From IMG/VR virus record IMGVR_UViG_3300027754_000003, positions 1 through 64,000 of that record: a stretch of 64,000 nt of DNA; one strand, 5' to 3'. The DNA is from a virus. The position numbers and the translations under genes were made by a program. Shown here one piece after another: positions 1 to 64,000 of the stretch. The notes under the pieces were generated by a model. The model was given only the letters and a program-made list of their open reading frames with translations, ran no database searches and had not been told where the DNA came from. Position 1 is the first letter of the stretch, and each line of letters opens with the position of its first letter.

Positions 1-882
1 AAACTTTTTACCATCACCTCGTGGTTTTGGTGCAGCATCTGCGTTCATGTCTGCTTCCCACTTGTCACCAACAGCATCCATGTCTGCTTTGTTTTGGGCT
101 TTTTCTTCTGGTGACATTTTGTCCTCAACGTCAGCAAGGGCAGGATACTTGTCTCGGAAACCATCTTTCTTTTCTGGTTTCTTGGTAAAACGATTAAGGT
201 CCACGGTGTTGCCCGAACTATCGGAGCGAGGAACTTGCTTAGGAACATTAGTACCCTTACCAGCAAGTGCGCTGTCATCAAGCGTTACAGAAGTACTTGC
301 TTGTACTTCTCCACCTTTTGGAATACCACCATCGTCATTCACTACTTTTCCTGTTGTATTTTTTGGAGCAGGAGTGTTCTTGTTTGCACCTGGCTTCTTG
401 CTTTTAGGCTTTGCCTTTTCTTTTTCAGCAGTCTCGTTCATGCGCTCTACTGCGGCATCAGTTGCGTTCTTTTTCTTAGGTGTTGGCTTCTTAGCCTCTG
501 GCTTTGCTGCTTCTTCTTTTTTAGCAGCAGGCTTCTTAGAATCTTTTTTAGTTGCCACGGTGTCTTCTCCTGATTTAAGTAGGGGTGATGTACGCCATGC
601 ACCGTCTGTAATTAATTTCTGTTTACGTGCGTCATTGGACTCCATTGCCTCTGACTTACTAGCCTTTTCACGCTTTTCTTTTTGGTTAGCAAGTCTGCGA
701 CCTTTGAGCCCCGATGCTTGGTCTTCCGCACTTACCGCTTTACGGGCAGCAGTAGCAGCCTCACGAAGTTCTTTTTCTTCTTCTGGCAATTTATATTCAC
801 CAGCAAGAGGTCCAGAAACTATCTCAGCACGACCACCACGACCACCTTTTGAGTAGTAATTCTTATCTTTTTTAGAAGCCAT
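1..882 (-). CDS. Lys/Ala/Glu-rich disordered protein, 3'-truncated by the window edge
   Basis: Read manually: ATG at 882 opens a frame with no stop to position 1 (MASKKDKNYYSKGGRGG...KKPAAKKEEAAKPEAKKPTPKKK). Missing from the ORF track; the 47..856 + ORF is its antisense shadow. Confidence 0.85.
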   Translation of the reverse strand, partial: MASKKDKNYYSKGGRGGRAEIVSGPLAGEYKLPEEEKELREAATAARKAVSAEDQASGLKGRRLANQKEKREKASKSEAMESNDARKQKLITDGAWRTSPLLKSGEDTVATKKDSKKPAAKKEEAAKPEAKKPTPKKKNATDAAVERMNETAEKEKAKPKSKKPGANKNTPAPKNTTGKVVNDDGGIPKGGEVQASTSVTLDDSALAGKGTNVPKQVPRSDSSGNTVDLNRFTKKPEKKDGFRDKYPALADVEDKMSPEEKAQNKADMDAVGDKWEADMNADAAPKPRGDGKKF

Positions 883-884
883 GA

Positions 885-1385
885 TTATCTCCAACTAGGG
901 CGAAGCGATTGCAAGGATGCACGGCGCTCTGCGTCAATATAATCTTGGTTAGGTTGGTCCATAACACGAGGAATACCTTTAGGTCCAACTTTACCGTCAT
1001 TCGTCAATTGTACAGGAACTGCGCCTGGTGGTGCGAACTTCTTACCTTTGGACTCATAAGCAATACCAGTCCACAAATTGAACTCATCGGGCCACATGTA
1101 ATCACCTGGATTTATGCGCTCACCTTTGTGTACTCCACGTGAGTATTGACGAGCGTTCATTCGGCTCAATGAGCCAAGAATTTTGTCCTGTCTGCGATTA
1201 GACGACATCGTGCCAAGGTATCCGTCTGGATACTGTGTGTCTGAGATAGTTCTATAACCAGCAAGTTGATAGTCCTTGTTGTTACGGAAAACAGGGGCAG
1301 GACCAAACTGCGACTGCGAAGCAGAACCTGGAGGGTCGGAAGGACTATTCCAGTTAGCAAATGATGTCTGGGAAGAACCAGCCAT
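885..1385 (-). CDS. hypothetical phage protein
   Basis: 166 aa ORF, TAATG-coupled to the upstream gene; contains GVHKGERI.P.DY.WP, a motif recalled from actinophage hypotheticals. Confidence 0.75.
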   Translation of the reverse strand: MAGSSQTSFANWNSPSDPPGSASQSQFGPAPVFRNNKDYQLAGYRTISDTQYPDGYLGTMSSNRRQDKILGSLSRMNARQYSRGVHKGERINPGDYMWPDEFNLWTGIAYESKGKKFAPPGAVPVQLTNDGKVGPKGIPRVMDQPNQDYIDAERRASLQSLRPSWR

Positions 1386-1507
1386 TAGCCATTACCAGCC
1401 ATACCTGCGTTCATACCCGTGAGAAAGCCACCTTGTGCGCCAGCCACAGACGTAATTGGGCGTGGTTTAGCCTTCTTAGTTACTTTCTTCTTCTTTTTAG
1501 CAGCCAC
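1385..1507 (-). CDS. small basic protein (40 aa)
   Basis: Read manually: GTG..TAA, MAAKKKKKVTKKAKPRPITSVAGAQGGFLTGMNAGMAGNG; 1-nt stop/start overlaps with both neighbours. Confidence 0.75.
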   Translation of the reverse strand: MAAKKKKKVTKKAKPRPITSVAGAQGGFLTGMNAGMAGNG

Positions 1508-1860
1508 TAGTTATACCAACCGTTCCTGTATCTCTCGTCACGCTCTTCTTTTGGCGGCATTGGTTTTTCTTTTTTAGGGGCAGGCTTTGTTTTATTTGGT
1601 GCAGACTGTGGTTTTGGAGGGTAACTGTTGTAGTCATCCCTCTTCTTCTGCGGAGGACCGTGTGGGTCTTTGTTTGGGTCGTTTGGACCACCAGGACCAC
1701 CAGGACCACCAGCGCCAGCAATCTTCTTTTTAGGTGGTTTTTGTCCACCAGCACCACCACCTGTGCTTGTTTGTGGGGCAGGTGGGTAAAACTTTTCGTT
1801 TATTTCACGAACACCTACTTTGCGAGCAGGGTCGTGACGAGTATCTAGTCCTTTAGGCAT
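1507..1860 (-). CDS. Pro/Gly/Lys-rich disordered protein
   Basis: 117 aa ORF filling the operon gap, RBS-like AGGAAG upstream. Confidence 0.75.
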   Translation of the reverse strand: MPKGLDTRHDPARKVGVREINEKFYPPAPQTSTGGGAGGQKPPKKKIAGAGGPGGPGGPNDPNKDPHGPPQKKRDDYNSYPPKPQSAPNKTKPAPKKEKPMPPKEERDERYRNGWYN

Positions 1861-1862
1861 GG

Positions 1863-2030
1863 TTACTTCCTATCTTGCTTAACTTTAACTTTTACACCAC
1901 TCTTTTTACGAGAAACGCCAACATCAAAACCAGCACCGTCATAGGTAACTGTTCCGTAGAGAGGGTTGCCACCAGCAGATTTGCTTGTGTCTCGCTTATA
2001 TGAAAACTTTCCAAATTGGAATTCGTTCAT
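1863..2030 (-). CDS. small basic protein (55 aa)
   Basis: Read manually: MNEFQFGKFSYKRDTSKSAGGNPLYGTVTYDGAGFDVGVSRKKSGVKVKVKQDRK; GGAG upstream; fills the gap exactly. Confidence 0.75.
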   Translation of the reverse strand: MNEFQFGKFSYKRDTSKSAGGNPLYGTVTYDGAGFDVGVSRKKSGVKVKVKQDRK

Positions 2031-2032
2031 AA

Positions 2033-2236
2033 CTAACTCCAGCGTTGCTCAAGCCATACTTTGATTTTGCCTGCACCAGTTGGGCGTGGAGGGCGCATAA
2101 GAGCAGGACTACCTTCGCCATTTGGGATAAAGCGCTCAGATGATGGGTTATGCATAGTGTCTACTTGCTTGCGGTTTGCACGACCACCATAGGCTGGGTC
2201 GCTATTGCTCTTAGAAGATTTGCGAATGTAACCCAT
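2033..2236 (-). CDS. small basic hypothetical protein
   Basis: 67 aa ORF, TGATG-coupled. Confidence 0.7.
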   Translation of the reverse strand: MGYIRKSSKSNSDPAYGGRANRKQVDTMHNPSSERFIPNGEGSPALMRPPRPTGAGKIKVWLEQRWS

Positions 2237-2805
2237 CAGGCATATCCTTCTTTCTCCATTTTTACACGTGCTGAGTTTTGAGCATAGCGGTATGCCTGCT
2301 CACCTTTAGCACCACCTTCAAGATATGCTTTTTCGCTACCAGATGGTTGTTCTGCAAAGGGTCCAGTTTGGCTACCAGCAATTCGCTGATTCTGACTCTT
2401 TCGCTTTGTTTCTTCATCTTTAGCAACTTTAAAAGAACCACCTGCTGCACGTGATTCAGCCATTACTTTAGGGCTGTTTACGTTCTTCAAAGCCTTTGCA
2501 GACTTCTTCTTGTCTTTAAGAATTGCTTTACCTTCAGGAGATGAAGGCTCATGGTACGTGGTGTATTCAGCACCAATTTTAATTGGTGCTGGTTTTGTTC
2601 CTGGTGTACGGTATCCAGGACCATAACCTTCTTTTTGAGGAGTAGCATCACGCTTTGCTCGCCGTGCAGTCATTGCCTGTGTGGTGTTTTCACTATCATC
2701 ACGAACCGTGTGGGTGTCTGGCTTTGCACCAACTCGTGGCTTATGTTGACCACTGTTTGCAAACGGGGTGATACTGTTCACCTTGTCACGATTAAACCAG
2801 CCCAT
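2236..2805 (-). CDS. Lys-rich disordered hypothetical protein
   Basis: 189 aa ORF with GAGGT RBS. Confidence 0.75.
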   Translation of the reverse strand: MGWFNRDKVNSITPFANSGQHKPRVGAKPDTHTVRDDSENTTQAMTARRAKRDATPQKEGYGPGYRTPGTKPAPIKIGAEYTTYHEPSSPEGKAILKDKKKSAKALKNVNSPKVMAESRAAGGSFKVAKDEETKRKSQNQRIAGSQTGPFAEQPSGSEKAYLEGGAKGEQAYRYAQNSARVKMEKEGYA

Positions 2806-2808
2806 TAT

Positions 2809-3099
2809 TTACCTCACTACGGGTTTGAAGGATATAGCGGAGATGTTCTCACCGTTCTCTCCAATAATATCATCAAAGCCGATGATGAAACAGAGGTCAA
2901 TTCCACGTGGGGCAACAAAGCCTCGTGCAATTGCTGAGGCTTTAGCACCTTGGTTTACAGCGCTTGCGCCAATGGCACGAATCTTAGGAAAGTGACCAGC
3001 CACGATTGAACGGGCGAGAATAGAACCCACGCTTTGGGGGTTACTTGAGCCTGATACTTTCAGGACATCTTCAACTTTTGTATTCAGTTCTTGGGACAT
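2809..3099 (-). CDS. spoVS: SpoVS family (Alba-like) nucleic-acid-binding protein
   Basis: VLKVSGSSNPQSV...RAIGASAVNQGAKASAIARGFVAPRGIDL matches the SpoVS signature; AGGAG RBS. Confidence 0.92.
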   Translation of the reverse strand: MSQELNTKVEDVLKVSGSSNPQSVGSILARSIVAGHFPKIRAIGASAVNQGAKASAIARGFVAPRGIDLCFIIGFDDIIGENGENISAISFKPVVR

Positions 3100-3130
3100 A
3101 TTGACTCCTAGTTAGGTAAACAGTTGTCCC

Positions 3131-3141
3131 AATAATATCAT
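3131..3141 (-). promoter_or_regulatory. extended -10 promoter (TGaTATTAT) upstream of spoVS
   Basis: TGnTANNNT in the short intergenic gap. Confidence 0.5.
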
Positions 3142-3513
3142 TTATGCGTAACCAGCATCCTTGAGCAGTTTAAGCATGTCTTCTAACTGCATAATTGCGT
3201 AGGATTCACCGATTGCAGCAACACCTTTTCCAGGTCGTTTTACCACCAGCAGTGGGACTCCACGGGTCAATCTGGATGCCTGTTCAACCGTGGCGTTTAA
3301 CCATTCGCTTAGTTTAAAAGACTTTTGGTTCTTGCATTGGATGGCAATCTCTTTAGAAGGGATGTTACGAGCCTGAACCACCCCATGAATATCTCCAGCA
3401 TCGTTCTCCCCAGCAAGTGCGGTACGGCGAGCATTACAGAAATCTTGCTCCTTGAGGTAGTTGACAATCAAGGTTTCAAACGAAGTGCCTTTGGCTTTGT
3501 GCTTATTTCCCAT
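3142..3513 (-). CDS. Holliday junction resolvase, archaeal Hjc-like PD-(D/E)XK
   Basis: KAKGTSFE..., GDI, IQCKN, PLLVVKR motifs. Confidence 0.85.
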   Translation of the reverse strand: MGNKHKAKGTSFETLIVNYLKEQDFCNARRTALAGENDAGDIHGVVQARNIPSKEIAIQCKNQKSFKLSEWLNATVEQASRLTRGVPLLVVKRPGKGVAAIGESYAIMQLEDMLKLLKDAGYA

Positions 3514-3916
3514 AACCTAACTCCTCCATAACTCTTTTACCTTTTTCCGTAATAGCGTAAACACCGTTAGGGTGACCCACACTACTTAACCTAGTTTTTT
3601 TGGTGGAAAACAGAAAATCTGAAAGAGCCAAATCACTTACACAACGGCGATGTTCATACTTACTACCTTTTTCTTTCATGCCTGTGAGTTCCCCAACTTC
3701 ATCTGCTGTCAAATCTTTGTGGTCATAAAAACAACATAAGACACGGTAATAAGAAGAACCTTCAATAATCGTTCCGATTACCTGTTTCTTTGTTTGCTTG
3801 TGGGCTACCCCACCTGAGTCAAGTAGGTTACGAAGACGAACAATCTCATCAGCCGCTTCTTTGCAATCTTCTTTCTTAGGGAAGTTGCCACGCAACCTTT
3901 CAACAAGGTCTTTCAT
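3503..3916 (-). CDS. winged-HTH DNA-binding protein
   Basis: LTADEVGELTG...RRCVSDL...VYAITEKG. Confidence 0.65.
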   Translation of the reverse strand: MKDLVERLRGNFPKKEDCKEAADEIVRLRNLLDSGGVAHKQTKKQVIGTIIEGSSYYRVLCCFYDHKDLTADEVGELTGMKEKGSKYEHRRCVSDLALSDFLFSTKKTRLSSVGHPNGVYAITEKGKRVMEELGYGK

Positions 3917-4386
3917 TACGGGGTAAATCTATGTTGGCGAACTTCTTTACCTGACATACCAATACGGCGTGACAGTTCACGAGAAACTACCTGAGCACCA
4001 CGTTCGCAACGGTCAAACACGGTGTCTACCAACTTACGGTAAGCACGTTTCTGTGTGTAGATTTCCAGGTGGTCTTGAATCTTTGGGTCAACATCACGCT
4101 TGGCTTTAGCCATAGTAACCAAGTCACCCTTAGTCTTGTTGCCCCACTGCTCAATCAATATGCTGGATTGTAGATATTCAAACTCGTTACGAGTGCGCTC
4201 TTCAGCAATCTCAGCCTGAACAAGTTGTGACTTAGCGTAGACCAACCAAGCCATGAAGTCGGTGTACAACTCCATCAAGTCATGGTCACCAATATCCCCG
4301 ATGTTACGAGGAAGTTCAGGAAGTAAGCCGTTTGGTTTTTCTGGTAACGGAAAGTTTTTCTGGAATAGTTCCATCTCTGGATTCAT
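3916..4386 (-). CDS. coiled-coil hypothetical protein (possible recombination mediator)
   Basis: Helical 156 aa ORF in the RecA/Cas4 operon. Confidence 0.6.
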   Translation of the reverse strand: MNPEMELFQKNFPLPEKPNGLLPELPRNIGDIGDHDLMELYTDFMAWLVYAKSQLVQAEIAEERTRNEFEYLQSSILIEQWGNKTKGDLVTMAKAKRDVDPKIQDHLEIYTQKRAYRKLVDTVFDRCERGAQVVSRELSRRIGMSGKEVRQHRFTP

Positions 4387-5254
4387 CTTCTAATCTCCAA
4401 CATGTTTTCTTATAAGGACAAAACTTACAACCATTGCATGTAGGTTCTTCTGCCCACATTGGTCGCATTGGGGGAACATCTCCCTCTAATGCTGTCATAA
4501 GACGCTTGCAGTTGTCAAGCATTGGTTGCACTAATTCTGGAGTAAACCCAACTACAAACTCTTTAACTTCTTGGGTAGGTTTCCACTCATACAAGAATGT
4601 CATCTGGTGGATGCCAGTGCAGTACATGTATAGCAAACCTTGTTTGATATGGCTTGGAAAAGGTTGGCGAACTTTCTTCCACATACCGTCAAGGGTTAAT
4701 TCACCTTTTTGATATTGCTTGTAAAGGTCAATTGCTTCAAACCTAAGAGTACCCATACCAATTGATTTAATCTCAATAAGAGTACGGCCCTTCTTGTCAT
4801 TGACAATACCGTCAGCATGACCAAGGATGTGATGCTCTTCGTTACTGATAGGAACTTCACGGTAAATAGGTTTAGGAGTGCCACATGACGGACATTTCTC
4901 TGGGCTTACTGCTTCCCACTTGTTGTTACAGATGTCGCTCTTGCACTGCCACAAACCTTCAAGAACACCTGCGTTGTTCAACCAGTCTTGCCACTTGGCA
5001 TGAATGTAATGTCCCTCAGCAAACACGTTCAATCGTTGGAACGAAAAGTCTTCTGGGTCTTTAGGGTGTTTCTTAATTGTGTACCAGTTAGCCCGTGGAC
5101 ACCAGTCTCGCTTGGCTAGGTCACTGGGATGAATGTGGTCCGTATCCCGTGTTGACTCTTTAGCATCACGGTCTTTAAGAATCTGCATAGCCACCGTGGG
5201 GAGGATGCGACCATCCATAGTAAGCAACTTCTTGTAACTACTTATCTCACTCAT
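4316..5254 (-). CDS. Cas4-like PD-(D/E)XK exonuclease with Fe-S cluster and Zn-ribbon insert
   Basis: HPS...WCPR, GHADG, IEIKS, Q...YM, C-terminal CKFCPYKKTC; internal CxxxxC...CPSC. Confidence 0.85.
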   Translation of the reverse strand: MSEISSYKKLLTMDGRILPTVAMQILKDRDAKESTRDTDHIHPSDLAKRDWCPRANWYTIKKHPKDPEDFSFQRLNVFAEGHYIHAKWQDWLNNAGVLEGLWQCKSDICNNKWEAVSPEKCPSCGTPKPIYREVPISNEEHHILGHADGIVNDKKGRTLIEIKSIGMGTLRFEAIDLYKQYQKGELTLDGMWKKVRQPFPSHIKQGLLYMYCTGIHQMTFLYEWKPTQEVKEFVVGFTPELVQPMLDNCKRLMTALEGDVPPMRPMWAEEPTCNGCKFCPYKKTCWRLEDESRDGTIPEKLSVTRKTKRLTS

Positions 5255-5256
5255 GC

Positions 5257-5466
5257 TTAGTATCCCCAGACCAGGTTGTTACTCAAGTTAAAGAAAGGTG
5301 TCTTACCTTTATTACAACCATGTACTTTTTCCATGCGCTCGTTGTAATGCCTGTACGCTTCCAACGGGTCAATAAGCCTGTTCTTATGGTAATTGTCTGC
5401 AAGACGCAAGTTTTCAGCAATAGAAACAGGGTCAGTTTTTGCTAGAACTTTATCGCTACTTCTCAT
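5257..5466 (-). CDS. hypothetical protein
   Basis: About 69 aa ORF filling the operon gap. Confidence 0.55.
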   Translation of the reverse strand: MRSSDKVLAKTDPVSIAENLRLADNYHKNRLIDPLEAYRHYNERMEKVHGCNKGKTPFFNLSNNLVWGY

Positions 5467-5797
5467 CAATCATCTCCAAGAAATCGTCTTCTGGTATAAC
5501 TACGTAGCGTCTTCCACCAATGTCAAACTGCAATACTGGAAGCCTGCTCTCAATGATGGCTCGTTCTCGCAACTCAACAAGGTCAAGAGCCTTGATAGTT
5601 ATTTGTGTTAATCCTGTCGTGAGTTTGTTTTCAATGAGGAAACTTTCCGCACGAACATCATTCTTGCGAAGCCAGCCAGCACCAGAGCGAGCATTACGGC
5701 TTCCCTTGTACGAATTAGCGGTTCGCTTCTCTTGTTTAACAGACGCTTTATTGATGTTCCTGCGGTCATCTGCTGGGTCCTTTCCTATAATCCTCAA
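5456..5797 (-). CDS. PD-(D/E)XK nuclease / resolvase-like protein
   Basis: QEKR.A...SGAGW.RKNDV...LIENK.T; follows RecA. Confidence 0.75.
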   Translation of the reverse strand: MRIIGKDPADDRRNINKASVKQEKRTANSYKGSRNARSGAGWLRKNDVRAESFLIENKLTTGLTQITIKALDLVELRERAIIESRLPVLQFDIGGRRYVVIPEDDFLEMIDEK

Positions 5798-6816
5798 CGT
5801 GCAACACCATAATGTGCTTCAACCTTTGCAATCAAATCTTTCTGCATATCAAGGTCTTCACGGAATGCATCAAGCATCTTTTCTTTACCTTGCCAACGAC
5901 CTTCACCAAATGAGTAGTAAGCGCCAGCACGAGTAATGATGTCAATGGCAATACCAATGTTCAACATGTCCTTAAGGGTGTCATAGTCACCCTTCTCAAA
6001 CCCTTGTGTCTGGGCAAAATAGAAATCAATGACAGCGCTTTGGTTAGGGCGATACGTTTTGTTCTTAAGGGTACGAGCCTTAATGGTCTGCCCAACTACT
6101 TCGTCTTTGTCTTTCAACCACTCGTCACGCTTTACTTCAACACGACAAAAGTATGCAAAGTTCTTTGCCAAGCCACCTGGGGTAGTGCGTGGGTCACCCC
6201 ACATCACACCAATCTTTTGTCTCCATTGATTAATCATCAGACCAGTACAAACACGTTCTTCTGTAATAAGCGAACGCTTCTGAGCCTCTGACGACTTACG
6301 AAAGAACTTAGATGTAAGACGAGCACCAAGACCTACGGTGAACTCTTCCATTGTCTTTTCAGATTCATCACCAGGAACAAGTGCAGGCAGTGAGTCAATA
6401 ACAATCATGTCAGCAGCACGATTAGACATAACATTAATTACAAGGTTGTAAGCATGCTCCATGATGTTGGTTTCAACAATCCACAAACGCTCTAGGTCAA
6501 CACCAATGGACTCTGCGTATTCAGGAACAAACTCTTCAGCAGCAACCCACAAACAAATAAAGTCTGGGTTCAATGCTTGGTTAGTTGCAATGGTTTTAAA
6601 CGCAAGTGCAGTTTTACCAGATGATTCTTCACCAATGATTTCACTCCATTGGTTTACAGGCCAGCCACCACCAAGCATCAAGTCATAAGACAAAATGCCT
6701 GTAGAAATGCGGTCTAATTTGCCACGGGTTTCACTACCCTTAACAATTGTTCCTGCACCGTATTGTTTGTTGACCGAATTAATGATTGAAGACAGACTGT
6801 CCCAATTGTTTTCCAC
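5794..6816 (-). CDS. recA: RecA-like recombinase
   Basis: ISTGILSYDLMLGGG, Walker A GEESSGKT, IVIDSLPAL, INQWR, TPGG. Confidence 0.95.
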   Translation of the reverse strand: MENNWDSLSSIINSVNKQYGAGTIVKGSETRGKLDRISTGILSYDLMLGGGWPVNQWSEIIGEESSGKTALAFKTIATNQALNPDFICLWVAAEEFVPEYAESIGVDLERLWIVETNIMEHAYNLVINVMSNRAADMIVIDSLPALVPGDESEKTMEEFTVGLGARLTSKFFRKSSEAQKRSLITEERVCTGLMINQWRQKIGVMWGDPRTTPGGLAKNFAYFCRVEVKRDEWLKDKDEVVGQTIKARTLKNKTYRPNQSAVIDFYFAQTQGFEKGDYDTLKDMLNIGIAIDIITRAGAYYSFGEGRWQGKEKMLDAFREDLDMQKDLIAKVEAHYGVAR

Positions 6817-6824
6817 TTGTGCTC

Positions 6825-7202
6825 CTATACCCAGTTAGATTGTTCGCCTTGATCGTAAAGTGAATTCCACCCACACTCAAAGCATCTCGGTGCTGGAACC
6901 TTACCACCTGCAGATGCATTTGAGCGACTAAATACATTATTACTTCTACATCTTGGACAAGTTTGATTACCATCTACACGATGTGCTTCTCCACCCTTCC
7001 ATGAGCGAATAGCACTACCCATGTCAGTTTGTCCGTTAGGGTCGGAGTTCTGGGCAATATTAGTTTGATGTTGCAAAGGCGATTGCATTACACGTTCTTG
7101 CGCCTGTTGTTGTAACGCTGGAAGTACCACACGCTCCGTAGGTAATGACCTACGTTCTTCTTGAGGTGCGTTGTTTAACTTTCTATCCCACCAATTACTC
7201 AT
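6825..7202 (-). CDS. zinc-ribbon protein
   Basis: CPRC.S.N...PRCFECGW. Confidence 0.75.
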   Translation of the reverse strand: MSNWWDRKLNNAPQEERRSLPTERVVLPALQQQAQERVMQSPLQHQTNIAQNSDPNGQTDMGSAIRSWKGGEAHRVDGNQTCPRCRSNNVFSRSNASAGGKVPAPRCFECGWNSLYDQGEQSNWV

Positions 7203-7211
7203 TGTTGTTCC

Positions 7212-7562
7212 TTATTCTGCGGCTGATATTAACGCAATAACCTGATTTTCTAACATCTTTTGTACAAGAGCCATACCAAATGCTACTAGGACTCCCTTGG
7301 AGCCTTCAATCATAGCAGGGGGTGGTAGTTCTTCCTCATCCATTGTCTTAGATAAAACTTCAGTAAACCAATCTACTGATTGTTCTATTTCATCATAGAC
7401 ACCAAAGTCGTGAAGCAAGTCCCACTGGTCATCAATTAGTTGTTCTTCTAGTTCCTGCACTTCTTGTGATGGTGGGGTCATCCCCACGCTTTGTGCAATC
7501 TGTTGCCCACCAGGGAAAGAAAGCATTAGGCAAAAGTTTCTTTTCTCTGCAAGGTTATTCAT
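7212..7562 (-). CDS. hypothetical acidic protein
   Basis: ATG at 7562 overlaps the polymerase stop (ATGA). Confidence 0.7.
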   Translation of the reverse strand: MNNLAEKRNFCLMLSFPGGQQIAQSVGMTPPSQEVQELEEQLIDDQWDLLHDFGVYDEIEQSVDWFTEVLSKTMDEEELPPPAMIEGSKGVLVAFGMALVQKMLENQVIALISAAE

Positions 7563-9610
7563 TTTCCTTTTGCCTCCGACCAATTAGTTGCTGCATGACA
7601 GGACACCTTAAGTGTGACTCCCATAATACTCCTATCGTGACCCATTGCAGTAACTAGGGTGGACATTGCAGAGTTTTCGTCTTCTTCTGGGGCAATAGCA
7701 ACAAGTTCGTCATGGACCTGAACCAACATTCTGGCATTAGTACCTACAAAAGCGGTGCTCACATCAATCATGGCCTGCTTGCAGATGTCTGCGGCACTTC
7801 CTTGAATGATGGCGTTGATGGCTTGACGCTGTGCTCGTGATTGTGTGAACGAATCTTTTGACAGAAGTTCTGGCAATCTACGCCTGCGACCAGTCAGTGT
7901 CGTTACATACCCAACTCGTGCGGCTTTGGTAATAGCAACTTGCTTCCAACGTGTCAGTTCTGCAAAACTCTTATAGTAGTTATTCAGAATTTCCATAGCA
8001 TGCTCATCGTCAATACCTGTAGTACGAGCAAGTTTTGCGTAACCACCACCGTATGCGGTAAGAAAGTTTACTCCCTTACCAATCTGCCGTTCTTCTGATG
8101 ACACTTCGCCTACGGGTTTCTTAAATACAGCAGCCGCAGTTGCGGCGTGAATGTCCTCGTTGTTTCTAAAAATGCGAAGCAACTGCTGGTCTTGGCTAAA
8201 CATAGCCATTACTCGGAGTTCAATCTGGTCATAGTCAGCCACAAGCATTGTGTACCCATCTGGTGGAACAAACAAACTACGAATAGTTGAATCTCGTGGG
8301 ATGTTCTGCAGGTTCGGGTTAGACGAAGACAAGCGACCAGTTGCGGCTCGGTGCAAGTTAAAAGACGGATGTAACTTACCGTTGTTCAACTTGGGGATAA
8401 GACCTTCAACATATGTTGACTTCATCTTTTGGATTTCTGCATAGTTCAACAACAACGGAATAAGAGGGTGCTTATCTTTCAATTTACCTAAAGCCTCGTT
8501 ATCCACAGACGGAGCGCCACTATTGGTTTTCTTACTTGGCTTAAGACCAAGCCCACCTGCTCGCTTACCTGTAAACAAGTAAGTCTGCTTATCCTTGTTG
8601 GAATCTGGGTTAAACCCAGCGTAAGAGTTATCAACAATGTCCAACAGACATTCCCGAATCTTATTGTCCAATTCTTTGCGGAGCAGTTTAAGAGAGGCTG
8701 TGTTTACTGTAATGCCTTCATCCTCCATCAACATAAGAACACGAAGCACTTCCATGTCTTGTTTGATAGCAGGCTGAAGTTCTTCATGCATGTTCAGTTT
8801 TGCTCGCAACTTTGAGTAGAGCATCCATGTCCAACGAGCATCTAAGTGAACGTACTTAGCCGCAGAACTAAATGGAACAGTGTTAATGACAGCACCAAGT
8901 TTTCCTTCTTTGGCGTAAGCGTTATGCCCTCCAAAGTTCTGGGCAATCAAGTTAGTCAATGAGAATGATTGAGAGTTCTCATCTTCCAGATGTTGGAGAA
9001 TCATTGTGTCAACATATGGGCCTGGGGGTAACTCGCCGTAATACTTCCTAATAGAGCGAGCGTCAAACTTTACGTTGTGTCCTACCTTTGTAAGTTTGCT
9101 AAAGAAGATAGGGCGAAGTGCTTCAAACACCTCATACTTAGACAATTGCTGTGGTGGCTCTGAGTACACACCAGGAATCACATACTTGGCTTTAGCCATT
9201 GATTCCTTACCACTCACTGTTACCTTGCGATAACCAATTGGTGGAATAGTTGTACCGTCACCACGTTCTTCTGGGACAATAATCTCACCAAAAAGGTGAC
9301 CCATTGGGATAGCCCAAGAGCGACCATAGGTGGCAATACCAATCCAAAAGACCTCATTGCGTAACGGGTCTAATGCCAAATCTTTGAGATAGCGCTGGCG
9401 AATTGCTTCTGTTGAAGAAGCGACAATTGAATCCGCAGGGTTCTTAAGCGTTGCGATGTGGTCTTTACACTCTTTTAAGAAAAGTGTATTGATATCATCA
9501 TGGCGCTCAATTACCCCACGGGACTCAATGTCAAAGGCGAACTCCCCTGCCTCTGTAACTACTTCAACAAGTTCATGCAACTCTTCAACGGTATGAACCG
9601 TTTGTTGCAT
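7559..9610 (-). CDS. DNA polymerase family A (3'-5' exonuclease + polymerase)
   Basis: ExoI FDIE, ExoII GHNVKFD, TGRLSSSNPNLQNIP, motif A DYDQIELR, motif B R...K..NF...YG, motif C VHDE. Confidence 0.96.
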   Translation of the reverse strand: MQQTVHTVEELHELVEVVTEAGEFAFDIESRGVIERHDDINTLFLKECKDHIATLKNPADSIVASSTEAIRQRYLKDLALDPLRNEVFWIGIATYGRSWAIPMGHLFGEIIVPEERGDGTTIPPIGYRKVTVSGKESMAKAKYVIPGVYSEPPQQLSKYEVFEALRPIFFSKLTKVGHNVKFDARSIRKYYGELPPGPYVDTMILQHLEDENSQSFSLTNLIAQNFGGHNAYAKEGKLGAVINTVPFSSAAKYVHLDARWTWMLYSKLRAKLNMHEELQPAIKQDMEVLRVLMLMEDEGITVNTASLKLLRKELDNKIRECLLDIVDNSYAGFNPDSNKDKQTYLFTGKRAGGLGLKPSKKTNSGAPSVDNEALGKLKDKHPLIPLLLNYAEIQKMKSTYVEGLIPKLNNGKLHPSFNLHRAATGRLSSSNPNLQNIPRDSTIRSLFVPPDGYTMLVADYDQIELRVMAMFSQDQQLLRIFRNNEDIHAATAAAVFKKPVGEVSSEERQIGKGVNFLTAYGGGYAKLARTTGIDDEHAMEILNNYYKSFAELTRWKQVAITKAARVGYVTTLTGRRRRLPELLSKDSFTQSRAQRQAINAIIQGSAADICKQAMIDVSTAFVGTNARMLVQVHDELVAIAPEEDENSAMSTLVTAMGHDRSIMGVTLKVSCHAATNWSEAKGK

Positions 9611-9615
9611 GAATC

Positions 9616-10284
9616 CTACTGAGCGTCAAGAATATCTGTTGCTACTTCCAACAGTTCTGTACGAGTAGGAATCTTGATGATGCTTGGGTCGTACGCACTG
9701 TTGACCAACACCTTCATGGTGTCTTCAGTGAATGCTGTAAGTTTCCACTCTTCAAGGTCACGTTCACGAACCATCTGCAAGATAGTTTGCGTCTGTGCTC
9801 CCTTGCCAGTCTTGGATACTGCCCAGTAATTCTTGGACAGAGGTCCCTGACGAGGGTCAAGGTGGAAGTTCTTCAGTTGGTCAATCAAGCGAACGCCAAC
9901 TTCAAATGACTTAACGATTGCTTCTTCTTCATTGTTGAGTACAGCAATGTTGAAAGCAAACTTGGTGCTTGGGCGATTACCTGCATCGCACAGTGGGCAA
10001 CCATTCGGGTCATCGTGCAAACAAACAAATGACTTCTGGCCTTGACGACCATCAATCCAGTGTGTTCGGAACGATGCATACGGCTCGTCTTCCAAGAACT
10101 TGATGACTTGTGTGTCTTCAGTTACCTTGAAGCGCTGTGCGTATGGTGAGGCTGCTTCTTGTACACGGTCTGCTGCACCCCAACCACTTTTAATGGTCTT
10201 GGTTGCAGTAGGCGCACTAACAGCCTCTGTTTTCTTCGGTGTAATTTCTTGCTCTTCGTCTTCGTAATCGTCATAATTTGACAT
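9616..10284 (-). CDS. single-stranded DNA-binding protein (gp32-like, Zn-binding)
   Basis: HW...FVCL...CPLC motif; position next to the polymerase. Confidence 0.7.
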   Translation of the reverse strand: MSNYDDYEDEEQEITPKKTEAVSAPTATKTIKSGWGAADRVQEAASPYAQRFKVTEDTQVIKFLEDEPYASFRTHWIDGRQGQKSFVCLHDDPNGCPLCDAGNRPSTKFAFNIAVLNNEEEAIVKSFEVGVRLIDQLKNFHLDPRQGPLSKNYWAVSKTGKGAQTQTILQMVRERDLEEWKLTAFTEDTMKVLVNSAYDPSIIKIPTRTELLEVATDILDAQ

Positions 10285-10300
10285 GATGTACCTTGCTCTT

Positions 10301-10747
10301 TCAGTGTTGATTTGACCATTGTTCTTTTATGTGTTTTTTAAAGCCTACCCAATCTGCACCTTTTCCTCGTGGATTATTGAGTCCAAAGTGTTCAACTGAG
10401 TAGAGTAACAACTCTACCTGCTTTTTGCTATATAACCTACGCCCCTTCAAAGATTTTCCAGGAATTTGTTCTCCGTCTGGGGTAGCGGTTCTGAACGAAG
10501 GAGTAGGTATAAACCCACGTTCTTCCCACCTCCTGATGGTTCCTGGCTTCCTATCTAGGGCTTTAGCCACCTCACCTACGGTGTAGAAGGCTGTCTTCTC
10601 CCCACGAACCGTGTAATAGGTTGCGTGGAGAAAAACAAATGGGTCATCGTTAACTACTGGTTTACTACCTGACCTATTTTTAGGCGGCTTTTTACCAGGA
10701 TAGTTAGGTAACTCCCCAAGGAAACTGTCTATGCCTTTAATGCCCAA
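10301..10747 (-). CDS. MerR-like HTH DNA-binding protein
   Basis: YTVGEVAKALDRKPGTIRRWEERGFIP...GRRLYS. Confidence 0.85.
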   Translation of the reverse strand: MGIKGIDSFLGELPNYPGKKPPKNRSGSKPVVNDDPFVFLHATYYTVRGEKTAFYTVGEVAKALDRKPGTIRRWEERGFIPTPSFRTATPDGEQIPGKSLKGRRLYSKKQVELLLYSVEHFGLNNPRGKGADWVGFKKHIKEQWSNQH

Positions 10748-11148
10748 GTCTCTTTCTCAACATAAAAGGTTTTGACTTTCTCTTGAATTGCTTCGTCATT
10801 CCAAGCAAGGCCAAGTAACTTGTCTTCACTAAGAACTTCAACAACTTCTCTCACTGTGTCCCAGTGACCATTCTCTTTAGCCCATGCTTCAGCAGCACTG
10901 GTGTTGAATGATTTAGAAATACGGCGCTCACGCTTGAGTTCCAAGTCACCAAGGTCAATCCAGATGTTTCCTTTTTCATCTGGCTTACCGTGAGCAACCA
11001 ACATCTCTGTAAGTTCTGCTTTAAGAGCATCTGTTCTCTTTTGTGTTTGGTCAAGCATTGACTTGTGGTTTTTATAATCTTCAACCACTCGCCTTGTATG
11101 TGCTTCATTAAAGTCTGATGCTGGTGTTTCTCTTACAATCTTTGACAT
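10729..11148 (-). CDS. hypothetical protein (Gam/Gp157-like coiled coil plus beta domain)
   Basis: N-terminal coiled coil, replication-module context. Confidence 0.55.
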   Translation of the reverse strand: MSKIVRETPASDFNEAHTRRVVEDYKNHKSMLDQTQKRTDALKAELTEMLVAHGKPDEKGNIWIDLGDLELKRERRISKSFNTSAAEAWAKENGHWDTVREVVEVLSEDKLLGLAWNDEAIQEKVKTFYVEKETWALKA

Positions 11149-11149
11149 G

Positions 11150-12694
11150 TTATACCTCGCTGTTAGTTAAGAACGAAGACAGAGCGCCTAAGTTCAATTG
11201 AAAGTTTCCCTTACTATCGTAACCACCGTCAACAAAGGCTTTATTGATATTTCTTTTTTCTTGCAACATTTCGTACTGTCGCTCCTCAATACTGCCCTTC
11301 ATAACGAATGACACGATATTAACGTGAGGAAACTCAGATGACAACCTAATAATTCGTGCTTCTCTCTGGTCTAGTTTTCCAGCGCTCCAAGGAAGGTCAT
11401 ACGAAATAAGGTAATTGGCAATTGGTAAGTCCACGCCATACCCACCAGCATCTGACGAAAGGAACAACCTGGTGTTTGGGTCTGTAGAAAACTGTTGCTT
11501 GGCTTTGTCTCTAGAGATGGTGTCCATACCGCCCATAAACAAAACGCTCTTAGTAGTGGCCTTTGTTGCTTCTTGGATAAGTCTCAAATTATTCTTAAAG
11601 AAAGAGAACAGTACAACTTTATTCTTAGGGTCTTCATTCAAAACATCTTCAATATACTGAAGTACCGCATCTAATTTGGGTGTGTTGAACTTGTCTGGAA
11701 TCATTCCACGAGAAACAATGTCTGCTGAGTACCGACTACCTTCAGCAGTCTTATCATCTAAGAACAGTTGTGAAGAAATCTTTACTAACTGTGGGTTGTC
11801 ACAGAACATGCGAAGAGTTGTGAGTTTGGACATGATGTCACCTTGTGCTTCTCCTGCACCACCATTACCGTAATAGTTAGCCCACAAGTCAAAACTGCGA
11901 CCATGTTGTGTAACTGCTTTCTGAATTGATTGTAGTAACTCTTCAGCAATCATCTTGTACGTTGATGCACCTGCTGAGTCAAAAGGAACAGGTATGAAGT
12001 GATTAATTACTTGAGGAAGTTGGTCCTGGATATCTTCACGAGTTTTACGAACCATTACCTCCTGCATACTCTCATGGAGTGCTTTAAGGTTTCGGTATCT
12101 ACTTGGCTTGCCAAAATGGTCACGGACAATAAAGGTTCGGTCAAACACCTCATACTTACCTAATACTGCTGGGTCAACAAACTCCATGATTGAAAACAAT
12201 TCTTCTGGTCTGTTCTCAATAGGTTGACCAGTGAGTGCAAATCTGTAATGGTACTTTTTACCTAGGCGTTTAATTAACCTAGACCGTTTGGTCCGTGGTG
12301 TTTTAATCATGGTTGCTTCATCAACCACAATGGCATCAAACTTATGTTTTTCAAAATCTGCAAGGTCGTTAGCCAACGATTCGGGATTCACAATGACGTA
12401 TTGAGAACTTAATGCCGTGCGCCATAACTTCTTACGAGCCGCAACAGTCCCATCAATAACAATAGAAGATGAGTCAGTAAACTTTTTAATTTCACGGTCC
12501 CATTGATACTTGAGAGAAGACGGAACAACAACAAGAACTTTGGTCACTTCTTTAGATTCCAGCAGTATCTCTATTGCTGAAATAGTGGTTACTGTTTTAC
12601 CAGCACCCATTACAAGTGCAAGAAGCATCTGACCACGGTCAACCATCAAATCGGTTGCCTCTTCCTGAAACGGATATAACTTACCCTTAAACAC
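11150..12694 (-). CDS. SNF2-family DNA helicase
   Basis: LYPFQ, MGAGKT, VDEAT, LTGQPIEN, GGYGVDL, QREARI.R. Confidence 0.93.
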   Translation of the reverse strand: MFKGKLYPFQEEATDLMVDRGQMLLALVMGAGKTVTTISAIEILLESKEVTKVLVVVPSSLKYQWDREIKKFTDSSSIVIDGTVAARKKLWRTALSSQYVIVNPESLANDLADFEKHKFDAIVVDEATMIKTPRTKRSRLIKRLGKKYHYRFALTGQPIENRPEELFSIMEFVDPAVLGKYEVFDRTFIVRDHFGKPSRYRNLKALHESMQEVMVRKTREDIQDQLPQVINHFIPVPFDSAGASTYKMIAEELLQSIQKAVTQHGRSFDLWANYYGNGGAGEAQGDIMSKLTTLRMFCDNPQLVKISSQLFLDDKTAEGSRYSADIVSRGMIPDKFNTPKLDAVLQYIEDVLNEDPKNKVVLFSFFKNNLRLIQEATKATTKSVLFMGGMDTISRDKAKQQFSTDPNTRLFLSSDAGGYGVDLPIANYLISYDLPWSAGKLDQREARIIRLSSEFPHVNIVSFVMKGSIEERQYEMLQEKRNINKAFVDGGYDSKGNFQLNLGALSSFLTNSEV

Positions 12695-13610
12695 TTAACC
12701 ACCAGGGGAATACTGAGGAGTTTTTAAGTGCTGTAATAATTTCGTCTTGAGTCATGTCACCGATGTCTTTTGCGTTCGTGTGTGCGTAGTGGATATATTT
12801 TATACCATTCCTGAAGGCTGGGAGTTGCTCTTTAAGCCTTTTTGCAGACTCAATACCTGCATCATCATTATCCATAGCAATGATAAGGCTGTCTACGTGG
12901 TCAGAAAGAATTCTAATCTGCTCCTTACTTACCGCAGCCCCAAAGGTAGCCAGACCACGAACACCATTAGCAACGGTGTCAATACGGGCAACATCTAAAG
13001 GTGACTCAACAAGAACTGCAATCTTTTTATCCAACTTGTCAATACCAAACAATGTTGTAGATTTCTTAACCCCAATTGGGTAGTTGCGAACCTTTGATGG
13101 TTCTTTCTCTTGCCAGCCAAGCAACTCACCCATCGGTGAAACCATTGGCAAAATCCAAGCCTGTTTTTTATCGTCATACCTGATGCCGTACTTTCGTGCT
13201 GACTCTCGGTCAATTCCACGAGTCCACAACACACGGTCAGACGGGGCGGAGAAGGAACTAAAAACCTTCCAATCAACTACTGGCTTTAATACCTCAACTG
13301 GTTCGGTTGTAAGTCTTTCTAAACCAGTCTCAATAAGAAAGGTATGTACTGCAATAATACTGTCAGGTTCTCCTGTCAACTCTGAAACAAGAGTGGACAA
13401 CGTACCTTTAGCACCGCACGAATAACAAATCCATAAGCCGCTACGTGCGTTCATAGACCATGACGGAGAATTATCTGCTTTGCCTGTGTGCTTCTCATGC
13501 ACAGGGCAACATGCAGAAATCTCCTTTTCACCTACACGCTTTACCTTGACACCCAAACGGGACAAGACATCAGCAATGTCAGTAATACCAGTTGTCCCTG
13601 TCGCTGTCAT
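12687..13610 (-). CDS. DNA primase (CHC2 Zn finger + TOPRIM)
   Basis: CPVHE...WICYSCG, VESPLD, DNDDAG, KDIGD. Confidence 0.92.
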   Translation of the reverse strand: MTATGTTGITDIADVLSRLGVKVKRVGEKEISACCPVHEKHTGKADNSPSWSMNARSGLWICYSCGAKGTLSTLVSELTGEPDSIIAVHTFLIETGLERLTTEPVEVLKPVVDWKVFSSFSAPSDRVLWTRGIDRESARKYGIRYDDKKQAWILPMVSPMGELLGWQEKEPSKVRNYPIGVKKSTTLFGIDKLDKKIAVLVESPLDVARIDTVANGVRGLATFGAAVSKEQIRILSDHVDSLIIAMDNDDAGIESAKRLKEQLPAFRNGIKYIHYAHTNAKDIGDMTQDEIITALKNSSVFPWWLSV

Positions 13611-14841
13611 CATCATCATCTTCTCCTACTTCTGTAAAGTCCATGTTGTTCCAGTCCCAGTTAATTCTGATTTCACCAGATGGGGCCGAACGTGCAATAA
13701 CTACACGAATGATTCCTTGGTTCTCAATGTCTGGGTCAGACTCAACTGCAAGCACAAGGTCTGAGTCTTGGGCAAACGATGAGGTATAACCAATTGAGTC
13801 CACAGTAACTCGCCGTGACTTCTTGTTCCCTAACTTCCACGATAGTACCTGTGTAGTACCAACAACTGGAATGTCAGCATTCTGAGCAAGCCGTTTTAGC
13901 GAGCGAGTGATGTTAGTCAAGGCTTGCGGTGAACCCTTTGGTTCTCCTTGCTCATCATCCATTAGGTACACACCGTCAACAAACAAGATGTCTGGTTTGT
14001 ACTCTTGAACTTTTGCCGCTAGTGAACTAACCGTGGTGAGCGATGAGGTGTCTTCAGTTATAATAAATGGGTGCATGTTCTTGCGTAGGCGCAAAGATTC
14101 ACGAACCTTCTCAAACTCCTGGTCAGATAATGATGCACGAAGAATGTTGCTGTACGGAACCTTGGCAACGATTGCGTCATATCGTGCGGCTTGTTCCTCT
14201 GCGGACATTTCAAATGAAACAAAGAGTGGGCGCTTGCCATGAATGTGAGCAGCGTTAGCCATCATCAAGGTCATCAATGACTTACCCTTCTTTGCTTCAC
14301 CAACGAATGTAATCAACTGTTGAGGGCGAAGACCTGAAGTAATCCTGTCAAGGCCGTTGATACCAGTAGGAATGCCACGCAATGCGTTTGGCATCTTTCG
14401 TAGTTCGTCATACTTTGCTATTCGTGCTTCCCAAGTTTCAATAAGGTTTACATCTCGTAAGCGAGCAACGTCTGCTCCAGCCTTTTGAACGCCAGCAGCA
14501 AGCAACTTAAATGCTTCGCCAGTGTCACCAGCGTTGAGCGCAGGCATTGCTGCTGACATTGCTTCAACAAGGTTGCGTTGCCTGTAAGCACCAAACACTT
14601 CGTCAACCAAAGCGCTGAATGGTTCTGTTGAAGCATTGATGATTTTTACATCACCAAACTCCATGTTGATGGCTCGTTCGCTAGGTACTGAACCATGTGT
14701 GCGCCAGTAGGTGATTAACCACGACCAGATTTGCCCCCACTCTTTAGTGAAGTGGTCAGCCTTTACGCCATGCTTAAGTGGGTAAGAAACATCTTGCTCA
14801 CCGATTACTTTACTAACTAAGAGTTGTTCTGCACTAGCCAT
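13579..14841 (-). CDS. DnaB-like replicative helicase
   Basis: GIPTG...LD..T.GL, GEAKKGKS, SFEMS, FVDGVYLM, QDSD. Confidence 0.93.
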   Translation of the reverse strand: MASAEQLLVSKVIGEQDVSYPLKHGVKADHFTKEWGQIWSWLITYWRTHGSVPSERAINMEFGDVKIINASTEPFSALVDEVFGAYRQRNLVEAMSAAMPALNAGDTGEAFKLLAAGVQKAGADVARLRDVNLIETWEARIAKYDELRKMPNALRGIPTGINGLDRITSGLRPQQLITFVGEAKKGKSLMTLMMANAAHIHGKRPLFVSFEMSAEEQAARYDAIVAKVPYSNILRASLSDQEFEKVRESLRLRKNMHPFIITEDTSSLTTVSSLAAKVQEYKPDILFVDGVYLMDDEQGEPKGSPQALTNITRSLKRLAQNADIPVVGTTQVLSWKLGNKKSRRVTVDSIGYTSSFAQDSDLVLAVESDPDIENQGIIRVVIARSAPSGEIRINWDWNNMDFTEVGEDDDDDSDRDNWYY

Positions 14842-15280
14842 TGTTAGACCACGCAGTCTTTGATGAGACTACGGTTGCTCTAAGCCCAAGCAGTTTGTAA
14901 TGTTCATACTCGGCAACATAAATCTGGTTAATACCACGATTGATGCTGAGGTCATAAGCAAGTTCTTTGATGTCTTGGTATGCAACCACGTTTGTTGAAA
15001 TCCCCTTCTTGATTAACCACCTCTCAATCGCATCAGCGACTTGAGGTGGAAGCAGTGTATAAACCTCTGTACCTATTCCCAACCTGTTTACTGAATCACT
15101 CAACGATTTTATTGGAAGAGTGTTTGGTTGCCATAAACGTAGGTACGAGTCCCATTTCTCATTGCGTAAGTAAAACGATGCCTTAACTTTTGCAATGCCT
15201 TCTGGTGGCGATGCAAGCACACCCTCAAACATAGTTGCCTGAGAACGAGCAGTAAAGGAAGACAGGTCGTTACCTTGCAT
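14834..15280 (-). CDS. hypothetical protein
   Basis: Likely start MQGNDLS at 15280; lies between the loader and helicase genes. Confidence 0.7.
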   Translation of the reverse strand: MQGNDLSSFTARSQATMFEGVLASPPEGIAKVKASFYLRNEKWDSYLRLWQPNTLPIKSLSDSVNRLGIGTEVYTLLPPQVADAIERWLIKKGISTNVVAYQDIKELAYDLSINRGINQIYVAEYEHYKLLGLRATVVSSKTAWSNNG

Positions 15281-15911
15281 GTTGGCTAGTCCTGTAATCC
15301 TTTCCTTCAAACGGAATTTGTAAAGTTGAATCTTGAAGAATTGAAGACAACCTTGGTCCATACACTTTTGCTAAAGATGCAATCGTGTATTCGGAAGTAA
15401 CGATAGTAATCAACTTCTGCTCGTAGCGACTATTCAACAATGATACAAGAGCGCTCTTAGTAAAGTCCGTTTTCTTTTCACCACCAAGACCGTCAAGCAC
15501 CAAAATGTCATATACCGAGTTGAGATACTTAAGCATGTACTCATCGCCATACTCTTCTGGCAACTCTCCATCGTTACGAATCTCATCGTAAGATGCTTCA
15601 ACAAACTTTTCAGTAGTAATAAAAAAACCACCAACTTGTTTAGTTGCTAACAACTCTGTCAGCATGGCAGAAGCAAGGTGAGTTTTTCCTGTTCCAGTTG
15701 TTCCGCACAGATACAAACCTTCTCCGTTTGTGCGGTTCTCATCAAAGTTCCCCATCCATCCCCGAATGGCTTTGGTTACACCCCAACTACCAACTTCTTC
15801 GTTGTAGTTCTCCAAAGTCTTATCTGCAAACCTACGAGGAATGTGTGCGTTTGATACACGCTCTTTTGGTTGACGGTTGCGCCAGTAGCGAGGACCATGC
15901 CAGTCAGTCAT
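15270..15911 (-). CDS. DnaC/IstB-like helicase loader ATPase
   Basis: IPRRF, GLYLCGTTGTGKTHLA, LVLDGLGGE, TIVTS. Confidence 0.9.
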   Translation of the reverse strand: MTDWHGPRYWRNRQPKERVSNAHIPRRFADKTLENYNEEVGSWGVTKAIRGWMGNFDENRTNGEGLYLCGTTGTGKTHLASAMLTELLATKQVGGFFITTEKFVEASYDEIRNDGELPEEYGDEYMLKYLNSVYDILVLDGLGGEKKTDFTKSALVSLLNSRYEQKLITIVTSEYTIASLAKVYGPRLSSILQDSTLQIPFEGKDYRTSQHAR

Positions 15912-16311
15912 TAAGGTACTTCTCCAATCGTGGGTCAAAGTTCATCTGGTCTTGTGCGGTCTGTACTGTACCGCTACGAACACGTGCGAACAACCCACCT
16001 CTTCTAGCAGCGAATGCTTGCCAAGGAGTTTCTTGTTCTTTCAACGGTATGCGCTTAATGTCATCAGCAAACAAATCAATCATCTGGTAAATCTCTTCAT
16101 GTGTTACCGAATTAGATAACATCTCTTTAAATATCTTCATCATGGCTGGTCCGTTAACGGGGGCGTTTAAAGTCATAGACGTTCCAGTAGTGCGGTCTTG
16201 TAAATACATAACTAACTTTTTGAGGCTTGGACCTTGTTGTGGTTCAACCTTCGGCTTATCTTCATCAGCGCCGATTACTTTGACATCCCAGTCATCGTTC
16301 TTCTTTTTCAC
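15904..16311 (-). CDS. hypothetical protein (possible initiator C-terminal partner)
   Basis: Overlaps both the initiator and loader genes. Confidence 0.65.
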   Translation of the reverse strand: MKKKNDDWDVKVIGADEDKPKVEPQQGPSLKKLVMYLQDRTTGTSMTLNAPVNGPAMMKIFKEMLSNSVTHEEIYQMIDLFADDIKRIPLKEQETPWQAFAARRGGLFARVRSGTVQTAQDQMNFDPRLEKYLND

Positions 16312-16823
16312 TCCGACTCCAAGTTTTCAATCTGGCGCATCCATCTGGGGTCTTGAAGCATAAAAGTAGGAATTTTTCTATCCCTTCCTTTGGCCCCCTC
16401 TAGAGAGTGATTAGTCTCTATAGATTGGGTGTCGCTGGGGATACCCTCCGAGGGTGTCGCTGGGGACACTAGGGGGGTAGCGCTGGCGACACTACTAGGG
16501 GTATCGCTGGAGACACCCTCCCTGGACTTCGGGTTGTTAAAGTCCACGGTGTAAAGATTGGTTTTATTGTTCCCACCCTTAGCCCTGCGTATAGTCTTTC
16601 GCAGTACTCCAGCAGACTCAATACGTTTCATTGCACGTATGATTGTTGTCCTGCTAAGACCAGTCTTTTCAGCCAGATGGTCGTAAGACGTTGTGAACTG
16701 TTGATTTTCATTGTCCATGTACTTCAGAGCGTTTACCAATACGCATAAGGCGATTGGGTCATTTCCGATGTACTCCATGACCCAACTTGGAATTGGGATG
16801 AATGTTCCACTAAACTTTGCCAT
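16308..16823 (-). CDS. phage replication initiator (wHTH, lambda O/RepA-like)
   Basis: SYDHLAEKTGLSRTTIIRAMKRIESAG...TNLY; followed by an iteron-encoded linker; AGAGGAG RBS. Confidence 0.85.
   Translation of the reverse strand: MAKFSGTFIPIPSWVMEYIGNDPIALCVLVNALKYMDNENQQFTTSYDHLAEKTGLSRTTIIRAMKRIESAGVLRKTIRRAKGGNNKTNLYTVDFNNPKSREGVSSDTPSSVASATPLVSPATPSEGIPSDTQSIETNHSLEGAKGRDRKIPTFMLQDPRWMRQIENLESE
16427..16518. repeat. four 20-bp iterons, putative replication origin
   Basis: GGGTGTCGCTGGGGATACCC (16427), GGGTGTCGCTGGGGACACTA (16452), GGGTAGCGCTGGCGACACTA (16475), GGGTATCGCTGGAGACACCC (16499); 23-25 bp period inside the initiator gene. Confidence 0.85.
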
Positions 16824-16825
16824 GT

Positions 16826-16854
16826 TTGAATTTCTCCTCTTTGTGTGTTAACAT
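16826..16854 (+). promoter_or_regulatory. sigma70/SigA-type promoter on the + strand
   Basis: TTGAAT-17 nt-TAACAT with a TGn extension; points into the intergenic hairpins. Confidence 0.6.
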
Positions 16855-16860
16855 CTGATT

Positions 16861-16981
16861 ATGAGAAGGACTTCCTCCTTCTTTGCCGACTCTGTTTTCC
16901 CCTTTCTACAGGGTCGGCTATATAGGATTGAGGGTGGCAGGGTTTCCTTCTTTGACCTGCCACTCTCTCCTATAAGTTTTT
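16861..16981 (+). ncRNA. putative three-hairpin small RNA with anti-SD-like loops
   Basis: Stems 16863-16883, 16885-16918 and 16921-16974; G-U pairs form only on the + strand; C/U loops; T-tract at 16977-16981; upstream promoter. Confidence 0.55.
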
Positions 16982-17548
16982 GACTTCCGCAGTCCCGTCT
17001 GAGTAGACTGTAATCTGCATTACAGGCTTTACAACGGTCAAAACCTTCTCCATGCGTGTGGTAGACACCACCTCTACTTTTGGCTCATCCTGGGGCTTCC
17101 TAGAGGCTTCTGAGGAGACATGGCTGGGGTCTACCGATAGTGGAGCAAGGCCGTTAGTCAGTTCAAGACAAGGCAATTTCCTGTCGTATGCCCCAAAGAC
17201 CAGTTCCTTGGTCAGTTCTGTAGGTTCTCCAGTCTCGTCTGTGTCAAACAGGACAAGGACTTCAAGGGAGTTTTCTGCAATAGTTTGTGCTTGTACAAAA
17301 GCGTCTTCTACAAGATTCTCCATGTGGTACACAATCAGAGAAGCGTCAAGAACCGATGGGTGTACTTTACCTGTTGAGTACACAATGAACTTTTCATTGC
17401 GAGTAATAAGCCAGTCAAGTACTCGTGCCTGACCTGCGGTTGGTTTGCCTGTCCAGATGACATGGAAGCATGTTCCTTGTGTGTCATTCAGTCCAGTTTC
17501 AATTACGTTTGCGGAAGCGTTTCCTGTGCCACCAATGATGTATTCCAT
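16970..17548 (-). CDS. hypothetical protein (alpha/beta fold)
   Basis: 192 aa ORF with AAGGA RBS. Confidence 0.7.
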   Translation of the reverse strand: MEYIIGGTGNASANVIETGLNDTQGTCFHVIWTGKPTAGQARVLDWLITRNEKFIVYSTGKVHPSVLDASLIVYHMENLVEDAFVQAQTIAENSLEVLVLFDTDETGEPTELTKELVFGAYDRKLPCLELTNGLAPLSVDPSHVSSEASRKPQDEPKVEVVSTTRMEKVLTVVKPVMQITVYSDGTAEVKNL

Positions 17549-17557
17549 GTTGTTTCC

Positions 17558-17812
17558 TTATTTGATTGAGCGTTTATATGACATATCCCCCATTAAGGTG
17601 AGTAAGCGTAGCAGAGTGTGAACCATTCCAGCAAGTGTTGCTACTGCTAGACCTGACAGCCATCGGTCATCAAAAGGAACAATAAAGATTGTAATGTAAG
17701 ACAACACTGTTCCTGCAAGTACTTTTACCCAGGGCATTACTTCTTTTGGTAAAAGCGATTCAATAATTTGTAACACTTTGTAAACGGCTAATGCACAGAT
17801 GATGTAGTTCAT
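17558..17812 (-). CDS. small membrane protein (3 TM)
   Basis: Hydrophobic segments; ATGA-coupled to the upstream gene. Confidence 0.7.
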   Translation of the reverse strand: MNYIICALAVYKVLQIIESLLPKEVMPWVKVLAGTVLSYITIFIVPFDDRWLSGLAVATLAGMVHTLLRLLTLMGDMSYKRSIK

Positions 17813-19437
17813 GTTTTTCCTGGAATCCAATCGTAAACAATCTCATAGTCAATGTTTGTGTCAAGAAGCATGGTAACGGGTAACAGTTGCGGAATCAACT
17901 TTTCTATTGCAAGTTGTGTTTTACCTTTATTAGTTGAGTACGTAGAGTACGAAGCCCACCGTGCTCCACCCCACGCAATGTCAGAGAAGTTGTTCTGGTA
18001 AATAAACCCACCAAAGTCTGAATCACCATTAAAGAATGTTCCGTATGATTTAGGTTCAACCATCCACTGGTTTACTGTTACAGACGTACTAGCACTTAAT
18101 CCGTAAATAAGAACTGGGTATGCCATAGCACTTGCACTATCTGGCATAAGAATTACTTGACGGTCCTCTGGCGCTATTTCAACAGGGATGAGGTTGTCTT
18201 CTTGTTCTGTTGTGGTCCAGTCTGACCAAGCGGCGGATGCTGACCAGTGCGCTCCCCATATAGAACCATTTCCAGTTACTTTAATAGAATTCCAATAACT
18301 AACGTCATTGTCAACAGGTACAGCAATTTTTGAAACAAGAGCAAATTGAGCAGAAGAAGAACCAGTATTAGTTACGACTAAACCATCACCAGCAGTTGAC
18401 TGTGTACAAGATGCACTTGAAGAACTAAAATTCCATTTCTTAGTTCCAGATGTAACAATAAATTCTGAGTCAGCAATTAGGTTTACTCTTTCGGAATACA
18501 CACGAAATGTGTATCGTGGAGAAGAATAGTTTTCAATAACTTCTACTTGACAACCAGTGATTGCAATTAAGTATTGTTTAATAGCAGCCAATGTTCCTTT
18601 TCGTTGACGGTAGTAACCAATGTCTTGGATTATTTGGCGAATACGAGAAATACCAATGTCGTCTGGTGTTACTTCTAAACCAAACATGGTTGAAAGCAAT
18701 GTAAGTGACTGCGCCTCAGTTACGTTTGGGTCGTAATGTTGCATTACAGAATCAAATAGTGTTCTTGTTCTATTTAACTCAAAACCAAAGGTGCTTAAAT
18801 ACCTTTGTAATTGACCACGTTGTAATCCTTGTGGGTCATTATTGCGCCCAACCGTGTCATTCACACGGTGGTGAGAAGGTATGCGTGACCAAATTTGGTC
18901 TTCAGAACCATAATCATACGGAACAAGTTCTTGTAGATATGCAACACGCTCGTACCAATTAACTGCGCTAACACCTATCCCACCTTGATTCCAGTGTAAG
19001 AACATTGAATAGTATGCCCATTGCCCAGATGGTACATCCTGATGTTCAACTGAATATACGTTGTCATATGAGTATTGCGTTTTTATTACTGCTCCATCAC
19101 GCACAGTTTCTGGAGGACCAGTTGGTGAATAAACAATAACAATGTCTGTAACTACAGAAGCATCACCTAAGTTTTCTTCTGCTGGTGTGAGTGTGAAGTT
19201 TGTCCATTCCAAGTGAACAGCAGAATAAGAGTTAGCAGTTGCTGTAAAGGTTGCAGTTACTGTAAGGTTTTCTGTAAGAAATACAATACCGTCAGCACGA
19301 ATAGCAGAATCATTATCCGTTCGGATATATCCTTCTGGTACGTCAGTATTAACACCACGGACATATGAGCCAAATGGGTTTGAATCTGGGCTTAACTCTA
19401 GGTCAGCCCTTCGTAGTCTGAAGGATACTCTTGCCAT
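17809..19437 (-). CDS. baseplate wedge / tail protein I-like structural protein
   Basis: LQRYLSTFGFELN...YRQRKGT..AIK..L..ITG; follows the baseplate J gene. Confidence 0.75.
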   Translation of the reverse strand: MARVSFRLRRADLELSPDSNPFGSYVRGVNTDVPEGYIRTDNDSAIRADGIVFLTENLTVTATFTATANSYSAVHLEWTNFTLTPAEENLGDASVVTDIVIVYSPTGPPETVRDGAVIKTQYSYDNVYSVEHQDVPSGQWAYYSMFLHWNQGGIGVSAVNWYERVAYLQELVPYDYGSEDQIWSRIPSHHRVNDTVGRNNDPQGLQRGQLQRYLSTFGFELNRTRTLFDSVMQHYDPNVTEAQSLTLLSTMFGLEVTPDDIGISRIRQIIQDIGYYRQRKGTLAAIKQYLIAITGCQVEVIENYSSPRYTFRVYSERVNLIADSEFIVTSGTKKWNFSSSSASCTQSTAGDGLVVTNTGSSSAQFALVSKIAVPVDNDVSYWNSIKVTGNGSIWGAHWSASAAWSDWTTTEQEDNLIPVEIAPEDRQVILMPDSASAMAYPVLIYGLSASTSVTVNQWMVEPKSYGTFFNGDSDFGGFIYQNNFSDIAWGGARWASYSTYSTNKGKTQLAIEKLIPQLLPVTMLLDTNIDYEIVYDWIPGKT

Positions 19438-19439
19438 GA

Positions 19440-21239
19440 TTAAACGGTAATTCCTCCGCTAGAAGTAATAACAATGTTTTTTAACAAGAGAAGTGTTGCT
19501 TCTCCAGAACGGACTCCAGAAACAACAGGGTCGGAACCAACAACATCAATAACATCATCGGTTACCCCAGTTGTAAATTCTTGTACTGTTGTGTATTGCA
19601 CACCATCTACAGCAAGGATTGTTTGATACAACTCTCCAAGTGTTATTGTTTGGTTAAAATCAACTTTGTCAAATGTAAACAAGTCTTTAACAGCAACAGC
19701 AACGTCACCTTCAACTGCATCACGAACGTAGTTTGGTAAAACGCTTAGTGTGAATTTAATAGAAACTTCGTCAAGTTCCACTTTTGGCATGACAACCATA
19801 TTTACTCCAACCATACTTCGTGGGTCAAGGTATTCATAGATGTTGTCTCGCACTGCGTTATCTAACAAAAGTGGTCCAGTAGTTGGGTCAACCGAAACAG
19901 TTCCATCATAATCGTTAATGTTTCCTAATGCATAAATTTTTACTTGACTATTTCGTGCATACCCATCAGAAACTGATGCTGAAGCAACGCTTGCTGAATT
20001 ATTGTTGTAGTACAAATTTGTTCCAGTACTTCCTGTTTTTACTACGTATGTTCCATTAAACGTGTCGTCAATGTTAAATACTGCAATTGTTTCTCCAACT
20101 GAAAAACCATGTGCTGATTCTGTAGTTAAATGTGCAACACTTGCTGACAACGCTTTATATGTAACACTTGCTTGTTTAGCAACAACATTGTTTAATACTG
20201 CTTTTGCTTTAACAACACCAGATACACGAAGCGATAAATCTTGATAGTCAGTCAAAGATACAGCACGGTCTTGTGACCTAAATGAAGAGGTAATGTTTTT
20301 ACGAAGTATTTCAATACCTTCAGGATTTGCTCCACCAACGGCTTTACTTGAGTTTGGAATAATGACAATACCGTCATACCCAGCACCTTCACTTGGGTCT
20401 AGTGACTCAAAGTCTGTAATGGTATTTGCGGATACGTTTCCTTCAGCACCACGGGATGTTCTATACGTAACTGTTATTACTGAGTTAGTAGTTGGAACTT
20501 TTCCATTTGCATTGTTACCAAAGGTAAGAATTGTGTAATCGTCAGATGTGATACGAGTTGAATAAACAAGGTCTGTACTAGTTGCATCAATTAATCGTTC
20601 AATTTGAGAATAGGAAACAGATGAACCGTTAGTTCCTTCGTTTACCGTAACTGCTATTGATTTACCAACTACGTTTGGTTGGTTAAGAATTATTTGTTGG
20701 TTTGAACCATTTGCGCTGGTGTACGCCTCGGTATAGGTTTCTCCTTCAAGTAAAGTTACTCGGATATTTCCACCTGATTTTTCATAAGTAACGTAGTTAG
20801 GAACTGTTGTTCCAGTAACATTTATAGCAATTGGAGTTTGGTTTAAAAAGACAACATCAGAGTTGTCGTATGGGGACTTTCCAATAAACCTGGTATTTTT
20901 AGGAATAAGAACTGGGTTTTCATCTGTGCAAACAGAATCCGTTGGGTTAAGATAAATAACAGCAGTTGAGTTATTTACTCCCTGTGCTTTATAATCTAAA
21001 AGGCTTGATAAAGCCAAAACACTTGACCGTTGTGTGGCAGTTTCCAAGAATGCTTCTTGTGCAACCCTGTCAAGGTAGTAGTGCAGGGTATCTCCAAGAT
21101 AAGCCCACAAGTCAACAAACACCATGCCGAAGTCTGTGGCCTCACGAGAAGTCCACTCAGGAATAGTTTCAGAAGCACGTGAAAGAAGGTCTTCACGAAT
21201 AGACGCATAGTCTCTGTTGGTATAGTCAAATTTCATCAT
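19440..21239 (-). CDS. baseplate J / T4 gp6-like wedge subunit
   Basis: DYTNRDYASIREDL, PEWT, FLETATQRSS, FGN..NGKVP, QDRAVSLTDY. Confidence 0.9.
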   Translation of the reverse strand: MMKFDYTNRDYASIREDLLSRASETIPEWTSREATDFGMVFVDLWAYLGDTLHYYLDRVAQEAFLETATQRSSVLALSSLLDYKAQGVNNSTAVIYLNPTDSVCTDENPVLIPKNTRFIGKSPYDNSDVVFLNQTPIAINVTGTTVPNYVTYEKSGGNIRVTLLEGETYTEAYTSANGSNQQIILNQPNVVGKSIAVTVNEGTNGSSVSYSQIERLIDATSTDLVYSTRITSDDYTILTFGNNANGKVPTTNSVITVTYRTSRGAEGNVSANTITDFESLDPSEGAGYDGIVIIPNSSKAVGGANPEGIEILRKNITSSFRSQDRAVSLTDYQDLSLRVSGVVKAKAVLNNVVAKQASVTYKALSASVAHLTTESAHGFSVGETIAVFNIDDTFNGTYVVKTGSTGTNLYYNNNSASVASASVSDGYARNSQVKIYALGNINDYDGTVSVDPTTGPLLLDNAVRDNIYEYLDPRSMVGVNMVVMPKVELDEVSIKFTLSVLPNYVRDAVEGDVAVAVKDLFTFDKVDFNQTITLGELYQTILAVDGVQYTTVQEFTTGVTDDVIDVVGSDPVVSGVRSGEATLLLLKNIVITSSGGITV

Positions 21240-21649
21240 AATGGGGCATCCTCAGTTAACTGGAGTGGATTATCAATTGTATATGTAGCGGTCTTTACCA
21301 TGTTTGTATATGGAAATTGGTAAGTAACCCTAATTCCAATGGTATTTGGAAGACCAGTTGAAATATCACCTTGAACTACTTCTCGCACATCTATGGAAAT
21401 AATAGTCACTGATGGAACTAAAGTCCTTAATTCAGCAAGTGATTCCATTTTAAATTCTTCAAATATAAGTGGGTCAAAAGATTCAAAAAGAAGGCTGTGA
21501 GAGTTAGAACCAAACAGTTGATTCATGGGGCGCTGTCCTTGTTGGGATAGCAGGTACTCACCTATCTGTTGTTCAACATTAGTTTCAACATCAAGTACTG
21601 AGGCTGTTTTACCGTATTGGTTAATTTGAAATGGGTATTTAAGAATCAT
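21236..21649 (-). CDS. GPW/gp25 baseplate wedge protein
   Basis: YPF...LLSQQGQRPMNQLFGS...LLFE. Confidence 0.85.
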   Translation of the reverse strand: MILKYPFQINQYGKTASVLDVETNVEQQIGEYLLSQQGQRPMNQLFGSNSHSLLFESFDPLIFEEFKMESLAELRTLVPSVTIISIDVREVVQGDISTGLPNTIGIRVTYQFPYTNMVKTATYTIDNPLQLTEDAPL

Positions 21650-21655
21650 AAACAA

Positions 21656-21892
21656 TCACCCTTGTGGATTTACATTAAGAATAAAAACATTAGTAAAAGA
21701 TTCGTCATCAGCAGTGACAACTACTTGTTCTCCATTATCGGGCATAGGCCAAACACCACTAATCTTTTTTCTACCTATTTTAGAAATGGGTATAGATTTG
21801 TCGTTACCAAATTTAGTGGGTATACGAACTTTTATTTCACCAGTCTCTACGTTTGTGTACGAGACTATTGCCCTATAGATATTAGTAAACAT
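21656..21892 (-). CDS. baseplate spike OB-fold protein (gp5/gpV N-domain only)
   Basis: IYRAIV...IKVRIP...WPMPDNGEQVVV. Confidence 0.7.
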   Translation of the reverse strand: MFTNIYRAIVSYTNVETGEIKVRIPTKFGNDKSIPISKIGRKKISGVWPMPDNGEQVVVTADDESFTNVFILNVNPQG

Positions 21893-23045
21893 AAGACATT
21901 TCCTTTTCGGTAACCCAACGTGCTTGATTAAGTACTGACCTTGGAGGTTTTTTGTATTGTGGTTCGTTAATTAGAGTTCCAGCAGCGTCAATTGTTGAAT
22001 CTGTTTTAATACAAAGTTTTGTAATGTAGTGGTCGGTATTTATAGAATGTTCAATACTTTCAACAACCCAATAGCCATCAAATCTTGAATCATAATTTTT
22101 AACTAAAACTAAAGAACCAGGGGTTGGTGTAGACACACCAGAAACTGTTACCTCTGCGTAATAAGGAAAACTAGTTAAGTTGTACCCTTTCATCATTTGA
22201 TTTAAATGTGCTTTTGATGGGGATTGCGTAGAAATATTATGTGTAAATCTATTCTTTACTTTTTTACCTAATCGTGTTCCTGAAAGACTAGAAGTATGGC
22301 TTGTAATAGTTTTTCCTTTTTTATCAAGAGTGTTAACGTCATAATGGTGACTGTTACCGTAAGGTGTTACATCTCCAAATGTTCCTTTAAATTCTAAAAT
22401 ACTTCCAGGTTTTCTATTTTTACCTGCAACATTTCCTGGTGATTCCAAATCAGTAATAGGTTGTTTATGAAAATATCCAGAAAATGGGTCATACACATTA
22501 ATGTGTGAACTTGTTGCAGTTACCCGATACCCAAATTTGTTTGCTTCTGATACAAGTAATTCCCAATCAGATTGATTTTGTTGAGCAACCATTGGTATTA
22601 CAAAATCATTGTTAGGCACTGAATATGAAAAGTTGTGTTTTCTTGCTAATGTTTTAACTAGTTTAGGTATTGTTACATTTTTATAAGCATTGTTACTTAC
22701 TGATTTCATGTCGTAACTAGTACCCATGCATACAACTTTTGCTTCTTGAATTAGTGATTTGTTTACAGCACCCATTCTGCTATAAGCACCAGCATCCACA
22801 TAGGCTACGTAACCATAAAATACTTTTTTATTTGCTTCATTATTTCCAAAAGAGATATGAACTGGAAGACCAACATAAGCCGTAATTGATGAAGCAGGAA
22901 AACCTGCATATGTAATTGTTGCTATGTCATGCTTATCTTCAGCGTAAGAAATATCAACTGCAACAATGCTTGAGTCACTTACGTTTCCACCATGAACAAG
23001 TACGTCAAGAATGACACCTTCGTTAAAAAAGTCTTTTCTAATCAT
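21882..23045 (-). CDS. baseplate hub (gpD/gp27-like)
   Basis: QQNQSDWELL...A...GY; PG..V.V......FDGYWVVESIEHSI. Confidence 0.8.
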   Translation of the reverse strand: MIRKDFFNEGVILDVLVHGGNVSDSSIVAVDISYAEDKHDIATITYAGFPASSITAYVGLPVHISFGNNEANKKVFYGYVAYVDAGAYSRMGAVNKSLIQEAKVVCMGTSYDMKSVSNNAYKNVTIPKLVKTLARKHNFSYSVPNNDFVIPMVAQQNQSDWELLVSEANKFGYRVTATSSHINVYDPFSGYFHKQPITDLESPGNVAGKNRKPGSILEFKGTFGDVTPYGNSHHYDVNTLDKKGKTITSHTSSLSGTRLGKKVKNRFTHNISTQSPSKAHLNQMMKGYNLTSFPYYAEVTVSGVSTPTPGSLVLVKNYDSRFDGYWVVESIEHSINTDHYITKLCIKTDSTIDAAGTLINEPQYKKPPRSVLNQARWVTEKEMSYVY

Positions 23046-23293
23046 TGCGGTATTCTTATTTCCATTCCAGGATAGAGGTCCAATGGAAATGAAATTTGTG
23101 GGTTTACATCAGCAATACGCCACCATTGTGAAGCATCACCAAACAGTTTGAATGCCATATTTTCAATTGTGTCTCCTGAAATGACTAGGTAACGAGAAAC
23201 ACGAACTGGGTCGGAATCTTTTCGTGTAGCAATAATTTTTCCATCTGTACCAACTTCGTTACTAACGGAATATCTAGATAACCCAGTAAGCAT
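23042..23293 (-). CDS. LysM/tail X baseplate protein
   Basis: YLVISGDTIENMA.KLFGDASQWWRIADVNP...PG..IRIP. Confidence 0.85.
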   Translation of the reverse strand: MLTGLSRYSVSNEVGTDGKIIATRKDSDPVRVSRYLVISGDTIENMAFKLFGDASQWWRIADVNPQISFPLDLYPGMEIRIPQ

Positions 23294-25422
23294 TACAAAC
23301 CTACCTTTGCAAAGAACTCAACACCTGTTCCAGAAACGGGTGCTCCAGCACCTGTAGTTTGACGGTAGTCACCATTTCTCCAAGCCCTAAACCATTCTGA
23401 TTGACCAGTTGTGTTTGATTGAGGTACAGGTGCAGGAGAACCTGCTTCAAATGTTTGTTTTAAGTTATGCCAATCATAAAAGTAGATACTTTGGTTTGGG
23501 TATGTGTCATCTATAATTCTCCAACGAATACCTAGTTCTACTGTAAATTTGTCTTCTTTAAATGGTTTAAAAAGTTCATTAGTAATTAGTTTTTCTCTTC
23601 CATCTAATTTGAATTCCCATTCAGTTAATTCCGCTTTTTGGTTTAGATACGTGTTAGACGCACCTGCTTTATTTGTATGCATAATGTCGCCGTTACCAAA
23701 ATGTATTTCAGCAGTTGCTTCTGTGTTCTGTGCAGTAAATACCCACGGTTTAGTTGCTGTTCCATATAATGAAAAATCAGTACCTGGGTTTTGGTTAGGT
23801 GGAGCACCTTGTACATATTTAGTTGCACCATTGTATGAGTCAGTAACATTTGCTACATATGTTTTTCTTGGTATTGGCGAACCATCTGCTTTAACTAAAT
23901 ATGAATCCCAGTATATTTTTAATACACCATCCCAGTAAATAGTAAAGTTTTTACCTTGTTTTTTCCACTTGTTAAGCCAGTCTTCCCCGTTTGCTCCAAT
24001 TCTTGTTTCTTCACCAATTGCAAATGACACAGTGTTTGTACTAAGTGTAAACAAGTTTTTAAAAGGAACACCAGGATTTTCTGGTGGTCCCTGAGTAGGA
24101 TATCTAGCGGCATGGTTTATTGAAAATGTTTTGTCAAAGAAATTCTTCTTTTGTAAATCTGAGTCGTATTCTTCATATATGGCAAATTCTGGGGCATTCG
24201 TTCCTGGGGTTGTTTTTCCTGGTACGTTATTTTGTCCAACATCAATGTTTGGTAGTTGTGTAAGGAAAGTATTTTGCTGGGCAAATCCCATGTACAAAGC
24301 CTGCATTTGAATCATCACTGTTGCTTGGGTTGGAATCATCTCCGCAGAGAACTTGTTAAAAGTTACTTGTATTGATTGGATAAATCCTTCAACCATCATC
24401 CATTTAGTAAACAGGACACGAACAGGTGTTGGGGTAAGAAATGCTTTGTTACCAATATTCATTGAGTATGCGTCATACCTATTCTGGTCAATCTTTTTAG
24501 CGTCTGCACCAGTTGGGTTAGTTGGTGAGTTAGGAGAATCTTGAGAAAAACCCCATTCTTTTCCTTTAGAATCTAATTGATTATTTTGAATTGCATTATA
24601 AATATCTTTTGCAAGACCTTGACCAATGACATCATCCAAAATTAAAATGTCAGCAAGCACACCAAGGTGGGCAACCCAGGATGGGTCATATGGTTTTGAG
24701 GGGTCAAGGTAGTCAACAGTATTTGCTATTGGTTCTTTAAAATTTGCTTTCTTTAATGCCCCACTTCCATCTATGTACCTTTGCGAAGCAACTTCCGCTT
24801 CTCGGTTAAACAACAGTTCAAAAGCAAAACCAGCCTTACCAGGAATTGGTTGGGCTAGTTGCGAAGGGTCTTGGTTAAAAAAGAACTGCATGTCGCTTTC
24901 AGCAGTGACCATTCTTGTAATATTGTCAGGGTTAAATTGAAAGTTACATTTCATATTTTTAATTGTTGAACCAACTGATTTATTTCCAGAACTTGCTTGG
25001 TTGTTTTCTTTTTGGTAAAACTCTGTAAGCCTGCGAATGTACCCTCGTTCTATTTTTACTGATTTGTTATTTACCGCATCACGGTTTGTATTTCCTGGGT
25101 ATATAAATTTAGGGTTTTGAATACCACCATTAGGAGTATTCCAAGATTTGTTTAAAGCACTATTAGGGTCGTAATCACTTGCACCTAGTAAGTCAGCGCC
25201 AGTACCAGCAGCAGCAACAGTGGTACCAAAACCACTTCTACCGTTAGCATCTGTTCGGTTACCATTTTGTTGTGCTTTTGCTTTTGCTTGGTTTTTAGTG
25301 TTTACTTTAATTATGGGCGTATTAACTTTTGCGTTTAAGGTTTGAAGCCGTGCTTGTGCTGCTTGCTTTTTTGCGTAAGCGTCAGCCAGTGCTTGTGCTT
25401 GTGGGCTATTTTCTCCAGCCAT
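23293..25422 (-). CDS. tail tube initiator / minor tail protein with C-terminal extension
   Basis: FQFNP..I, FELLFNR, P.RV.F....VEG.I.SI.V.F..F...MIP. Confidence 0.7.
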   Translation of the reverse strand: MAGENSPQAQALADAYAKKQAAQARLQTLNAKVNTPIIKVNTKNQAKAKAQQNGNRTDANGRSGFGTTVAAAGTGADLLGASDYDPNSALNKSWNTPNGGIQNPKFIYPGNTNRDAVNNKSVKIERGYIRRLTEFYQKENNQASSGNKSVGSTIKNMKCNFQFNPDNITRMVTAESDMQFFFNQDPSQLAQPIPGKAGFAFELLFNREAEVASQRYIDGSGALKKANFKEPIANTVDYLDPSKPYDPSWVAHLGVLADILILDDVIGQGLAKDIYNAIQNNQLDSKGKEWGFSQDSPNSPTNPTGADAKKIDQNRYDAYSMNIGNKAFLTPTPVRVLFTKWMMVEGFIQSIQVTFNKFSAEMIPTQATVMIQMQALYMGFAQQNTFLTQLPNIDVGQNNVPGKTTPGTNAPEFAIYEEYDSDLQKKNFFDKTFSINHAARYPTQGPPENPGVPFKNLFTLSTNTVSFAIGEETRIGANGEDWLNKWKKQGKNFTIYWDGVLKIYWDSYLVKADGSPIPRKTYVANVTDSYNGATKYVQGAPPNQNPGTDFSLYGTATKPWVFTAQNTEATAEIHFGNGDIMHTNKAGASNTYLNQKAELTEWEFKLDGREKLITNELFKPFKEDKFTVELGIRWRIIDDTYPNQSIYFYDWHNLKQTFEAGSPAPVPQSNTTGQSEWFRAWRNGDYRQTTGAGAPVSGTGVEFFAKVGL

Positions 25423-28175
25423 TACCTACTCCTCAATAGTTCTTTACGTAATTCTTTATCTAACATTTGAGCAATTTGGTTAGCCATTGCTCGTGCATCC
25501 TGAGTATTATTACCAGTAGAAGTAATATGGATAGTTGGTGAAATGGTTACATTTGTCCCACCACTAACAGTTACTTGTGTTCCTCCACGGGTAGGTGAAC
25601 TAAAGTGTGGGTCACCACGATTAAGACCGAGTTCTGTTACTGCTGCTTGAGCCTTTGGCATCCAATCTGCAGTGTCCGCCATCGGTCCACCTTTTTTATT
25701 CCAGGGTTGGTAGTTTCCACCGCCGAATTCTAAACGTGCGGCTTTAATATTTGTTGCTGGGTCCCAAAGTTCTTCATCGTTAGAGATACCATAACGCTTT
25801 CTACGTGCAGTACCCATAGGGTTTGTTTCAGTATCAAGCATATTCATTTGAAAAAGACCATATGATTTATCTGGTGGTTTTCCATTAAATGTTCCAGGAA
25901 TCCAATTAGATTCACGACCAGCAATAGCAAGCATGTTTACAAGGTCTTGTCCTTTAAACCCTCGCTTGTACATCATCTGAGCAATGGTTCGTGGGTCCAT
26001 TGCTTTCATGCTCCTAGTTCCCTTTGGCTGAGGTGAAGAAGAAACACTGCTTTGAGAAACACCGTTTACGCTTGGAGAAAGTGATGAACTGTCGGCTACA
26101 ACACCTGTCATTCCCATTGATGAGACTTGCTCTGACAATGACATACCCTGCATGTTTACATATGCCCCACCTTGCAAACCACCAGCAGCAACATACTTGT
26201 CACCAACGTAGTCAGGACCAACTCCATCCCAATTTCCTTTTGCGACACCAGCAGGTGTACCCCATTTTGAACCTTGTTTCTCGTATTCATATCGGGAGTT
26301 AGGAACATCGTTAGGTTGTACGTGCCATTTTTCTCCGTTTACATCTTTAAATGTCTTAAGACCAAATCGTTCTGCGTTAGCAACAACCCAATCAACATCT
26401 CCAACAAGGTCGGCAGCAAGTCCAATTTCGTGCATAGAACGACCTGGAGGTGCGGCTGGTGCGCCACTTACAAGTTTGTATTCTTTACCGTTCCAAGTAA
26501 CATCACCCTTTTGCCCATCGGTTACTTGTTTATAACGAGAGTTAAACAATTCTGTTTGTGTTTCTTGGCTACGAAAACCTTCACCAATACCTACGTTAGG
26601 GTTTTCTGCAAACATACGAAGCAATCGGTCTTTAAATGTTGAGTTAAGTTTTCCGAATGTAGGCACGTTCCCCAATGATGAAAGTGGGACACGGCTACCT
26701 TTCCCATAACCAACAGGAACACTTTTACCAGCAGATGCTGCTTGGTTACCAGCAGAACCTGGTTCAACAGCAGGGTCACCTCGGAACAGTGTTCCACCAA
26801 GCATGGTCATTGCCATACCTAGTGGTGCGGTAGCAGGGTTACTCATGGTCATAGCACCGATACCCATCAATGCTCCACCAATACCTTTTTCTACCAAACT
26901 TCCCTTTACATTCATGCGTTTACCAATTGCGCCAGAAAGTCCTTCTTCAAGTTTTCCTAATGCTTTGGTTACAGCCTGAGTGTTCTTTTCCATCTGGGCA
27001 AAGTTGTCAGCCTGTCGCTTATAAAAGTTTTCATCCCTTCCTTCTTTTGTTCGGGCAGTTTCCTCAGCCTGAGTAGCAAAGTTATCTTCAATACCCATCA
27101 TCTTTCGTTGTGATTTTTTGGAAGGGTCGTACATTCCCTTTCCACCTTTTTTCTTATACTGCACATTTGATTCTGCGTAGTCAAGAACGAGGTCAACCAT
27201 GTCTTCAGGAACACCCGATGCTAGCAAGCGAGCACGAGTAGCAGAACCTTGTTGGCGAGCACCAGTCAACATTTTTTCATTAGTAAGACCCGTACGTTGT
27301 GTAATGTCTCTAACTACTTGGTCCATTGAGCGTTGTTTACCACCAGCACCGTACAAACCAGTACCAAGCATCATGGTCATACGGTTGTTTACTTGGGCAG
27401 AACCAAGAGTTTGTGCCATCCCTGCCATGTCTCCAGCACTAAGCGAGTACCCAGATACTGCACGAAGACCTGCCATACCTGCGGCATTTTTTTGTGCATT
27501 AATACCAGTACTTGCTTGTAATGCAAGAAGTGTGTTAATTCCACCGTAACCTAAACGAGCACCCTGCAAAGGTTCACGCATCTGATGGTAATACTGGTTT
27601 TGACTAATACCCATGCGCTGTTGGTAAGATACACCCAACTTGTCAGCGCTAAGTGAACGGTCATAGTTAGAACTAATACGATTATCTAATGCAGCAATAG
27701 CAGCATTAACTACTTGTAGTGCTGTCGCACTCTTCAGACCTCTATTAGGAACAGGCGCATCACCATCACCACTAGGTCCCCTACCCATTGGTCCAAGGAT
27801 GTTGATAGTGTGTCCCTTAACACTTTGGATAGCATTGTTTGCTGAAGCATCATTAATAACAGAACCAGATAATGCAGGAACAGGATTGGCAGGGATAGCA
27901 CCAGCCGTTGGACTTCCACCACTACCGCCACCTAAAACACCAGGATTAATCTTAGAAATACCTTGAAGAAGTTTTAATGTTTTTTCTAACTTAGTGTTGA
28001 TGCTTGGTAATTGCTGATTAAGATATTGAAAGGAGGCTTTCATCTCCTTGACTCCAGCAGTCATCTTATTAAACTGCGTTGTATCTAATTTGAAGCGAGC
28101 ACGAACGTCAGCAGTAGCACTGCCTTTAGGTATTCCTTTACCGTTGCCTGAGAGGTCAGGTTCGTTCTTAGCCAT
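25422..28175 (-). CDS. tape measure protein with M15 peptidase and lytic transglycosylase domains
   Basis: Helical N-half; GFRS...Q...AAPPGRSMHEIGLAADL...EKWHVQ; IAGRES.W...SYGLFQMN...WDPATNIKAA. Confidence 0.85.
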   Translation of the reverse strand: MAKNEPDLSGNGKGIPKGSATADVRARFKLDTTQFNKMTAGVKEMKASFQYLNQQLPSINTKLEKTLKLLQGISKINPGVLGGGSGGSPTAGAIPANPVPALSGSVINDASANNAIQSVKGHTINILGPMGRGPSGDGDAPVPNRGLKSATALQVVNAAIAALDNRISSNYDRSLSADKLGVSYQQRMGISQNQYYHQMREPLQGARLGYGGINTLLALQASTGINAQKNAAGMAGLRAVSGYSLSAGDMAGMAQTLGSAQVNNRMTMMLGTGLYGAGGKQRSMDQVVRDITQRTGLTNEKMLTGARQQGSATRARLLASGVPEDMVDLVLDYAESNVQYKKKGGKGMYDPSKKSQRKMMGIEDNFATQAEETARTKEGRDENFYKRQADNFAQMEKNTQAVTKALGKLEEGLSGAIGKRMNVKGSLVEKGIGGALMGIGAMTMSNPATAPLGMAMTMLGGTLFRGDPAVEPGSAGNQAASAGKSVPVGYGKGSRVPLSSLGNVPTFGKLNSTFKDRLLRMFAENPNVGIGEGFRSQETQTELFNSRYKQVTDGQKGDVTWNGKEYKLVSGAPAAPPGRSMHEIGLAADLVGDVDWVVANAERFGLKTFKDVNGEKWHVQPNDVPNSRYEYEKQGSKWGTPAGVAKGNWDGVGPDYVGDKYVAAGGLQGGAYVNMQGMSLSEQVSSMGMTGVVADSSSLSPSVNGVSQSSVSSSPQPKGTRSMKAMDPRTIAQMMYKRGFKGQDLVNMLAIAGRESNWIPGTFNGKPPDKSYGLFQMNMLDTETNPMGTARRKRYGISNDEELWDPATNIKAARLEFGGGNYQPWNKKGGPMADTADWMPKAQAAVTELGLNRGDPHFSSPTRGGTQVTVSGGTNVTISPTIHITSTGNNTQDARAMANQIAQMLDKELRKELLRSR

Positions 28176-28177
28176 GA

Positions 28178-28327
28178 TTACTCCTGTTTACGCCATTTGC
28201 TCATTGCTGACCAATACGCTCTTTGGCGTACTGTCATCGTCTTTATATCCCTGAGCGTGAAGCCCTTGTAAACCGTGGCAATCGTATCGTACTCCCAATA
28301 TAGTACTACTAAATCAGCCGAATAAAA
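28178..28327 (-). CDS. tail assembly chaperone frameshift extension (GT-like)
   Basis: Start-less +1 frame FYSADLVVLYWEYDTIATVYKGFTLRDIKTMTVRQRAYWSAMSKWRKQE overlapping the chaperone end at CTT-TTA. Confidence 0.75.
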   Translation of the reverse strand, partial: FYSADLVVLYWEYDTIATVYKGFTLRDIKTMTVRQRAYWSAMSKWRKQE

Positions 28328-29108
28328 GTGCGGCCCAGTTGAGCATGATAGGGAATGGTTGCTCGCAATGGGCGCAGAGGGCTTCCACCTCCTTGATTTC
28401 TGGCCCTGGTTGTGCTTCCGATAACGCTTCCACTATTTTTGCTCGGTCTTTCATACCCAATTTTTTAGCCCATGCAATAGGGTCAGCAGGCTTTTTTCCT
28501 TCTTCCCAAACAGCACAACGGGCAATCAAAAATGTATTTTGCTCAGGAATGCTCCGTGCTTTCAAACCAACAAACTGACTATCACTTGCAGTAACAAGGT
28601 TGAATTGCATAACCGTGTTGTCTTTAAGAATTACCGCAAGTGGTTCCTTTGGGTCTTTTTCTGAAGTCTTTACAGGAAAATCATTTAAGTCAATCTGCAC
28701 ATCATTTGATTTAACACAATGTGGGCAAATGATTTGATACTCACGGAATATGCCGTAAGTAGCACGGACAGTTTCTAGAAATAAAGCATCTCGGTCACCA
28801 ATAATTAGATTGTCAACCAACGCTGGATTCTTTGTAATGTCTATGTTTCCAATAGAAACAACACTGCGCTTGAGCAAATGAGACATGTACTGTGCGTACA
28901 AAAGGTCATCATCAGACTCAAGCGCAGCAAGTGCTTCTTCGTCTTCCCCGTTTAGTTCTTTTACAATTGCGGTTGTTTCCCATTCACCTGTTTCTTGATT
29001 TTTTAGTCCACGAAACAATTCAATTTTACCGTTTGGAACTATTTCCATACGAGGTGTTGGGTCAGCGATTGCAGCGTTAAGCGACATTGCCTGAGAGTTG
29101 GTAGCCAT
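28314..29108 (-). CDS. tail assembly chaperone (T4 gp26-like, Zn-binding)
   Basis: VKELNGEDEEAL, L.IGDRD...L..R.ATYG, CPHC, CAHC; lies between tube and tape measure genes. Confidence 0.8.
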   Translation of the reverse strand: MATNSQAMSLNAAIADPTPRMEIVPNGKIELFRGLKNQETGEWETTAIVKELNGEDEEALAALESDDDLLYAQYMSHLLKRSVVSIGNIDITKNPALVDNLIIGDRDALFLETVRATYGIFREYQIICPHCVKSNDVQIDLNDFPVKTSEKDPKEPLAVILKDNTVMQFNLVTASDSQFVGLKARSIPEQNTFLIARCAVWEEGKKPADPIAWAKKLGMKDRAKIVEALSEAQPGPEIKEVEALCAHCEQPFPIMLNWAALLFG

Positions 29109-29140
29109 ATTTTCTCCTAATTGTATTTTTTAATTAAAGT

Positions 29141-29761
29141 TTATTGACCGTCTAGAGCAGCAATTTCTTCGTCTTTCCATGCAATTTGGAAACCTTCGTG
29201 GTGAAGGTTCATTTGCTGAATCATAATTCCGTTGTCTCCAGCGTTCAAGTCACTTAGACCGTAAGCACCAGGCCAGCAGTTGTACAACTTAAACGCCAAC
29301 TTTACGTTACCTGCGTCTACTTTGGAATCTGCTGTGTTGTCATACTGGTATTGAACACCAGTTGCCGTATACGGGTGGTCATAAACTTTTACGATCACAT
29401 CACAACGGTAGTTAGTTTCATCACCTTTAGCACCTTGGTCAAATCCCTCAGTACCAGTTCCACCAACCCATGCATGCATGAACTTGGTCCACTTCCACAA
29501 TTGATCTTGCGATGCAAAAGCACCACGAGCAAATGACACTGCTGGGAAGTCTGATTGACCTACCATTTTATGTGGGTGAGTATTCATGCCACCTTCACGG
29601 TAAGCAATCAATTCGTTTTGAACTGAAAGTCCGCCAACTTGAGCAAAGCCAAGGTCACCAACACCAGTAAGGTAGTTGCCCAAGGCTGTACCAATCGGGG
29701 TAAAGCGTACTGTGAATTTAAAGTTACGTAGAGGGTCAGTCCTCTGTGTTCTTGTTGCCAT
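29141..29761 (-). CDS. tail tube protein (T4 gp19-like)
   Basis: DPLRNFKF, GF..V.GL, YREGG.N, L.NCWP...SDLNAG. Confidence 0.93.
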   Translation of the reverse strand: MATRTQRTDPLRNFKFTVRFTPIGTALGNYLTGVGDLGFAQVGGLSVQNELIAYREGGMNTHPHKMVGQSDFPAVSFARGAFASQDQLWKWTKFMHAWVGGTGTEGFDQGAKGDETNYRCDVIVKVYDHPYTATGVQYQYDNTADSKVDAGNVKLAFKLYNCWPGAYGLSDLNAGDNGIMIQQMNLHHEGFQIAWKDEEIAALDGQ

Positions 29762-29770
29762 TGATATCTC

Positions 29771-31318
29771 CTAGATATTCGTAGTGACGGTGCTTCCACC
29801 AGTCCATTGACTGATGGTAATTACGATGAATTCGGCTGGTGACTGCAAAGCAACCCCAACCTCAATGTTTACTGTTCCGTTTTCAATATCTGATGTCGTG
29901 TTGTTTGTAGAGTTGCAACGGACAAAGAATGCTTCCGTTGAAGTACGACCTTTCAGCCCACCTGAAGCCCAGAAGGTATTCAAGAGTGAAGAAACTCGCA
30001 CAGTGAGGTCTGCCCACAAACGCTCATCGTTTGGTTCAAACAAAGCAGTCTGAGTACTTGTCTTGAGCAAATCCTTGAGGTAGTTCAACGAACGGCGAAC
30101 CGTGATGTATTTCTCAGAAGTGTTACGAGCCAAGGTACGAGCACCATTGATAATCACACCAACTCCAGGAACAATTGCAAACAAGTTCAATTGATTTTCC
30201 TTGTACAAAGTTCCTTGCTCCGCTTCTGTAAGGTTTGCAAGCAAACCATACACGTTGCGAAGGTCCAAACCATACCCAGCAGGTGCTTTTGAAACACCAC
30301 GAGATACTTCCGAACGAACCATTGCACCAACAACTGCACCACCTGCATAGGTGTTACGGATAGCAGCAGCGCCAGTCTTGGTTGGGTCAAACATTTTCAA
30401 TGCTGGACCATAGACTGTTGCATAGCCAGACTTAGTGTAAGGCTGGACTGCATCAGCAAGTCCTTGTTTAGTGGTTGCTGTAAGTGGGGTATCAACAATC
30501 AACAATGAGTTTCCACGAGTTGCCATTACAGAAATGGCATTGTTAACAATAGTTGATGAGGTTTGTCCAACAAGGTTAAACAACAACCCAGAAGTAATGG
30601 TTTCGTACTTGCTAAGAGCAGCAGCCCAGTCAGTTGAGTCAATTGCTCCAACACCTTCTGAACCACCACTGAATCCTACAGTTGAGGTGTAGTCATCAAC
30701 AGCAATGCCAGATACAGTAAGTTGAGTACCAGAGGCAACAGTTGCCACGCTTGCCGTGTTTATAAATGAGGAGTAGAGGTCAAGAACAGTTGCAACATAA
30801 CGGTAGTTAGCAGGGTCAGTAGATAGTTGGCTCCAACGCTCTACTTCTCCACCATCAAGTTTGACTACCAAGGTAAACAAAGAATTCTTAGTTGCTTTTG
30901 GCGCAGTGGTTGGAGCAGTGAGTGTTTCTGTGTCAAAGATGTAATCAACGGTGAGGTCATTACCCCATGAACCAGATGATTTTGTTTCCAAGAGAACTAA
31001 GTTTGCAAGGCTTCCACCTGTTGGGGTTGCAGTAAGTGCGCTTGTTGCTTTAGTTGCGCTAGTGTCAATTACACGAGTCACATAAGCATTCTGACCACCG
31101 TTTGCAAAGAAATGGTAAACAGCGTAACCAAGGTCGTAGGCAATATCCAAAGCACCAAACAAACTGGTGTATTGTGACCATGAAGTCACAAGTGTTGGTA
31201 CGGTTGGACCACGCTCTGCTGTACCAATAAAGGCAGCACCAGTTGGGCCATTCGTAGTTGTCAAGTTGGTCGCAAACGTACCTTCTTGTACGTAAACTCC
31301 TGGGCGTTCGTATGCCAT
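29771..31318 (-). CDS. tail sheath protein
   Basis: Y.RPGVYVQE, FIG..ERGP, FFANGG, KAPAG, GARTL, FEPND, PAEFIVI. Confidence 0.96.
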   Translation of the reverse strand: MAYERPGVYVQEGTFATNLTTTNGPTGAAFIGTAERGPTVPTLVTSWSQYTSLFGALDIAYDLGYAVYHFFANGGQNAYVTRVIDTSATKATSALTATPTGGSLANLVLLETKSSGSWGNDLTVDYIFDTETLTAPTTAPKATKNSLFTLVVKLDGGEVERWSQLSTDPANYRYVATVLDLYSSFINTASVATVASGTQLTVSGIAVDDYTSTVGFSGGSEGVGAIDSTDWAAALSKYETITSGLLFNLVGQTSSTIVNNAISVMATRGNSLLIVDTPLTATTKQGLADAVQPYTKSGYATVYGPALKMFDPTKTGAAAIRNTYAGGAVVGAMVRSEVSRGVSKAPAGYGLDLRNVYGLLANLTEAEQGTLYKENQLNLFAIVPGVGVIINGARTLARNTSEKYITVRRSLNYLKDLLKTSTQTALFEPNDERLWADLTVRVSSLLNTFWASGGLKGRTSTEAFFVRCNSTNNTTSDIENGTVNIEVGVALQSPAEFIVITISQWTGGSTVTTNI

Positions 31319-31354
31319 TTTTACTCCTATAAGTTAATTGGGGTTGCTAAAAAG

Positions 31355-32041
31355 TCACACATTGAAAACATGCATTTGAGATGTAATTGTACTACTAATT
31401 CGTTGTACGGGTTCTGTACCTTGCAGAGCGTCAAGGTCTTGACCTGTGATTTCTGCGGACATTTTGAGAGTTAACACCTTGCGGAATATACGCTTTCGGT
31501 AGCCTGATTCCATATCCAGCAAGTCTGCGTTGGTCCAATCCAGCATATCAAAACGGCGTACCGTTCCGTCTGCTGGGATATCTATGGCGTTCCAACGAAA
31601 AGGGGCAACTTTCCTAAGAATTCCAGATGTCAATTGTCTGTCATGTAGGGCAGAACGGGTGTAAATGGATACCTGGTACAACAAGTCTACTGGAACAAAT
31701 TCATCAGCCCTAAGAAAACTAGGGTTTCCAGACATGATGGCGCTTCCAGAAACACTGGCGCTTTCACTAGGCCAGTATTCCACAAAGGCTGGGTGGTCTG
31801 TAAATAATCCACTTCCTGTTGTGTCAATGTAGATACCTTGGTCTGATAATTGACGCTCGGTTGCGTGGAGAACGTCAATGAGTTCAACCGTAATAAATGG
31901 GTAATCTCTTTCCGTTTCACCTTCTGGATAACGGAAAAACACCTTTACTGGTCGGCGTTCATTACGGTCATCGGTAACAAACAGATTACTAAAACGGGCT
32001 TTAATAGCCTCATCTTCGGCAAGGAGAAACCCAGTCTTCAT
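31355..32041 (-). CDS. tail terminator / completion protein
   Basis: Position before the sheath gene; V.VFFRYPE...YPFIT.E...P.DL.YQV. Confidence 0.65.
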   Translation of the reverse strand: MKTGFLLAEDEAIKARFSNLFVTDDRNERRPVKVFFRYPEGETERDYPFITVELIDVLHATERQLSDQGIYIDTTGSGLFTDHPAFVEYWPSESASVSGSAIMSGNPSFLRADEFVPVDLLYQVSIYTRSALHDRQLTSGILRKVAPFRWNAIDIPADGTVRRFDMLDWTNADLLDMESGYRKRIFRKVLTLKMSAEITGQDLDALQGTEPVQRISSTITSQMHVFNV

Positions 32042-32463
32042 TAGTTCAACCCACCAATACCAGTGAGTTTGTCAAGTCTTTTATTAATACTTGACTCTAA
32101 GCGTTTAGCGCCCTTCATACATTCTTTACGAAGAAGGGATTGTGCTGGAGGACCGTACTCTAATTGGACTGCTTTTGGTCCAGAAGCACCGTCAACCAAA
32201 TACGAGAATGTCTCATCTGAGTTTTGATAGTTAAGTTTAAAGTCTTTAACCAATGCCTTGTATTTAGGGTCGCTCAAAACCAGCCCTTGTTTGGCAAGTT
32301 TGTGTTCTTCATTTAAACTGTCATTTACGGTGTCTTCAAGGTATTCCTGAAGGTGCATAATTAGGTCACCGAAAAAAAGGATTGGCGAAGGGACACCCTC
32401 AATAATCTTGCTAGAACTGGAGACAGAAATAGGTGCAGATGCACGTTTGCCAACCATTGGCAC
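32041..32463 (-). CDS. neck/tail completion protein
   Basis: LEYG motif; neck-region synteny. Confidence 0.55.
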   Translation of the reverse strand: MPMVGKRASAPISVSSSSKIIEGVPSPILFFGDLIMHLQEYLEDTVNDSLNEEHKLAKQGLVLSDPKYKALVKDFKLNYQNSDETFSYLVDGASGPKAVQLEYGPPAQSLLRKECMKGAKRLESSINKRLDKLTGIGGLN

Positions 32464-32507
32464 TCCTTAGTTCTAGGCGATGTTTGCATGCCGCACGGCA
32501 TACATAC

Positions 32508-33041
32508 TTAGTTTACCAGGAATGTTGGAAGCGTAGAAGGCCAAGGCAAATCTTGAGTAGTCATCTGCGCTGGACCTGGGTCGTTTGGCATTTCTTGGTC
32601 AATGTAAACCTCAATGCCTTCAACAACAATTAGCACATCGTCTTTTGCACGACCTCGTACTCGGTACATAGACACAGCGTAGTAACGAGCATCATAAAAA
32701 AACAGGTCATTTAAATGCCGTTGGTATTCAAAAGGTTCTGTCATGCCTGCATCACGAGCGTCTTCAATAGACAGTACAGCGTTTACAACTTGTACTGGCT
32801 GACGACCTTCAGGAATTGCTCGCTTGGTATCTTCAGTTTCAGTAACCATTAGTACTGGAAGAGTTATACCTGGTTTGTATGACTTTCCACCAGAACCATA
32901 TGGTGCTTCGTCATACACATCATCAACAGTGCTGCCACCACCAAACGGTAGAAATTCAAACCATGTAATGTGTTCACCTACGCCACGATGGTACTGGCGG
33001 TAATGTTTTCGTATTTGACCAAGTTCTCTACGGGGGTCCAT
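32508..33041 (-). CDS. head closure (stopper) protein
   Basis: Beta-rich, DDVYDE motif; synteny. Confidence 0.6.
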   Translation of the reverse strand: MDPRRELGQIRKHYRQYHRGVGEHITWFEFLPFGGGSTVDDVYDEAPYGSGGKSYKPGITLPVLMVTETEDTKRAIPEGRQPVQVVNAVLSIEDARDAGMTEPFEYQRHLNDLFFYDARYYAVSMYRVRGRAKDDVLIVVEGIEVYIDQEMPNDPGPAQMTTQDLPWPSTLPTFLVN

Positions 33042-33047
33042 AGGTCA

Positions 33048-33881
33048 TCAATTCAGAGTTGCGGCTGACGAATACCCCTGCTGAGGTGTGATTTCAAGAT
33101 ATATATTTTCACGCATAGGTTCGCTTGCGTCTTCAAGAACAATATCGCCGTGGTCAATTTCTGGAAATTGGCGCTCACTTGGACCAAAGTCTCCAAGTTC
33201 ACGAGCACGGAAAATAGGAACAAGATATCCAGTTGTACGTGAAACACGGCGAAGGTTGAGTATTTCAATTCGCTCAAGACCAATGTTTAAAGCACGAGCC
33301 TGTGCTGCGTAATTGCGGGTCCAGTAATCCAACATGGATTGAACCATGCGGAATCGTTGACTGGCAGGGATGTGTACAGACTCAGACGTAGTTACGTCAA
33401 TGTCACGGCTGTATTCAGTGAGCAAGCCCCACAAGGTTTCAACCACAGCAGCCATACCAATGGTGTCGTAGATGATTTGGGTAAAGTTCTCTAACGGAAC
33501 ATCTACGTTATAGATGTGCCGTTCAATAGCATGACCAGCAAAGTACTCAAGGTCTTGAGGCAAAACCCATTCGTAGTAATAACCTTCAACCATGACCTTA
33601 CTTGTTGATGGGAATGAACGATTAAACCGCATAATGCCGTTGCGCTCATCTATTGAGTAATGCGTTGATGCAGAAGTATTTGCCGTAACTTCTACAGGTT
33701 CTCCGTTTGGGGCATATACCGCTACCCAAAGTCCATCTGATGCAATGTTTGGCTGCCCTAATTCATAAGTACGCCCAATAGCATCAAACGAAACTTGAAA
33801 AAACTTAGGGTAGTCACGAAGAAAAGCACGAGCAATTCTCGTAATCTTATCCATTACGTCTTGAGAATAGTTACCGTTCAT
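33048..33881 (-). CDS. head-tail adaptor protein
   Basis: DIDVTTSESVHIPASQRF...LRRVSRTT.YLVP; synteny; leaderless TAAACT-N6-ATG. Confidence 0.6.
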   Translation of the reverse strand: MNGNYSQDVMDKITRIARAFLRDYPKFFQVSFDAIGRTYELGQPNIASDGLWVAVYAPNGEPVEVTANTSASTHYSIDERNGIMRFNRSFPSTSKVMVEGYYYEWVLPQDLEYFAGHAIERHIYNVDVPLENFTQIIYDTIGMAAVVETLWGLLTEYSRDIDVTTSESVHIPASQRFRMVQSMLDYWTRNYAAQARALNIGLERIEILNLRRVSRTTGYLVPIFRARELGDFGPSERQFPEIDHGDIVLEDASEPMRENIYLEITPQQGYSSAATLN

Positions 33882-33898
33882 AGATATAGTTTACTTTA

Positions 33899-34066
33899 CT
33901 ATTGGTCACCAGAACCTGAACCAGGCACGGTGTCTTGAAGGTCTTGACCTACAGCAGGTTGTTGTTCACGAAACCTACCAATGAACACTCTTCGGATTCT
34001 TGTAATGTCTTTTACTGAGCCAGATGGTTTTACGAGTAGACCTAAATACGGTTCTCGGTCAGCCAT
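33899..34066 (-). CDS. small hypothetical protein (55 aa)
   Basis: Read manually: MADREPYLGLLVKPSGSVKDITRIRRVFIGRFREQQPAVGQDLQDTVPGSGSGDQ; TAATG-coupled. Confidence 0.7.
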   Translation of the reverse strand: MADREPYLGLLVKPSGSVKDITRIRRVFIGRFREQQPAVGQDLQDTVPGSGSGDQ

Positions 34067-34707
34067 TAGATACCGACAAACAAGAATGGGTGAAGTGGTT
34101 GTTCTCGTACGCCTTCGTATTTAGCAAGGTTTTGCCAACCAGTATCATCTGAGTAAACATACAATGATGATTGTTCTACTGCTGGTGTACCAGTTTTAAA
34201 GTACAAGTCACCAGGTTCTGCCGCAGCACTAGGGGCTGAAGAACCAGAACGAATAATTGTTTCAAGAAAAACTCGCTTATCTACACAACTCTTTGAGTCA
34301 AAAGTTTCACCAGACTTACGGTAAAGCGCATACATAACCGTTTGGTTCTCAGTGATTGAAGGGAACACTGGGTTAGTGGCAGAAGGAGTACCAACAACAG
34401 TTGTGTAGAAGAAAGAAGTTCCAGACTTTTCTGCACAAATAAGATCAAACCTTGCTTCAACAGCAGGTGCAGTAAAAGTTAATGTTGCAGCCGATACATA
34501 ACCATAATAACTGTTGACATAAACTTCAGCAGCAGTAAGTGCAGCACTACCGTTACCTGCTGAGAAAATAGTAACGTCAGCACCACTAAGTACACCGTGG
34601 TTACTGTTTCCTAGGATGTAAAAATCAAGCGAATCTGGTTCCGCTTGGTCAAGGCTTTGGATTGTTGTTCCGTACTCGCTTGCATTAGGTACTGTAAATC
34701 CAGCCAT
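34066..34707 (-). CDS. virion structural protein (fibre/appendage base candidate)
   Basis: GVLSG..V, ARFDLI, GTPSATNPVFP, VDKRVF, GSSAPS..PGDLYF; C-terminus HPFLFVGI. Confidence 0.6.
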   Translation of the reverse strand: MAGFTVPNASEYGTTIQSLDQAEPDSLDFYILGNSNHGVLSGADVTIFSAGNGSAALTAAEVYVNSYYGYVSAATLTFTAPAVEARFDLICAEKSGTSFFYTTVVGTPSATNPVFPSITENQTVMYALYRKSGETFDSKSCVDKRVFLETIIRSGSSAPSAAAEPGDLYFKTGTPAVEQSSLYVYSDDTGWQNLAKYEGVREQPLHPFLFVGI

Positions 34708-34714
34708 TTAAACC

Positions 34715-34972
34715 TCAGAGAGTGTCGTAGATATTGCCATTCTTCTTTAAATACTCAAACAATCCACGTGGAAGTCTGTAACGCTTACCGTCATTAAACA
34801 ACCATGTGTCTTGACCCCAGAACATTGTCCATGTACCTTTGACACGAGCGCTAACAGTGTCGCTCTTTATCTCAGATTCAGTTTCTTCTGCTTGAGGAAC
34901 TTCTGATACAAAAAGAATCTCTTCTTCTTGCTCTACAAATTCTTGAATGATTGATTTCTTTTTTGCTGCCAT
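34715..34972 (-). CDS. small head-associated hypothetical protein
   Basis: 85 aa ORF immediately after the capsid gene. Confidence 0.65.
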   Translation of the reverse strand: MAAKKKSIIQEFVEQEEEILFVSEVPQAEETESEIKSDTVSARVKGTWTMFWGQDTWLFNDGKRYRLPRGLFEYLKKNGNIYDTL

Positions 34973-34995
34973 TTTATTCTCCGATTGTGAAAGGG

Positions 34996-35028
34996 TTGGG
35001 GGAATCGGGTTTTACCCCGACCCCCCAA
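34996..35028 (-). terminator. intrinsic terminator / stem-loop after the major capsid gene
   Basis: TTGGGGGGTCGGG-GTAAAA-CCCGATTCCCCCAA followed by CCCTTT; the G-U pair forms on the minus strand. Confidence 0.7.
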
Positions 35029-35043
35029 TACTATTTGACTTAA

Positions 35044-36123
35044 TTACGAGGAAGCGATTGCTCCGCCCTTGGTGTTCAGCAACACACGTGATTCGTGTGT
35101 AATCATGCCGAAGCCCCAAATGGCGTACCAAGCAAGACCATGCTCACGACCAAAGTCAATTACGCCACCGTCACGGAGTTCAACTGGCAATGCAATTGCA
35201 TGTCCAAAAGCGTTGTCACCGATCATAATTGCGTTGTACGACTCTGCGTTCATTGCCTGCACACCCGATGCTGAGTTGTTAATGTCTGCTGGGCCAGCAG
35301 CCTTCGTAACCTGTGTGGTTTCAATGAAGACTACGTCATACAGACGACCAATTTCACCAAGCATGAAGTTTCCTGGAGCAGCATACTTAGATACTTCAAT
35401 GAATTCAGGCCAGTCACGAAGCGCACGGCTCTGTGAAGGGTGAACGAAGCACACGTACGTGTCGCCAAGGCGTGGGATGTTCTGACCAGCAAGGATTTCA
35501 ACTGCATCCTTGATAGTTGCAGGTGAGAGGTAACCTGGGTTTGTTGCGTCACCCAAGGTGCCTGCATCGTAAGGAGCAATTGAACCACGAGTTGCACCGA
35601 GAGTTTTGCGACCAAACACGATGTTTGGAGGAACTGCGGAACCACCAGCAAATGGAATTGCGGTCTTGTACAGGGTGTTACGAGCCTGGATGTCCATAGA
35701 CTGTGCCATGTGACGACCAAGCAAGCGGCTTGACGATGCCATAACGTCATCAAATGATGCGTTAAGGAGCAATTCAGTAACTGCAAGAGCCTGACCTTGT
35801 TCGCCAACCGTGATTTGAATCTGTGATGCAGACAGTGATACTGGCTCCATACGGACACCTTCATCAAGGGTTGCGCCTTCGTCTTGGTCTACTGCAAGGT
35901 TGCTGTAACGCATGAAGTTGATGGTCAAACCTGGTTGAACACCAAGTTCGGTCTTCTTCACTGCGAACTGCTCAAAACGTAGAACAGGCATTGCTTGGAA
36001 CAAAATCTCTTTGGACCAGATAGTTTGAATTGCTGGGGATAAAGCGGAATCGCTACTGTAGCCAGTTGAACTGATGTTCGCTGTTGCAGTAATCGCACCG
36101 CCTGTTGGTGCTGGAAATGCCAT
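35044..36123 (-). CDS. major capsid protein, N4-gp56 family
   Basis: IWSKEILFQAMP.LRFEQFA, G.TI.F.RY, YVCFVHPSQ, GEIGRLYDVVFIET; AAGGAG RBS. Confidence 0.92.
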   Translation of the reverse strand: MAFPAPTGGAITATANISSTGYSSDSALSPAIQTIWSKEILFQAMPVLRFEQFAVKKTELGVQPGLTINFMRYSNLAVDQDEGATLDEGVRMEPVSLSASQIQITVGEQGQALAVTELLLNASFDDVMASSSRLLGRHMAQSMDIQARNTLYKTAIPFAGGSAVPPNIVFGRKTLGATRGSIAPYDAGTLGDATNPGYLSPATIKDAVEILAGQNIPRLGDTYVCFVHPSQSRALRDWPEFIEVSKYAAPGNFMLGEIGRLYDVVFIETTQVTKAAGPADINNSASGVQAMNAESYNAIMIGDNAFGHAIALPVELRDGGVIDFGREHGLAWYAIWGFGMITHESRVLLNTKGGAIASS

Positions 36124-36155
36124 GATGTCTCCTTAAGTGACTATGGATAGATTAT

Positions 36156-36935
36156 TTAAAACCGACCTTTTGATCGGGAACTTAAAAGCCTGTCTCGCAT
36201 TTTAACATACTGGTCCATTGTCATGTTTCGGATGTCCTCCGCATTCAATGTTTGGTATTCCGTTTGAGTTTCCATTGGCCCAACGGATGGTGACGTTACT
36301 GCCACACCCCTAACACGACTCGGTTGAGTCGCTTGTTGGATACTCTCAATAATAGCAGCACTCCGTTGACGAAGGATTTCCACTGATGCTTCAATCTCTT
36401 CTGGGGTGTTGCCTGCGACCAAATCAATCAGTTCTGGAATGATTTCGTCTTGAGACTCGTGTACACGGCGCTGGCGGTAGGTTTCAACCTCACGCAACTG
36501 GCGCTCTTTATCTAGGAGTGCCGACTGTGCTGCACGTTCTGCTTCAATCTGAGCAAAACGACTCTGCCATTCAGCATCCACATTCTTAATCTTGACATTG
36601 AAATCATCCTCGGTTCGCTTGAGAAGTTCTTTTGCACTCAACTCATCAAACTCACGCTGGCGGCGAATCTCTTCGTCTTTACGGGCAATTTCCTGTGCTT
36701 CACGGATTGCCTTTTCACGGTCTGAAGCAAGGGATGTAACTTGCTCTTCCATGCTCTTGTAGCGGCTTTCAGCCTCTTCAATGCGCTTGTAGAGTTTGTC
36801 CTTCTCTTGCTTGCGGATGTTTTCTACTTCATCTTCAGTGAAGATTTTGCCCTTTGGGGCTACTGTGTTTGCCTCCGCATGAAAGGCTTCTGTAGCCTCC
36901 ACAGGGATGACAATTTCGTCATTACCTTTTGCCAT
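36156..36935 (-). CDS. capsid scaffolding protein
   Basis: Long coiled coil between portal and capsid genes; C-terminus DIRNMTMDQYVKMRDRLL. Confidence 0.8.
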   Translation of the reverse strand: MAKGNDEIVIPVEATEAFHAEANTVAPKGKIFTEDEVENIRKQEKDKLYKRIEEAESRYKSMEEQVTSLASDREKAIREAQEIARKDEEIRRQREFDELSAKELLKRTEDDFNVKIKNVDAEWQSRFAQIEAERAAQSALLDKERQLREVETYRQRRVHESQDEIIPELIDLVAGNTPEEIEASVEILRQRSAAIIESIQQATQPSRVRGVAVTSPSVGPMETQTEYQTLNAEDIRNMTMDQYVKMRDRLLSSRSKGRF

Positions 36936-36988
36936 GATTTTCTCCTAAGTGTTGTTTAGCAAATATTGACTTGAATTATTTATACGTG

Positions 36989-38680
36989 TTATTTATCTTC
37001 GTCAGGTATACGGCGCTGGGCGAACCTTGCTCCGTATGCCTTACTAGTCATTTGATTCATCAATTCCATTTCTACTGGCGGTACAGCAGTTCCTGGAAGC
37101 ACTCCGCCCCCTTGAGGGCTTCCTGCACTAGTTACATTACCATCTCCTGAAGGAGCAGGTTCAAGACCCCCTCCATTAGGAAGTAGTCCTGTAGCCATCA
37201 TTACCGCTTGACCAATTTGAGCACGAATCATATCCAGTGCTCCTTGGTCAACAGCGTCATCTCGTAGTTCCTCAAAGACTTCAATCATCTTCTCATTCGG
37301 GAACTCTTCACCTAGGGCTCGTAGTGCGCCCTTCTTAGACTCAATACCTAAAGCCATCTTTGCCTGCACTTCATTGAGTTTGATGAGAGCATCAACAGGA
37401 AGGGGGTCGGGCCAATGGATTGTTGTCTTATATGTATTTGGGTCATTGGGGTCCAACTGCGTGAGCATGTCTGGCTCAGGCATTGCCGTTTGTGAAGGGT
37501 TGTAAATAAGCAACTCTGGAATAAACACAGCACAAGTTTTAATAATGATTTCGTTAAGTTTCTCAAGACCCTGTGTAAAGTGAATCTTCTTCATCTGGTA
37601 ACGGTTCATCAAAGGCTGATACTGGATAGCCAAAGCAACACCTGAAGTGTTAGATACTGGTTGGAATTGACCAAGGGCAGTTTCAGGAACACCAGTGATT
37701 TCGTGCATTGCTCGTTTAATCATTTGCACGTATTCAATAGCACCAGACATTTCACCACGTGATTCAAGGTTAAATACTTGTGCTTCTTTTGGAAGTCCAG
37801 CCCAAACCTTTTTAGGACCACGCTCAAGTTGTGAAGCCTTAGCGCCTGTAATAATTGTTACAGGAGCAGCATGGTAGTTAATGATGTCTGAAATTTCAGT
37901 CATCTTCTCGTTGAGTTCACGGTTCAACTGGATAATGTCCCAGATGTCTGACTGACCCCAAGGTGATGAAGTTATTGTAATGTTCGGAATGTGAACGATT
38001 GGAACAACACCAATTGGGTTTTCGTACTCGTCAATTAACTCATCATTGATAAATTGTTGCACGGTGTTATCCGTGAGGATTTCAGTAAAGGTGTAAACCT
38101 GACGAGTACCTTCGGGTGATGTACCCCAAAAGCGGTACTTAAGTTTGAAACGAATCAAACGCTCACGGTCATGGGGGTGATACTCAGGGAAACAATGCGC
38201 TGGGTTTAACGGGAGAATACGAACACGACCTGGATGTTGTAGACCAACACCGTCAGCGTAAGGCTCATCAAAAGCAACCTTTACAAAGCAGTCTCCAGTG
38301 ATACTTGCAAGTTGTCCCATTTGCCACAACAAATAATGTTTGTTGTTGTGGTTATCCCAAACCTCATGGAGGAGTTGGGGAATGATTGCTTCGTTTTGCT
38401 CAGGTACTTTAAATTGAATACCTTTACCAAAACAAAAGTTTGTAATGAAGTCCGACATGGTCTTCACATAGTTCATGGTGACATTGTTTTCACCTTGCTC
38501 ACGGCGGTGTGACCAGTGGTGTCCTAGATACCAAGCCCAAGCAGCAGAATACCTGTTGAGTCTTGGTCCGTGAACTTCAAACTCTTCGTCAGCAAGTTCA
38601 ACCAATCCAAGTGGACTAATCGCTACGGTTAAGTCGCTAGATGCCGCCCTATAAGACGGGGACCAAAAATCAACAGGCAT
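36989..38680 (-). CDS. portal protein (SPP1 gp6-like)
   Basis: N.LG.VPIVHIPN...WGQSD, SGVAL...YQPL; head-module synteny. Confidence 0.9.
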   Translation of the reverse strand: MPVDFWSPSYRAASSDLTVAISPLGLVELADEEFEVHGPRLNRYSAAWAWYLGHHWSHRREQGENNVTMNYVKTMSDFITNFCFGKGIQFKVPEQNEAIIPQLLHEVWDNHNNKHYLLWQMGQLASITGDCFVKVAFDEPYADGVGLQHPGRVRILPLNPAHCFPEYHPHDRERLIRFKLKYRFWGTSPEGTRQVYTFTEILTDNTVQQFINDELIDEYENPIGVVPIVHIPNITITSSPWGQSDIWDIIQLNRELNEKMTEISDIINYHAAPVTIITGAKASQLERGPKKVWAGLPKEAQVFNLESRGEMSGAIEYVQMIKRAMHEITGVPETALGQFQPVSNTSGVALAIQYQPLMNRYQMKKIHFTQGLEKLNEIIIKTCAVFIPELLIYNPSQTAMPEPDMLTQLDPNDPNTYKTTIHWPDPLPVDALIKLNEVQAKMALGIESKKGALRALGEEFPNEKMIEVFEELRDDAVDQGALDMIRAQIGQAVMMATGLLPNGGGLEPAPSGDGNVTSAGSPQGGGVLPGTAVPPVEMELMNQMTSKAYGARFAQRRIPDEDK

Positions 38681-38717
38681 TTGTTACACCTTTTCTGAAA
38701 AGAAGAATACTAAGATA

Positions 38718-38987
38718 TTACTTCTTTTTTGCTGGTGAGGCTTTTTTGGCTGGGGACTTCTTAGCAACTGGTGCTGCTTCCAAAGCCTTAGTCGCCACGC
38801 TCAAGAGAAGAGCCGTGTTCTTAGGACCAATCTTGGTTGAAATAACCGAGACAATTGCTGCTGCTGCAGGTACTGCAATTGCAATCATTTCTGGGGTCAA
38901 GTCCAACTTGGCTCCTAGATAAGTAAGTGCGCCCAAAATTGCGCCCTTGATTGCTGCATCTGCTGTTTCTACTTTTGCTTGATTCAT
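38718..38987 (-). CDS. small 2-TM membrane protein with PAKK tail
   Basis: Two hydrophobic helices, then APVAKKSPAKKASPAKKK. Confidence 0.7.
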   Translation of the reverse strand: MNQAKVETADAAIKGAILGALTYLGAKLDLTPEMIAIAVPAAAAIVSVISTKIGPKNTALLLSVATKALEAAPVAKKSPAKKASPAKKK

Positions 38988-39014
38988 GTTAACTCCTTAA
39001 TAGGGGATACCCGA

Positions 39015-39647
39015 TTATACAGGCTTACGGGTTTTACTTGTTTCGTACTCCTGAATGTACGTGTGATACGGAGGACCCGTATGAGGGTCAAATCTAGCAC
39101 TAACTGTCAGAGCCTTCAAAGCGTTAGTTTTAGCCTGTTGCACAGTTTGCTTCTTATTGTGCGTAAGTATTTGCATAGCCCCTAACGCATACTCACCACC
39201 AGAACCAATTACGTAAAGACCACTGGCTTCTGAAGCCCAAGCGTAATCACCATCAACGATATAAATAGTTCCATTAATGGCTACAAGGATTAACGACCCT
39301 TGCTCCGCAATATGTTCTTTATTCTCGTTGAGGTCGGGGATGGAGTATCCCTGAGCATCAAAGCATTCTCTGAGTGCTGGGATAAACTTCGCCGTAAAGA
39401 ACTGGTCAAGTTTCTTCCCCTTAAGGTTTGGTGGTGGGGTCGGCGGTTGAAACACGTGATGGAGAATGTTGATGGCTCGTACATCTCCAGCAGCACCAAG
39501 TAAATATTTTCCATTAGTTGATACCTTGCTGCTTCCTTCACGAAGCGTTCCTATTTGCGTGGCAATGCCCCCATCAATAGATGAGATACGAGAGTCCACA
39601 CATACGACAGCGAAACCATCACCTTGGACAGCAACGATAGTAGTCAT
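39015..39647 (-). CDS. HslV/proteasome beta-type Ntn threonine peptidase
   Basis: N-terminal (M)TTIVAV, DSR, SKV, GAAGD, IGSGG.YALGA, DPHTG. Confidence 0.88.
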   Translation of the reverse strand: MTTIVAVQGDGFAVVCVDSRISSIDGGIATQIGTLREGSSKVSTNGKYLLGAAGDVRAINILHHVFQPPTPPPNLKGKKLDQFFTAKFIPALRECFDAQGYSIPDLNENKEHIAEQGSLILVAINGTIYIVDGDYAWASEASGLYVIGSGGEYALGAMQILTHNKKQTVQQAKTNALKALTVSARFDPHTGPPYHTYIQEYETSKTRKPV

Positions 39648-39650
39648 GGT

Positions 39651-40808
39651 CTACTCGGCAATAAATTCTTTACCATGATACAACGCCCATCCGTTGTAAA
39701 TAGGAATAACATCGTATGAGAACCTGTGATTTCCGTCATCTTCGTAAGTGACAACACCAATACCTTGTTGCCAGTTCTCATACCGAGTTAGAGGTCGCCC
39801 GTCTAAATCCACCCCACCCCTAGTGCTAGGAATAGCCCCGTCAATCCTAGCCAAGCAGCCAGGAGAAGCAGCCATGATAGTTCTGGGACCATCAAAGTCT
39901 TCACGAGTTTTAAACGCTGTTTCAATGCGGTGAATGTGACCATAGATAACACTTGTCTTTTCTTGGTTGAGGTAAACATGTGCGGTTGACCCTGAAGATT
40001 TTACACGGTCACCGTGAATGATGCGAAGTTTTTCATTAACCCAATAATCTGATGCTGGGTAACCTGGTCGGTATTCAATACCAAACTCTTCCATGCGACA
40101 GAGATAAGGAACTGAAAGAACAGGCCATGACGCTGGTGTGTTTCCTTTGCGAAGACCATAAGCAGCACCTGCGTTTTGCACAAGGTACTTAGGCATACGC
40201 TCTTCGTGGTTTCCTGCAAGCCAGATAATCTTTGCATCTGGAGCAGCAGCACGAAGTTGAGCGCAGAACAAAGTTGCACGGTCAATTGATGCTTGCGTAG
40301 TTTGTGCGTACGCAGGATATGTCACATACTTACCCATCTCAGGTAAGTCAAGGTTGTCACCAACAAGAGCAACAACTTCAGGCTGTAAATCTTCTACAAG
40401 TTTGATGCAGATTTCAAGAGCCTTTTCATCATGCGTTGCTTCTAGCAAACCCTCACGGTTACGGAAATATCCAATTTGAATATCTGGTGGAACCACACAA
40501 GTTTTAAAACCTGTTAATTTTTTCTTAGTTGCTTTTGGCGTTGGCAATTTAATTGCAGGACCTTGTTGTACAACAGGCCATTCAGGACCTGATTCCCACT
40601 TAGGTGAGAATTTAAATTGCACACCAGCAAGGTCATGGATTTCCGCTTCACCTTCTTCGTTCTTGGTAAGCGATTGATACAAAGATACCCTTTGAATTTG
40701 GCCTATTTCATCTACGTCAATTCCTTGACGAGCAAATAAATCAGCAAGTTTTCCGAGCACTTCTTTAGGACTCTGTGGTCCAGCAGTTAGTTCTTCTTTA
40801 ATGGACAT
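39651..40808 (-). CDS. calcineurin-like metallophosphoesterase
   Basis: PDIQIG, GDNLD, GNHEER, IHGD, GHIHR, PGCL, NWQQG. Confidence 0.9.
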   Translation of the reverse strand: MSIKEELTAGPQSPKEVLGKLADLFARQGIDVDEIGQIQRVSLYQSLTKNEEGEAEIHDLAGVQFKFSPKWESGPEWPVVQQGPAIKLPTPKATKKKLTGFKTCVVPPDIQIGYFRNREGLLEATHDEKALEICIKLVEDLQPEVVALVGDNLDLPEMGKYVTYPAYAQTTQASIDRATLFCAQLRAAAPDAKIIWLAGNHEERMPKYLVQNAGAAYGLRKGNTPASWPVLSVPYLCRMEEFGIEYRPGYPASDYWVNEKLRIIHGDRVKSSGSTAHVYLNQEKTSVIYGHIHRIETAFKTREDFDGPRTIMAASPGCLARIDGAIPSTRGGVDLDGRPLTRYENWQQGIGVVTYEDDGNHRFSYDVIPIYNGWALYHGKEFIAE

Positions 40809-41079
40809 CGCAACTACACATCTTTCTACTATGTTTTTCTACCATTCGGATTGTTACATCATGCTCATGTTTTTTAAGCAAATCAGAAAGCCACTTATAC
40901 GTGTAGCCACTAGTTTGGATTGAGCGAGGTGAAGCGTTCTTTTCTCGTATCTTAACGAACGCATCGTCTAATGCTGCTTGCTCTTCAACAGACATTTCAT
41001 TACGGACTTTGCCAATACCGCAAAGTTTTAGAGGAGCAGAACCTGCTTTAAGTTCGTCTAATAAACTATTTTTTGACAT
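40798..41079 (-). CDS. small Zn-binding HTH-like protein
   Basis: N-terminal C and C-terminal H...CSC; coupled to the phosphoesterase gene. Confidence 0.65.
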   Translation of the reverse strand: MSKNSLLDELKAGSAPLKLCGIGKVRNEMSVEEQAALDDAFVKIREKNASPRSIQTSGYTYKWLSDLLKKHEHDVTIRMVEKHSRKMCSCDVH

Positions 41080-41209
41080 TTTTCTTCTCCAACTTGTGTC
41101 GTTCTTTTTGAAGCACCTCTATTACTCTGAACAATTCTTCAGTATCAGAAGGCCCAACAAAGACCTTACTGAGATAATAGAGGATACGGTCAATGTCATG
41201 TACCTTCAT
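41066..41209 (-). CDS. small hypothetical protein (47 aa)
   Basis: Read manually: MKVHDIDRILYYLSKVFVGPSDTEELFRVIEVLQKERHKLEKKNVKK; directly downstream of a strong promoter. Confidence 0.65.
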   Translation of the reverse strand: MKVHDIDRILYYLSKVFVGPSDTEELFRVIEVLQKERHKLEKKNVKK

Positions 41210-41237
41210 GCTACCACCCTTTTGGTTTAGGTTGTGT

Positions 41238-41266
41238 AGCGTATCCTACCTAAGTAGGTGTGTCAA
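41238..41266 (-). promoter_or_regulatory. SigA-type promoter with a palindromic spacer
   Basis: TTGACA-17 nt-TACGCT; the spacer holds CCTAC-TTAG-GTAGG. Confidence 0.8.
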
Positions 41267-41803
41267 CTACCCCTGAAAGGAAGCGACAGCCTCTGGCATA
41301 TTGTCACCACATACGTAGCGCAAGTGCCAAGGCTCTTCGGGAACGACTTCCCATGAGAAACCAAATTTCTTAACATTGGCAATAAGCCAATTAAGACGCT
41401 TTGCTTCACCTGCATTAGCCACATCAACGGCAATGCCGAGGTTGTGCTGGGACTTACCAGGTGTCGCCAGGGTCGCCATACCTTTCTTCAAATACCAAGT
41501 CTTTCCTTCAAAAGTCTTGGTTTTGCCAGTTCCCGTATCGGCTAGTTGATAGCGTGTGAGGAAACCTTTTTTCTGTGTTTCGTAATCACGATATGTGTCG
41601 CCTGCTGAAGTCGGCTTGAGTTCAATACCTTCAGCCTTTGCAGCAGCAACCATTGCAGCCCATGCTTTTGCTGCAATGTGGTGCATCTTTCCGCCACCTA
41701 CTGCTGGAACAAGAAGGTTTGCTGGCAACTTTCCAGGCTCAATGCCCTTAAGGTCTTTTGGCAATACAACTGGAACAATGTAATCCCATGCAACTTTACT
41801 CAT
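41267..41803 (-). CDS. endolysin, peptidase M15 (VanY-like)
   Basis: YRDYETQ, ATPGKSQHNLGIAVD, EPWHLRY. Confidence 0.88.
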   Translation of the reverse strand: MSKVAWDYIVPVVLPKDLKGIEPGKLPANLLVPAVGGGKMHHIAAKAWAAMVAAAKAEGIELKPTSAGDTYRDYETQKKGFLTRYQLADTGTGKTKTFEGKTWYLKKGMATLATPGKSQHNLGIAVDVANAGEAKRLNWLIANVKKFGFSWEVVPEEPWHLRYVCGDNMPEAVASFQG

Positions 41804-42084
41804 ACTTCTTCCTCCTCAGTAGGAATTTCTGTAATGTCATCTTTTTTCTTAATACCGTTAGACATTACTAAACCTCCAAGAGAGCCAGTAAGGAACACGG
41901 TAAGAGTTTTTAGCAAGTCAATAAAGGCAGCATCGTTAGGTGCTTGTGCTCCAATTGGTTGTGTAATAAACATAAGAGCGTAAACAAAACCAAACACACA
42001 GGCTGCAAATACAAGAGCAAGAACTATGCCAACAAAGAAAATAAGTCGGGCGTGAAGTTCTTCTGGGCTAAATCGTTTTTTCAT
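41800..42084 (-). CDS. holin-like 2-TM protein
   Basis: Two TM helices and a charged C-terminus; ATGA-coupled to the endolysin gene. Confidence 0.65.
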   Translation of the reverse strand: MKKRFSPEELHARLIFFVGIVLALVFAACVFGFVYALMFITQPIGAQAPNDAAFIDLLKTLTVFLTGSLGGLVMSNGIKKKDDITEIPTEEEEV

Positions 42085-42299
42085 GGGGCTACTGTCTCCT
42101 GTGGGGCTGTGGTATCTACAGTGGATTCATGTGGGTCAAAACCAATCACATCTACGGTGCAGGTTCCTGAAACTTTGCACTCTGGCGGTGTACATTCTTT
42201 AGCATCCCAGTTTGCTGGGTCTTGGCATGTATATCTGTACGCACCGTCATAGCCACAACTTGCCAAAAGCATTACTGAAACAAAGAATAACTTTTTCAT
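42081..42299 (-). CDS. small Cys-containing lipoprotein
   Basis: MKK + hydrophobic core + lipobox LASC; three further Cys. Confidence 0.8.
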   Translation of the reverse strand: MKKLFFVSVMLLASCGYDGAYRYTCQDPANWDAKECTPPECKVSGTCTVDVIGFDPHESTVDTTAPQETVAP

Positions 42300-42514
42300 T
42301 TCTTTTCTTTATCCATATGCCAGTCAATGTGGGTACTTAAACGATTAGCCACGTTTTCAACACCAGTACGAACTTTACGAAGTTCAACCATTACGTTTGC
42401 GTGGTCTTGGCGATTTTCTTTTCTAAAGTTTTTGAATTCCCTTAACAGAAAACCTAATCCTGCCCCTACTACAGGTATAGCAGCAGCGATGATGATTGCC
42501 CACGAGTCCGTCAT
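42296..42514 (-). CDS. membrane-anchored coiled-coil protein of the lysis cassette
   Basis: N-terminal TM, then a coiled coil ending HIDWH. Confidence 0.7.
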   Translation of the reverse strand: MTDSWAIIIAAAIPVVGAGLGFLLREFKNFRKENRQDHANVMVELRKVRTGVENVANRLSTHIDWHMDKEKK

Positions 42515-42517
42515 AGA

Positions 42518-43672
42518 TCACTCAGCATTCCAAAATTGAGGACCATTCATTTTCCTACGAACAACATCGTGCATTGGAATATTGAATGTTTGTACTGGAG
42601 AAACTGGTGATTCGTCACCTTCAAAAGTTGCACCTGGTGTGTACGGTGTGTGTTTGTCAGTTAAAAACTGTTCTGCTTTTGCTTGACGTTCAGGAGCACG
42701 TTTTGAAAATCCAGGGCTTTTAGCACGAAGCATTCCAGCACTACCAGTAAATGGGCGTAATGGGATAACGTCATGTTCGTCATAATCAACAGCAGACATT
42801 ACCAATGGTCCACCTTTAAACTGAACGCTTACATGAGATGGGATTTCTTTAGGGTGCGTGGATGTTCCATAGTTTGTTGCAGGAACGGCAATGTCAATAC
42901 CACGACTTTGTAATTGTTTGCCACGAGCAAGAGTTGTTTGCCCACTCCAACTAGGTACTCGCACTACGTTAGGTTGTCTCCAAGTAGGCTCTGGTCCTGG
43001 AAGCACATCTTTTGCTAACCCTTTTCCATACTCTGAGACAAGTAAACTTGGATAACCTTTGAATGGACCATCTTCTTGAGGTTTTGAGTGTCTACCTATT
43101 ACGTAGTCACCAATGTCCATTTCGTCTATTAGCAATTCACTTGTTGCGTCAAACCTACCCACAGCAAGTTTTGGTCCATGACCTTTTGCTCTGTTATAGG
43201 TTGCCGCATCTCTCACGTGGTTATCAACCTCATTAGCAAGAAGAGCAACAGCATCTGGACCCATTTGCTCAAGAGCATTAGTTCTTGCTATTTGATTAGC
43301 AAGGTCTTGAAAACCACTGTCATGCAGACAAGCCGCAGTACATGGGCCAGTCTTATGTCGGCAAGTATCCGCAGTAGCAAATTTACCTGCTGGTGTCAGG
43401 TACATTCCTCTCATAAGTGCATGTTGCACCGTTGGGTCCGATGCGCTTCCTGTTTTATCAAATTTTATACTGCCACTTAAAAACTTAATGTCCTTACTGG
43501 CTCTTAATGGTTCTCCAGTTTTCTTGTCATTACGCATAGGATTCTCAGTTGCGTCTGCAATACTTTGAAATTTCTTTTGAGCCATTTGTAGTTTTCGGTC
43601 ATCTTTGTGGACCTTTTCTACATCTGCATATGAAATTTTGGCTAATTGTTCGTCAAGCCATCGCCGTGCCAT
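42518..43672 (-). CDS. GP88-like Cys-cluster protein (divergent)
   Basis: YLTPA...TCRHKTGPCTAACL..SG, RFDATSE, DYDEHD...L.AK resemble phage gene product 88. Confidence 0.55.
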   Translation of the reverse strand: MARRWLDEQLAKISYADVEKVHKDDRKLQMAQKKFQSIADATENPMRNDKKTGEPLRASKDIKFLSGSIKFDKTGSASDPTVQHALMRGMYLTPAGKFATADTCRHKTGPCTAACLHDSGFQDLANQIARTNALEQMGPDAVALLANEVDNHVRDAATYNRAKGHGPKLAVGRFDATSELLIDEMDIGDYVIGRHSKPQEDGPFKGYPSLLVSEYGKGLAKDVLPGPEPTWRQPNVVRVPSWSGQTTLARGKQLQSRGIDIAVPATNYGTSTHPKEIPSHVSVQFKGGPLVMSAVDYDEHDVIPLRPFTGSAGMLRAKSPGFSKRAPERQAKAEQFLTDKHTPYTPGATFEGDESPVSPVQTFNIPMHDVVRRKMNGPQFWNAE

Positions 43673-43676
43673 GTTG

Positions 43677-44219
43677 TTACCCCTGCTCGTAGTCGTACTG
43701 GTCTTTACGACCCTTACTCACGTGAATAGCCCTACGGCGAAGGTCAGTCTCTTTTACTAAACGACCTTCATCCTCTGGGAGAACTGTGTCTTTAAGTTTC
43801 TTGTCAAGCATTGGTTTACCAGGACCAAACGCAGAATCAATTGGGTCAGACAACGGGTCACGTTGTCTGAATTGAGATTCCTGTAATGTGTCTGCTGCTT
43901 GTAGGTCACGGGGAACTACATAACCAGTTGGTTGATAAACCTTGACACCCATGTCATTCTTAAGATAAGAGGTAAGAACAAATGGGTGTCGGCGTTCACG
44001 AGTTTTAGGTGGTGGGGCGACCTGAAAGGAAGAGTAGAACTGACCAGTTCTGCTTACGTACAAACTAGGACTATACGCTCCCGTAGGGCTTAGTCCATAC
44101 GTTTGGGCAATGCTTTCCTTTAGGTCATCAGTTGAAGTTAGAGCAGGCGAGTCAGAACCAAGTGGTTCAGAACCCGTTGCACCAGCGTCAACACCTGAGT
44201 CGCCGCCGACATCTGACAT
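43677..44219 (-). CDS. hypothetical protein
   Basis: 180 aa ORF in the operon downstream of the terminase. Confidence 0.7.
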   Translation of the reverse strand: MSDVGGDSGVDAGATGSEPLGSDSPALTSTDDLKESIAQTYGLSPTGAYSPSLYVSRTGQFYSSFQVAPPPKTRERRHPFVLTSYLKNDMGVKVYQPTGYVVPRDLQAADTLQESQFRQRDPLSDPIDSAFGPGKPMLDKKLKDTVLPEDEGRLVKETDLRRRAIHVSKGRKDQYDYEQG

Positions 44220-44221
44220 GG

Positions 44222-44623
44222 TTAGTCGTTAACAACCGTCACGTTTGGTCGGTTCATGTGACCACCTGAGTTATATGAGTACTCAAACTGTGGCATGTCA
44301 TCGCCTGCCATTGCACCTTCAACAAACTCTGAAAGCACTGATGGCGCTTCAACCCACGATGCTGAACCAACATGAGCACGTTCACGCATGGTGTCTGCTG
44401 CATGCTTGTAGAACATCTCTGGGTTGTTCTGGTTCATTCGCAAAGGCGATGGTGCGGTGTCCTCGTAGGCTCCACGACCAAAGTCGTTTGGAACGTCAGT
44501 GTCTGTTGCGACACCTTCTTCAAAACGGAGAGGTCCTTTGTTGCCTGGGATGCTTGGGGCCATGTTGCGTTCAAAAACGGTTGAGTCCCGTTCAGGAAAC
44601 ATTGGCGATGGTGCTACTGTCAT
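44222..44623 (-). CDS. conserved phage protein (GPLRFEEG...ERAHVGSA)
   Basis: Strong AAGGAG RBS and its own TGGTATTCT promoter. Confidence 0.75.
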   Translation of the reverse strand: MTVAPSPMFPERDSTVFERNMAPSIPGNKGPLRFEEGVATDTDVPNDFGRGAYEDTAPSPLRMNQNNPEMFYKHAADTMRERAHVGSASWVEAPSVLSEFVEGAMAGDDMPQFEYSYNSGGHMNRPNVTVVND

Positions 44624-44663
44624 GTGTTACTCCTTGGAAAATAAGGTTTCCATAAGAATACCA

Positions 44664-46229
44664 CTAATTGAAAAAGGGATTTTCGCCAACTTGAATAGTG
44701 GGCATGGCATCGTACACAGACATGGCACAGGCAAGAGCCAATGAGTCTGGGTAGTCGTCAAATGCGCCCTTCTCATTAGGGGCTTCAGCCAACATATATG
44801 GACCACGATAGACCTTTTCAAGGTCATTCATCTGCTGATTAAAGCGCTTCCATGAACGGGTACGGCGAGCCTTAGAGTGTCCTGGGATTACTAATTGCTC
44901 ACGTTGAATCAATTCAGTTAGGTGTACCCAACGCTGGTTTTGATTTTTAGAGTCAGAAGTCATTGAAATCACTTCTATCTGGGGTAGCAAAATCTTAAGT
45001 CGTTCTGCCACAGCACCACCGACACCTTGTGAATCCACACCAATACGAAGAACATCGTAGTTTCTTAGGAAGTCAATGATTTGAAAATACTGCTGTTCCC
45101 ATTCTTGGTCGTTGATTTCTAGCCAGTTAAGAATGCGGTGCTCGTAAAAACCAAAAGGGTCTGGATGGTCCCAGTCAACCCAGCAGACAGTTACTACGGT
45201 AGAGTCGTTTGAACGAGCAACGTCAATCCCCACTACTACAGGAGTACGCCACCACTGTTTTACCAACGGCATAGATGGGTCGTAAAGTCTTTCCATACGT
45301 TCCTCAGTGACGAACATTCCCTTTTCCAACATCCATCGGTTGCAATACGACATCTGAAATTCGTCAGAGTCTTCACCAATGCGGAGTTTTTCTTTAGCAA
45401 TAAACTTCCCATAGTTAGAGTTGTATTTAGAAGCAACTTTGTAGTCGTACTCAAAATGGCAATCTCGTATTACTTTCCTGCTTTGGTTAATACGCCGTTT
45501 GTTGTATTGAATCATCTTGTAGAAATAGGACTTGTTACGAGAAGCCGTTCCAGTGAGCATGATGCTCCCGTTGTTAAACGCCAACATCGGCTTGATTGAC
45601 TTGGTAATCATAAACTCATCGGCTTCCTGAGCCTCGTCAATAAGCACAAAGTGGTAGGTCTTTGACTCAATCTTTGCCTTTGGGTTACAGGTCTGCATTC
45701 GGCAGATAGAACCAGAGCGCTTCATGGTGATGATTTTTCCCTTACCACGAGTACCACCAGAGGTAGCCTTGTCATCTAGTTCAGGGTCAAGGAGAAAACC
45801 AAGAGCGTGGTCGCTAGTCAAACGACTGACAATACGGCTAAACACGGTGTCTGCTTGGTCTTCAGTTGGGGCAAATACTCCAACCCAGAAACCTTTTTCA
45901 AACTTAGATAACCACGTTGGATAGATGCCTGAAAGTTTTGGAAGGATAACCATCATTGATGCAAGCACGTTGGAAAGCACTTCTGATTTACCAGATTGGC
46001 GAGTTGCAATTAAAGTTATTTCTTCACCGTCACCTAAGACAATGGACTCAATGATTCGGTACGCAATAGGGATTTGGTACGGAAATAGTTCAACATTGCA
46101 AAATTGCTCGGTAAAGAGAACCAGTTTTGTAACTAACTGGTCAACAAATTCAGCCGAGGTTTCGTCAAGTTCCTCAACTAATTCTTCGGCTAGTAACTCT
46201 TGTTCTTGGTCCAATAGGGAATCCGACAT
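44664..46229 (-). CDS. terL: terminase large subunit
   Basis: Walker A TRQSGKS, LIDEAQ, LTGT, nuclease GIDVA..DSTV, DDYPDSLALA. Confidence 0.93.
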   Translation of the reverse strand: MSDSLLDQEQELLAEELVEELDETSAEFVDQLVTKLVLFTEQFCNVELFPYQIPIAYRIIESIVLGDGEEITLIATRQSGKSEVLSNVLASMMVILPKLSGIYPTWLSKFEKGFWVGVFAPTEDQADTVFSRIVSRLTSDHALGFLLDPELDDKATSGGTRGKGKIITMKRSGSICRMQTCNPKAKIESKTYHFVLIDEAQEADEFMITKSIKPMLAFNNGSIMLTGTASRNKSYFYKMIQYNKRRINQSRKVIRDCHFEYDYKVASKYNSNYGKFIAKEKLRIGEDSDEFQMSYCNRWMLEKGMFVTEERMERLYDPSMPLVKQWWRTPVVVGIDVARSNDSTVVTVCWVDWDHPDPFGFYEHRILNWLEINDQEWEQQYFQIIDFLRNYDVLRIGVDSQGVGGAVAERLKILLPQIEVISMTSDSKNQNQRWVHLTELIQREQLVIPGHSKARRTRSWKRFNQQMNDLEKVYRGPYMLAEAPNEKGAFDDYPDSLALACAMSVYDAMPTIQVGENPFFN

Positions 46230-46250
46230 ACCCTACAAGCCTACCTCACT

Positions 46251-46487
46251 TTAGAAAAGTGATAGTTGGTCAGGGTTATTAGGGGCAAATAGGCGGCGTT
46301 GTTCTTCCATTTCTTCCACTACCTTTTCTACCTGACGGAGAAAATCATGCATGTCTGCTGTGTCTGCAACTAGTCGGTAGTCAATTCTCTTTAGCAACCC
46401 ATTGTGTGGGAATGCTTGAACACGAACCGCTAGGTCATTGGCTAACCCAATGGTTTGGTCCATCTTAAGTTCTTCAGGTGCTCTCAT
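46251..46487 (-). CDS. hypothetical protein with a C-terminal QLSLF clamp-binding-like motif
   Basis: Ends DQLSLF. Confidence 0.65.
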   Translation of the reverse strand: MRAPEELKMDQTIGLANDLAVRVQAFPHNGLLKRIDYRLVADTADMHDFLRQVEKVVEEMEEQRRLFAPNNPDQLSLF

Positions 46488-46726
46488 TGTTTCCTACTCT
46501 CTAGTTCTGACCAAATTATTTGTAATGCTTCCACACAATCGCTAACTTCACTTGCAGGAGCATCTTTAAATCTCCAGGCATCAAAAGAAGCGCCTAAAGA
46601 CATGATTGAATTATCCATCCAACCATACAAAGCGGAGTTGTCTAATTTAGAGGCTCGTTGCTGTGCCTTGCTTGGCGGAAGTTTATCATGTGATTTTTCT
46701 TCCTTTTTAAATATTCCTAGTGCCAC
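46484..46726 (-). CDS. hypothetical protein
   Basis: 80 aa coupled ORF. Confidence 0.65.
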   Translation of the reverse strand: MALGIFKKEEKSHDKLPPSKAQQRASKLDNSALYGWMDNSIMSLGASFDAWRFKDAPASEVSDCVEALQIIWSELESRKQ

Positions 46727-46986
46727 TGCTTTATCTCCTCTACTGTTGTATCCATCTCACGACCACCAAGAGCAAATAGTAGTCCTTCTCTTTCACCTTT
46801 GATGTTGTTCTTTTTGCATACTCCAAATTGTAATAAATACTTACCAAACTTTAATTGTGGTCCTTTACCTGTTCGCCAGTACCCACCAAGTTCTTGACAT
46901 GTACCCATAGCAATATGCGGAATGTTGGGCGTACCTGTATTGCGAACAATCCAATAAAAAGACCAAAACCCACGAACTTTATTCAT
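46717..46986 (-). CDS. hypothetical protein
   Basis: 89 aa ORF; cgcTAGTAT promoter close to the ATG. Confidence 0.65.
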   Translation of the reverse strand: MNKVRGFWSFYWIVRNTGTPNIPHIAMGTCQELGGYWRTGKGPQLKFGKYLLQFGVCKKNNIKGEREGLLFALGGREMDTTVEEIKQWH

Positions 46987-47004
46987 GGTTTTAGATACTA
47001 GCGG

Positions 47005-47565
47005 TTATTGCCAGTCAAGTGGGAGTTGACCCTGTCGTGTATCTTGTTTCTCAATACCAGGATAACCTTGATCTGCTTGTTGTTGGCTAAACGCACCGTG
47101 TTGTAGTTTTTTACCTAACGGGGTTGCTTGTTGCCTATTGAAGTGGTCTGGGTCGTAATCCACATAACCACCACTCATACCGCCAGTATTAAAAGTTTTA
47201 CCCTTTGACAAGGCTTCGTAGAAACTTTTTGCTTGGTACACAGGGACATTGTTGAATACGTACTTGGTTGGGTTCTTCCTTCCCTTCTTTCCACGAAAGT
47301 CCATGTAGATATCCCCCACCATAGTTTCTGGGTTAAAGAAGTACTGGACAAAAGTAAAGCGAGTACTATCTTGTCCGTTGGTTCGTTCACCCAGCATGTC
47401 ATCAGTTGCGTTATCCACGCCACCACTGTTGGCTACCCAAGGGTCAAAGCACTCTTCTCGGTTAAACAAGTTTTCTTTTGTTTGTTCATCAGAAAGGGCA
47501 AACGCCTGTAAAGAGTCCTTGATTCTTGCTTTACCAGCGTTTCCTAAACCTCGTGCTCTAGCCAT
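47005..47565 (-). CDS. KTSC-like domain protein
   Basis: STRF..VQY...F...YVFNNVP....SF.EALSKGKTFN; leaderless TATAAT-N6-ATG. Confidence 0.65.
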   Translation of the reverse strand: MARARGLGNAGKARIKDSLQAFALSDEQTKENLFNREECFDPWVANSGGVDNATDDMLGERTNGQDSTRFTFVQYFFNPETMVGDIYMDFRGKKGRKNPTKYVFNNVPVYQAKSFYEALSKGKTFNTGGMSGGYVDYDPDHFNRQQATPLGKKLQHGAFSQQQADQGYPGIEKQDTRQGQLPLDWQ

Positions 47566-47602
47566 ACCCTAATTATAGATTACTTCCCTAAGAAGTAGTT
47601 TA

Positions 47603-48469
47603 TTACCTTTGTTCCCGTACAGCCCTTGCAATTCCTTCTTCAAGGGATATCTTTGGGGTGTAGAAAGAAAGCATTTTCGTAGGGTCGCAAACACGATATT
47701 GAACACCTTCTGGTGCTCCAATTATTCTTTCAAACTCAGGAGAGTAACCGCATTCAGTTGCTACTAAAGTTGCCAAGTCATTAAATGAGGTAACTCGCCC
47801 AAGCCCTAAGTTTACTGGACCTTGTATGTCTTGTTGTACGGCTTCTAATGTTGCCGCAACAACGTCTTCCATGTGTATAAAATCTCTTACTTGGTTTCCT
47901 GAACCCCAAATTTTAAATGGATTTGCTTGCTCTACACCACGTTTAATAAAAGATGGGAAAGGGTAGTCAAGCGACTGGTCTTCTCCGTATCCAGAAAACG
48001 GTCTGAACACATGGACTCTTAGCCCTTCTTTTTCTGCATAACTTGCAAGCATCTCTCCAGTTAGTTTTGCCCAACCGTATGTGTAGTCAGGAGATTGAAT
48101 GTTGTTTAAATCAATATCCGACTCAGTTAGGTGGTGCGTAGAACCATAATCTTGTAACTTTATTGGATAAGCAGCCGAAGAAGAATAATAAATAATCTTT
48201 CCTGGTTTTGTTCTTAACGCCCACTGAAACAATTCAGAATCAATTGCGAGGTCTACTGCGACAGATAGTGGCTCGCCCTCTATGGTCGCCCTTCCTCCAA
48301 CAATTGCCGCTAAGTGAACAACGAGGTCAAAGTGTGTTTCATCTGTTGCAAAAAACTTACGAGCATCTATTCCGTTTTTTATGTCTACACCTGTGATGTC
48401 GTGACCATCAAGCGCTTTGTGGAAATATCCCCCAACAAACCCTGCATCGCCAGTAATAAGAATTTTCAT
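47603..48469 (-). CDS. NAD-dependent nucleotide-sugar epimerase/dehydratase
   Basis: ILITGDAGFVG, HLAA, SSSAAY, YGWAK, RDFIH. Confidence 0.93.
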   Translation of the reverse strand: MKILITGDAGFVGGYFHKALDGHDITGVDIKNGIDARKFFATDETHFDLVVHLAAIVGGRATIEGEPLSVAVDLAIDSELFQWALRTKPGKIIYYSSSAAYPIKLQDYGSTHHLTESDIDLNNIQSPDYTYGWAKLTGEMLASYAEKEGLRVHVFRPFSGYGEDQSLDYPFPSFIKRGVEQANPFKIWGSGNQVRDFIHMEDVVAATLEAVQQDIQGPVNLGLGRVTSFNDLATLVATECGYSPEFERIIGAPEGVQYRVCDPTKMLSFYTPKISLEEGIARAVREQR

Positions 48470-49026
48470 TTACATCCCCACATTCCATATATGTATGGTT
48501 CGCCAAATACTGTTGTATCCAACATAACAAAAACATCTGGAGTCCAGCCAGCATTCTTCAGAAGAGTTTCAACATCTTGCCTGCCCCAGGCCCAATAGTG
48601 CTCTTCATTTGTGTCATACCAAGCATCAATTGGGGTTGAAAGGACCAATGTTTGTGATTTACTTCTTATTAAGTTTAGGACTGAACTTGGGTCTTCAACA
48701 TGCTCAATGCTTTCTGAACAAATATACAAGTCAACATTGTCAATCTTTGGCAAATTAACTTCAAGAGGCCCAGAGTATTCATGACCCTTTGCATAATCTC
48801 CAAGTATTGTTTTTTTGATGCCTAGCGCTTTAGCGATTGCACCATTGCCGCAACTCAGGTCAGCAACTGATTCCGCCTTTGCCTGGTAAGCCATGTCTTT
48901 AGCGAGTTGTATTGTTGTATTTACTCTGATTCCATGCCCACGCCCATATATTGCATGGTCGTGTGGTGTGGGATAGATTTCTGCTAGTTCTTTAACAGTA
49001 TGGAACTCTCGTAATTTTTTTATCAC
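48466..49026 (-). CDS. SAM-dependent methyltransferase
   Basis: VADLSCGNG, CSESIEHVEDP, LVLSTP. Confidence 0.88.
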   Translation of the reverse strand: MIKKLREFHTVKELAEIYPTPHDHAIYGRGHGIRVNTTIQLAKDMAYQAKAESVADLSCGNGAIAKALGIKKTILGDYAKGHEYSGPLEVNLPKIDNVDLYICSESIEHVEDPSSVLNLIRSKSQTLVLSTPIDAWYDTNEEHYWAWGRQDVETLLKNAGWTPDVFVMLDTTVFGEPYIYGMWGCK

Positions 49027-49733
49027 CTGTGAACCGTCATGTCATGACCACGAGTTTCAATAGCACCAACCGATTCTGGGAAATGTCGTGCAATACAGTC
49101 TTCACGCACATATGTCGGAATTTTTAGATAGTGGAGTGCATCATGATGGAAGCATGGGTCGTCTGACATGTTCCTGTCCATATCCCACCTCCATCTAATT
49201 CCAGAGAATACATCTCTTGCAATAAAGATTGCTGCGGCTGATGCCATTGCATCCATCACTGGAAATGGATACTTGTCAATTACTGGACCACGCAAACCAT
49301 ATGTCGTAATGTATGGAGCGCAAAGAGGGTGGTTCATCTCCAACATTCTTGGAAGAATATCGTCTGGTGGCATGGTGTCAGCAGCAAGAAACAACATATG
49401 TGTGCATGCAGGATTTGACATTGCAAAATCATTTACCAAGTTCTGACCAACCGTGATGTGACGAACTCTGTTCTTGGTGCTGACTTCGGTGCGCCCATCA
49501 TCTAGTGAGTATGTCCAGTATGTTCCACCAATGGCTTCAAGGCGTTCAATAAACGGTTTAAGAGGTTCTAAACCACGAGCGTCTACCTGAATTGCTGCAA
49601 AATATGTAACATCAGTCCAATTCCCGAACTGCTGATACTGCTCTTTAACCTGTTCTGCATTTCGCATCCACGAACCCCAATGGTCTTCGTTATCCATCAC
49701 AAATGCATGCACTGTTGTTCCTACAACTATCAT
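49023..49733 (-). CDS. GT-A fold (GT2-like) glycosyltransferase
   Basis: THMLFLAAD, D.L.R.L.....C, I.R.VF, SDDPCF; DxD motif degenerate. Confidence 0.7.
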   Translation of the reverse strand: MIVVGTTVHAFVMDNEDHWGSWMRNAEQVKEQYQQFGNWTDVTYFAAIQVDARGLEPLKPFIERLEAIGGTYWTYSLDDGRTEVSTKNRVRHITVGQNLVNDFAMSNPACTHMLFLAADTMPPDDILPRMLEMNHPLCAPYITTYGLRGPVIDKYPFPVMDAMASAAAIFIARDVFSGIRWRWDMDRNMSDDPCFHHDALHYLKIPTYVREDCIARHFPESVGAIETRGHDMTVHR

Positions 49734-50812
49734 AACTCCAGTATCCTTTCCATCACTTCGTTCCAATCAAAGCCACGTTTTTCCATTGAAAATTGTTCCC
49801 TAACTACTTCGTAGTTTACCATTGCCTCATCTTTACGCATATTTGGGTCAAGTAGTTCCTTTAGGTGGTACTTCCATTCATCTGGGCTTTTGGCAATACG
49901 ACCTGCCCCAGCATCTGCAAGATACTGATATTCAGGTGAATACGAAGCAATAAAAGGAACACCAGCAGCGACATACTCAAGACCTTTGATAAAAGACTTT
50001 GCGTGGTTGAACTCAACATTGTTTAGGGGAACTAAACCAATGTCTATAGGTGGAAACAACCTAGGGTAATCAAGTATTGGAGCCATCGGCATAGTTGTTG
50101 ATTTCTGTCGGTAATGCCCAAGTTGTGAATACGCAAAAGGAGCATTTTCTGTGTGACCAGAATGATGAAAAGTTAAATTATGTTGTTTTAAAAACTTAGG
50201 AACGTGTGGATTAAGGCTTTCTAAGTCACTAGACCGCCAAGGTGTCGCACCAACCCAACCAACAACAGGCAATCGTTTTGCTTTATCCTTACGCATCTTC
50301 CAACGATAAATATCTATACCGTTGCGAACTAGAAACACATTCTTTCTCTTCTTTGAGTAGAAGTCGTACAAGAATGGAGTAGAAGTAATTACTGCATCGG
50401 CTTCGTCAATCATATGAAAGTAGTGGTCACGATTATTTTCTGGATTTAATTTTGGGTCTGTAGCCGCATACGCACGATTAGTTGGTTCAAGACCTTCAAA
50501 GAAATCGTCAATATCTACAACAATTTTTTGTCCCATTTTCTTTGCTATTTTTACCATGTCGGTAATTTCTTTACGCATTACCAACTTGAATACAAGAATT
50601 TCCCAACCGTGAACGGCTTTATCGTTAGCAACAATTAGCCCGTAGCCGTGTTCTTCGTGCCAGCGTGGGAAACCCATACCAACTCGCCAGCCAAACTTCT
50701 CTAACTCTTTCATAGGGAGAAAACAGCGATACCACGCACAACCGTTTGGTTGTAGTGGTTTTGTTCCGTGCGCCCAGTCGTATGTCAAAAAACCAATCGT
50801 TTTGTTACCCAT
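49730..50812 (-). CDS. GT-B fold (GT4-like) glycosyltransferase
   Basis: GCAWYR, VVDIDD, VGWVGA, DIGLVPL..FN..KSFIK.LEY.AAGVPFIAS. Confidence 0.88.
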   Translation of the reverse strand: MGNKTIGFLTYDWAHGTKPLQPNGCAWYRCFLPMKELEKFGWRVGMGFPRWHEEHGYGLIVANDKAVHGWEILVFKLVMRKEITDMVKIAKKMGQKIVVDIDDFFEGLEPTNRAYAATDPKLNPENNRDHYFHMIDEADAVITSTPFLYDFYSKKRKNVFLVRNGIDIYRWKMRKDKAKRLPVVGWVGATPWRSSDLESLNPHVPKFLKQHNLTFHHSGHTENAPFAYSQLGHYRQKSTTMPMAPILDYPRLFPPIDIGLVPLNNVEFNHAKSFIKGLEYVAAGVPFIASYSPEYQYLADAGAGRIAKSPDEWKYHLKELLDPNMRKDEAMVNYEVVREQFSMEKRGFDWNEVMERILEL

Positions 50813-50818
50813 GAACCT

Positions 50819-50995
50819 CTACTCTTCGTCTGTGTCACTACCCTTTCCAGCAACAGCAACGAAGTGTACAACAAGTCCAGCCACAGTAATCCACACGCCC
50901 CAGGTCAGGGTTTTCCCAGACAGGGTAATAAGAACCATGCCTGTTCCAGCCAATGTCCAAACTAGTCCATGCACTTCCTCAAAAAGTCTTTTCAC
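50819..50995 (-). CDS. small 2-TM membrane protein (58 aa)
   Basis: Read manually: GTG start with AAGGAG RBS; MKRLFEEVHGLVWTLAGTGMVLITLSGKTLTWGVWITVAGLVVHFVAVAGKGSDTDEE. Confidence 0.8.
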   Translation of the reverse strand: MKRLFEEVHGLVWTLAGTGMVLITLSGKTLTWGVWITVAGLVVHFVAVAGKGSDTDEE

Positions 50996-51074
50996 AATTC
51001 TCCTTAGTTAGGGTCGTTTTGCCTATTTACGCTTGTCTACGGGCCTCCTAGGAGGCTCTACGTGGCTTGTGGGC

Positions 51075-52649
51075 TTATCGTCTACGTCTAGATACGACTG
51101 GTGCAGGCAGTATAAATGATACCGTAGTGGCGGCTACCACGACACGGCGTACCCCTACAGATACAGTAGAATCCGTAGGAACGTAATTATCAAAGCCACC
51201 TTCAAAGACGTTAATTTCTTCTTCAAAGGCTTCTTTTACCTCTGTTGGCGCATTTTGTACAGCATCAACGATTGCTTGTGCTTGTTCTTCAGTTAACTCG
51301 CCAGTGTCTACTGTGGCGAAAATCTCAGTTGCTTGGTCAGCAGTTATGTTTTCCAGAACGGCTGCGCTCGTAGCAAGTTGTGTTGCTTGGTCGCTAGAAA
51401 TGTCTGTAGACAAAATGGTATCCACAACGTCTTGAACTTGCTCTTGGGTAATGTTGTCTGACTCCAAGATATTTAAAACCTCATCCAGAACCTCTGCGGT
51501 TATCTCAGTAAGGGTATCCAAGTTCTCAACCACGGCATCAACAATCTCTTGAACTTGCTCTTCTGTAATGTTGTCTGAGTTCAAAGCATCTACAACCTCG
51601 GACAAAATCTCTGGCGTAATTTCTGTAATGTTGGTCAGTTCTTCAACTACCGCATCTACTTCTTCTGCGGTAATTACGTTATCAACGACAGTATCTTCAG
51701 GGATAATTTCTTCAGGTGTAGTTGTGGTTGTGGTTTCTTCCTCAGTAGTATCAGGGTATGGTTCAGTTGTTGTTGTATCTGGCTCAATGGTCGTGGGCTC
51801 TGGCTCAGTTGTCGTGGTTGTTTCTTCGGGAAGCATCTCCTCTGGCGTGGGTTCCTCTACTACTGTCGTTGTGGTGCCTGTCGGTACTTCTACGACCTCT
51901 TCGGGAACGGCAGGGGCGATAGATGTTGTTGTGGTGCTTACTGGCATCTCCGTTGTCGTGGTACTTGGTTCTGGGACTGTTGTGGAAGTTGAAGAAGTCG
52001 TTGTCGTCTGAGGCTCAGTCGTAGATGTTGACGTTTCTAACGGCAGTGTCGTGGTCGTGCTTGATACTGTTGATGTTGTTTGGGGTACGGAAGAAGAAGT
52101 AGATGTTGTTGTAGAACTAGTGGTTGTTGTAGTTGTAGAACTAGTGGTTGTTGATTCAACAAGACCATTCCATAAAGACAAATTGCTAATTGTAAGATGC
52201 CCAGGTTGGCAGCAAGTATCTATTGAGTACTGGCGGAATGTGAACATATCACCTTCATTAACAGGTATAGATTTGGTTCCTGTTGCATTGTTCTGTTGTG
52301 TAAGCAAGGTGTACACGCCGTTAACCGCATACTGGGGTGGGTCATACACCCAACCATCATTGGTTTGATACGCCCACGTAAAATCAACTGTGTTCACATC
52401 GGCAGGGATTGTGGTTTCAATTTTGACCCAATGTGCTCCGCCACAAGGAGAACCTTGTGGTGCTAGTTGGTTATCAGGACCGTGCAAGGTAATACTGCTA
52501 CCAGAAACTTCAATGTACCCACCACAGTTTTGAGATTGACTGTATGTCCAGTTTCCAAGAGCATCTGCCTTAACAGAAGTAACTGGTGCAAACCAAGCCA
52601 GAAGCGCTACAGGGAGGTAAAACCAAAATCCTTTGCGTAGTTTAGGCAC
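51075..52649 (-). CDS. secreted, membrane-anchored mucin-like surface protein
   Basis: Signal peptide (..VKA|DA), Cys-containing beta domain, Thr/Ser/Pro stalk, acidic helical repeats, hydrophobic C-terminus then RRRR. Confidence 0.8.
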   Translation of the reverse strand: MPKLRKGFWFYLPVALLAWFAPVTSVKADALGNWTYSQSQNCGGYIEVSGSSITLHGPDNQLAPQGSPCGGAHWVKIETTIPADVNTVDFTWAYQTNDGWVYDPPQYAVNGVYTLLTQQNNATGTKSIPVNEGDMFTFRQYSIDTCCQPGHLTISNLSLWNGLVESTTTSSTTTTTTSSTTTSTSSSVPQTTSTVSSTTTTLPLETSTSTTEPQTTTTSSTSTTVPEPSTTTTEMPVSTTTTSIAPAVPEEVVEVPTGTTTTVVEEPTPEEMLPEETTTTTEPEPTTIEPDTTTTEPYPDTTEEETTTTTTPEEIIPEDTVVDNVITAEEVDAVVEELTNITEITPEILSEVVDALNSDNITEEQVQEIVDAVVENLDTLTEITAEVLDEVLNILESDNITQEQVQDVVDTILSTDISSDQATQLATSAAVLENITADQATEIFATVDTGELTEEQAQAIVDAVQNAPTEVKEAFEEEINVFEGGFDNYVPTDSTVSVGVRRVVVAATTVSFILPAPVVSRRRR

Positions 52650-52664
52650 GACCCATTATAGCCG

Positions 52665-52973
52665 TTAGGTGAGATTTTGAATTTGCCTTTGGTGGTCTGG
52701 CAATGCTTGATGTACAAAAGTGCCGTAAGCACTGATTGCTTGTAAGTACGCATACACACGTTGGTAGTTGTAGTAAATATTATGTTCTAGTGCGTCAACT
52801 ACTTCTGCCAAAACTTCTTTTGTTGTTTGAAGGATGTGCTCTTTCATTACATCAACAAATTCTGGGTGTTCCTCCACCAACTCAAAAAGGTCTGGAAAAT
52901 CTTGAAGTGTGTAAACGGAATTATTATAAGTAATGACAGGACCAATATTGCTTACATTAATTTTAAAAGACAT
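52665..52973 (-). CDS. hypothetical protein
   Basis: 102 aa ORF ending fibre cassette 2. Confidence 0.65.
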   Translation of the reverse strand: MSFKINVSNIGPVITYNNSVYTLQDFPDLFELVEEHPEFVDVMKEHILQTTKEVLAEVVDALEHNIYYNYQRVYAYLQAISAYGTFVHQALPDHQRQIQNLT

Positions 52974-52976
52974 GTT

Positions 52977-53126
52977 CTACCACTTTCCAATTGGGCATGT
53001 TTGTGATTCAAGCCTAGTCTTTATTTTCATAAAGCAACCACATTCTTTACATTGAAATGTTGGTTTAAAAAGACGATCACAATTTCTACAGATTTCTAAA
53101 CGCTTTTTTGTTAGTTCTTCGCTCAT
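52977..53126 (-). CDS. DUF6171-like Cys-rich small protein (49 aa)
   Basis: Read manually: MSEELTKKRLEICRNCDRLFKPTFQCKECGCFMKIKTRLESQTCPIGKW; ATGA-coupled. Confidence 0.8.
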   Translation of the reverse strand: MSEELTKKRLEICRNCDRLFKPTFQCKECGCFMKIKTRLESQTCPIGKW

Positions 53127-54208
53127 GCAGGCCAGTATACAACCGTTTCTACGGTTGTTGCTTGCGTACCAGAGGCTACAGGGGCAACAATAATTCCATG
53201 TCTTGTAGTTCTAGTCGGGCTGGCTGGAGTGGTTTGTATTTGGGCTACTGTTCCGCCAGCGCTCGTTTGTGCTGTTGCGGTTATTTGTCCAGCATCATTG
53301 GTTGCTACGTTCATATAGGAAACACCAATACTATTATCAGTGGTTGCCCCAAACCCTGAAGTGGCTACTTGTGAAACCACACCATTTTCCATTTTAATCA
53401 GTTTGATTGATGTGGTGTAATACGTAGTGGCGTTGTAAGTGTTTCCACCACCAGTAGCAGTACCCACACATGTTTGTTCAACATACTCTCCGCCTGTTTC
53501 TGAGTGCCACGCTAACGATGTTGGTGGAATGAGGGGGCAAGCGGTATACCCTGAGTAACATTTATTTCCTACAAGACCACCACCAGGTCCACAAGGTCCT
53601 GGGCATCGTGCTTCACAAGTTAAACCTGAAGGTGAACCATAGTAAACGGCGTTACCTTTGAACGTGGTGTAATAACAACAACCGTTAGTGCCAAGTAAAT
53701 ACCCAGTTTGTGCGCCGCAGTAATAACCGCCTGCGTCATATCCACCACATATGAATACCCCAATATATTGAGTTCTGTCTGGTCCACAAGTACCACCAAC
53801 GATTGGTGTGGTGTAACTACAGTCGTAGTTGTAGTTATACGAATACGGTGTTACGTAGCAAGTCCCATCCCCGTTATTAACGTCACCAGCACTACACCCA
53901 AATGAAGATGTTTTTTCGGAAACTACTGCCCACCAGTTTTCTGAGTCTTTTACCCAAAAAGCAACACCCCATCCACCTGCTAATTCTCCGTAGTCAGCCC
54001 TAATACTTACATTCTTTGTGTTTGCGTTAAACGTAGTAAGTGGGTATGTATTAGCGGCTGAATACGTAGCGGCTTTATTAGATTGAATGCTCCAAGAGCC
54101 TCTGATATTTGACCACTTTGAAGGCAACGAGGAGCCGTTAGAACCTACAAACGCATCCGCAAATGTTGGGAGAATGCCAGATGTGGAGGCAACAATGCCA
54201 GTAATCAT
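53123..54208 (-). CDS. fibre-tip / receptor-binding candidate: lectin-like scaffold with a Cys/Tyr/Gly-rich insert
   Basis: Beta-sandwich-like N- and C-halves (W...RGSW.I, G.GVAFWV.D..NWW, HGII.AP) around a 14-Cys insert. Confidence 0.65.
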   Translation of the reverse strand: MITGIVASTSGILPTFADAFVGSNGSSLPSKWSNIRGSWSIQSNKAATYSAANTYPLTTFNANTKNVSIRADYGELAGGWGVAFWVKDSENWWAVVSEKTSSFGCSAGDVNNGDGTCYVTPYSYNYNYDCSYTTPIVGGTCGPDRTQYIGVFICGGYDAGGYYCGAQTGYLLGTNGCCYYTTFKGNAVYYGSPSGLTCEARCPGPCGPGGGLVGNKCYSGYTACPLIPPTSLAWHSETGGEYVEQTCVGTATGGGNTYNATTYYTTSIKLIKMENGVVSQVATSGFGATTDNSIGVSYMNVATNDAGQITATAQTSAGGTVAQIQTTPASPTRTTRHGIIVAPVASGTQATTVETVVYWPA

Positions 54209-54211
54209 GGA

Positions 54212-54568
54212 TTAACTCGTGATGTTTCCGATAAGGACCCATGTGTTGGCTGCGGTCTTAATCAAAGTAGCGGCTGCGTACTGACCGTTTAGTTTATATT
54301 TGTTGCTCTCCGCAAAAAGCGTGGCGTTGCCAGCAGAAACTGTCACTACGTTTGCCGCCGAGCCAGTCTGTAGAATATCTACACGGTCACCAATGCCAAA
54401 GTTTGCTTCACTATCGTTAGGTACAGAAATTGTCCACGCACCCGTAATTAATAGAATCTTTCCCAAGTCATTAAGAGTAAGAACTCTAGTCCCTGTGAAA
54501 TCCTCAACTTGTGAGTTAAACCCAACCAAGTTCCTACTAGCGGTGTTTTCAGAAAGGCGAGAAATCAC
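54212..54568 (-). CDS. virion fibre adaptor domain protein
   Basis: L...D.GK, VP......F.IG...I.Q.G, L.GQY.AATLIK...NTWVLIGN. Confidence 0.65.
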   Translation of the reverse strand: MISRLSENTASRNLVGFNSQVEDFTGTRVLTLNDLGKILLITGAWTISVPNDSEANFGIGDRVDILQTGSAANVVTVSAGNATLFAESNKYKLNGQYAAATLIKTAANTWVLIGNITS

Positions 54569-54894
54569 GAAATTTCTGCCCCGAACAACGAGAACGAAAG
54601 GTTGGCGCTTGACGCATAGACAGTCACTACGTCAGTAGTTGCCAATGTCAAACCAACACTCAAAGTGACGGTGTCTTTTGCCAAGATGTTGGCATCATAA
54701 ATCATGTAGTGCTGGTTAGCAATAGTTGCACCAACAGGGCGTACAGCCACACGATAGGTGGCTGCCGTTGTTCCACGGTTACACACGGACAGCGTTGAAG
54801 CCACTACTGATTTCCCAGCACCTACGGTGAGAAGGTCGGTATTGGTAGTCGCTGATGGTGCTGATTGGGCAAGAACTTTATATGCTTGGGCCAC
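54565..54894 (-). CDS. small beta-sandwich virion connector protein
   Basis: MAQAYKVLAQSAPSATT.TDL.TV...VCN...SF.LFG.E; paralog of 63589..63951. Confidence 0.65.
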   Translation of the reverse strand: MAQAYKVLAQSAPSATTNTDLLTVGAGKSVVASTLSVCNRGTTAATYRVAVRPVGATIANQHYMIYDANILAKDTVTLSVGLTLATTDVVTVYASSANLSFSLFGAEIS

Positions 54895-54940
54895 GGGTGC
54901 TCCTTAGAAGTCTGTAATGACCCCCATTTTACCATCAATC

Positions 54941-55225
54941 TTATAAAAAGTGCTTGAGGATAGCCGTGGTTGCTAGAACCACCCAACAAAGATTGAACCA
55001 AATGATTGTTGGCATGGTCTTGATTGTTGATGTGACAATCAAAGCGATGCTTGACGCAAGAGCAAAAAGGTACATCCACCACCATTGTTTATCAAAGATA
55101 AGACCTGGAACAATGATTGAAATCTTGGTCATAAAAGCCCAAGCCTCAATAATGTTCACCTTTGTCCAATAATCTCGGTCACCCCAACGGCGTGTTACCT
55201 GCATAATTTCTGATGGTTTTAACAT
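54941..55225 (-). CDS. small multi-TM membrane protein
   Basis: Three hydrophobic segments; leaderless TAGGAT-N6-ATG. Confidence 0.7.
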   Translation of the reverse strand: MLKPSEIMQVTRRWGDRDYWTKVNIIEAWAFMTKISIIVPGLIFDKQWWWMYLFALASSIALIVTSTIKTMPTIIWFNLCWVVLATTAILKHFL

Positions 55226-55234
55226 GGCTTTATC

Positions 55235-55639
55235 CTACTTGCTCATTGACAATCCTGCTCTAGGGGTCAGGGAAATAACCTCATGGTTTACTGTTGCTGG
55301 GACATAGATAAGGTCCCCAGGTTCTAGCGTGTAATCACCATAATCCGTAATCCATTTTGTTGAACCCTGGCATTGCCAAAAATAAACATCTTCCGTATCG
55401 TTATGTTTACCGAATCCGTGGTTTCCTTTTGCCGTAGACACGTAAACATGAGCCACAGTTAAGCCTAGGGTTTCCAAAACCGCTTCTGCGGACTTCATGG
55501 TGTGTCCATCTACGGTTGTCGTAAAGCACCCCCCAATGCGGCGAAACGAACCACCAGATTCTTTTGACGCTTCAATATTTTCGTTTATCTCATCCCATGT
55601 TGGGGTAGGAAAATAAAACCCTTTTGTAAAGATCACCAT
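55235..55639 (-). CDS. JmjC/cupin oxygenase (minimal, ROXA-like)
   Basis: H.D..DV...Q..G...W, L.PGDLIYVP....H.V. Confidence 0.8.
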   Translation of the reverse strand: MVIFTKGFYFPTPTWDEINENIEASKESGGSFRRIGGCFTTTVDGHTMKSAEAVLETLGLTVAHVYVSTAKGNHGFGKHNDTEDVYFWQCQGSTKWITDYGDYTLEPGDLIYVPATVNHEVISLTPRAGLSMSK

Positions 55640-55645
55640 TTTCCC

Positions 55646-55661
55646 ATACTAGCGCTAGTAT
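55646..55661. promoter_or_regulatory. palindromic bidirectional -10 element for two divergent leaderless genes
   Basis: Perfect palindrome ATACTAGCGCTAGTAT gives TAGTAT-N6-ATG on both strands. Confidence 0.75.
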
Positions 55662-55667
55662 CTGGTC

Positions 55668-56159
55668 ATGGACAAAAAAGAACCATTTCATGTAGTTGTG
55701 CGAGATAGAAGTTGCGGAACATGCACAAAATGTTGTGAGGGTTACCTAGCAGGGGAAATCCAGGGGATACCTTTCTACGAAGGAAAACCCTGTCATTTTG
55801 TGGACATTGGTTCTGGATGTTCTATTTATGAAGACAGACCAGAAGAACCTTGTAAGGCATTCAAGTGCTTATGGTTATCTGACCCAAACTACCCAGAATG
55901 GTTGAAACCAAATATTAGTAATGTCATGTTTGTTGACAGGTACATTGGTCCACATCCTTATGTTTTTGCTAAAGAGGCTGGCGGGAAAATGGATGCCAGG
56001 ACATTATCTTGGGCAATAAACTACATGTCATTCAATAAGTTTAATTTTGCTTGGCAATATGACGGTGGGTGGAACGCAATAGGTACTGACGAGTTTGTTA
56101 AAGCCTATTTTGAAAATGAGCGATATTATGCCCCAAACGGAAAAGTTGAGAATCGCTAG
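55668..56159 (+). CDS. YkgJ-like CxxCxxCC Zn/Fe-cluster protein
   Basis: CGTCTKCCEG...PCHF...GCSIYEDRP..PC..F.C.W; the only credible plus-strand gene. Confidence 0.85.
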   Translation: MDKKEPFHVVVRDRSCGTCTKCCEGYLAGEIQGIPFYEGKPCHFVDIGSGCSIYEDRPEEPCKAFKCLWLSDPNYPEWLKPNISNVMFVDRYIGPHPYVFAKEAGGKMDARTLSWAINYMSFNKFNFAWQYDGGWNAIGTDEFVKAYFENERYYAPNGKVENR

Positions 56160-56713
56160 ATTGTTAGTTCAAGGAAATCAAAATTAAAAGCAATTACTGT
56201 CTTTCTTTTCTTTGAGTTATTCACTGGGGAGCGATGTATCAGGGATGCTGGAAATAGCACAACGTCACCTTCGGATACGTTGAATCTTCTCACGATTGAC
56301 GTATCAAACGGTTCAACAAACTCCGTCACACATTCCTGGTCTGGGAGTTCTAAATAATAAATACCAGAAAAGTTTGAACCAGCGTGATTGTGCCAATGGT
56401 GGTAGTCGCCACTCTCATATTGTTGGAACCAAACACCACGCATTTCAAGTGTTTTATGCAGTATTGAATCTGGGAGACTAGCCATGAAACCATTAATGTA
56501 TTCACAAAACAGAGATGACCACGGTCTTTCCTCTTCCAGCAATGAGAAATCATATCTAGAGATTCGTTCTAAGTTATTAGATGGGTCTTTCTTTGATTCA
56601 AAGTCAGCAGACTCTATGAGGCTTAACATAACTGGTTTTAGAGAGTCATGGTTTGGCATTTTTCTAACCATGTATGAACCGTGATATTGGTGTTTTGTTA
56701 CAAAATCAGACAT
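56156..56713 (-). CDS. 2OG-Fe(II) oxygenase (TIGR02466-like)
   Basis: WFQQY..GD.H.WHNH, SGIYY, EGD.VLFP..L.H.S..N...RKT.IAFN. Confidence 0.85.
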   Translation of the reverse strand: MSDFVTKHQYHGSYMVRKMPNHDSLKPVMLSLIESADFESKKDPSNNLERISRYDFSLLEEERPWSSLFCEYINGFMASLPDSILHKTLEMRGVWFQQYESGDYHHWHNHAGSNFSGIYYLELPDQECVTEFVEPFDTSIVRRFNVSEGDVVLFPASLIHRSPVNNSKKRKTVIAFNFDFLELTI

Positions 56714-56723
56714 TGTTCCTCTT

Positions 56724-57368
56724 TTACACGTATTTTTGGTAGGTATTCATTGACTTGTGTAAGTACTTTTTTATCATTTTATTTTCACGTTTTTTGTAAG
56801 CGGTATGGTATTCCTCTGTACGAAGTGGGCTTACCCCTGTATTATTAAAAAACCAATGATCTGGTTCAGCATAGTGTGCAATAAATACTTCTACATAATC
56901 GTTATAGTTTTCTTTAGGAAACTCTGGCCTCCAGTGTAACTGCTTTACACCATTATACAAAAGAGCATCCCTGTCCCCCCATGTATATTCTTTTCCGTTT
57001 ACGTACATAGGCCATGAGACAGTTGATTTGAGTTGTATATCAATTGTGTATGTGCAGGCATTGTCGTCTAGATGTGGTGGCAAATTTGGAACGCCGTACT
57101 GTGGAGAGTACCGAAACCATTTAAAATAAGATGGTAATGCTGTACTAGAAAAGTTATCAACAACAATTTTATTTAATGTTTCGTATATTTCAAAAGGTAA
57201 AGATTCTCCATCAACAAATGTTGCTCTTGGGTCTGCACTTTTTCTTCCAACTGCGTTATTAAAATGGTTCTTTTTTTGTGGATGTGTGTTGATGTACTCA
57301 AGTATCACGCTCTGTTGCTGTTCAGAGATGACGTTTTTTAAAACTTTTGGTTTTTTTACCCTTTTCAT
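56724..57368 (-). CDS. 2OG-Fe(II) oxygenase
   Basis: L.PH.D...C, WP.Y, LY.G....HWR. Confidence 0.8.
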   Translation of the reverse strand: MKRVKKPKVLKNVISEQQQSVILEYINTHPQKKNHFNNAVGRKSADPRATFVDGESLPFEIYETLNKIVVDNFSSTALPSYFKWFRYSPQYGVPNLPPHLDDNACTYTIDIQLKSTVSWPMYVNGKEYTWGDRDALLYNGVKQLHWRPEFPKENYNDYVEVFIAHYAEPDHWFFNNTGVSPLRTEEYHTAYKKRENKMIKKYLHKSMNTYQKYV

Positions 57369-58045
57369 ATAACTAATGAAGGTTTGCACTCAAACTGGAT
57401 TGGTTTATGCGGTGGTTCGTGGCAATCAATGAATGTACTAATCATCCATTTATCTCCAGAAATTGGAACTCTACCGACATGTGGGTGTGTCCAATACGCT
57501 GGAAATATTGATATGTCCCCTACAGATGCTGGAATAACAATATTGTGTGATGGGAATCCAGTCCCACCACCTACATCAACTGTGTTTAGGTACATGACAA
57601 CACCAAGAACACGCAAATTAATAGGGTTTGAGGACCAAGGGTCACCATCAGTATGTGACCTGTAAAACCCATCTCTTGGGGAGTACCTTTGGAGTCTATA
57701 ACCAGTGTCTTTTAAATCAACATGAAACAACTCAACGTATTCCTGAACGTACAATGCTAAAGCAGAATAAAGACCAACAGTTACTGCATCTTCACATTTA
57801 GTAAATACTGAACTGTTAATACCAAAAGAATCAACAACTGACTTTGAAAAAGAAAAGTCCATAGTGTTTTTTATTTTTGGGTTAAGCCCACCAAGTGTTG
57901 GCCCTGGTGAAAAAAGAGTTTCAAAGTTTTCAAGGCACTTAGTGACTAACTCAGAACATACGTTTTCTGGTATTGCATTTTTAACTACAGCAATAGCAGA
58001 AGATTTTCCAGCAGGGAATTCTATCCTCATTTGATTATCCGTCAT
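57365..58045 (-). CDS. prolyl 4-hydroxylase-like 2OG-Fe(II) oxygenase
   Basis: H.D, R.L...YLN.V..GG.T.F, IFP..WTHPH, K. Confidence 0.88.
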   Translation of the reverse strand: MTDNQMRIEFPAGKSSAIAVVKNAIPENVCSELVTKCLENFETLFSPGPTLGGLNPKIKNTMDFSFSKSVVDSFGINSSVFTKCEDAVTVGLYSALALYVQEYVELFHVDLKDTGYRLQRYSPRDGFYRSHTDGDPWSSNPINLRVLGVVMYLNTVDVGGGTGFPSHNIVIPASVGDISIFPAYWTHPHVGRVPISGDKWMISTFIDCHEPPHKPIQFECKPSLVI

Positions 58046-58458
58046 GGTATGAATACTAGCGCCGAATCAACGAGATTTCCACCCTTCAAAATTTGGATTA
58101 AAAACTCTCCAGATTCTTCTGGAGTAAACGAACCTATTAGAGAATGTTTGTCCCGTAAAAATGAGTAATAAACACATTCTTTATCCCCGTTAGTCACGAC
58201 TAACTTGCAGTTTTCTACGGTTTCAAAATCGTTCAAATAATCAAACAATATTGGAAATGCGTGGTTAACTTCATCGGGTATATGCATCATAAACCCGTTG
58301 TTAACGGGAACTACTACTACACATGGTTTTGACCTATCAAACTCAATAGATTTTGTTTTTTCCGAATCACCTATTTGGATTGGAAGGCTCCACTCCTTGG
58401 CAAGTTCCTCTGCTTCTTCTAGTTGTTCTTCAGATTGGCAATAAACAATCCTATCCAT
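58042..58458 (-). CDS. hypothetical protein
   Basis: 138 aa coupled ORF inside the enzyme cluster. Confidence 0.65.
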   Translation of the reverse strand: MDRIVYCQSEEQLEEAEELAKEWSLPIQIGDSEKTKSIEFDRSKPCVVVVPVNNGFMMHIPDEVNHAFPILFDYLNDFETVENCKLVVTNGDKECVYYSFLRDKHSLIGSFTPEESGEFLIQILKGGNLVDSALVFIP

Positions 58459-59320
58459 TTTTGTTTTCCTTACGCAGTTTTGTATCTATCTTATTTTGTT
58501 CTGCTTTGTACTTTCCATGAAAATCTTCGTTTCTCCACGCACCATCAAATCCAAGATTATCAAGGAGCGCATACATGGATGAATCTCCTCGTTTTAATGT
58601 TGATTTCTTTGTAGTGTCCTCACGTTTGAATGGGATTACGTGGTACAGAGGGGTTCCTTCTTTAATTACAAACTCGTTATCAACTTTTATATTCAAAACT
58701 ATGTTTGCATGATGGTAATAGTCAGTATTGACAACTCCAGCCATAACTTGGTAATTTTGGTTTGGTTCCCATTGAGGACCTATAAGCAATGATGAGTAGC
58801 CTGGTGCTGTCTTAATAAGCCAAGGATTTAGCAATTTTACATAATTAGATGTTTTTAATTTTCTATCGTTTGCCATTGGACACTCACCAGTTTGGGCAAA
58901 ATTAAACTGATTTTGAGCAACACCCTCGTCTGAAAAGTACTGTTTTTTTTCTTCTTCTGTAAGTACGCCCGTTTCCAATACAGTACTACTGGAGTGGTTG
59001 TATTTAGTATCCCATGTAGCATTTAACTTGCTTATAGGTGGTCGTATGGATATTTCTGCCCACATAGGTATTGTATACCCAGAACGCAAAAAATCTGATA
59101 GACCAGAACACGTACGAAGACTTGCATCTCCCTTTTGTAGTTTTTCATACCACTCTGCAAATTTTGTATTGCTTGCATAAGCGGAAATTGATGGATGATA
59201 AAAATGATTTGTTGGTGGTACCATCAAAACTTCATTTGGTTTAATTTCTGGTATTTGCTCCCAGGTATCTGCTTTTACTAGCCCATCTTCATTATTTTTG
59301 ATTTTTGAAAATAGACGCAT
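58451..59320 (-). CDS. DUF6065-like (dUTPase-like beta-clip) protein
   Basis: C.G..D....GY.IP.W, K..NPW.I.T.PGYS, GVV.TD.Y, I..GTPL..VIPF.RE. Confidence 0.65.
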   Translation of the reverse strand: MRLFSKIKNNEDGLVKADTWEQIPEIKPNEVLMVPPTNHFYHPSISAYASNTKFAEWYEKLQKGDASLRTCSGLSDFLRSGYTIPMWAEISIRPPISKLNATWDTKYNHSSSTVLETGVLTEEEKKQYFSDEGVAQNQFNFAQTGECPMANDRKLKTSNYVKLLNPWLIKTAPGYSSLLIGPQWEPNQNYQVMAGVVNTDYYHHANIVLNIKVDNEFVIKEGTPLYHVIPFKREDTTKKSTLKRGDSSMYALLDNLGFDGAWRNEDFHGKYKAEQNKIDTKLRKENKNG

Positions 59321-60770
59321 GTGGAACTCTCTTTCGTTGTAGTGTCATTGACCTTAGTGACGTATAGTGTTGAATTATTGGTTCTCTTGATTGATAAGCA
59401 TCTAGACCCATAGATGCTACTTCTTTTGGTATTAACCCCTGCCCTTGTGCAACGTGCCACAAATGAGGAGTAGCAAATAACTCATAACCAAACCTAGGAA
59501 TATCAGTGTCTAATGGTACTCGTTCTTTCCACAATTCAAGAAGAAAACTCAGTGTATCTGGAATTTTTGCGTTTTTCTGAGCAACCCACATAGCCGAATC
59601 TTCTCTATCTGATATGTAGTGCAATGAAATCATAGTCAGGATGTTATCCATTAAAGAATCAAAGGTTTTTCTGTAATGTTCAACCTGGGCTACTGACGAA
59701 GGTCCAAATGTTGGCAAAATTGCACAAATCATTCTTGCCTGTTGAATTGAGGTTGAAATTGATGTTGCCTCAAGTGGTTCTACAAAGGAGGAAGCAAGAC
59801 CAACGGAAGCACAGTTGAACTCAAAGGAGTGTTTAAAATACCCAGATTTGTATCTGATTATTCTTGCTGGGGTTATTTCCCTACCATATGCTTCAGAGAG
59901 TTCTTTAACGGCCTGATCGTCTGAGCAAAAATCAGATGCAAAGATATAACCATTTCCTCTGCGTTCTTGAGTTGGTATCTCAAACACCCAGCCATTTGCT
60001 AACGCTCGTGCTCTTGTGTATGGTCGGATTTCCCCAGACTCGTCTGGTGGTGTTGGAAATACTGCAGCAGAGTCAGTGGGCAAATAGTCTCTGTACGAAA
60101 TAAAAGTATCTTCTTTAACTAGTTGTGACATCAACATACGTTTAAACCCAGTTGCATCAATATAGAAATCTGCGGCAATGTTTAAACCAGTGTCTGTTGA
60201 AATTGATGTAATAAACCCGTTTTCTGGGTTTCTTTCAATTTTTTCAACAATTCCTTCATGCAACTCAACCCCTCTATCCTGAGCAAGTCGTTTGAGGTAA
60301 TTGTTTAGTTTGAAAGTGTCAAAATGAAATTGATTTGTTGTGTTGTGTTGTTGATGTGGGTCTTCCGTTTGGATAACCTCGTTATCCCATAGATGATCTG
60401 AGTTTACGGCTGCTGTGAGAGGCCACCCGTTTTCAAGTGCAAATGCATAGTTTGAGTAATAGTCGTTTGGCCCAAAGCCACCCTCTGAAACGCTATGAAA
60501 ATAGTCTGGTGTATGATTTGTCCAGTTTTCAAACCTGATTCCGTATTTGTGCGTTGCAGCGCATTCACGAACCATTTCATTAACATCTATACCGTGTGGG
60601 GTAGTAAAGAACTGTTTCCAGTGCTCTGTTGAGCCTTCCCCAACGCCAATTATTCCTATCTTTGCTGAAGATACAACTGTTAATTTGTAGTGTGGAAAAA
60701 AACCACGGGCCATTATCGCAGTAAGTAATCCAGCAGTACCAGAACCAACTATACAAACATGTTTTTGCAT
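59292..60770 (-). CDS. flavin-dependent (tryptophan halogenase family) halogenase
   Basis: IVGSGTAG, IGVGEG, AT.K.GI.F..W, IDATGF, GWVFEIP, F.EPLEATSI. Confidence 0.92.
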   Translation of the reverse strand: MQKHVCIVGSGTAGLLTAIMARGFFPHYKLTVVSSAKIGIIGVGEGSTEHWKQFFTTPHGIDVNEMVRECAATHKYGIRFENWTNHTPDYFHSVSEGGFGPNDYYSNYAFALENGWPLTAAVNSDHLWDNEVIQTEDPHQQHNTTNQFHFDTFKLNNYLKRLAQDRGVELHEGIVEKIERNPENGFITSISTDTGLNIAADFYIDATGFKRMLMSQLVKEDTFISYRDYLPTDSAAVFPTPPDESGEIRPYTRARALANGWVFEIPTQERRGNGYIFASDFCSDDQAVKELSEAYGREITPARIIRYKSGYFKHSFEFNCASVGLASSFVEPLEATSISTSIQQARMICAILPTFGPSSVAQVEHYRKTFDSLMDNILTMISLHYISDREDSAMWVAQKNAKIPDTLSFLLELWKERVPLDTDIPRFGYELFATPHLWHVAQGQGLIPKEVASMGLDAYQSREPIIQHYTSLRSMTLQRKRVPHASIFKNQK

Positions 60771-60773
60771 GTA

Positions 60774-61379
60774 CTACCTAAACCAAGAAACAATTGAATA
60801 CTTTACTTCCTCGCTGTTTTCTCCAACAGGGTTAGCGTAATGGAAATACGGAAAGTTACTTGGGAACAAAACTACAGAACCAGCCTTTGGTTTTACTGTC
60901 ACATTAAGCAACGGGAATGTAAGTTCTCCACCATCACTAACGTCATTTACAAATCCAACAAGACTAAATACTCTCCCGTTATCTTGGTGGTGGTCAACAT
61001 GGCCCCGATATTCAGCGCCAGAACCATACTTAAGAATTCTGTAACCTTCGTTTGTTGATACTTCAATATTGAATGAATTTCTGTAATGCCAAATAACTTT
61101 TTCTAATTGTTCAGTAATATCTTGTGCGGATTTAGCCAAAGGTATTACTCTTTCAACTTGGATATTGTCAACTGGAGACATTAATGGAGAAAGTTCACAA
61201 CCTTGTGAAGAACGGTACGAACTTGTTGTTGCGGTGCTTTCTCCGCCAGTTTGCGACCTAAACCATTGGACATATCCCCAATCTTGTTTACATTCTCCTT
61301 CTAAAAGTTCTATAAAGTTTGATGGTTTAAAAGCATTCTCATACACGTATATACATGTACCAAGTTCAATTGGTTTCAT
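60774..61379 (-). CDS. prolyl 4-hydroxylase-like 2OG-Fe(II) oxygenase
   Basis: L.Y..G..Y..HVD, R.FS....ND...GGEL.F, FPSNFPY.H...PV, KYS.V.W. Confidence 0.9.
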   Translation of the reverse strand: MKPIELGTCIYVYENAFKPSNFIELLEGECKQDWGYVQWFRSQTGGESTATTSSYRSSQGCELSPLMSPVDNIQVERVIPLAKSAQDITEQLEKVIWHYRNSFNIEVSTNEGYRILKYGSGAEYRGHVDHHQDNGRVFSLVGFVNDVSDGGELTFPLLNVTVKPKAGSVVLFPSNFPYFHYANPVGENSEEVKYSIVSWFR

Positions 61380-61394
61380 TTTGTTAGTCTTTCG

Positions 61395-62855
61395 TTAGGA
61401 ATCTATGTCTTTGATTATAGTCACGTTTGAGTTGGGTATGTGCGTAGAAATGTTTCTTGTGAAAACAACAAGGGTTCCAGGGGCTCCAGGGTTTCCACTA
61501 GCGCCAGGGTTTCCAGGGTTTCCAGAGTTTGCTGTCCCACCAGTACCACCTGGGTAGGTAGGGTTGTGATTTGCTACGGTTCCTGGGGTATGACCAGTGA
61601 CGTTGTGGGTATTGGCGTTATGACCACTGACATTGTGGGTATTAGCGTTATGATTAGCGACATCGTGGTGATTAGCGTTATGACCACTGACGTGGAAGTG
61701 GTTTGCATGGTGTCCATCTTGTGCAGCAACATGTTTTGTGTGTGAGTGACCTTTATGCGTTGGGTGACCAGCGTTATGCGCTGCGTTTCCTGCAGTATGG
61801 GCTGCTGGTCTATGGTGCGCTGGGTTATGGGTTTTTGGGGGAGTTGCACGAATAACGGTTGAAGCGTTATGAAGCGCTCCAAGGAAATGACTAGGGTTAT
61901 GGTATGGGTTTCCAGGAACTGTATGTGGGTGTTGGTGGTTTGGGTTTGAATATGGATGATTTGAAGCAGCAATATGCCACGCAATTGCTCCGCCTTCTGC
62001 ATGATTTGCATAAGCCCCACTACCAGAATCATGGTGGTTTGCAGTAGCCCCACTACCAGAATCTGAATGGTTTGCAGTAGCCCCAGTACCAGCATCCGTA
62101 TGGTTTGCAGTCGCTGGGTTTAAGTTTGCAGTACCAGCAACTGTTGTTCCAGCATTTCCTGCTACTCCAGCATTTCCAGAAGTGCCAGAAGTACCCGATG
62201 CTCCAGTAGTTCCCTCGCTCACAAAAGTTCCACTCCCAGTAATGTTGTTTGCAACAATAACCACTGAACCACCTGCTTGACCAAACGACCCACCAGTTCC
62301 CTTTAATCCCTTTGTCCCAGCAGTTCCAGCGTTTCCAGCAGTTGCGCCGCCTGCTGGTGAAGGAGCCGCTCCGCCTGGATTTGCAGTTCCGTCTGCTCCG
62401 TCTGCTCCGTCAGAACCAGCAGTTCCTTTTGTTCCAGGATACCAACGCTTAACTTGCAACCCAGTTTGACGTACTCCATAAATAAGTGAGTCGTAATCAT
62501 CAATAGAAGCAATAGATGCAATGCTTCCGTCAATAGCATCGGCAGAATTGTATCCAGCAGTCCCGTCATCACGAGTCATCACGCTTCCAGCAAGAACAGA
62601 CGTTGTCTGCGAGGTTCCGCTTGGCATACCTACTGTGCCACTGTTAGCAAGCGTTCCTTTTACAAATATCTTAAATCCGTTTGTGAATAACGTAATTCCG
62701 CTATTTACAGTCAGGTTGTTGTAGTACATATCTCTAGAAATAGTTTGATTAGTAGATATGACAACATTACCGTCAGCACCGTTTCCAAATAATTTTAACG
62801 CTCTGTCGTTTTGAGCAGTCTTGTTTGAAGGTTTGTTGAGTCTAATTTTTTTCAT
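61395..62855 (-). CDS. Gly-rich virion fibre protein with a His/Asn-rich repeat insert
   Basis: FG.G.DG...YNNLT...TNG.KIFV scaffold, G-X-X runs, about 36 His in a roughly 185-aa insert. Confidence 0.7.
   Translation of the reverse strand: MKKIRLNKPSNKTAQNDRALKLFGNGADGNVVISTNQTISRDMYYNNLTVNSGITLFTNGFKIFVKGTLANSGTVGMPSGTSQTTSVLAGSVMTRDDGTAGYNSADAIDGSIASIASIDDYDSLIYGVRQTGLQVKRWYPGTKGTAGSDGADGADGTANPGGAAPSPAGGATAGNAGTAGTKGLKGTGGSFGQAGGSVVIVANNITGSGTFVSEGTTGASGTSGTSGNAGVAGNAGTTVAGTANLNPATANHTDAGTGATANHSDSGSGATANHHDSGSGAYANHAEGGAIAWHIAASNHPYSNPNHQHPHTVPGNPYHNPSHFLGALHNASTVIRATPPKTHNPAHHRPAAHTAGNAAHNAGHPTHKGHSHTKHVAAQDGHHANHFHVSGHNANHHDVANHNANTHNVSGHNANTHNVTGHTPGTVANHNPTYPGGTGGTANSGNPGNPGASGNPGAPGTLVVFTRNISTHIPNSNVTIIKDIDS
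61591..61710. repeat. 4 x 30-bp coding tandem repeat (HNANxHx-VxG)
   Basis: tgaccactgacattgtgggtattagcgtta-like units starting at 61591, 61621, 61651 and 61681. Confidence 0.9.
61996..62114. repeat. about 4 x 33-bp coding tandem repeat (ATANHxD-SGSG)
   Basis: tggtttgcagtagccccactaccagaatc-like units at a 33-bp period. Confidence 0.9.
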
Positions 62856-63589
62856 TATCCAACCTGCATGTAATAGACAGTTCCACTAGCACAGCCAGTA
62901 CCCCCAGTTACGTCTGTTGATACTGCTGCATTTAAACTTGAATCAGAAGAGATAATTAAGACTACACCACCGCCACCGCCACCTGCTCCTGGAGTTCCAG
63001 GGGCAGAAATGTAAGCAGTGCCTGAAGTTACTGTAATGTACCTAGCAACGACCATAACAACGCCACCACCTGCGCCAGCAGTTCCACCAGCGCCACCACG
63101 AAGAAATGTCGGGGTTGGACTAGCGGCAGATACCGCCCATCCTTTAACTGCTTGGAGTGGTTGTTGGTAATAGATAGAACTACCAAGGGCTGCTGTTGGG
63201 GCAGTGGCGGTTTGTGAGGCACTAGCACCACCAAGACTGTGAGTAACTGATGCCGATGTACCCCCACCTTGTCCTAACGTGCCAGCAGTAGAATAACCAG
63301 TCGTATAACCGATTCTTGCTCCAGGACCAAGTGTTAGGACATTACGAACAAACAACCTATAGCCGTTTGTTGACACGGTAATACCACCAGCAATAGTTAG
63401 GTTTGTATAAAACTTGTCCTCAGTCAAAGAAGTGTTAGCGGAAATTGTTGCATCACCGTCTGAGCCAGAACTGTAAATAGGGTCAGGAACATTAATGTAA
63501 TCAACTACATCAGTCCATGTACTTGAGATTGTAGATGTACTTTCCGCAGTTGATATTGTCGTTCCATTTAAGCGAACGAACGATGCCAT
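62855..63589 (-). CDS. Gly-rich virion fibre protein (paralog of 61395..62855 without the insert)
   Basis: Y.SGSDGD.TI...YTNLTI...TNGYRLFV; GGAGG...GGGVV.V.AR.I; G.GGGGGVV. Confidence 0.7.
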   Translation of the reverse strand: MASFVRLNGTTISTAESTSTISSTWTDVVDYINVPDPIYSSGSDGDATISANTSLTEDKFYTNLTIAGGITVSTNGYRLFVRNVLTLGPGARIGYTTGYSTAGTLGQGGGTSASVTHSLGGASASQTATAPTAALGSSIYYQQPLQAVKGWAVSAASPTPTFLRGGAGGTAGAGGGVVMVVARYITVTSGTAYISAPGTPGAGGGGGGVVLIISSDSSLNAAVSTDVTGGTGCASGTVYYMQVG

Positions 63590-63951
63590 TACGACTCCTC
63601 AATACCAGTAAGGATAATATTTACTGCTGAGTTAGTACTTGCCGAACCAATGATTTGGTCGCTATTTGTAGCGTTTGCAGTGCTTCCGTTGTTGTTTAAC
63701 ACCAAAGATGTTGAAATGGTTACAGTTTCGTTTGCTGCTAAAGAAAGAACATTTAAGAAGTTTTGTGACGAAGCCTGAGCCACGTTGAGGGGTTTTAGCA
63801 CCAAAGTAACTGTTACAGCACTACCAGTGGTGTTACATAGCAAGATTTGCTTGATGATTGTGGTAGTACTGATTGGCGTGGTGTACAGCACCGTTGATGT
63901 TGTCGTAGTCAACTGGGTTGGCCCAGAAAGACGTTTTTGGGTGACTGGCAT
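63589..63951 (-). CDS. small beta-sandwich virion connector protein
   Basis: KRL.GP.QL.....LYT......I.QI.LCNT...VN...TG.E. Confidence 0.65.
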   Translation of the reverse strand: MPVTQKRLSGPTQLTTTTSTVLYTTPISTTTIIKQILLCNTTGSAVTVTLVLKPLNVAQASSQNFLNVLSLAANETVTISTSLVLNNNGSTANATNSDQIIGSASTNSAVNIILTGIEES

Positions 63952-64000
63952 TACATAACCTCCATATAGAATCTTATTAAGTTATCACGAACTACATTAC
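63951..64000 (-). CDS. 3' end of an upstream structural gene (partial)
   Basis: Open frame ...NVVRDNLIRFYMEVM*, TAATG-coupled to the next gene. Confidence 0.55.
   Translation of the reverse strand, partial: NVVRDNLIRFYMEVM

Follow-up and report, generated by a model that had tools for sequence, protein, structure and literature searches.

A predicted antisense RNA with three covarying hairpins beside the replication initiator gene of a freshwater phage

What does the 146-nt gap between ORF192 and a replication initiator gene, both on the minus strand of a phage genome, encode, and on what would its product act? We compared this gap with those of relatives from freshwater metagenomes and put the probability at about one half that it encodes a cis-antisense RNA of ~120 nt, exerting control like that of the OOP RNA of phage lambda.

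The phage and its replication module

The window, by which we mean the whole stretch of DNA that was analysed, comprises the first 64 kb of a virus record 98,060 bp long. The phage is of lytic type, with a 98-kb genome, direct terminal repeats and a GC content of ~44%, and its minus strand carries nearly all genes. It has two WhiB genes, which are taken as an indicator of actinophages (PMC10202952), and its GC content is near that of cultured phages of the freshwater order 'Ca. Nanopelagicales' (~45%; PMC10202952). Every relative that we found, and every sequencing run containing the region, originated from freshwater or lake samples. Given these three observations it is reasonable to assume an actinobacterial host, and Actinobacteria are probably the hosts of this phage group; the same host had been proposed in a preliminary description of the locus and is plausible in view of the two WhiB genes. 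A search of the phage genes found no sigma-70 factor, CsrA or RNase III of the phage's own. The best promoters of the phage resemble host sigma-A sites, the two best (both TTGACA-N17-TACGCT) being located at 41266 and 92431.

The gap separates two genes which seem to share a transcript (Table 1). ORF192 had no match in Pfam or PHROG, and the only lead was a weak one in the Atlas, to DprA/YAcAr-like proteins (0.86-0.87). In neither the gap nor the final 110 nt of ORF192 did we find a conserved sigma-A promoter for the initiator, and there is a conserved one upstream of ORF192, which means that the sense transcript leading to the initiator almost certainly crosses the hairpin region. This upstream promoter (17634-17605) was kept in all relatives (as TACGAT in the most distant one, L025) where neighbouring synonymous sites vary, and its -10 is identical to that of the promoters at 41266 and 92431. 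Two other minus-strand candidates, CATAAT in the gap and TTGTAA-N16-TACAGT at 17034, were rejected as they are unconserved. The preliminary description had set the element against flanking minus-strand genes; the strand of these genes was as described, but the element is not an isolated antisense unit, as it lies inside a probable ORF192-initiator operon. The four iterons within the initiator gene are a probable lambda-type origin; three relatives (L005, L007 and L025) also have four, spaced 24/23/25.

Table 1. Coordinates of the features at the locus, numbered from the first letter of the window.
Feature	Position	Strand	Details
Downstream replication genes	13579-15938	-	DnaC-like loader 15270-15938, 175-aa ORF, DnaB-like helicase 13579-14841
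Replication initiator	16308-16823	-	171 aa, O-like, winged-HTH N-terminal domain; phrog_270, phrog_391 and others 'replication initiation (O-like)'; Pfam HTH_36, RepL
Four iterons	16427-16516		~18-23 nt, spacings 25/23/24, dyad GTGTC..GACAC; inside initiator gene
Antisense promoter (predicted)	16826-16854	+	-35 TTGAAT 16826-16831, 17-nt spacer, TG 16846-16847, -10 TAACAT 16849-16854
Initiator Shine-Dalgarno	16834-16842	-	AAAGAGGAG (minus sense); in the antisense-promoter spacer, outside the predicted RNA
Predicted non-coding antisense RNA	16861-16981	+	~120 nt; covariance model R1, 130 bits
Hairpin 1	16863-16883	+	16863-16870 pairs with 16876-16883; 8-bp stem; loop CUUCC
Hairpin 2	16885-16918	+	16885-16895 pairs with 16908-16918; 11 bp; loop UUUCCCCUUUCU
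Hairpin 3	16921-16974	+	16921-16927 and 16930-16941 pair with 16956-16974; 19 bp, UU bulge; loop GUUUCCUUCUUUGA
T-tract (U-tract) TTTTT	16977-16981	+	after hairpin 3; possible terminator tail, in the window only
ORF192	16970-17548	-	last 12 nt including stop codon overlapped by predicted antisense RNA
Probable sense-strand promoter	17605-17634	-	TTGCTG-N18-TGcTACGCT; inside 3' end of a 90-aa ORF

Covarying hairpins and the promoter pattern before them

The three hairpins, the T-tract behind them and three G-U pairs (16863/16883, 16891/16912 and 16933/16964) were all found where the preliminary description had placed them. The G-U pairs form in plus-strand RNA, and each of them is an A-C mismatch on the minus strand. 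The local sequence CUUCCUCCUUCU is present at hairpin 1, and the stop codon of ORF192 (16970-16972) falls within the 3' arm of hairpin 3. Folding with RNAfold gave -61.7 kcal/mol for the plus strand (z -6.45), with 0 of 200 shuffles as good, and -49.7 kcal/mol for the minus strand (z -5.08), where again no shuffle was as good. Two small ORFs were considered and rejected as unconserved: a 40-codon ORF on the plus strand (16861-16983), the start codon of which is absent in relatives (ACG), and a minus-strand upstream ORF starting from the AUG in CAGAUGUUAAC.

Protein-guided and pattern-guided scans of freshwater metagenomes yielded 12 distinct versions of the gap. The metagenome scan yielded only 4 close loci, and a wider protein-profile scan for the initiator added no further loci. 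In L025 the initiator is 49% identical and the module is kept, with 69% identity in the RNA region vs 61% and 54% in the flanking coding DNA; the RNA region is conserved at least as well as the flanking coding DNA. A covariance model built for the element (R1) found all 12 versions at 96-133 bits, and found a single copy of the element in the phage genome.

In the model-guided alignment of the 12 versions, 91.4% of the cells were paired, vs ~52% when the partners were slid. Compensatory changes, on both sides of a pair, were found in 17 of 35 pairs, and none of 500 shuffles reached the observed values. These changes are spread over all three hairpins: both sides had changed in 6 of the 8 pairs of hairpin 1 and in 7 of 10 pairs of hairpin 2, and hairpin 3 has 4 pairs with double changes and 99.5% of its cells paired. 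The extreme case is hairpin 1 of L007, in which stem and loop sequence are wholly different and the shape is retained. The loops behave otherwise. The core of the hairpin-2 loop, CCCCUUUCU (16899-16907 in the window), is invariant in all 12 versions, and the hairpin-3 loop is either UUUCCUUCUUUG or UUUUCUCUUCUUU across the relatives. This is the reverse of stems being kept and loops lost, a pattern which the preliminary description had associated with mere terminators or origin elements.

The element belongs to no Rfam family and has no match among the deposited phages which we searched. All 4227 Rfam families were compared with both strands by cmscan, and the best scores were 16-20 bits vs gathering scores of 40-110. 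A blastn search (word 11) with 16300-17600 against 50,697 phage records gave no match, and tblastn against the same records gave only remote HTH matches to O-like proteins of Pseudomonas, Erwinia and Stx phages. A loose DNA pattern combining the hairpin-2 loop and a hairpin-3 arm had 74 and 120+ matches in viral and genome collections, all new ones being chance matches; R1 found nothing real among 143 chance pattern matches, with none at E<=1 except three of ~20 bits.

Upstream of the hairpins is a plus-strand promoter sequence, TTGAAT-N17-TAACAT with a TGn extension, which the preliminary description had pointed out and which we found at the same position and conserved in the 12 variants. It ranks among the best promoter-like sites genome-wide and overlaps the Shine-Dalgarno (SD) sequence and the start codon of the initiator on the opposite strand. 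The -10 is TAACAT, TACGCT, TACTAT, TACGAT or TATATT, so that T1, A2 and T6 are invariant in all 12 sequences and positions 3-5 are free to vary. Directly 5' of the -10, TGTG(T/C) is also invariant in the 12 sequences, giving the TGn extension with TG at -15/-14. The TTG of the -35 is kept in 11 of the 12 at N17 spacing (N16 in L025), the exception being L007. The distances are held as well: it is constantly 20 nt from the start codon to the -10 (19 in L025), despite a 4-nt shift of the SD which is offset by compensating indels, and 7-8 nt from the -10 to hairpin 1 in every variant, so that the RNA would begin with a purine right at the first stem. TAnnnT with an extended -10 is the pattern expected of an actinobacterial promoter, and the conservation seen here resembles that of a real sigma-A extended -10 promoter. 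We place the start of the predicted RNA 7 nt past the -10 and its probable end at the U-tract 3' of hairpin 3. A repeated phage-specific promoter motif around TAACACA was also considered and rejected, being absent before other genes. It should be noted that the conserved TGTGTTA and TTG could alternatively be constrained within the sense 5' leader. The predicted RNA begins ~19 nt beyond the initiator SD.

Functional strand and likely mode of action

We compared the two strands as candidates for the functional molecule. The plus strand was the more stable one in 10 of 11 variants. In hairpin 3, G-U is seen at three positions and A-C at none; at one of the three, 10 of the 12 sequences have G-U and the other two G-C or A-U. 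Over all stems, G-U outnumbers A-C by ~6-7 to 3, which is suggestive and not significant, and three one-sided stem changes favour the minus strand. U-rich tails were found in the plus sense only, after hairpin 2 in most relatives (UUU(U)A) and after hairpin 3 in the window; L025 is without any U-rich tail. The T-tract of the window, located within the upstream ORF, is unconserved, relatives having AACUGUUUGG and similar sequences in its place, and a terminator pattern scanner made no call at hairpin 3, as the loops are longer than 8 nt. The sequences behind the hairpins in the minus sense (AUAUAGCC, AAAGAAGG and AUAAUCAG) are A-rich or mixed and contain no U-tract. Genuine minus-sense terminators of the phage do have U-tracts, e.g. 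near 90.6 kb, and we rejected an intrinsic terminator of the minus-strand operon as these tracts are missing after the hairpins in that sense. Judged by promoter pattern, spacing, stability and wobble pairs, and tails, the functional strand appears to be the plus strand, and a plus-strand RNA gene is the best reading of the region. The antisense-oriented small RNA gene of the preliminary description is in this respect upheld by the conserved promoter and the covarying hairpins.

A reading in which the sense (minus) mRNA is the functional molecule was also considered, and we regard it as unlikely. The hairpins would then be an intercistronic processing or stabilising site (e.g. an RNase III substrate, or protectors of 3' or 5' ends) or an attenuator. 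The loops, which are purine-rich in this sense (AGAAAGGGG(G) and CAAAGAAGGAAA), would resemble SDs and serve as pads holding 30S subunits, with the held 30S protecting the RNA or handing terminating ribosomes to the initiator start 146 nt downstream, and the plus-strand promoter would be incidental or serve for interference only. Sense RNA must cross the gap, and the minus strand too folds far better than its shuffles. Two lake metatranscriptomes contain small parts of the region as unstranded contigs, which carry no information on ends or level. One of these contigs (345 nt, depth 2.8) spans 16610-16954; since it crosses the antisense promoter, it reflects sense RNA or carried-over DNA and not the small RNA. 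Read in the minus sense, the hairpin-2 loop can form 9-10 pairs, one of them G-U, with the 16S tail 3'-UCUUUCCUCC (-12.4 kcal/mol), whereas the plus-sense loop mismatches the canonical GGAGG. The three one-sided stem changes are on the side of the minus strand, and the invariance of the loops needs a trans partner, for which 16S rRNA is a conserved candidate. However, the sense reading leaves the -10-like pattern and the fixed plus-strand spacings unexplained. It also has to accommodate the missing U-tracts, A-C mismatches at three positions of hairpin 3, the hairpin-3 loop of the L005 type and the hairpin-1 loop of L007, which are poor SD mimics, and the fact that no conserved upstream ORF follows the SD-like loops.

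The position of the element, adjoining the replication module, would also suit a function at the level of DNA, with hairpins or cruciforms of an origin, or a single-strand signal for initiation or packaging, beside the initiator gene. Some origins typically combine conserved loops with covarying stems, DNA hairpins tolerate G-T pairs, and the purine-rich motifs of the three loops form imperfect direct repeats. We nevertheless consider this reading extremely improbable. A conserved iteron array with dyad symmetry is located elsewhere, within the initiator gene, and the gap is not AT-rich. An O-like initiator, a DnaC-like loader and DnaB point to theta-type initiation, for which no hairpin origin is needed, and the promoter signature would again be without explanation.

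We return to the cis-antisense RNA as the preferred reading, under which the events may be pictured as follows. Host sigma-A polymerase would initiate at ~16861, from a promoter the spacer of which lies over the initiator ribosome-binding site (RBS) on the opposite strand. Antisense transcription would head away from the initiator, pass through the three hairpins and end at or after hairpin 3. The sense mRNA started at 17634-17605 would comprise ORF192, the gap, the initiator, the loader and DnaB, and would carry the exact complement of the small RNA. Pairing of the two RNAs might begin via the loops, after which the duplex could be cut by host RNase III and/or the RNAs destabilised. In addition, a polymerase on the antisense promoter (covering 16806-16881) may block oncoming sense polymerases. 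By either route, initiator expression would be restricted or timed, and with it the firing of the iteron origin within the gene. As the RNA leaves the SD uncovered and no refolding that hides the SD was seen, duplex-dependent cleavage or decay and head-on interference are the likely effectors; a switch of this refolding type in the sense leader was looked for in the folds and dropped. Tuning of the adjacent initiator, one of the roles put forward in the preliminary description, is the most likely role that we predict for this RNA.

Plain cis-antisense control leaves one feature unexplained, namely the invariance of the loops, as any mutation automatically keeps the pairing in cis. The invariant CU-rich loops suggest an additional conserved partner. 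One possibility is that the plus-strand RNA acts chiefly in trans, its CU-rich loops binding purine-rich or G-rich RBSs of host (or phage) mRNAs and shutting down host translation or particular host genes, in the manner of the actinobacterial 6C RNA, staphylococcal RNAIII and RsaE, or the cuckoo RNAs. A conserved trans partner is called for by the conservation of the hairpin-2 and hairpin-3 loops while the stems covary. Of 10 positions in the hairpin-2 loop CCCC(C)UUUCU, 9 agree with the 16S tail CCUCCUUUCU. Regions of translation initiation in the phage were better pairing partners for the loops than coding controls, and for the hairpin-3 loop 13 bp are possible with the initiator SD (-12.8 kcal/mol). 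There is also an actinobacterial precedent in the 6C sRNA, which represses targets including panD and dnaB and the C-rich loops of which bind G-rich RBSs without a chaperone (PMC6486639); given this precedent, a C4-5 loop is not meaningless in Actinobacteria.

As the chief function, action in trans nonetheless seems to us distinctly improbable. The sole CCUCC core (16874-16878) is unconserved, with CUUCUUCC in relatives, and the invariant CCCC of the loop mismatches GGAGG; the global anti-SD silencing proposed in the preliminary description is not supported in view of these two findings. Nor is its suggestion that leaderless or coupled phage genes escape such silencing, as about half of the phage's own genes, including the initiator, are led by good SDs and would themselves be affected by a general anti-SD RNA. 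The hairpin-2 loop motif is unique within the 98-kb genome and has no perfect target elsewhere in the phage, and the RNA shows no likeness to 6C, LhrC or any other Rfam family. Among genome windows, the pairing of the hairpin-3 loop with the initiator SD reaches only about the 1% quantile, and across relatives it shows no preference for the cognate SD; we rejected a role of this loop in repressing the initiator SD specifically, the pairing being neither exceptional nor cognate-specific. The CU-rich stretch at 16834-16842 is merely the complement of the initiator's own SD.

A more specific form of action in trans, which we hold to be very improbable, is that the plus-strand RNA is a phage mimic of an actinobacterial regulator with C-rich loops or of the 16S 3' tail, binding G-rich RBSs of the host (e.g. 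that of dnaB, a 6C target in mycobacteria), or, as its mirror image, that the loops of the sense RNA, AGAAAGGGGG, act as traps for 30S subunits or host 6C. A mimic of this kind would shut off host replication or translation, the phage supplying its own initiator, loader and DnaB, and either the mimic or the mirrored form would account for the frozen loops. Two further ideas were rejected. A CsrA sponge, suggested by GGA in the minus-sense loops, does not fit a phage without CsrA, and CsrA is not expected in the probable host phylum either. A MazF-type decoy, suggested by UCCUU motifs, was discarded as the motif is unconserved in the L005 clade.

Known antisense systems and the meaning of the locus

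The closest parallel to the cis-antisense reading is the oop region of lambda. There, the promoter pO fires against pR, a self-terminating RNA of 77 nt overlaps the end of cII, and the next gene is O with its internal origin (PMC3349717); the OOP-cII duplex is cut by RNase III (PMC3349717, its reference 47). In the locus described here, as predicted from its sequence, an antisense promoter likewise lies just before an O-like initiator gene and faces the operon, the RNA would cover the intergenic gap and the 3' end of the upstream gene with its stop codon, four iterons form the putative origin within the initiator gene, and the initiator RBS is not covered. There are also differences. We found no sequence homology to the oop/pO block by blastn among 50,697 phage records. 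The predicted RNA has ~120 nt and three hairpins vs 77 nt in lambda, and overlaps the upstream ORF by 12 nt vs ~55 nt. ORF192, the upstream gene, is no cII homologue, and the probable host is actinobacterial. With regard to self-termination, as known for OOP, UUUUU follows hairpin 3 in the window, and the relatives are without this tract and mostly have UUU(U)A after hairpin 2. Finally, the loops here, unlike those of OOP, are invariant, CU-rich and similar to the 16S tail.

Plasmid countertranscripts, such as ColE1 RNA I, pT181 RNAI/II, pIP501 RNAIII and pMV158 RNAII, form a second group for comparison. These multi-hairpin RNAs of ~50-140 nt are the antisense of a replication gene's leader or of a primer; their promoter points away from rep, pairing begins with contacts between loops, and they set the level of the initiator. 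The size and three-hairpin shape of the predicted RNA recall ColE1 RNA I and pIP501 RNAIII, and it is similarly complementary to 16861-16981 of the initiator's sense leader. However, it leaves the rep RBS uncovered, unlike pMV158 RNAII, and does not face a leader of the pT181 or pIP501 kind, in which a terminator is inducible; in the sense leader we saw neither a U-tract terminator nor an alternative fold hiding the SD. The element is also found in a 98-kb lytic-type phage with direct terminal repeats and not in a plasmid, and it did not match the Rfam models for ctRNA, CopA or RNAI. Countertranscript systems of plasmids have been reviewed (PMC5703833, PMC4485353).

Two families of small RNAs resemble the element in their loops. 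Like the 6C sRNA, it belongs to the same probable host phylum and has adjacent hairpins with C-rich loops, which are able to bind G-rich RBSs without a chaperone in 6C (PMC6486639) and could do so here. Unlike 6C, it is phage-encoded and cis-antisense to an operon, only one of its loops has a conserved C4-5 run, which continues as UUUCU, and there was no match to the Rfam 6C family even at E up to 10 (181-nt query). The cuckoo RNAs (RSs0680/CcsR family; PMC4615179) have two to four adjacent hairpins (three here) with pyrimidine-rich, anti-SD-like loops and variable stems. They are alphaproteobacterial, co-transcribed with a small upstream gene and antisense to nothing, and each of their loops carries CCUCCUCCC (PMC4615179). 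The loops here are CUUCC, (U)UUCCCCUUUCU and GUUUCCUUCUUUGA, and CCUCCUCCC is absent from all of them and from every relative, so that the parallel drawn to cuckoo RNAs in the preliminary description is not borne out at the level of the motif.

An antisense RNA before a phage or plasmid initiator is of a well-known kind, and the RNA predicted here would be a new family within that kind. The regulatory RNAs of actinobacteriophages, and above all those of uncultured freshwater phages, are an almost unknown field, and the covariance model R1 defines a new RNA family which can be used for the annotation of freshwater viromes. With its promoter, three covarying hairpins, O-like initiator and internal iteron origin, the module mirrors the cII-oop-O arrangement of lambda in an unrelated lineage. 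This lambda-like layout suggests that antisense control at the entry of the replication module arose convergently or is very old, and the frozen loops which resemble the 16S tail may offer a handle on trans targets or on ribosome capture.

Iterons and promoter-like sites

We found four iterons in the linker-coding portion of the gene for the O-like replication initiator (see table). Downstream of these, in the minus sense, there is a palindrome (CTATAGAGA..TCTCTAGAG) as well as a stretch richer in A/T. Three freshwater relatives which carry the hairpin module, L005, L007 and the more distant L025, also have four iteron copies each, at 24/23/25 nt. The array is a probable lambda-type origin.

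The sense promoter-like site upstream of ORF192, the 192-aa ORF preceding the initiator, is conserved and sits within the 3′ end of a 90-aa ORF with a weak holin-like PHROG match. This site would begin an operon running from ORF192 through the initiator and loader to DnaB, and it is therefore probable that ORF192 belongs not to the tail module but to the replication module. TTGACA-N17-TACGCT accounts for two of the phage's four best sigma-A-like promoters, and the −10 TACGCT of those two is shared with the sense promoter (17610-17605) and, in the L005 clade, with the antisense promoter.

Coordinates of the sequence features
Feature	Position	Strand	Sequence	Remarks
Four iterons, ~18-23 nt each	window 16427-16516		GGGTGTCGCTGGGGAYAC, dyad GTGTC..GACAC	spacings 25/23/24 nt
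Best sigma-A-like promoters	window 41266; genome 92431, 95060, 70195	minus
Promoter-like site	window 17605-17634	minus	TTGCTG-N18-TGcTACGCT	conserved
Exact 10-nt direct repeat	window 16876-16885 and 16945-16954		TCCTTCTTTG
Perfect 7-bp inverted repeat	window 17008-17025		CTGTAAT-CTGC-ATTACAG	3′ end of ORF192
Non-coding stretch, 388 nt	genome 76884-77271			closes the only plus-strand gene block
Two WhiB-family genes	genome 89191-89391 and 90861-91055	minus		presumed early region, beyond the window

Repeats and structured sequence

In the predicted antisense RNA, the first copy of the direct repeat forms the 3′ arm of hairpin 1 together with the spacer, and the second lies within the loop of hairpin 3. 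Because both places have the same sequence, the hairpin-1 5′ arm could alternatively pair with the hairpin-3 loop; the repeat is only partially conserved among relatives. The inverted repeat in ORF192 is probably incidental, as synonymous changes disrupt it in several relatives.

Beyond the window, the non-coding stretch has very strong plus-strand structure (−146.8 kcal/mol over 408 nt), with CCCTCTAGTAG-like units recurring within it.

Host affiliation

The pair of WhiB-family genes constitutes the main evidence that the host is actinobacterial.

What the first reader, a model, noticed from the sequence alone, without database searches (positions are those of the whole stretch)
52665..63951. 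Candidate phage fibre-tailoring system: an oxygenase/halogenase cluster between two fibre cassettes with exotic inserts
Seen: nine contiguous genes at 55235-61379 encode two P4H-like and two other 2OG-Fe(II) oxygenases, a JmjC cupin, a flavin-dependent halogenase, a DUF6065-like protein, a CxxCxxCC protein and one unknown. The run begins 15 nt after the His/Asn/Pro-rich fibre gene and ends just before a second cassette whose fibre has a Cys/Tyr-rich insert. No NRPS/PKS, transporter or small-molecule pathway genes are present. Known: 2OG/JmjC enzymes hydroxylate Pro, Asn, Asp, His and Arg in proteins, and some halogenases act on peptidyl Trp. Such genes in aquatic phages are usually labelled auxiliary metabolic genes. 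Inference: the substrates are the neighbouring virion fibres, making this a RiPP-like post-translational decoration of receptor-binding appendages.
Basis: partly seen in the sequence, partly recalled or inferred. Interest (0 to 1): 0.88.

Follow-up and report, generated by a model that had tools for sequence, protein, structure and literature searches.

The report
Fibre-linked halogenase and oxygenase gene cluster
An uncultured 98-kb tailed phage carries nine genes for hydroxylating and halogenating enzymes directly behind a histidine-packed tail-fibre-type protein; the same pairing recurs in dozens of related phages, so the fibre is a plausible but untested target of an enzyme set known from cyanophage Syn9 since 2010.

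Summary
At 55235-61379 there are nine tightly packed genes:
- two P4H-like dioxygenases and one PF13759 dioxygenase;
- one further protein family with an invariant HxD...H triad;
- a small JmjC cupin;
- a Trp-halogenase-family flavin enzyme;
- a CxxCxxCC protein, on the opposite strand;
- one unknown;
- a "DUF6065-like" protein that is a dUTPase-fold protein (Syn9 gp43 family), not an oxygenase.

This enzyme set was described for cyanophage Syn9 by Iyer et al. 2010 (PMC2938197), who proposed organohalogen metabolite synthesis.

Here the genome is complete and is not T4-like. In related IMG/VR contigs the paralogous glycine-rich proteins g244 and g486 are nearly always followed by such enzymes: 45 of 48 loci, and the other 3 end within about 2 kb after the gene. 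Their upstream neighbours vary. The g486 insert is hypervariable. A sister lineage lacks the halogenase, has a Tyr/Asn-rich insert and carries a methyltransferase. Two other arrangements carry a GT60 glycosyltransferase.

The downstream Cys/Tyr "second cassette" is not conserved. Co-variation of enzymes and insert rests on one evolutionary split. No modification has been shown.

Verdict: first reading partly supported; a new variant of a known kind. This scan found the same kind of cluster before in at least 16 other genomes.

The parts
63589..63951 (-). g120: small protein that precedes fibre-type genes. Paralogues precede other fibre-like genes in related contigs.
   Evidence: phrog_20100, unknown function, E 8e-7. 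Its cluster has 73 members and often occurs 2-3 times per locus, each time in front of a large fibre-like ORF.
62855..63589 (-). g244: glycine-rich beta-solenoid protein. It is the insert-less paralogue of g486.
   Evidence: AF2 model: pLDDT 86, pTM 0.81. BFVD Foldseek hits collagen-like proteins of Pandoravirus and Orpheovirus, E 8e-14 to 1e-10. Against PDB there are only weak beta-helix adhesin matches, Z up to 6.6. More than 587 metagenomic clusters exist.
61395..62855 (-). g486: fibre/adhesin-type protein. It combines a conserved scaffold and Gly-X-Y-like arms with a ~195-aa hypervariable His/Asn/Pro-rich insert, and is the candidate substrate.
   Evidence: Sequence. Weak PF01391 and phrog_8745 tail-fibre hits. 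Against the closest relative the scaffold is 83-88% identical and the insert 42%. Pro-Gly dipeptides: 7 observed against 2.5 expected, reached in 3 of 500 shuffles.
60774..61379 (-). P4H-like 2OG/Fe(II) dioxygenase (oxy3).
   Evidence: PF13640, E 2e-13. B. anthracis P4H 3itq/5hv0, E 8e-11. HVD...H...K seen in the sequence. Present in 30 of 31 g486 loci that have at least 6 kb of downstream sequence.
59292..60770 (-). Flavin-dependent halogenase of the Trp-halogenase family (the family that includes VirX1).
   Evidence: PF04820, E 8e-97. PDB hits to RebH, PrnA, Thal and VirX1 6qgm. GSGTAGL, a Lys in THKYGIRFENW, GWVFEIP and FVEPLE are visible. Best cultured-phage match is 38% identity, S-H38.
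58451..59320 (-). dUTPase-fold protein with an invariant Cys (Syn9 gp43 family, phrog_7084).
   Evidence: AF2 pLDDT 74. Foldseek E 4e-5 to dUTPases. VIA Z 9.6, with all of the top 22 hits dUTPase or dCTP deaminase. phrog_7084, E 8e-30, the same family as the Syn10 gp43 homologue. Invariant C71, D76, K162, D200, R233 and Y271. No PF00692 hit.
58042..58458 (-). u138: unknown 138-aa protein. In most halogenase-lineage relatives it sits between the fibre gene and oxy3.
   Evidence: No Pfam, PHROG or Atlas hit. Its family has 21 unique members in the related loci.
57365..58045 (-). Second P4H-like dioxygenase (226 aa).
   Evidence: B. anthracis P4H, E 6e-4. HTD...H...K visible. Clusters with oxy3. 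Present only in the close relatives L011/L012 and a few other loci.
56724..57389 (-). u221: probable 2OG/Fe(II) dioxygenase of an undescribed family.
   Evidence: Invariant H106, D108 and H152 across 12 homologues. No Pfam or PDB sequence hit. Also present in the halogenase-less lineage.
56156..56713 (-). 2OG-FeII_Oxy_5 dioxygenase (the cyanophage/pelagiphage 'PhyH-like' type).
   Evidence: PF13759, E 1e-13. 31% identity to an HTVC008M 2OG gene.
55668..56159 (+). Cys-rich CxxCxxCC protein, inverted within the operon.
   Evidence: CGTCTKCC motif. PF03692 only at E 0.13. The same inverted position, at 85% identity, occurs in L012.
55235..55639 (-). Minimal JmjC/cupin dioxygenase (134 aa).
   Evidence: PF08007 JmjC_2, E 1e-11. 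HND...H visible. 32% identity to an S-H38 ORF near its halogenase.
54941..55225 (-). g94: conserved Trp-rich small membrane protein that closes the core module in relatives.
   Evidence: 56-61% identical across loci in which the halogenase is 42-49% identical. Sequences. No family hit.
52665..54894 (-). Second fibre cassette (109-aa and 118-aa fibre fragments, a 361-aa Cys/Tyr-rich protein and a 102-aa protein). It is adjacent here but not linked to the enzymes in relatives.
   Evidence: PHROG tail-fibre hits for 54565-54894 and 54212-54568. Sequence. No homologue of the 361-aa protein in the 79 related loci; the only g118 homologue lies ~8 kb upstream of the fibre gene in L010/L011.

Best explanation
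This is a fibre-associated tailoring module. A pair of paralogous glycine-rich beta-solenoid adhesin-type proteins is co-inherited and probably co-transcribed with the enzymes. The pair is g244, and g486 with its hypervariable His/Asn/Pro-rich insert.

The enzymes are P4H-like dioxygenases, a flavin-dependent halogenase and a dUTPase-fold Cys protein. In this genome there are also four extra dioxygenase/cupin genes and a CxxCxxCC protein.

The most likely mechanism is that these cytoplasmic enzymes modify the phage's own adhesin before or during assembly. All of the following steps are inferred:
- prolyl hydroxylation at X-Pro-Gly sites in the collagen-like arms and the insert;
- further side-chain hydroxylation by the other dioxygenases;
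- halogenation of aromatic or imidazole side chains by the halogenase, using host-reduced flavin.

What is shown: the gene content, the folds, the conserved linkage to g244/g486, and the hypervariability of the insert. What is inferred: that the adhesin is the substrate, and which residues are modified.
For: 1. Linkage. 45 of 48 dereplicated loci with a g486-family gene have the enzymes nearby; the 3 exceptions are cut by a contig end. Of 31 unique g486 variants with at least 6 kb downstream, 30 have oxy3, 28 the dUTPase-fold gene and 23 the halogenase. Halogenase identity is only 42-49% across most of these loci, and upstream neighbours differ.
2. Negative control. 13 loci that carry only the shared N-terminal motif have no such enzymes.
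3. The position always holds tailoring-type enzymes, but different ones. One lineage has two oxy3 genes, u221, an FkbM methyltransferase and two dUTPase-fold genes, and no halogenase. Two other arrangements (L043/L044 and L068) have a PF11397/GT60 glycosyltransferase (E 1e-29) next to P4H-like genes. This is not the mixed cargo expected of a simple insertion hotspot.
4. oxy3 is closest to the collagen-type P4H of B. anthracis. Pro-Gly is over-represented in this g486 (3 of 500 shuffles) and in several relatives.
5. The insert is 42% identical where the scaffold is 83-88% and the enzymes 58-88% identical.
6. Independent lineage. In Syn9, Syn10 and P-TIM40, Gly-rich 'tail fiber assembly' proteins lie directly upstream of two halogenases, a gp43-like gene and dioxygenases. 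Syn9 gp38 matches PF21722 (E 2e-10), and the P-TIM40 proteins have 9-10 His in 60 aa. In S-SRM01 the halogenase sits between a tail fibre gene and a Gly-rich gp38-type adhesin gene.
7. VirX1 has a large accessible active site, is a trimer, and has no known natural product (PMC8407142).
8. Precedents. A mimivirus collagen-modifying lysyl hydroxylase and glycosyltransferases are described in PMC9546862 and PMC5802723 (titles and abstracts only). Iyer et al. proposed collagen-like and tail-collar proteins as dioxygenase substrates in bacterial operons.
9. In experimental host adaptation of cyanophage S-TIM4, the mutated genes were mostly tail-fibre and baseplate genes, and a 2OG gene was also hit (PMC6224464).
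Against: - No modified residue has been observed anywhere.
- Conserved gene order among related phages can be inherited rather than selected.
- The match between halogenase and His-rich insert is a single split on the tree.
- Pro-Gly enrichment is absent from many halogenase-lineage inserts.
- This g486 insert has little Trp or Tyr (0.4% and 1.6%), and flavin-dependent halogenation of His has no enzymatic precedent that I know of.
- Halogenase, dioxygenase or gp43-like homologues lie away from fibre genes in S-PM2, S-H38, S-RIM4 and HTVC008M.
- The gp43-like gene sits beside thymidylate synthase or RNR genes in haloviruses and in S-RIM4.
- VirX1 acts on free small molecules in vitro.
- 'Fibre' identity of g244/g486 rests on weak hits.
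Confidence: 0.4

Rival explanations
1. Small-molecule tailoring (the reading of Iyer et al. 2010). The halogenase and the varied dioxygenases act in series on an amino-acid-derived or other host metabolite to make a halogenated, hydroxylated compound during infection. Their position beside fibre genes reflects a tolerated insertion site in the late region.
For: - The same enzyme set in Syn9 was read this way (PMC2938197).
- Related bacterial neighbourhoods pair halogenases and JmjC genes with TonB receptors and peptide synthetases.
- VirX1 halogenates many free aromatic compounds.
- Homologues in S-PM2, S-H38 and HTVC008M are not next to fibre genes.
- GC is lower at 56-60 kb (0.376-0.378) than in the flanks, which is compatible with acquired cargo.
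Against: - The cluster holds no scaffold-forming enzyme (NRPS, PKS, ATP-grasp, prenyltransferase) and no exporter. The genome-wide family searches I ran covered only dUTPase, flavin reductase, ThyA/ThyX and RNR.
- Linkage to g244/g486 is near-complete while upstream neighbours change.
- The enzymes at this position include protein-directed types: collagen-type P4H and GT60.
- A lytic phage gains little from a slow secondary-metabolite pathway (inference).
Confidence: 0.22
2. Host-directed protein hydroxylation or 2OG drain (auxiliary metabolic gene reading). The P4H-like and JmjC enzymes modify host proteins such as translation factors or ribosomal proteins, or simply consume 2-oxoglutarate to alter nitrogen-status signalling. 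The halogenase has a separate unknown role.
For: - JmjC_2 is the YcfD/ribosomal-oxygenase family; there is a weak match to the 'cupin 4 family protein' 4csw.
- Sullivan et al. 2010 proposed 2OG/NtcA modulation and DNA repair for cyanophage 2OG enzymes (PMC3037559).
- 2OG oxygenase genes are scattered widely across cyanophage genomes: 132 phage records match oxy3.
Against: - It does not explain the near-obligate pairing with g244/g486, the change of enzyme set together with insert type, or the GT60 and methyltransferase partners.
- TerL is nearest to Streptomyces phages, so no cyanobacterial host or NtcA logic is established for this phage.
Confidence: 0.13
3. Nucleotide or DNA chemistry. The dUTPase-fold protein binds a deoxynucleotide, and the halogenase and dioxygenases modify bases or nucleotides for phage DNA.
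For: - dUTPase/dCTP-deaminase fold, Z 9.6, with motif II- and III-like conserved residues.
- Homologues sit directly after thymidylate synthase in halovirus HRTV-2, and beside RNR genes in HSTV-4 and S-RIM4.
- This phage has no canonical dUTPase.
Against: - No PF00692 match.
- None of the dioxygenases matched a TET/JBP or AlkB family in Pfam; they matched PF13640, PF13759 and JmjC_2.
- The phage has no ThyA, ThyX or RNR with which to use such a pathway.
- In this lineage the gene is embedded in the fibre-linked operon, and it is duplicated in the halogenase-less lineage.
Confidence: 0.07
4. The dUTPase-fold protein, and perhaps u138 and the ~77-aa helical protein c9 seen in relatives, are assembly chaperones for the trimeric Gly-rich adhesin. 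The dioxygenases and halogenase are functionally unrelated passengers.
For: - dUTPase-fold proteins are trimers, as fibres are (general knowledge).
- The gp43-like gene lies within 1.1 kb of a g244-type adhesin gene even in haloarchaeal virus HSTV-4. That adhesin shares the g244 N-terminal motif (hhalign probability 92.5%, E 5e-7).
- Herpesviruses reuse this fold for non-enzymatic proteins (hits).
Against: - Invariant polar residues (Cys, Asp, Lys, Arg, Tyr) look like an active site.
- In HSTV-4 the gene is on the opposite strand, at a module border next to an RNR gene.
- It does not explain why P4H-like genes are as tightly linked as the dUTPase-fold gene.
Confidence: 0.08

Closest known systems
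Syn9/Syn10/P-TIM40 cyanomyovirus dioxygenase-halogenase neighbourhood (Syn9 gp38-gp54; Iyer, Abhiman, de Souza and Aravind 2010, PMC2938197)
   Same: - Trp-halogenase-family enzymes.
- A dUTPase-fold protein with a conserved Cys (the same PHROG, 7084).
- Several unrelated 2OG dioxygenase families and a JmjC protein in tandem.
- The cluster lies directly downstream of Gly-rich, His-containing fibre-region proteins.
   Different: - The genome here is a 98-kb virus that is not T4-like; TerL is nearest to Streptomyces phages.
- One halogenase rather than two, and five dioxygenase-type genes rather than ten.
- The neighbouring protein family (g244/g486) shows no detectable homology to Syn9 gp36/gp38 or P-TIM40 gp042.
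- The published interpretation was secondary-metabolite synthesis, not virion modification.
VirX1, the flavin-dependent iodinase/halogenase of cyanophage Syn10 (PDB 6QGM)
   Same: Same Pfam family. It is hit in the PDB search at E 7e-38. Viral origin, and no known natural substrate.
   Different: Only about 28% identity. Halide preference and substrate were not testable here. The WxWxIP motif reads GWVFEIP.
Virus-encoded collagen modification: the mimivirus L230 lysyl hydroxylase/glycosyltransferase and R699 glucosyltransferase
   Same: A virus encodes both a collagen-like protein and 2OG-oxygenase and glycosyltransferase enzymes that modify collagen (PMC9546862, PMC5802723; titles and abstracts only). 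The g244 fold matches giant-virus collagen-like proteins.
   Different: The chemistry differs (Lys hydroxylation and glycosylation), the viruses infect eukaryotes, and there is no halogenase. Modification is demonstrated there and not here. That mimivirus collagen sits on the surface fibrils is from my memory.
T4 gp37 HxH iron-binding needle, and T2/S16 gp38 polyglycine adhesins with hypervariable segments
   Same: Distal fibre proteins in which glycine-rich motifs frame hypervariable, receptor-facing segments, and His-rich stretches that could bind metal (my knowledge of those structures; sequence).
   Different: Structural similarity is weak (S16 gp37-gp38 complex 6f45 Z 4.5; PP01 gp38 Z 4.1). 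No sequence homology was found. Those systems need no tailoring enzymes.
Skp1 prolyl-hydroxylase plus GT60 hydroxyproline GlcNAc-transferase pathway (that GT60 includes this activity is from memory; PF11397 = GT60 per PMC6418280)
   Same: In the related loci L043/L044 and L068 a P4H-like gene lies in the same cluster as a PF11397/GT60 gene. This pairing marks hydroxyproline glycosylation of a protein.
   Different: The GT60 gene is absent from this window. Here other glycosyltransferases lie 4-6 kb downstream (49023-50812). Eukaryotic cytoplasmic system versus phage.

Membership tests
Syn9-type phage dioxygenase/halogenase neighbourhood (Iyer et al. 2010) | At least one Trp-halogenase-family flavin enzyme with a Rossmann motif and the catalytic Lys | tested here: met
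   PF04820, E 8e-97. GSGTAGL, and a Lys in THKYGIRFENW.
Syn9-type phage dioxygenase/halogenase neighbourhood (Iyer et al. 2010) | A dUTPase-fold protein with a conserved cysteine | tested here: met
   VIA Z 9.6 and Foldseek E 4e-5 to dUTPases. Invariant C71. Same PHROG, 7084, as the Syn10 homologue of Syn9 gp43.
Syn9-type phage dioxygenase/halogenase neighbourhood (Iyer et al. 2010) | Tandem array of several distantly related dioxygenases, including a JmjC-type member | tested here: met
   PF13640, PF13759 and PF08007, a second P4H-like gene, and an HxD...H family with no Pfam model.
Syn9-type phage dioxygenase/halogenase neighbourhood (Iyer et al. 2010) | Carried by a T4-like cyanomyovirus | tested here: not met
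   98,060-bp genome with terminal repeats. TerL is 45-47% identical to Streptomyces phages, with no cyanophage hit. PolA-type polymerase.
Flavin-dependent halogenase (active enzyme) | GxGxxG, WxWxIP, the catalytic Lys and the Glu of the EPLE motif | tested here: inconclusive
   GxGxxG, the Lys and FVEPLE are present. The second Trp of WxWxIP is Phe (GWVFEIP). Activity is not testable here. No flavin reductase gene in the genome.
Collagen-type prolyl 4-hydroxylase | HxD...H iron triad plus a 2OG-binding Lys, and sequence similarity to characterised P4Hs | tested here: met
   HVD, a distal His and a Lys in the sequence. B. anthracis P4H, E 8e-11.
Collagen-type prolyl 4-hydroxylase | Hydroxylates X-Pro-Gly in a protein substrate | not testable with these tools
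   Only indirect evidence: Pro-Gly enrichment in g486 (3 of 500 shuffles), which is not universal among relatives.
RiPP biosynthetic cluster | Short precursor peptide with leader and core, a recognition element, and a leader protease or exporter | tested here: not met
   The candidate substrates are 244-486-aa structural-type proteins. No protease, recognition-element or transporter domain was found in the cluster. 'RiPP-like' is an analogy only.
dUTPase (enzyme family PF00692) | Match to the dUTPase profile with its five motifs | tested here: not met
   No PF00692 match in the genome at E 0.01. Only the fold and motif II/III-like residues are shared.
Phage tail fibre / receptor-binding protein | Homology to a known fibre or adhesin, or presence in virions | tested here: inconclusive
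   - g486: phrog_8745, E 2e-4.
- g244: beta-helix adhesin-like fold, Z up to 6.6, and collagen-like viral proteins in BFVD.
- The N-terminal motif is shared with the HSTV-4 'putative adhesin'.
- Flanked by an 857-aa and a 434-aa protein with PHROG fibre or structural hits.
- No virion proteomics exist.

The most novel reading that the evidence does not exclude
The enzymes turn the His/Tyr/Pro-rich insert of the adhesin into a chemically hardened or adhesive tip. It would be hydroxylated, halogenated and perhaps metal-cross-linked, in the manner of halogenated His-rich marine biomaterials (Nereis jaw protein, mussel byssal proteins; an analogy from memory). The enzyme set would be swapped when the insert chemistry changes: halogenase with His-rich inserts, methyltransferase with Tyr/Asn-rich inserts, GT60 with Pro/Phe-rich inserts. 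That would be the first halogenated virion protein and the long-sought natural substrate class of viral halogenases such as VirX1.
Probability: 0.2. Interest if true: 0.9.

Novelty: new variant of a known kind. Interest (0 to 1): 0.6.

Why it matters
- **An open question becomes testable.** Viral flavin-dependent halogenases and the many 2OG oxygenases of aquatic phages are abundant, are routinely labelled auxiliary metabolic genes, and have no known natural substrate. VirX1 is used as a biocatalyst, yet its biological role is unknown.
- **A specific candidate substrate.** A near-obligate genetic link to one family of hypervariable adhesin-type proteins is seen here in a lineage unrelated to T4-like cyanophages. 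A parallel arrangement occurs in Syn9, Syn10 and P-TIM40. This names a protein that can be examined by mass spectrometry.
- **If confirmed.** Phages would be shown to diversify receptor-binding tips by enzymatic chemistry as well as by sequence. Part of the marine 'AMG' inventory would then be re-read as virion maturation genes.
- **If refuted.** The metabolite reading of 2010 stands, and the linkage needs another explanation.

Tried and rejected
- Megablast of the region against cultured phages gave no match. tblastn of g244 against cultured phages gave no match.
- Profile searches of the g244 and dUTPase-fold alignments against PDB sequences gave nothing significant. The same was true for the u221 family.
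- Foldseek of the g244 model against PDB gave no hit with E below 0.001. VIA-align gave only generic beta-helix matches (Z up to 6.6). The polyglycine-adhesin idea scored only Z 4.5 (S16 complex 6f45) and Z 4.1 (PP01 gp38), so it remains unproven.
- hhalign of the g244 profile against Syn9 gp36, Syn9 gp38 and P-TIM40 gp042 found no homology. The two Gly-rich families are analogous at best.
- The Atlas look-ups for c7 and u138 returned nothing usable.
I therefore could not read the Pfam-annotated neighbourhoods of the 130-200-kb contigs that carry g244 homologues.
- The genome-contig scan found only the N-terminal motif, in 7 MAG contigs with no enzymes nearby and no host clue.
- Co-variation of enzyme set and insert composition collapses to one split on the g244 tree: 21 halogenase-bearing rows against 8 without. 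I therefore do not count it as statistical support.
- X-Pro-Gly enrichment as a universal substrate signature is rejected. It is significant here and in about 8 relatives, and absent in many His-rich inserts.
- The sigma-70 promoter and terminator scan gave counts at or below shuffle expectation, so it says nothing about operon structure.
- I considered that the halovirus adjacency of the dUTPase-fold gene to an adhesin gene proves a link. I downgraded this after finding the gene co-directional with thymidylate synthase in HRTV-2.

Full report
**Setting**

The window is the first 64 kb of a 98,060-bp IMG/VR virus record with direct terminal repeats, rated complete. It is a contractile-tailed phage. 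It has a sheath gene (29771-31318), a baseplate wedge gene (19440-21239), a portal gene (36989-38680), TerL (44664-46229), a PolA-type polymerase and DnaB- and SNF2-type helicases. TerL is nearest to Streptomyces phages BRock and LuckySocke (45-47% identity), with no cyanophage hit. The phage is therefore not a T4-like cyanophage, and its host is unknown.

From about 73.6 kb down to 52.6 kb the minus strand carries fibre-type genes. These include an 857-aa protein (63951-66524) and a 434-aa protein with PHROG fibre or structural hits. A 237-aa protein there has a weak match to an L-shaped-tail-fibre-assembly PHROG.

**Check of the observation**

The nine genes at 55235-61379 are real ORFs, separated by 3-15 nt or overlapping. 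Their domains are as follows.

| Gene (coordinates) | Result |
|---|---|
| 60774-61379 | PF13640; best solved relative is the collagen-type P4H of Bacillus anthracis, E 8e-11; HVD...H...K in the sequence |
| 59292-60770 | PF04820 halogenase, E 8e-97; matches RebH, PrnA, Thal and VirX1; GxGxxG, catalytic Lys and EPLE Glu present; WxWxIP reads GWVFEIP |
| 58451-59320 | weak DUF6065 hit; dUTPase fold (see below) |
| 58042-58458 | unknown |
| 57365-58045 | second P4H-like gene, E 6e-4 to the same P4H |
| 56724-57389 | family with invariant H106, D108 and H152; no Pfam or PDB relative |
| 56156-56713 | PF13759 |
| 55668-56159 | CxxCxxCC protein on the plus strand, inverted inside the operon; same orientation in the relative L012 |
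| 55235-55639 | 134-aa JmjC_2 cupin |

The one substantive correction concerns 58451-59320. Its weak DUF6065 hit hides a dUTPase/dCTP-deaminase fold:
- The AlphaFold model has pLDDT 74.
- Foldseek gives E 4e-5 to dUTPases.
- With VIA-align the top 22 chains are all dUTPases or dCTP deaminases (Z up to 9.6), followed by a drop to unrelated folds.
- The family has an invariant Cys and belongs to phrog_7084 together with the Syn10 homologue of Syn9 gp43.

**The flanking proteins**

The 486-aa protein (61395-62855) has four regions:
1. A conserved N-terminal region.
2. Gly-rich, collagen-like arms.
3. An insert of about 195 aa with 14.5% His and 13.7% Asn.
4. A conserved C-terminal strand.

The 244-aa protein upstream (62855-63589) is its paralogue without the insert. 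Its model is confident (pLDDT 86, pTM 0.81) and is a small beta-solenoid. It has no significant PDB match by Foldseek. With VIA-align it gives only generic beta-helix adhesin matches: EtpA, HMW1, IcsA and a CBA120 tailspike at Z 5.3-6.6, and the S16 gp37-gp38 complex at Z 4.5. Against predicted viral structures it matches 'collagen-like' proteins of Pandoravirus and Orpheovirus (E 8e-14 to 1e-10) and uncultured Caudovirales proteins. 'Fibre or adhesin' is therefore a reasonable reading, but it is not proven.

**Comparative evidence**

A scan of IMG/VR with the 486-aa protein returned 79 loci. I called and clustered their ORFs.

*Halogenase lineage.* This is a large and divergent group, with halogenase identity of only 42-49% across most loci. 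Its gene order is:

g120 - g244 - g486 - (77-aa helical protein) - u138 - P4H-like - (a ~360-aa unknown, or two others) - halogenase - dUTPase-fold - g94

The closest relatives (L010-L012) have the same nine-gene set as the window. The core of the module is therefore P4H-like, halogenase and dUTPase-fold. The window's lineage has added a second P4H-like gene, u221, the PF13759 gene, the CxxCxxCC gene and the JmjC gene.

*Linkage counts.*
- Of 48 dereplicated loci with a g486-family gene, 45 have these enzymes nearby. The other three end at or within about 2 kb after the gene.
- Of 31 unique g486 variants with at least 6 kb of downstream sequence, 30 have the P4H-like gene, 28 the dUTPase-fold gene and 23 the halogenase.
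- Upstream neighbours differ from clade to clade.
- Thirteen loci that share only the ~50-aa N-terminal motif have none of the enzymes. Seven MAG contigs found in prokaryote assemblies also have none.

*Sister lineage without a halogenase.* Its order is:

g120 - g486 - g244 - two unknowns - two P4H-like genes - u221 - an FkbM-type methyltransferase - dUTPase-fold genes (usually two)

Its insert is rich in Tyr, Asn and Gly, and its His content is only 3-5%.

*GT60 arrangements.*
- L043/L044 have g244, then a PF11397 glycosyltransferase (E 1e-29), two dUTPase-fold genes and a P4H-like gene.
- L068 has a Pro/Phe-rich insert with no His, followed by two P4H-like genes, u221, the same glycosyltransferase family and a dUTPase-fold gene.
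- PF11397 is CAZy family GT60 (PMC6418280). From memory, GT60 contains polypeptide and hydroxyproline GlcNAc-transferases.

So the position behind this adhesin pair always holds tailoring-type enzymes, with a constant core and varying accessories. The mixed cargo expected of an insertion hotspot is not seen.

**Hypervariability of the insert**

I compared the window with its closest relative.

| Region or gene | Identity |
|---|---|
| g486 scaffold | 83-88% |
| g486 insert | 42% |
| g244 | 87% |
| Enzymes | 58-88% |

The repeat units in the insert are replaced: 11-residue ANH-type repeats here, 5-residue HNPGG and NPHPG units in the relative. A short His-rich core is kept. Pro-Gly dipeptides are over-represented in this protein (7 against 2.5 expected, reached in 3 of 500 shuffles) and in several relatives. 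They are not over-represented in many His-rich inserts. X-Pro-Gly therefore cannot be the universal recognition element.

**Limits of the comparative evidence**

- On a g244 tree, the halogenase-bearing, His-rich loci (21 rows) and the halogenase-less, His-poor loci (8 rows) form two clades.
- The downstream 'second cassette' is not part of the conserved unit. The 361-aa Cys/Tyr-rich protein has no homologue in any of the 79 loci. In L012 a glycosyltransferase follows the JmjC gene directly.

**Other phage lineages**

The halogenase has homologues in 70 cultured-phage records, all below 40% identity.

| Phage(s) | Arrangement |
|---|---|
| Syn9, Syn10, P-TIM40 | tail fibre - Gly-rich 'tail fiber assembly' proteins - two halogenases - gp43-like - dioxygenases including a JmjC |
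| S-SRM01 | halogenase between a tail fibre gene and a Gly-rich gp38-type adhesin gene |
| P-SSM2 | halogenase next to LtfC-like fibre-assembly genes and a 2OG gene |
| S-PM2, S-H38 | halogenase not beside an annotated fibre gene; nearest in S-H38 is about 6.5 kb away |
| HTVC008M | halogenase between the terminase genes |
| S-RIM4 | gp43-like gene alone, after nrdAB |
| HSTV-4 (halovirus) | gp43-like gene 1.1 kb from an adhesin gene, but on the other strand next to an RNR gene |
| HRTV-2 (halovirus) | gp43-like gene directly after thymidylate synthase |

Three details bear on this table:
- In Syn9, gp38 matches PF21722 (E 2e-10). The P-TIM40 Gly-rich proteins have 9-10 His in 60 aa.
- These Gly-rich proteins are not detectably homologous to g244. 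This is therefore a parallel arrangement rather than the same ancestry.
- The HSTV-4 adhesin shares the g244 N-terminal motif (hhalign probability 92.5%, E 5e-7).

A nucleotide-related role for the dUTPase-fold protein therefore cannot be excluded. Against it, this phage has no dUTPase, ThyA, ThyX or RNR profile match.

**Literature**

- Iyer et al. [quoted passage not shown] They proposed organohalogen secondary-metabolite synthesis. In the same paper they proposed collagen-like and tail-collar proteins as dioxygenase substrates in bacterial operons (PMC2938197).
- Sullivan et al. 2010 proposed 2OG/nitrogen-status modulation or DNA repair (PMC3037559).
- VirX1 of Syn10 is a trimer with a large accessible active site, prefers iodide, and has no listed natural product (PMC8407142).
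- In experimental adaptation of cyanophage S-TIM4 to poor hosts, 14 of the 20 mutated genes encoded virion proteins, mostly of the tail fibres and baseplate. One of the six non-virion genes hit was a 2OG gene (PMC6224464).
- I found no paper reporting hydroxylated or halogenated phage virion proteins.

**Earlier notes of this scan**

After I had reached this reading, a look-up of earlier notes showed that the same kind of cluster had been followed up in at least 16 other genomes, with the same verdict. One was a 95-kb phage with a His-packed protein followed by a halogenase, a P4H-like gene and a dUTPase-fold gene. My analysis was made independently of those notes and agrees with them.

**Judgement**

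The enzyme cluster is a member of a kind known since 2010. This window adds four things:
1. A lineage that is not T4-like, in which the cluster is tied almost without exception to one adhesin-type protein family with a hypervariable insert.
2. A halogenase-less sister lineage, and two GT60-bearing arrangements, at the same position.
3. Independent confirmation of the fold of the gp43-like protein.
4. The finding that the second, downstream cassette is incidental.

The fibre-tailoring reading is the best single explanation, at about 0.4. It rests on gene linkage and enzyme type only. The metabolite, host-protein, nucleotide and chaperone readings remain open.

Noticed in passing
window 54941-55225 (-): A 94-aa protein with three hydrophobic segments and Trp clusters (QWWW, HFWWF). 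It is the best-conserved gene of the neighbourhood: 56-61% identical where the halogenase is 42-49%. In most relatives it directly follows the dUTPase-fold gene. It could be holin-like or part of the module; it has no family hit.
   Followed up: partly
window 47603-52649 (-): A 524-aa protein with an N-terminal hydrophobic segment, a long Thr/Ser/Pro mucin-like stalk, acidic repeats and a C-terminal hydrophobic segment ending in RRRR. It is followed by glycosyltransferase genes, including phrog_7162 (E 1e-37) at 49730-50812. Homologues of both lie near the module in several relatives; in L012 the glycosyltransferase directly follows the JmjC gene. It could be another P4H/glycosylation substrate.
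   Followed up: partly
L089 (Halorubrum virus HSTV-4) 8623-9825 and 6848-7729; L094 (HRTV-2) 4944-5816: The haloarchaeal virus 'putative adhesin' shares the g244 N-terminal motif (hhalign probability 92.5%) and a polyGly-plus-hydrophobic-strand C-terminus. Fifty-five records in the cultured-phage collection hold a gp43-like dUTPase-fold gene, 47 of them haloarchaeal viruses. In the two haloviruses I examined the gene lies at the border between the tail module and nucleotide-metabolism genes (RNR in HSTV-4, thymidylate synthase in HRTV-2).
   Followed up: partly
window 62855-63000 and 62650-62800 (N-terminal ~50 aa of the 244-aa and 486-aa proteins): A ~50-aa motif (DG-V-IS-NT-L--D-YY-NLT---G--L-T-GYR-FV) is shared by many otherwise unrelated fibre-like genes in IMG/VR. 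It also occurs in contigs binned into Saccharibacteria, Colwellbacteria, Erythrobacter and Acidobacteria MAGs. It looks like a common fibre attachment or start module.
   Followed up: partly
window 56000-60000: GC content drops to 0.376-0.378 across the accessory enzyme genes, against 0.42-0.455 in the flanking Gly/Ala-rich fibre genes. This may reflect amino-acid composition or later acquisition. A second low-GC stretch lies at 18-26 kb.
   Followed up: no
window 55640-56160: The CxxCxxCC gene is inverted inside an otherwise one-directional operon. It converges with the PF13759 gene (4-nt overlap of their 3' ends) and diverges from the JmjC gene across 28 nt. The downstream genes therefore need their own promoter or antisense read-through. 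The arrangement is conserved in L012.
   Followed up: no
L034 / L072 (IMG/VR contigs): Some relatives carry two g244 copies and two fibre cassettes flanking the enzyme block. Several loci have two or three g120 paralogues, each in front of a different large fibre-like gene. This suggests modular fibre cassettes.
   Followed up: no
whole genome G000: The 98-kb phage has no profile match to dUTPase, ThyA, ThyX, the RNR large subunit or flavin reductase. Its TerL is closest to Streptomyces siphovirus-type phages, although it has a contractile-tail module.
   Followed up: partly

What the first reader, a model, noticed from the sequence alone, without database searches (positions are those of the whole stretch)
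61560..62140. His-rich insert with out-and-back symmetry: possible metal-stitched needle
Seen: the first ~250 aa contain no His, then about 36 His fall in ~185 aa. The order is nested: G-X-X run; four AxANHx(D/E) repeats at 11-aa period; a non-repetitive His/Pro/Asn core; four HxANxHx repeats at 10-aa period; G-X-X run (GNPGNPGASGNPGAPG). Both arms have four repeats but arose from different DNA repeats (33 bp versus 30 bp). Known: the T4 gp37 tip is a trimeric out-and-back needle held by His-coordinated iron. Inference: the arms pair antiparallel, His residues bind a column of metal ions, and repeat number sets length. It could also serve metal scavenging or metal-uptake-receptor mimicry.
Basis: partly seen in the sequence, partly recalled or inferred. 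Interest (0 to 1): 0.8.

Follow-up and report, generated by a model that had tools for sequence, protein, structure and literature searches.

The report
His-studded fold-back finger on phage fibre protein
A tail-fibre-module protein of an uncultured lake phage of actinobacteria carries a 190-residue histidine-rich insert; in relatives the two halves of this insert change length in matched, mirror-ordered steps, so they must pair as an out-and-back finger, probably held together by metal ions.

Summary
The gene at 61395-62855 (-) encodes 486 aa with 0 His in aa 1-251 and 36 His in aa 252-430. A 33-bp and a 30-bp tandem array flank a non-repetitive core, all between two Gly-X-X runs.

About 90 homologues share a His-free beta-helix/Gly-rich scaffold whose N- and C-terminal parts fold together. 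All carry a 17-29% His insert of 46-313 aa at the same site.

In two homologue classes the out-going and returning arms keep a fixed length offset over 12 length states (permutation p = 4e-5 and 0.003). Their 5-, 7- and 9-residue units occur in mirror order in all five informative architectures. Apparent exceptions have regular sisters in the same 90% cluster. In the window's own class a single x-P-K turn sits at the midpoint of the His span (P0001: aa 341 of 252-430). The arms are 62/61 aa, but one close relative has an extra 10-mer in one arm.

So antiparallel arm pairing is well supported. Metal binding is plausible but untested. Homology to the T4 gp37 needle is not supported; the scaffold looks more gp38-like. 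AlphaFold2 could not model the insert.

First-stage readers of this scan noted similar inserts on three other genomes; those notes are unchecked.

The parts
61395..62855 (-). Gene for the 486-aa His-finger protein (P0001). The stop codon is 61395-61397.
   Evidence: 327 homologues at E<=1e-3.
62217..62855 (-). N-terminal scaffold, aa 1-213. It is His-free, forms beta-helix strands and contains two Gly-X-X runs.
   Evidence: AF2 pLDDT mostly >90. VIA-align to bactofilin 6ria: Z 6.7, rmsd 2.1 over 72 aa, model range 26..472. The aa 19-80 motif occurs in 1829 proteins.
62133..62216 (-). Third Gly-X-X run, aa 214-241, at the base of the out-going arm.
   Evidence: pLDDT >90 up to about aa 244.
61947..62132 (-). 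Out-going (N) arm, aa 242-303 (62 aa). It holds the 11-residue repeats (aa 248-291; 33-bp array 61996-62111).
61740..61946 (-). Tip/core, aa 304-372. It is bounded by two conserved His clusters (HxHxH at aa 307-311; HxxHxH at aa 367-372). The turn T-P-P-K is at aa 338-341 (61833-61844).
   Evidence: The x-P-K motif lies at the midpoint of the His span in 28 distinct homologues (offset mean 1.5, sd 2.9 aa).
61557..61739 (-). Returning (C) arm, aa 373-433 (61 aa). It holds the 10-residue repeats (aa 382-431; 30-bp array 61589-61691).
61479..61556 (-). Fourth Gly-X-X run, aa 434-459, at the base of the returning arm.
   Evidence: pLDDT 92-98.
61398..61478 (-). C-terminal strands, aa 460-486. They complete the beta-helix begun by the N-terminal part.
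   Evidence: AF2 strands 461-469 and 479-483 at high pLDDT. VIA alignments span model residues 25..486.
62855..63589 (-). Upstream 244-aa paralogue that shares the scaffold motif but has no finger. Its stop overlaps the start of the His-finger gene.
   Evidence: E 1e-10 and 4e-12. In its translation the last hairpin strand, a short Gly run and the closing strand follow each other directly.
63589..63951 (-). 120-aa protein, always found upstream of the pair (phrog_20100, function unknown).
58451..61379 (-). Downstream 2OG-Fe(II) oxygenase (60774-61379), flavin-dependent halogenase (59292-60770) and DUF6065-like gene (58451-59320). This is context only; a link to the finger is not shown.
   Evidence: Pfam hits. 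Synteny is conserved in divergent loci.

Best explanation
The protein belongs to the tail-fibre module of a 98-kb phage of actinobacteria. Its scaffold is a beta-helix with Gly-X-X runs, built from the N-terminal 241 and the C-terminal 53 residues together. Between the third and fourth Gly runs the chain leaves the scaffold. It runs out along a 62-residue arm, turns in a 69-residue tip (turn at T338-P-P-K341) and returns along a 61-residue arm.

The two arms lie antiparallel and in register, unit against unit, like the rungs of a ladder. Evolution lengthens or shortens the finger by adding or losing a matched unit in both arms.

Each unit keeps at least one His. The arm/tip junctions carry His clusters, and in relatives Cys as well. 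The most likely role of these residues is to bind divalent metal ions that staple the arms together.

Functionally the finger is a hypervariable, length-adjustable probe for the host surface, comparable to a hugely enlarged hypervariable loop of a gp38-type adhesin.

Shown: the composition, the architecture, arm pairing by covariation, the fast evolution of the finger, and the fibre-module context. Inferred: metal binding, receptor contact and oligomeric state. My odds are about 0.85 for arm pairing, about 0.55 for metal stapling and about 0.5 for a receptor-binding role.
For: Composition and repeats.

Family: all of the top 90 homologues have a His-free scaffold and a 17-29% His insert of 46-313 aa at the same site.

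Scaffold: in two independent AF2 models the N- and C-terminal parts are confident and align together to beta-helices. The neighbouring paralogue shows the same scaffold without the insert.

Arm pairing, by class:
- Class E1 has arm lengths (25,24), (27,26), (32,31), (34,33), (37,36), (41,40) and (46,45).
- Class E2 has (19,20), (23,24), (25,26), (28,29) and (33,34).
- The permutation p is 4e-5 for E1 and 0.003 for E2.
- The two odd states each have a regular sister inside the same 90% cluster.
- Within one 90% cluster both arms lose the partner 7-mer together.
- Unit lengths are in mirror order, never parallel, in all 5 informative architectures. Given equal unit sets, the chance of this is about 1/648.

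Window's class: arms are 62/61 (P0001) and 60/59 (P0003). The states 50/46 and 55/51 are linked by an intermediate 55/46. The single x-P-K motif sits at the midpoint of the His span over spans of 81-189 aa.

Fast evolution: the finger is 45% identical where the scaffold is 84-89% identical.

Context: upstream genes are fibre-like, including one with Mtd_N (PF18454). The genes overlap and no terminator lies between them.

Metal precedent: the His-coordinated iron sites of the T4 gp37 needle are essential for function (PMC6957217). HxH sites are proposed in other aquatic phage fibres (PMC11705849).
Against: - AlphaFold2 gives pLDDT 35-50 for the insert in both models, so no fold was obtained.
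- In the window's own subclass there are only three distinct sequences. One of them (P0002, 81% identical) has arms of 62/71, that is, one unmatched 10-mer. For class A alone the offset test is not significant.
- Nothing here measures metal. Only four HxH motifs exist, and none lies in the repeats.
- In P0003 the N-arm repeat His is replaced by Tyr. That fits an aromatic or hydrogen-bond ladder as well as a metal site.
- The oligomeric state is unknown.
- No solved structure or curated family matches the protein.
- The landmark motifs used to delimit the arms were chosen after looking at the sequences.
Confidence: 0.55

Rival explanations
1. This is a true analogue of the T4 gp37 tip: a homotrimeric six-stranded needle with a column of octahedral metal sites on the threefold axis. 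Each site would be formed by two His per chain, one from each arm.
For: - The out-and-back pairing is supported.
- Simple 5- and 7-residue rungs carry one His in each arm. That gives two per chain and six per trimer.
- Short Gly-X-Y runs flank the insert, with a weak Collagen hit of 19.8 bits.
- There is a gp37 precedent (PMC6957217).
Against: - No sequence or fold similarity to gp37 was found.
- The Collagen score is below Pfam's cut-off of 27.2.
- The Gly runs model with high confidence as part of a single-chain beta-helix domain.
- 9-residue rungs carry 2+2 His, which does not fit six per site.
Confidence: 0.15
2. The insert is an intrinsically disordered, low-complexity His/Asn/Pro spacer or sticky region. 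It would have no fixed structure and would be kept only for its composition, for example for pH-dependent charge or unspecific adhesion.
For: - AF2 pLDDT is 35-50 in two models.
- The composition is strongly biased and the insert evolves fast in sequence and length.
Against: - Disorder does not explain matched arm lengths, mirrored unit order, or a centred turn motif.
- It also does not explain the conserved junction and tip motifs across classes that are 45-80% identical.
Confidence: 0.12
3. The finger is chiefly the substrate of the neighbouring tailoring enzymes (2OG-Fe(II) oxygenases, a flavin halogenase and others). They would hydroxylate or halogenate its Pro, Asn, His or aromatic residues. 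The modified residues, rather than bound metal, would give it structure or receptor affinity. This reading is compatible with arm pairing.
For: - The order 120-aa gene, paralogue, His-finger, 2OG oxygenase, halogenase, DUF6065-like is kept in loci whose His-finger proteins are only 30-40% identical.
- The oxygenase gene starts 15 nt after the finger gene, with no terminator between them.
- From general knowledge, not tested here: Pro, Asn and His side chains are known substrates of protein-modifying 2OG oxygenases.
Against: - All these loci belong to one phage lineage, so conserved order is weak evidence.
- The 2OG-halogenase pair also sits together in cyanomyoviruses and pelagiphage HTVC008M, without a His-finger gene beside it.
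- A His-free scaffold homologue (L037, 743 aa) also has 2OG and DUF6065-like neighbours.
- No substrate evidence of any kind was obtained.
Confidence: 0.2
4. The finger serves metal scavenging, or mimics a metal-loaded ligand so as to dock on a host metal-uptake receptor (the 'Ferrojan horse' idea).
For: - The His density is very high.
- The idea is discussed for HxH-bearing fibres of marine phages (PMC11705849).
Against: - The host is an actinobacterium, as two WhiB genes indicate. It therefore lacks the outer-membrane TonB-dependent receptors on which that hypothesis rests (general knowledge).
- Nothing in the data points to a particular receptor.
- The idea does not by itself explain the matched arms.
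Confidence: 0.05

Closest known systems
Needle domain of the T4 long-tail-fibre tip, gp37 (Bartual et al. 2010; functional mapping in PMC6957217)
   Same: It is the distal part of a phage fibre. The chain runs out to a tip and back. His residues line the shaft, where they bind seven iron ions that are essential for folding and infection.
   Different: - No detectable sequence or fold relation.
- gp37 is a trimer with HxH motifs. Here HxH motifs are few and lie outside the repeats.
- His density here is about 20%.
- The shaft is built of modular 5- to 11-residue units that are gained and lost in matched pairs.
- The base is a beta-helix/Gly-rich scaffold, not a fibre shaft.
gp38 adhesins of S16/T2/T6-type phages (beta-helix plus polyglycine-II sandwich; Gly-rich motifs alternating with hypervariable segments; PMC12032242)
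   Same: - A beta-helix plus several Gly-rich runs, interrupted by fast-evolving segments that point away from the scaffold.
- The gene sits just after fibre genes.
- There is a weak structural match to 6f45_D: Z 4.3-4.4 over 116-122 residues in two models.
   Different: - No Pfam GP38 match at E<=0.01.
- The fold match is no better than matches to generic beta-helices.
- gp38 hypervariable segments are short turn loops, whereas here one segment is a 46-313-residue His-rich fold-back.
- The host is an actinobacterium, not an enterobacterium.
His-rich tandem-repeat metal binders such as histidine-rich glycoprotein, Hpn and the prion octarepeat (named from general knowledge, not tested here)
   Same: Short tandem units, each with one or two His. 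In those proteins the units bind Zn, Ni or Cu.
   Different: Those regions are flexible and have no second, mirror-ordered array. Here two different arrays keep equal length and mirrored unit order, which implies a defined paired structure.
Collagen-like phage fibre proteins (Pfam PF01391)
   Same: Runs of 5-7 Gly-X-Y triplets flank the insert.
   Different: The score of 19.8 bits is below the cut-off of 27.2. The runs are short, and they model as part of a single-chain domain.

Membership tests
T4 gp37-type receptor-binding needle | Sequence relation to gp37 C-terminal needle domains | tested here: not met
   No Pfam or PHROG hit of that kind. No PDB sequence match at E<=1, with either the single sequence or the 60-sequence profile.
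T4 gp37-type receptor-binding needle | Out-and-back chain topology of the shaft | tested here: met
   Matched arm lengths and mirrored unit order in homologues, and a centred turn motif. This is comparative evidence, not a structure.
T4 gp37-type receptor-binding needle | Regularly spaced HxH motifs along the shaft | tested here: not met
   There are four HxH motifs, at aa 307, 309, 370 and 386. All lie outside the 11-mer and good 10-mer repeats.
T4 gp37-type receptor-binding needle | Homotrimer with axial His-bound iron ions | not testable with these tools
   Only monomer AF2 without ligands was available.
gp38-type adhesin (beta-helix plus PGII sandwich) | Match to the Pfam GP38 adhesin family | tested here: not met
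   The Pfam scan at E<=0.01 returned only a sub-threshold Collagen hit.
gp38-type adhesin (beta-helix plus PGII sandwich) | Beta-helix plus polyglycine-II sandwich fold | tested here: inconclusive
   VIA-align to 6f45_D gives Z 4.3 (rmsd 3.8, 116 aa) and Z 4.4 (rmsd 4.5, 122 aa). Generic beta-helices score higher, with bactofilin 6ria at Z 6.7 and 6.3.
gp38-type adhesin (beta-helix plus PGII sandwich) | Conserved Gly-rich motifs alternating with hypervariable segments | tested here: met
   Four Gly-X-X runs are present. The segment between runs 3 and 4 is 45% identical where the scaffold is 84-89% identical.
Collagen triple-helix repeat (PF01391) | Score above Pfam's gathering threshold | tested here: not met
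   19.8 bits against a cut-off of 27.2.
Diversity-generating-retroelement target (Mtd-like) | Reverse transcriptase in the genome | tested here: not met
   No RVT_1 match in the complete 98-kb genome. The Mtd_N domain is in the upstream 857-aa fibre protein, not in this one.

The most novel reading that the evidence does not exclude
The family defines a new structural principle: a 'histidine zipper' hairpin. Two different repeat arrays, one on the way out and one on the way back, would form metal-bridged rungs of 5, 7, 9 or 10/11 residues. Finger length would then be tuned by compensatory gain and loss of partner units, giving phages of freshwater actinobacteria a length-adjustable, metal-dependent receptor probe. 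The adjacent oxygenases and halogenase may modify it further.
Probability: 0.35. Interest if true: 0.85.

Novelty: new variant of a known kind. Interest (0 to 1): 0.72.

Why it matters
His-bound metal in phage fibres is known from only a few solved cases, such as the T4 gp37 needle. This family would add a second, unrelated and far more His-dense design.

The family also comes with a rare kind of evidence. Two separate repeat arrays co-vary in length and in unit order, which amounts to a natural compensatory-mutation experiment for a protein hairpin.

If confirmed, three things follow:
- It gives a handle on how abundant phages of freshwater actinobacteria reach and recognise their hosts.
- It gives a case study of how repeat proteins change length without losing register.
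- It offers a modular, length-programmable and possibly metal-switchable rod for protein design.

It would also bear on how much trace metal is bound by phage particles in lakes.

Tried and rejected
- tblastn of the protein against 50,697 phage records found no match. No cultured relative is known.
- Foldseek against the PDB gave nothing at E<=0.001. Foldseek against BFVD gave only collagen-like or Gly-rich viral proteins at rmsd 17-25 Å, which is not informative.
- ESM Atlas returned only unnamed viral clusters and holds no model.
- PDB sequence searches with the single protein and with the profile found nothing at E<=1.
- Two AF2 runs (the window protein, and the short homologue P0057 with a 60-sequence alignment) left the insert at pLDDT about 35-50.
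- Searching longer proteins (852-2430 aa) with the finger alone found none. This is weak evidence that the finger is confined to this scaffold.
- The second protein search and the metagenome scan added no new members of the window's own subclass. That subclass therefore rests on three distinct sequences.
- A DGR origin of the variability is rejected because the genome has no reverse transcriptase.
- A specific tie between the halogenase cassette and the finger was considered. It was not adopted because the same enzyme pair occurs elsewhere without a finger.
- Full-text searches found no description of such a His-rich fibre insert.

Full report
**What is there.** The finding lies in one gene, 61395-62855 on the minus strand, which encodes 486 aa. 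It has 37 His. None falls in aa 1-251, 36 fall in aa 252-430, and one is at aa 472. Background His in this phage's ORFs is 2.2%, so the probability of at least 36 in 179 residues is about 5e-24.

Tandem Repeats Finder reports a 33-bp array at 61996-62111 (3.5 copies) and a 30-bp array at 61589-61691 (3.4 copies). In the protein these are 11-residue units at aa 248-291 and 10-residue units at aa 382-431. Synonymous differences between copies show they are not fresh duplications.

**Genome and neighbourhood.**
- The window is part of a complete 98,060-bp virus record with direct terminal repeats.
- The genome carries portal, terminase and family-A polymerase genes. It also carries two WhiB genes, which points to an actinobacterial host.
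- Upstream of the gene, in transcription order, lie fibre-like proteins of 434 and 857 aa. The 857-aa protein has an Mtd_N domain.
- A 120-aa protein follows, then a 244-aa paralogue that shares the scaffold motif (E 4e-12) but has no His-rich part.
- These genes overlap by one base, and no terminator-like site separates them from the following 2OG-Fe(II) oxygenase, flavin halogenase and DUF6065-like genes.
- The genome has no reverse transcriptase, so a diversity-generating retroelement is excluded.

**The family.** A search of 5.8 billion proteins gave 327 hits, and none has a name or a Pfam domain. In all of the top 90 the first roughly 200 residues contain 0-3 His (six in one N-terminally deleted variant). 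A stretch of 46-313 aa with 17-29% His follows, except in one distant hit at 8%, and then a conserved C-terminal end. The His-rich segment is therefore a constant, selected feature of the family. Its sequence, repeat type and length differ widely.

The segment evolves much faster than the scaffold. Against P0004, for example, it is 45% identical where the scaffold is 84-89% identical. The 60-residue N-terminal motif alone is widespread, with 1829 hits. Homologues that share only that motif are not His-rich.

**Scaffold.** AlphaFold2 with a 90-sequence alignment gives pLDDT above 90 for aa 20-244 and 430-470, and 35-50 for aa 245-427. A second model, of the short homologue P0057, behaves the same way.

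In both models the confident N- and C-terminal parts align together to beta-helices:
- Bactofilin 6ria gives Z 6.7 and 6.3, rmsd 2.1 over 72 aa, with model ranges 26..472 and 25..317.
- The S16 gp38 adhesin 6f45_D gives a weaker match, Z 4.3 and 4.4.

The chain thus leaves a folded domain and returns to it. In the 244-aa paralogue the corresponding strands are joined directly by a short Gly run. The His-rich segment is therefore truly an insert.

I delimited the arms with conserved junction motifs.

- **Class E1** has a Cys-containing tip. Its arm lengths are (25,24), (27,26), (32,31), (34,33), (37,36), (41,40) and (46,45).
- **Class E2** has (19,20), (23,24), (25,26), (28,29) and (33,34).
- Shuffling the arm lengths among the distinct states reaches the observed agreement with p = 4e-5 for E1 and p = 0.003 for E2.
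- There are two irregular states: 32/22, and 10/26 on very short contigs. Each has a sister with the regular state within the same 90%-identity cluster.
- Inside one such cluster, P0041 (34/33) and P0328/P0330 (27/26) differ by the loss of one 7-mer in each arm.

The order of units is also informative. N-arm units of 5, 7 and 9 residues are matched by C-arm units of 5, 7 and 9 residues in reverse order. Examples are N 7,7,9,9 against C 9,9,7,7, and N 5,5,9,9 against C 9,9,5,5. All five informative architectures are mirrored and none is parallel. Given equal unit sets, the chance of this is about 1/648.

The two arrays are separated by 40-70 codons, so a single duplication cannot lengthen both. 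Selection for register is the simplest explanation. This is strong comparative evidence that the arms run antiparallel, unit against unit. They could do so within one chain or between chains of an oligomer.

**The window's own class.**
- The arms are 62/61 aa in P0001 and 60/59 in P0003.
- The P0004/P0005 cluster shows 50/46 and 55/51, joined by an intermediate 55/46. That is one 5-mer added in one arm and then in the other.
- The only Lys-containing turn motif (x-P-K) lies at the midpoint of the His span in 28 distinct sequences whose spans range from 81 to 189 aa. The offset has mean 1.5 and sd 2.9 aa. In P0001 the midpoint is aa 341 and the motif is aa 338-341.
- The repeat zones of the two arms face each other, at positions 7-50 and 3-52 counted from the base.

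Against a perfect rule, P0002 (81% identical) has arms of 62/71, one extra 10-mer. This subclass has only three distinct sequences, and further searches found no more. For class A alone the test is not significant.

**Metal.** Nothing measured here shows metal binding. The case for it is indirect:
- His makes up 17-29% of the insert throughout the family, while every other residue is free to change.
- In class E1 the first residue of each unit is His and the other core unit positions are 78-100% conserved.
- Partner units carry equal numbers of His, 1+1 or 2+2.
- His clusters face each other at the two arm/tip junctions: HxHxH at aa 307-311 and HxxHxH at aa 367-372.
- The tips of classes E1 and E2 combine 2-4 Cys with runs of His.
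- There is a precedent: the seven His-bound iron ions in the gp37 needle, where the iron-binding His are essential (PMC6957217).

Against it: HxH motifs are few, Tyr replaces the repeat His in P0003, and AF2 sees no fold. I put metal stapling at about 0.55.

**Comparison with known systems.** The finger works like the gp37 needle in topology and perhaps in chemistry, but it is not a member of that family. There is no sequence or fold relation, and no HxH column, and nothing indicates a trimer.

The scaffold and the gene position resemble gp38 adhesins. Those have a beta-helix and Gly-rich motifs that alternate with hypervariable, receptor-binding segments, and they are monomers (PMC12032242). 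Membership is not shown, however. There is no Pfam match and only a weak fold score.

I found no description of such an insert in the literature searches, in the PDB or in PHROGs or Pfam. First-stage notes of this scan report similar mirror-symmetric His inserts on three other genomes. Those notes are unchecked.

**The tailoring genes.** The order 120-aa gene, paralogue, His-finger, 2OG oxygenase, halogenase, DUF6065-like recurs in dozens of IMG/VR loci, some with His-finger proteins only 30-40% identical. These loci belong to one lineage, however. The oxygenase-halogenase pair also occurs together in cyanomyoviruses and in pelagiphage HTVC008M without such a fibre gene. A His-free homologue also has the oxygenase and DUF6065-like neighbours. 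Modification of the finger is possible but unsupported.

**Verdict.** The out-and-back reading is supported by covariation. Metal binding is plausible and untested. Kinship with gp37 is rejected. This is a new variant of the hypervariable receptor-binding-insert theme, with an unusual and testable paired-repeat architecture.

Noticed in passing
window 58451-63951 and loci L004-L101: The gene order fibre, 120-aa gene, 244-aa paralogue, His-finger, (138-aa gene), 2OG oxygenase, flavin halogenase, DUF6065-like is kept in many IMG/VR loci. In some of them the His-finger proteins are only 30-40% identical. Homologues that share only the N-terminal motif and lack His stand alone.
   Followed up: partly
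L106 (Synechococcus phage S-H38), L107 (Pelagibacter phage HTVC008M): Halogenase homologues (30-38% identical) occur in cyanomyoviruses and in a pelagiphage. In HTVC008M the halogenase lies directly after a 2OG-Fe(II) oxygenase, between the terminase subunit genes. The oxygenase-halogenase pair thus travels as a unit in aquatic phages. Its substrate is unknown.
   Followed up: partly
G000:C1:89191-89391 and 90861-91055 (outside the window): There are two WhiB-family genes (58.8 and 56.3 bits, both above the cut-off). They point to an actinobacterial host.
   Followed up: yes
homologues P0037-P0070 (classes E1, E2): The finger tips of the short homologues combine 2-4 Cys (a CC pair, or C..C..C) with runs of three His and almost no hydrophobic residues. 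They look like small Cys/His metal knots. The window's own tip has no Cys.
   Followed up: no
homologues P0071, P0319 (302 aa) and P0051: These are rare variants with one arm shortened (10/26, 32/22). They lie on short contigs, and each has a regular sister in the same 90% cluster. They are either repeat collapse in assembly or short-lived natural intermediates.
   Followed up: partly
window 62855-63589 (-): The 244-aa paralogue shows the same scaffold with the two Gly runs joined directly. It gives a natural 'finger-less' control protein encoded next door.
   Followed up: partly
window 62676-62798 (aa 20-60 of P0001) and 1829 database proteins: A roughly 60-residue motif at the start of the beta-helix is very widespread in proteins of 85-1764 aa. 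It occurs at varying positions, often far from the N-terminus. It appears to be a common, unnamed module of viral fibre-like proteins.
   Followed up: no
homologue P0082: One distant homologue has a direct tandem duplication of about 70 residues inside its His-rich region. This is not mirrored. The longer, more distant classes were not tested for arm pairing.
   Followed up: no
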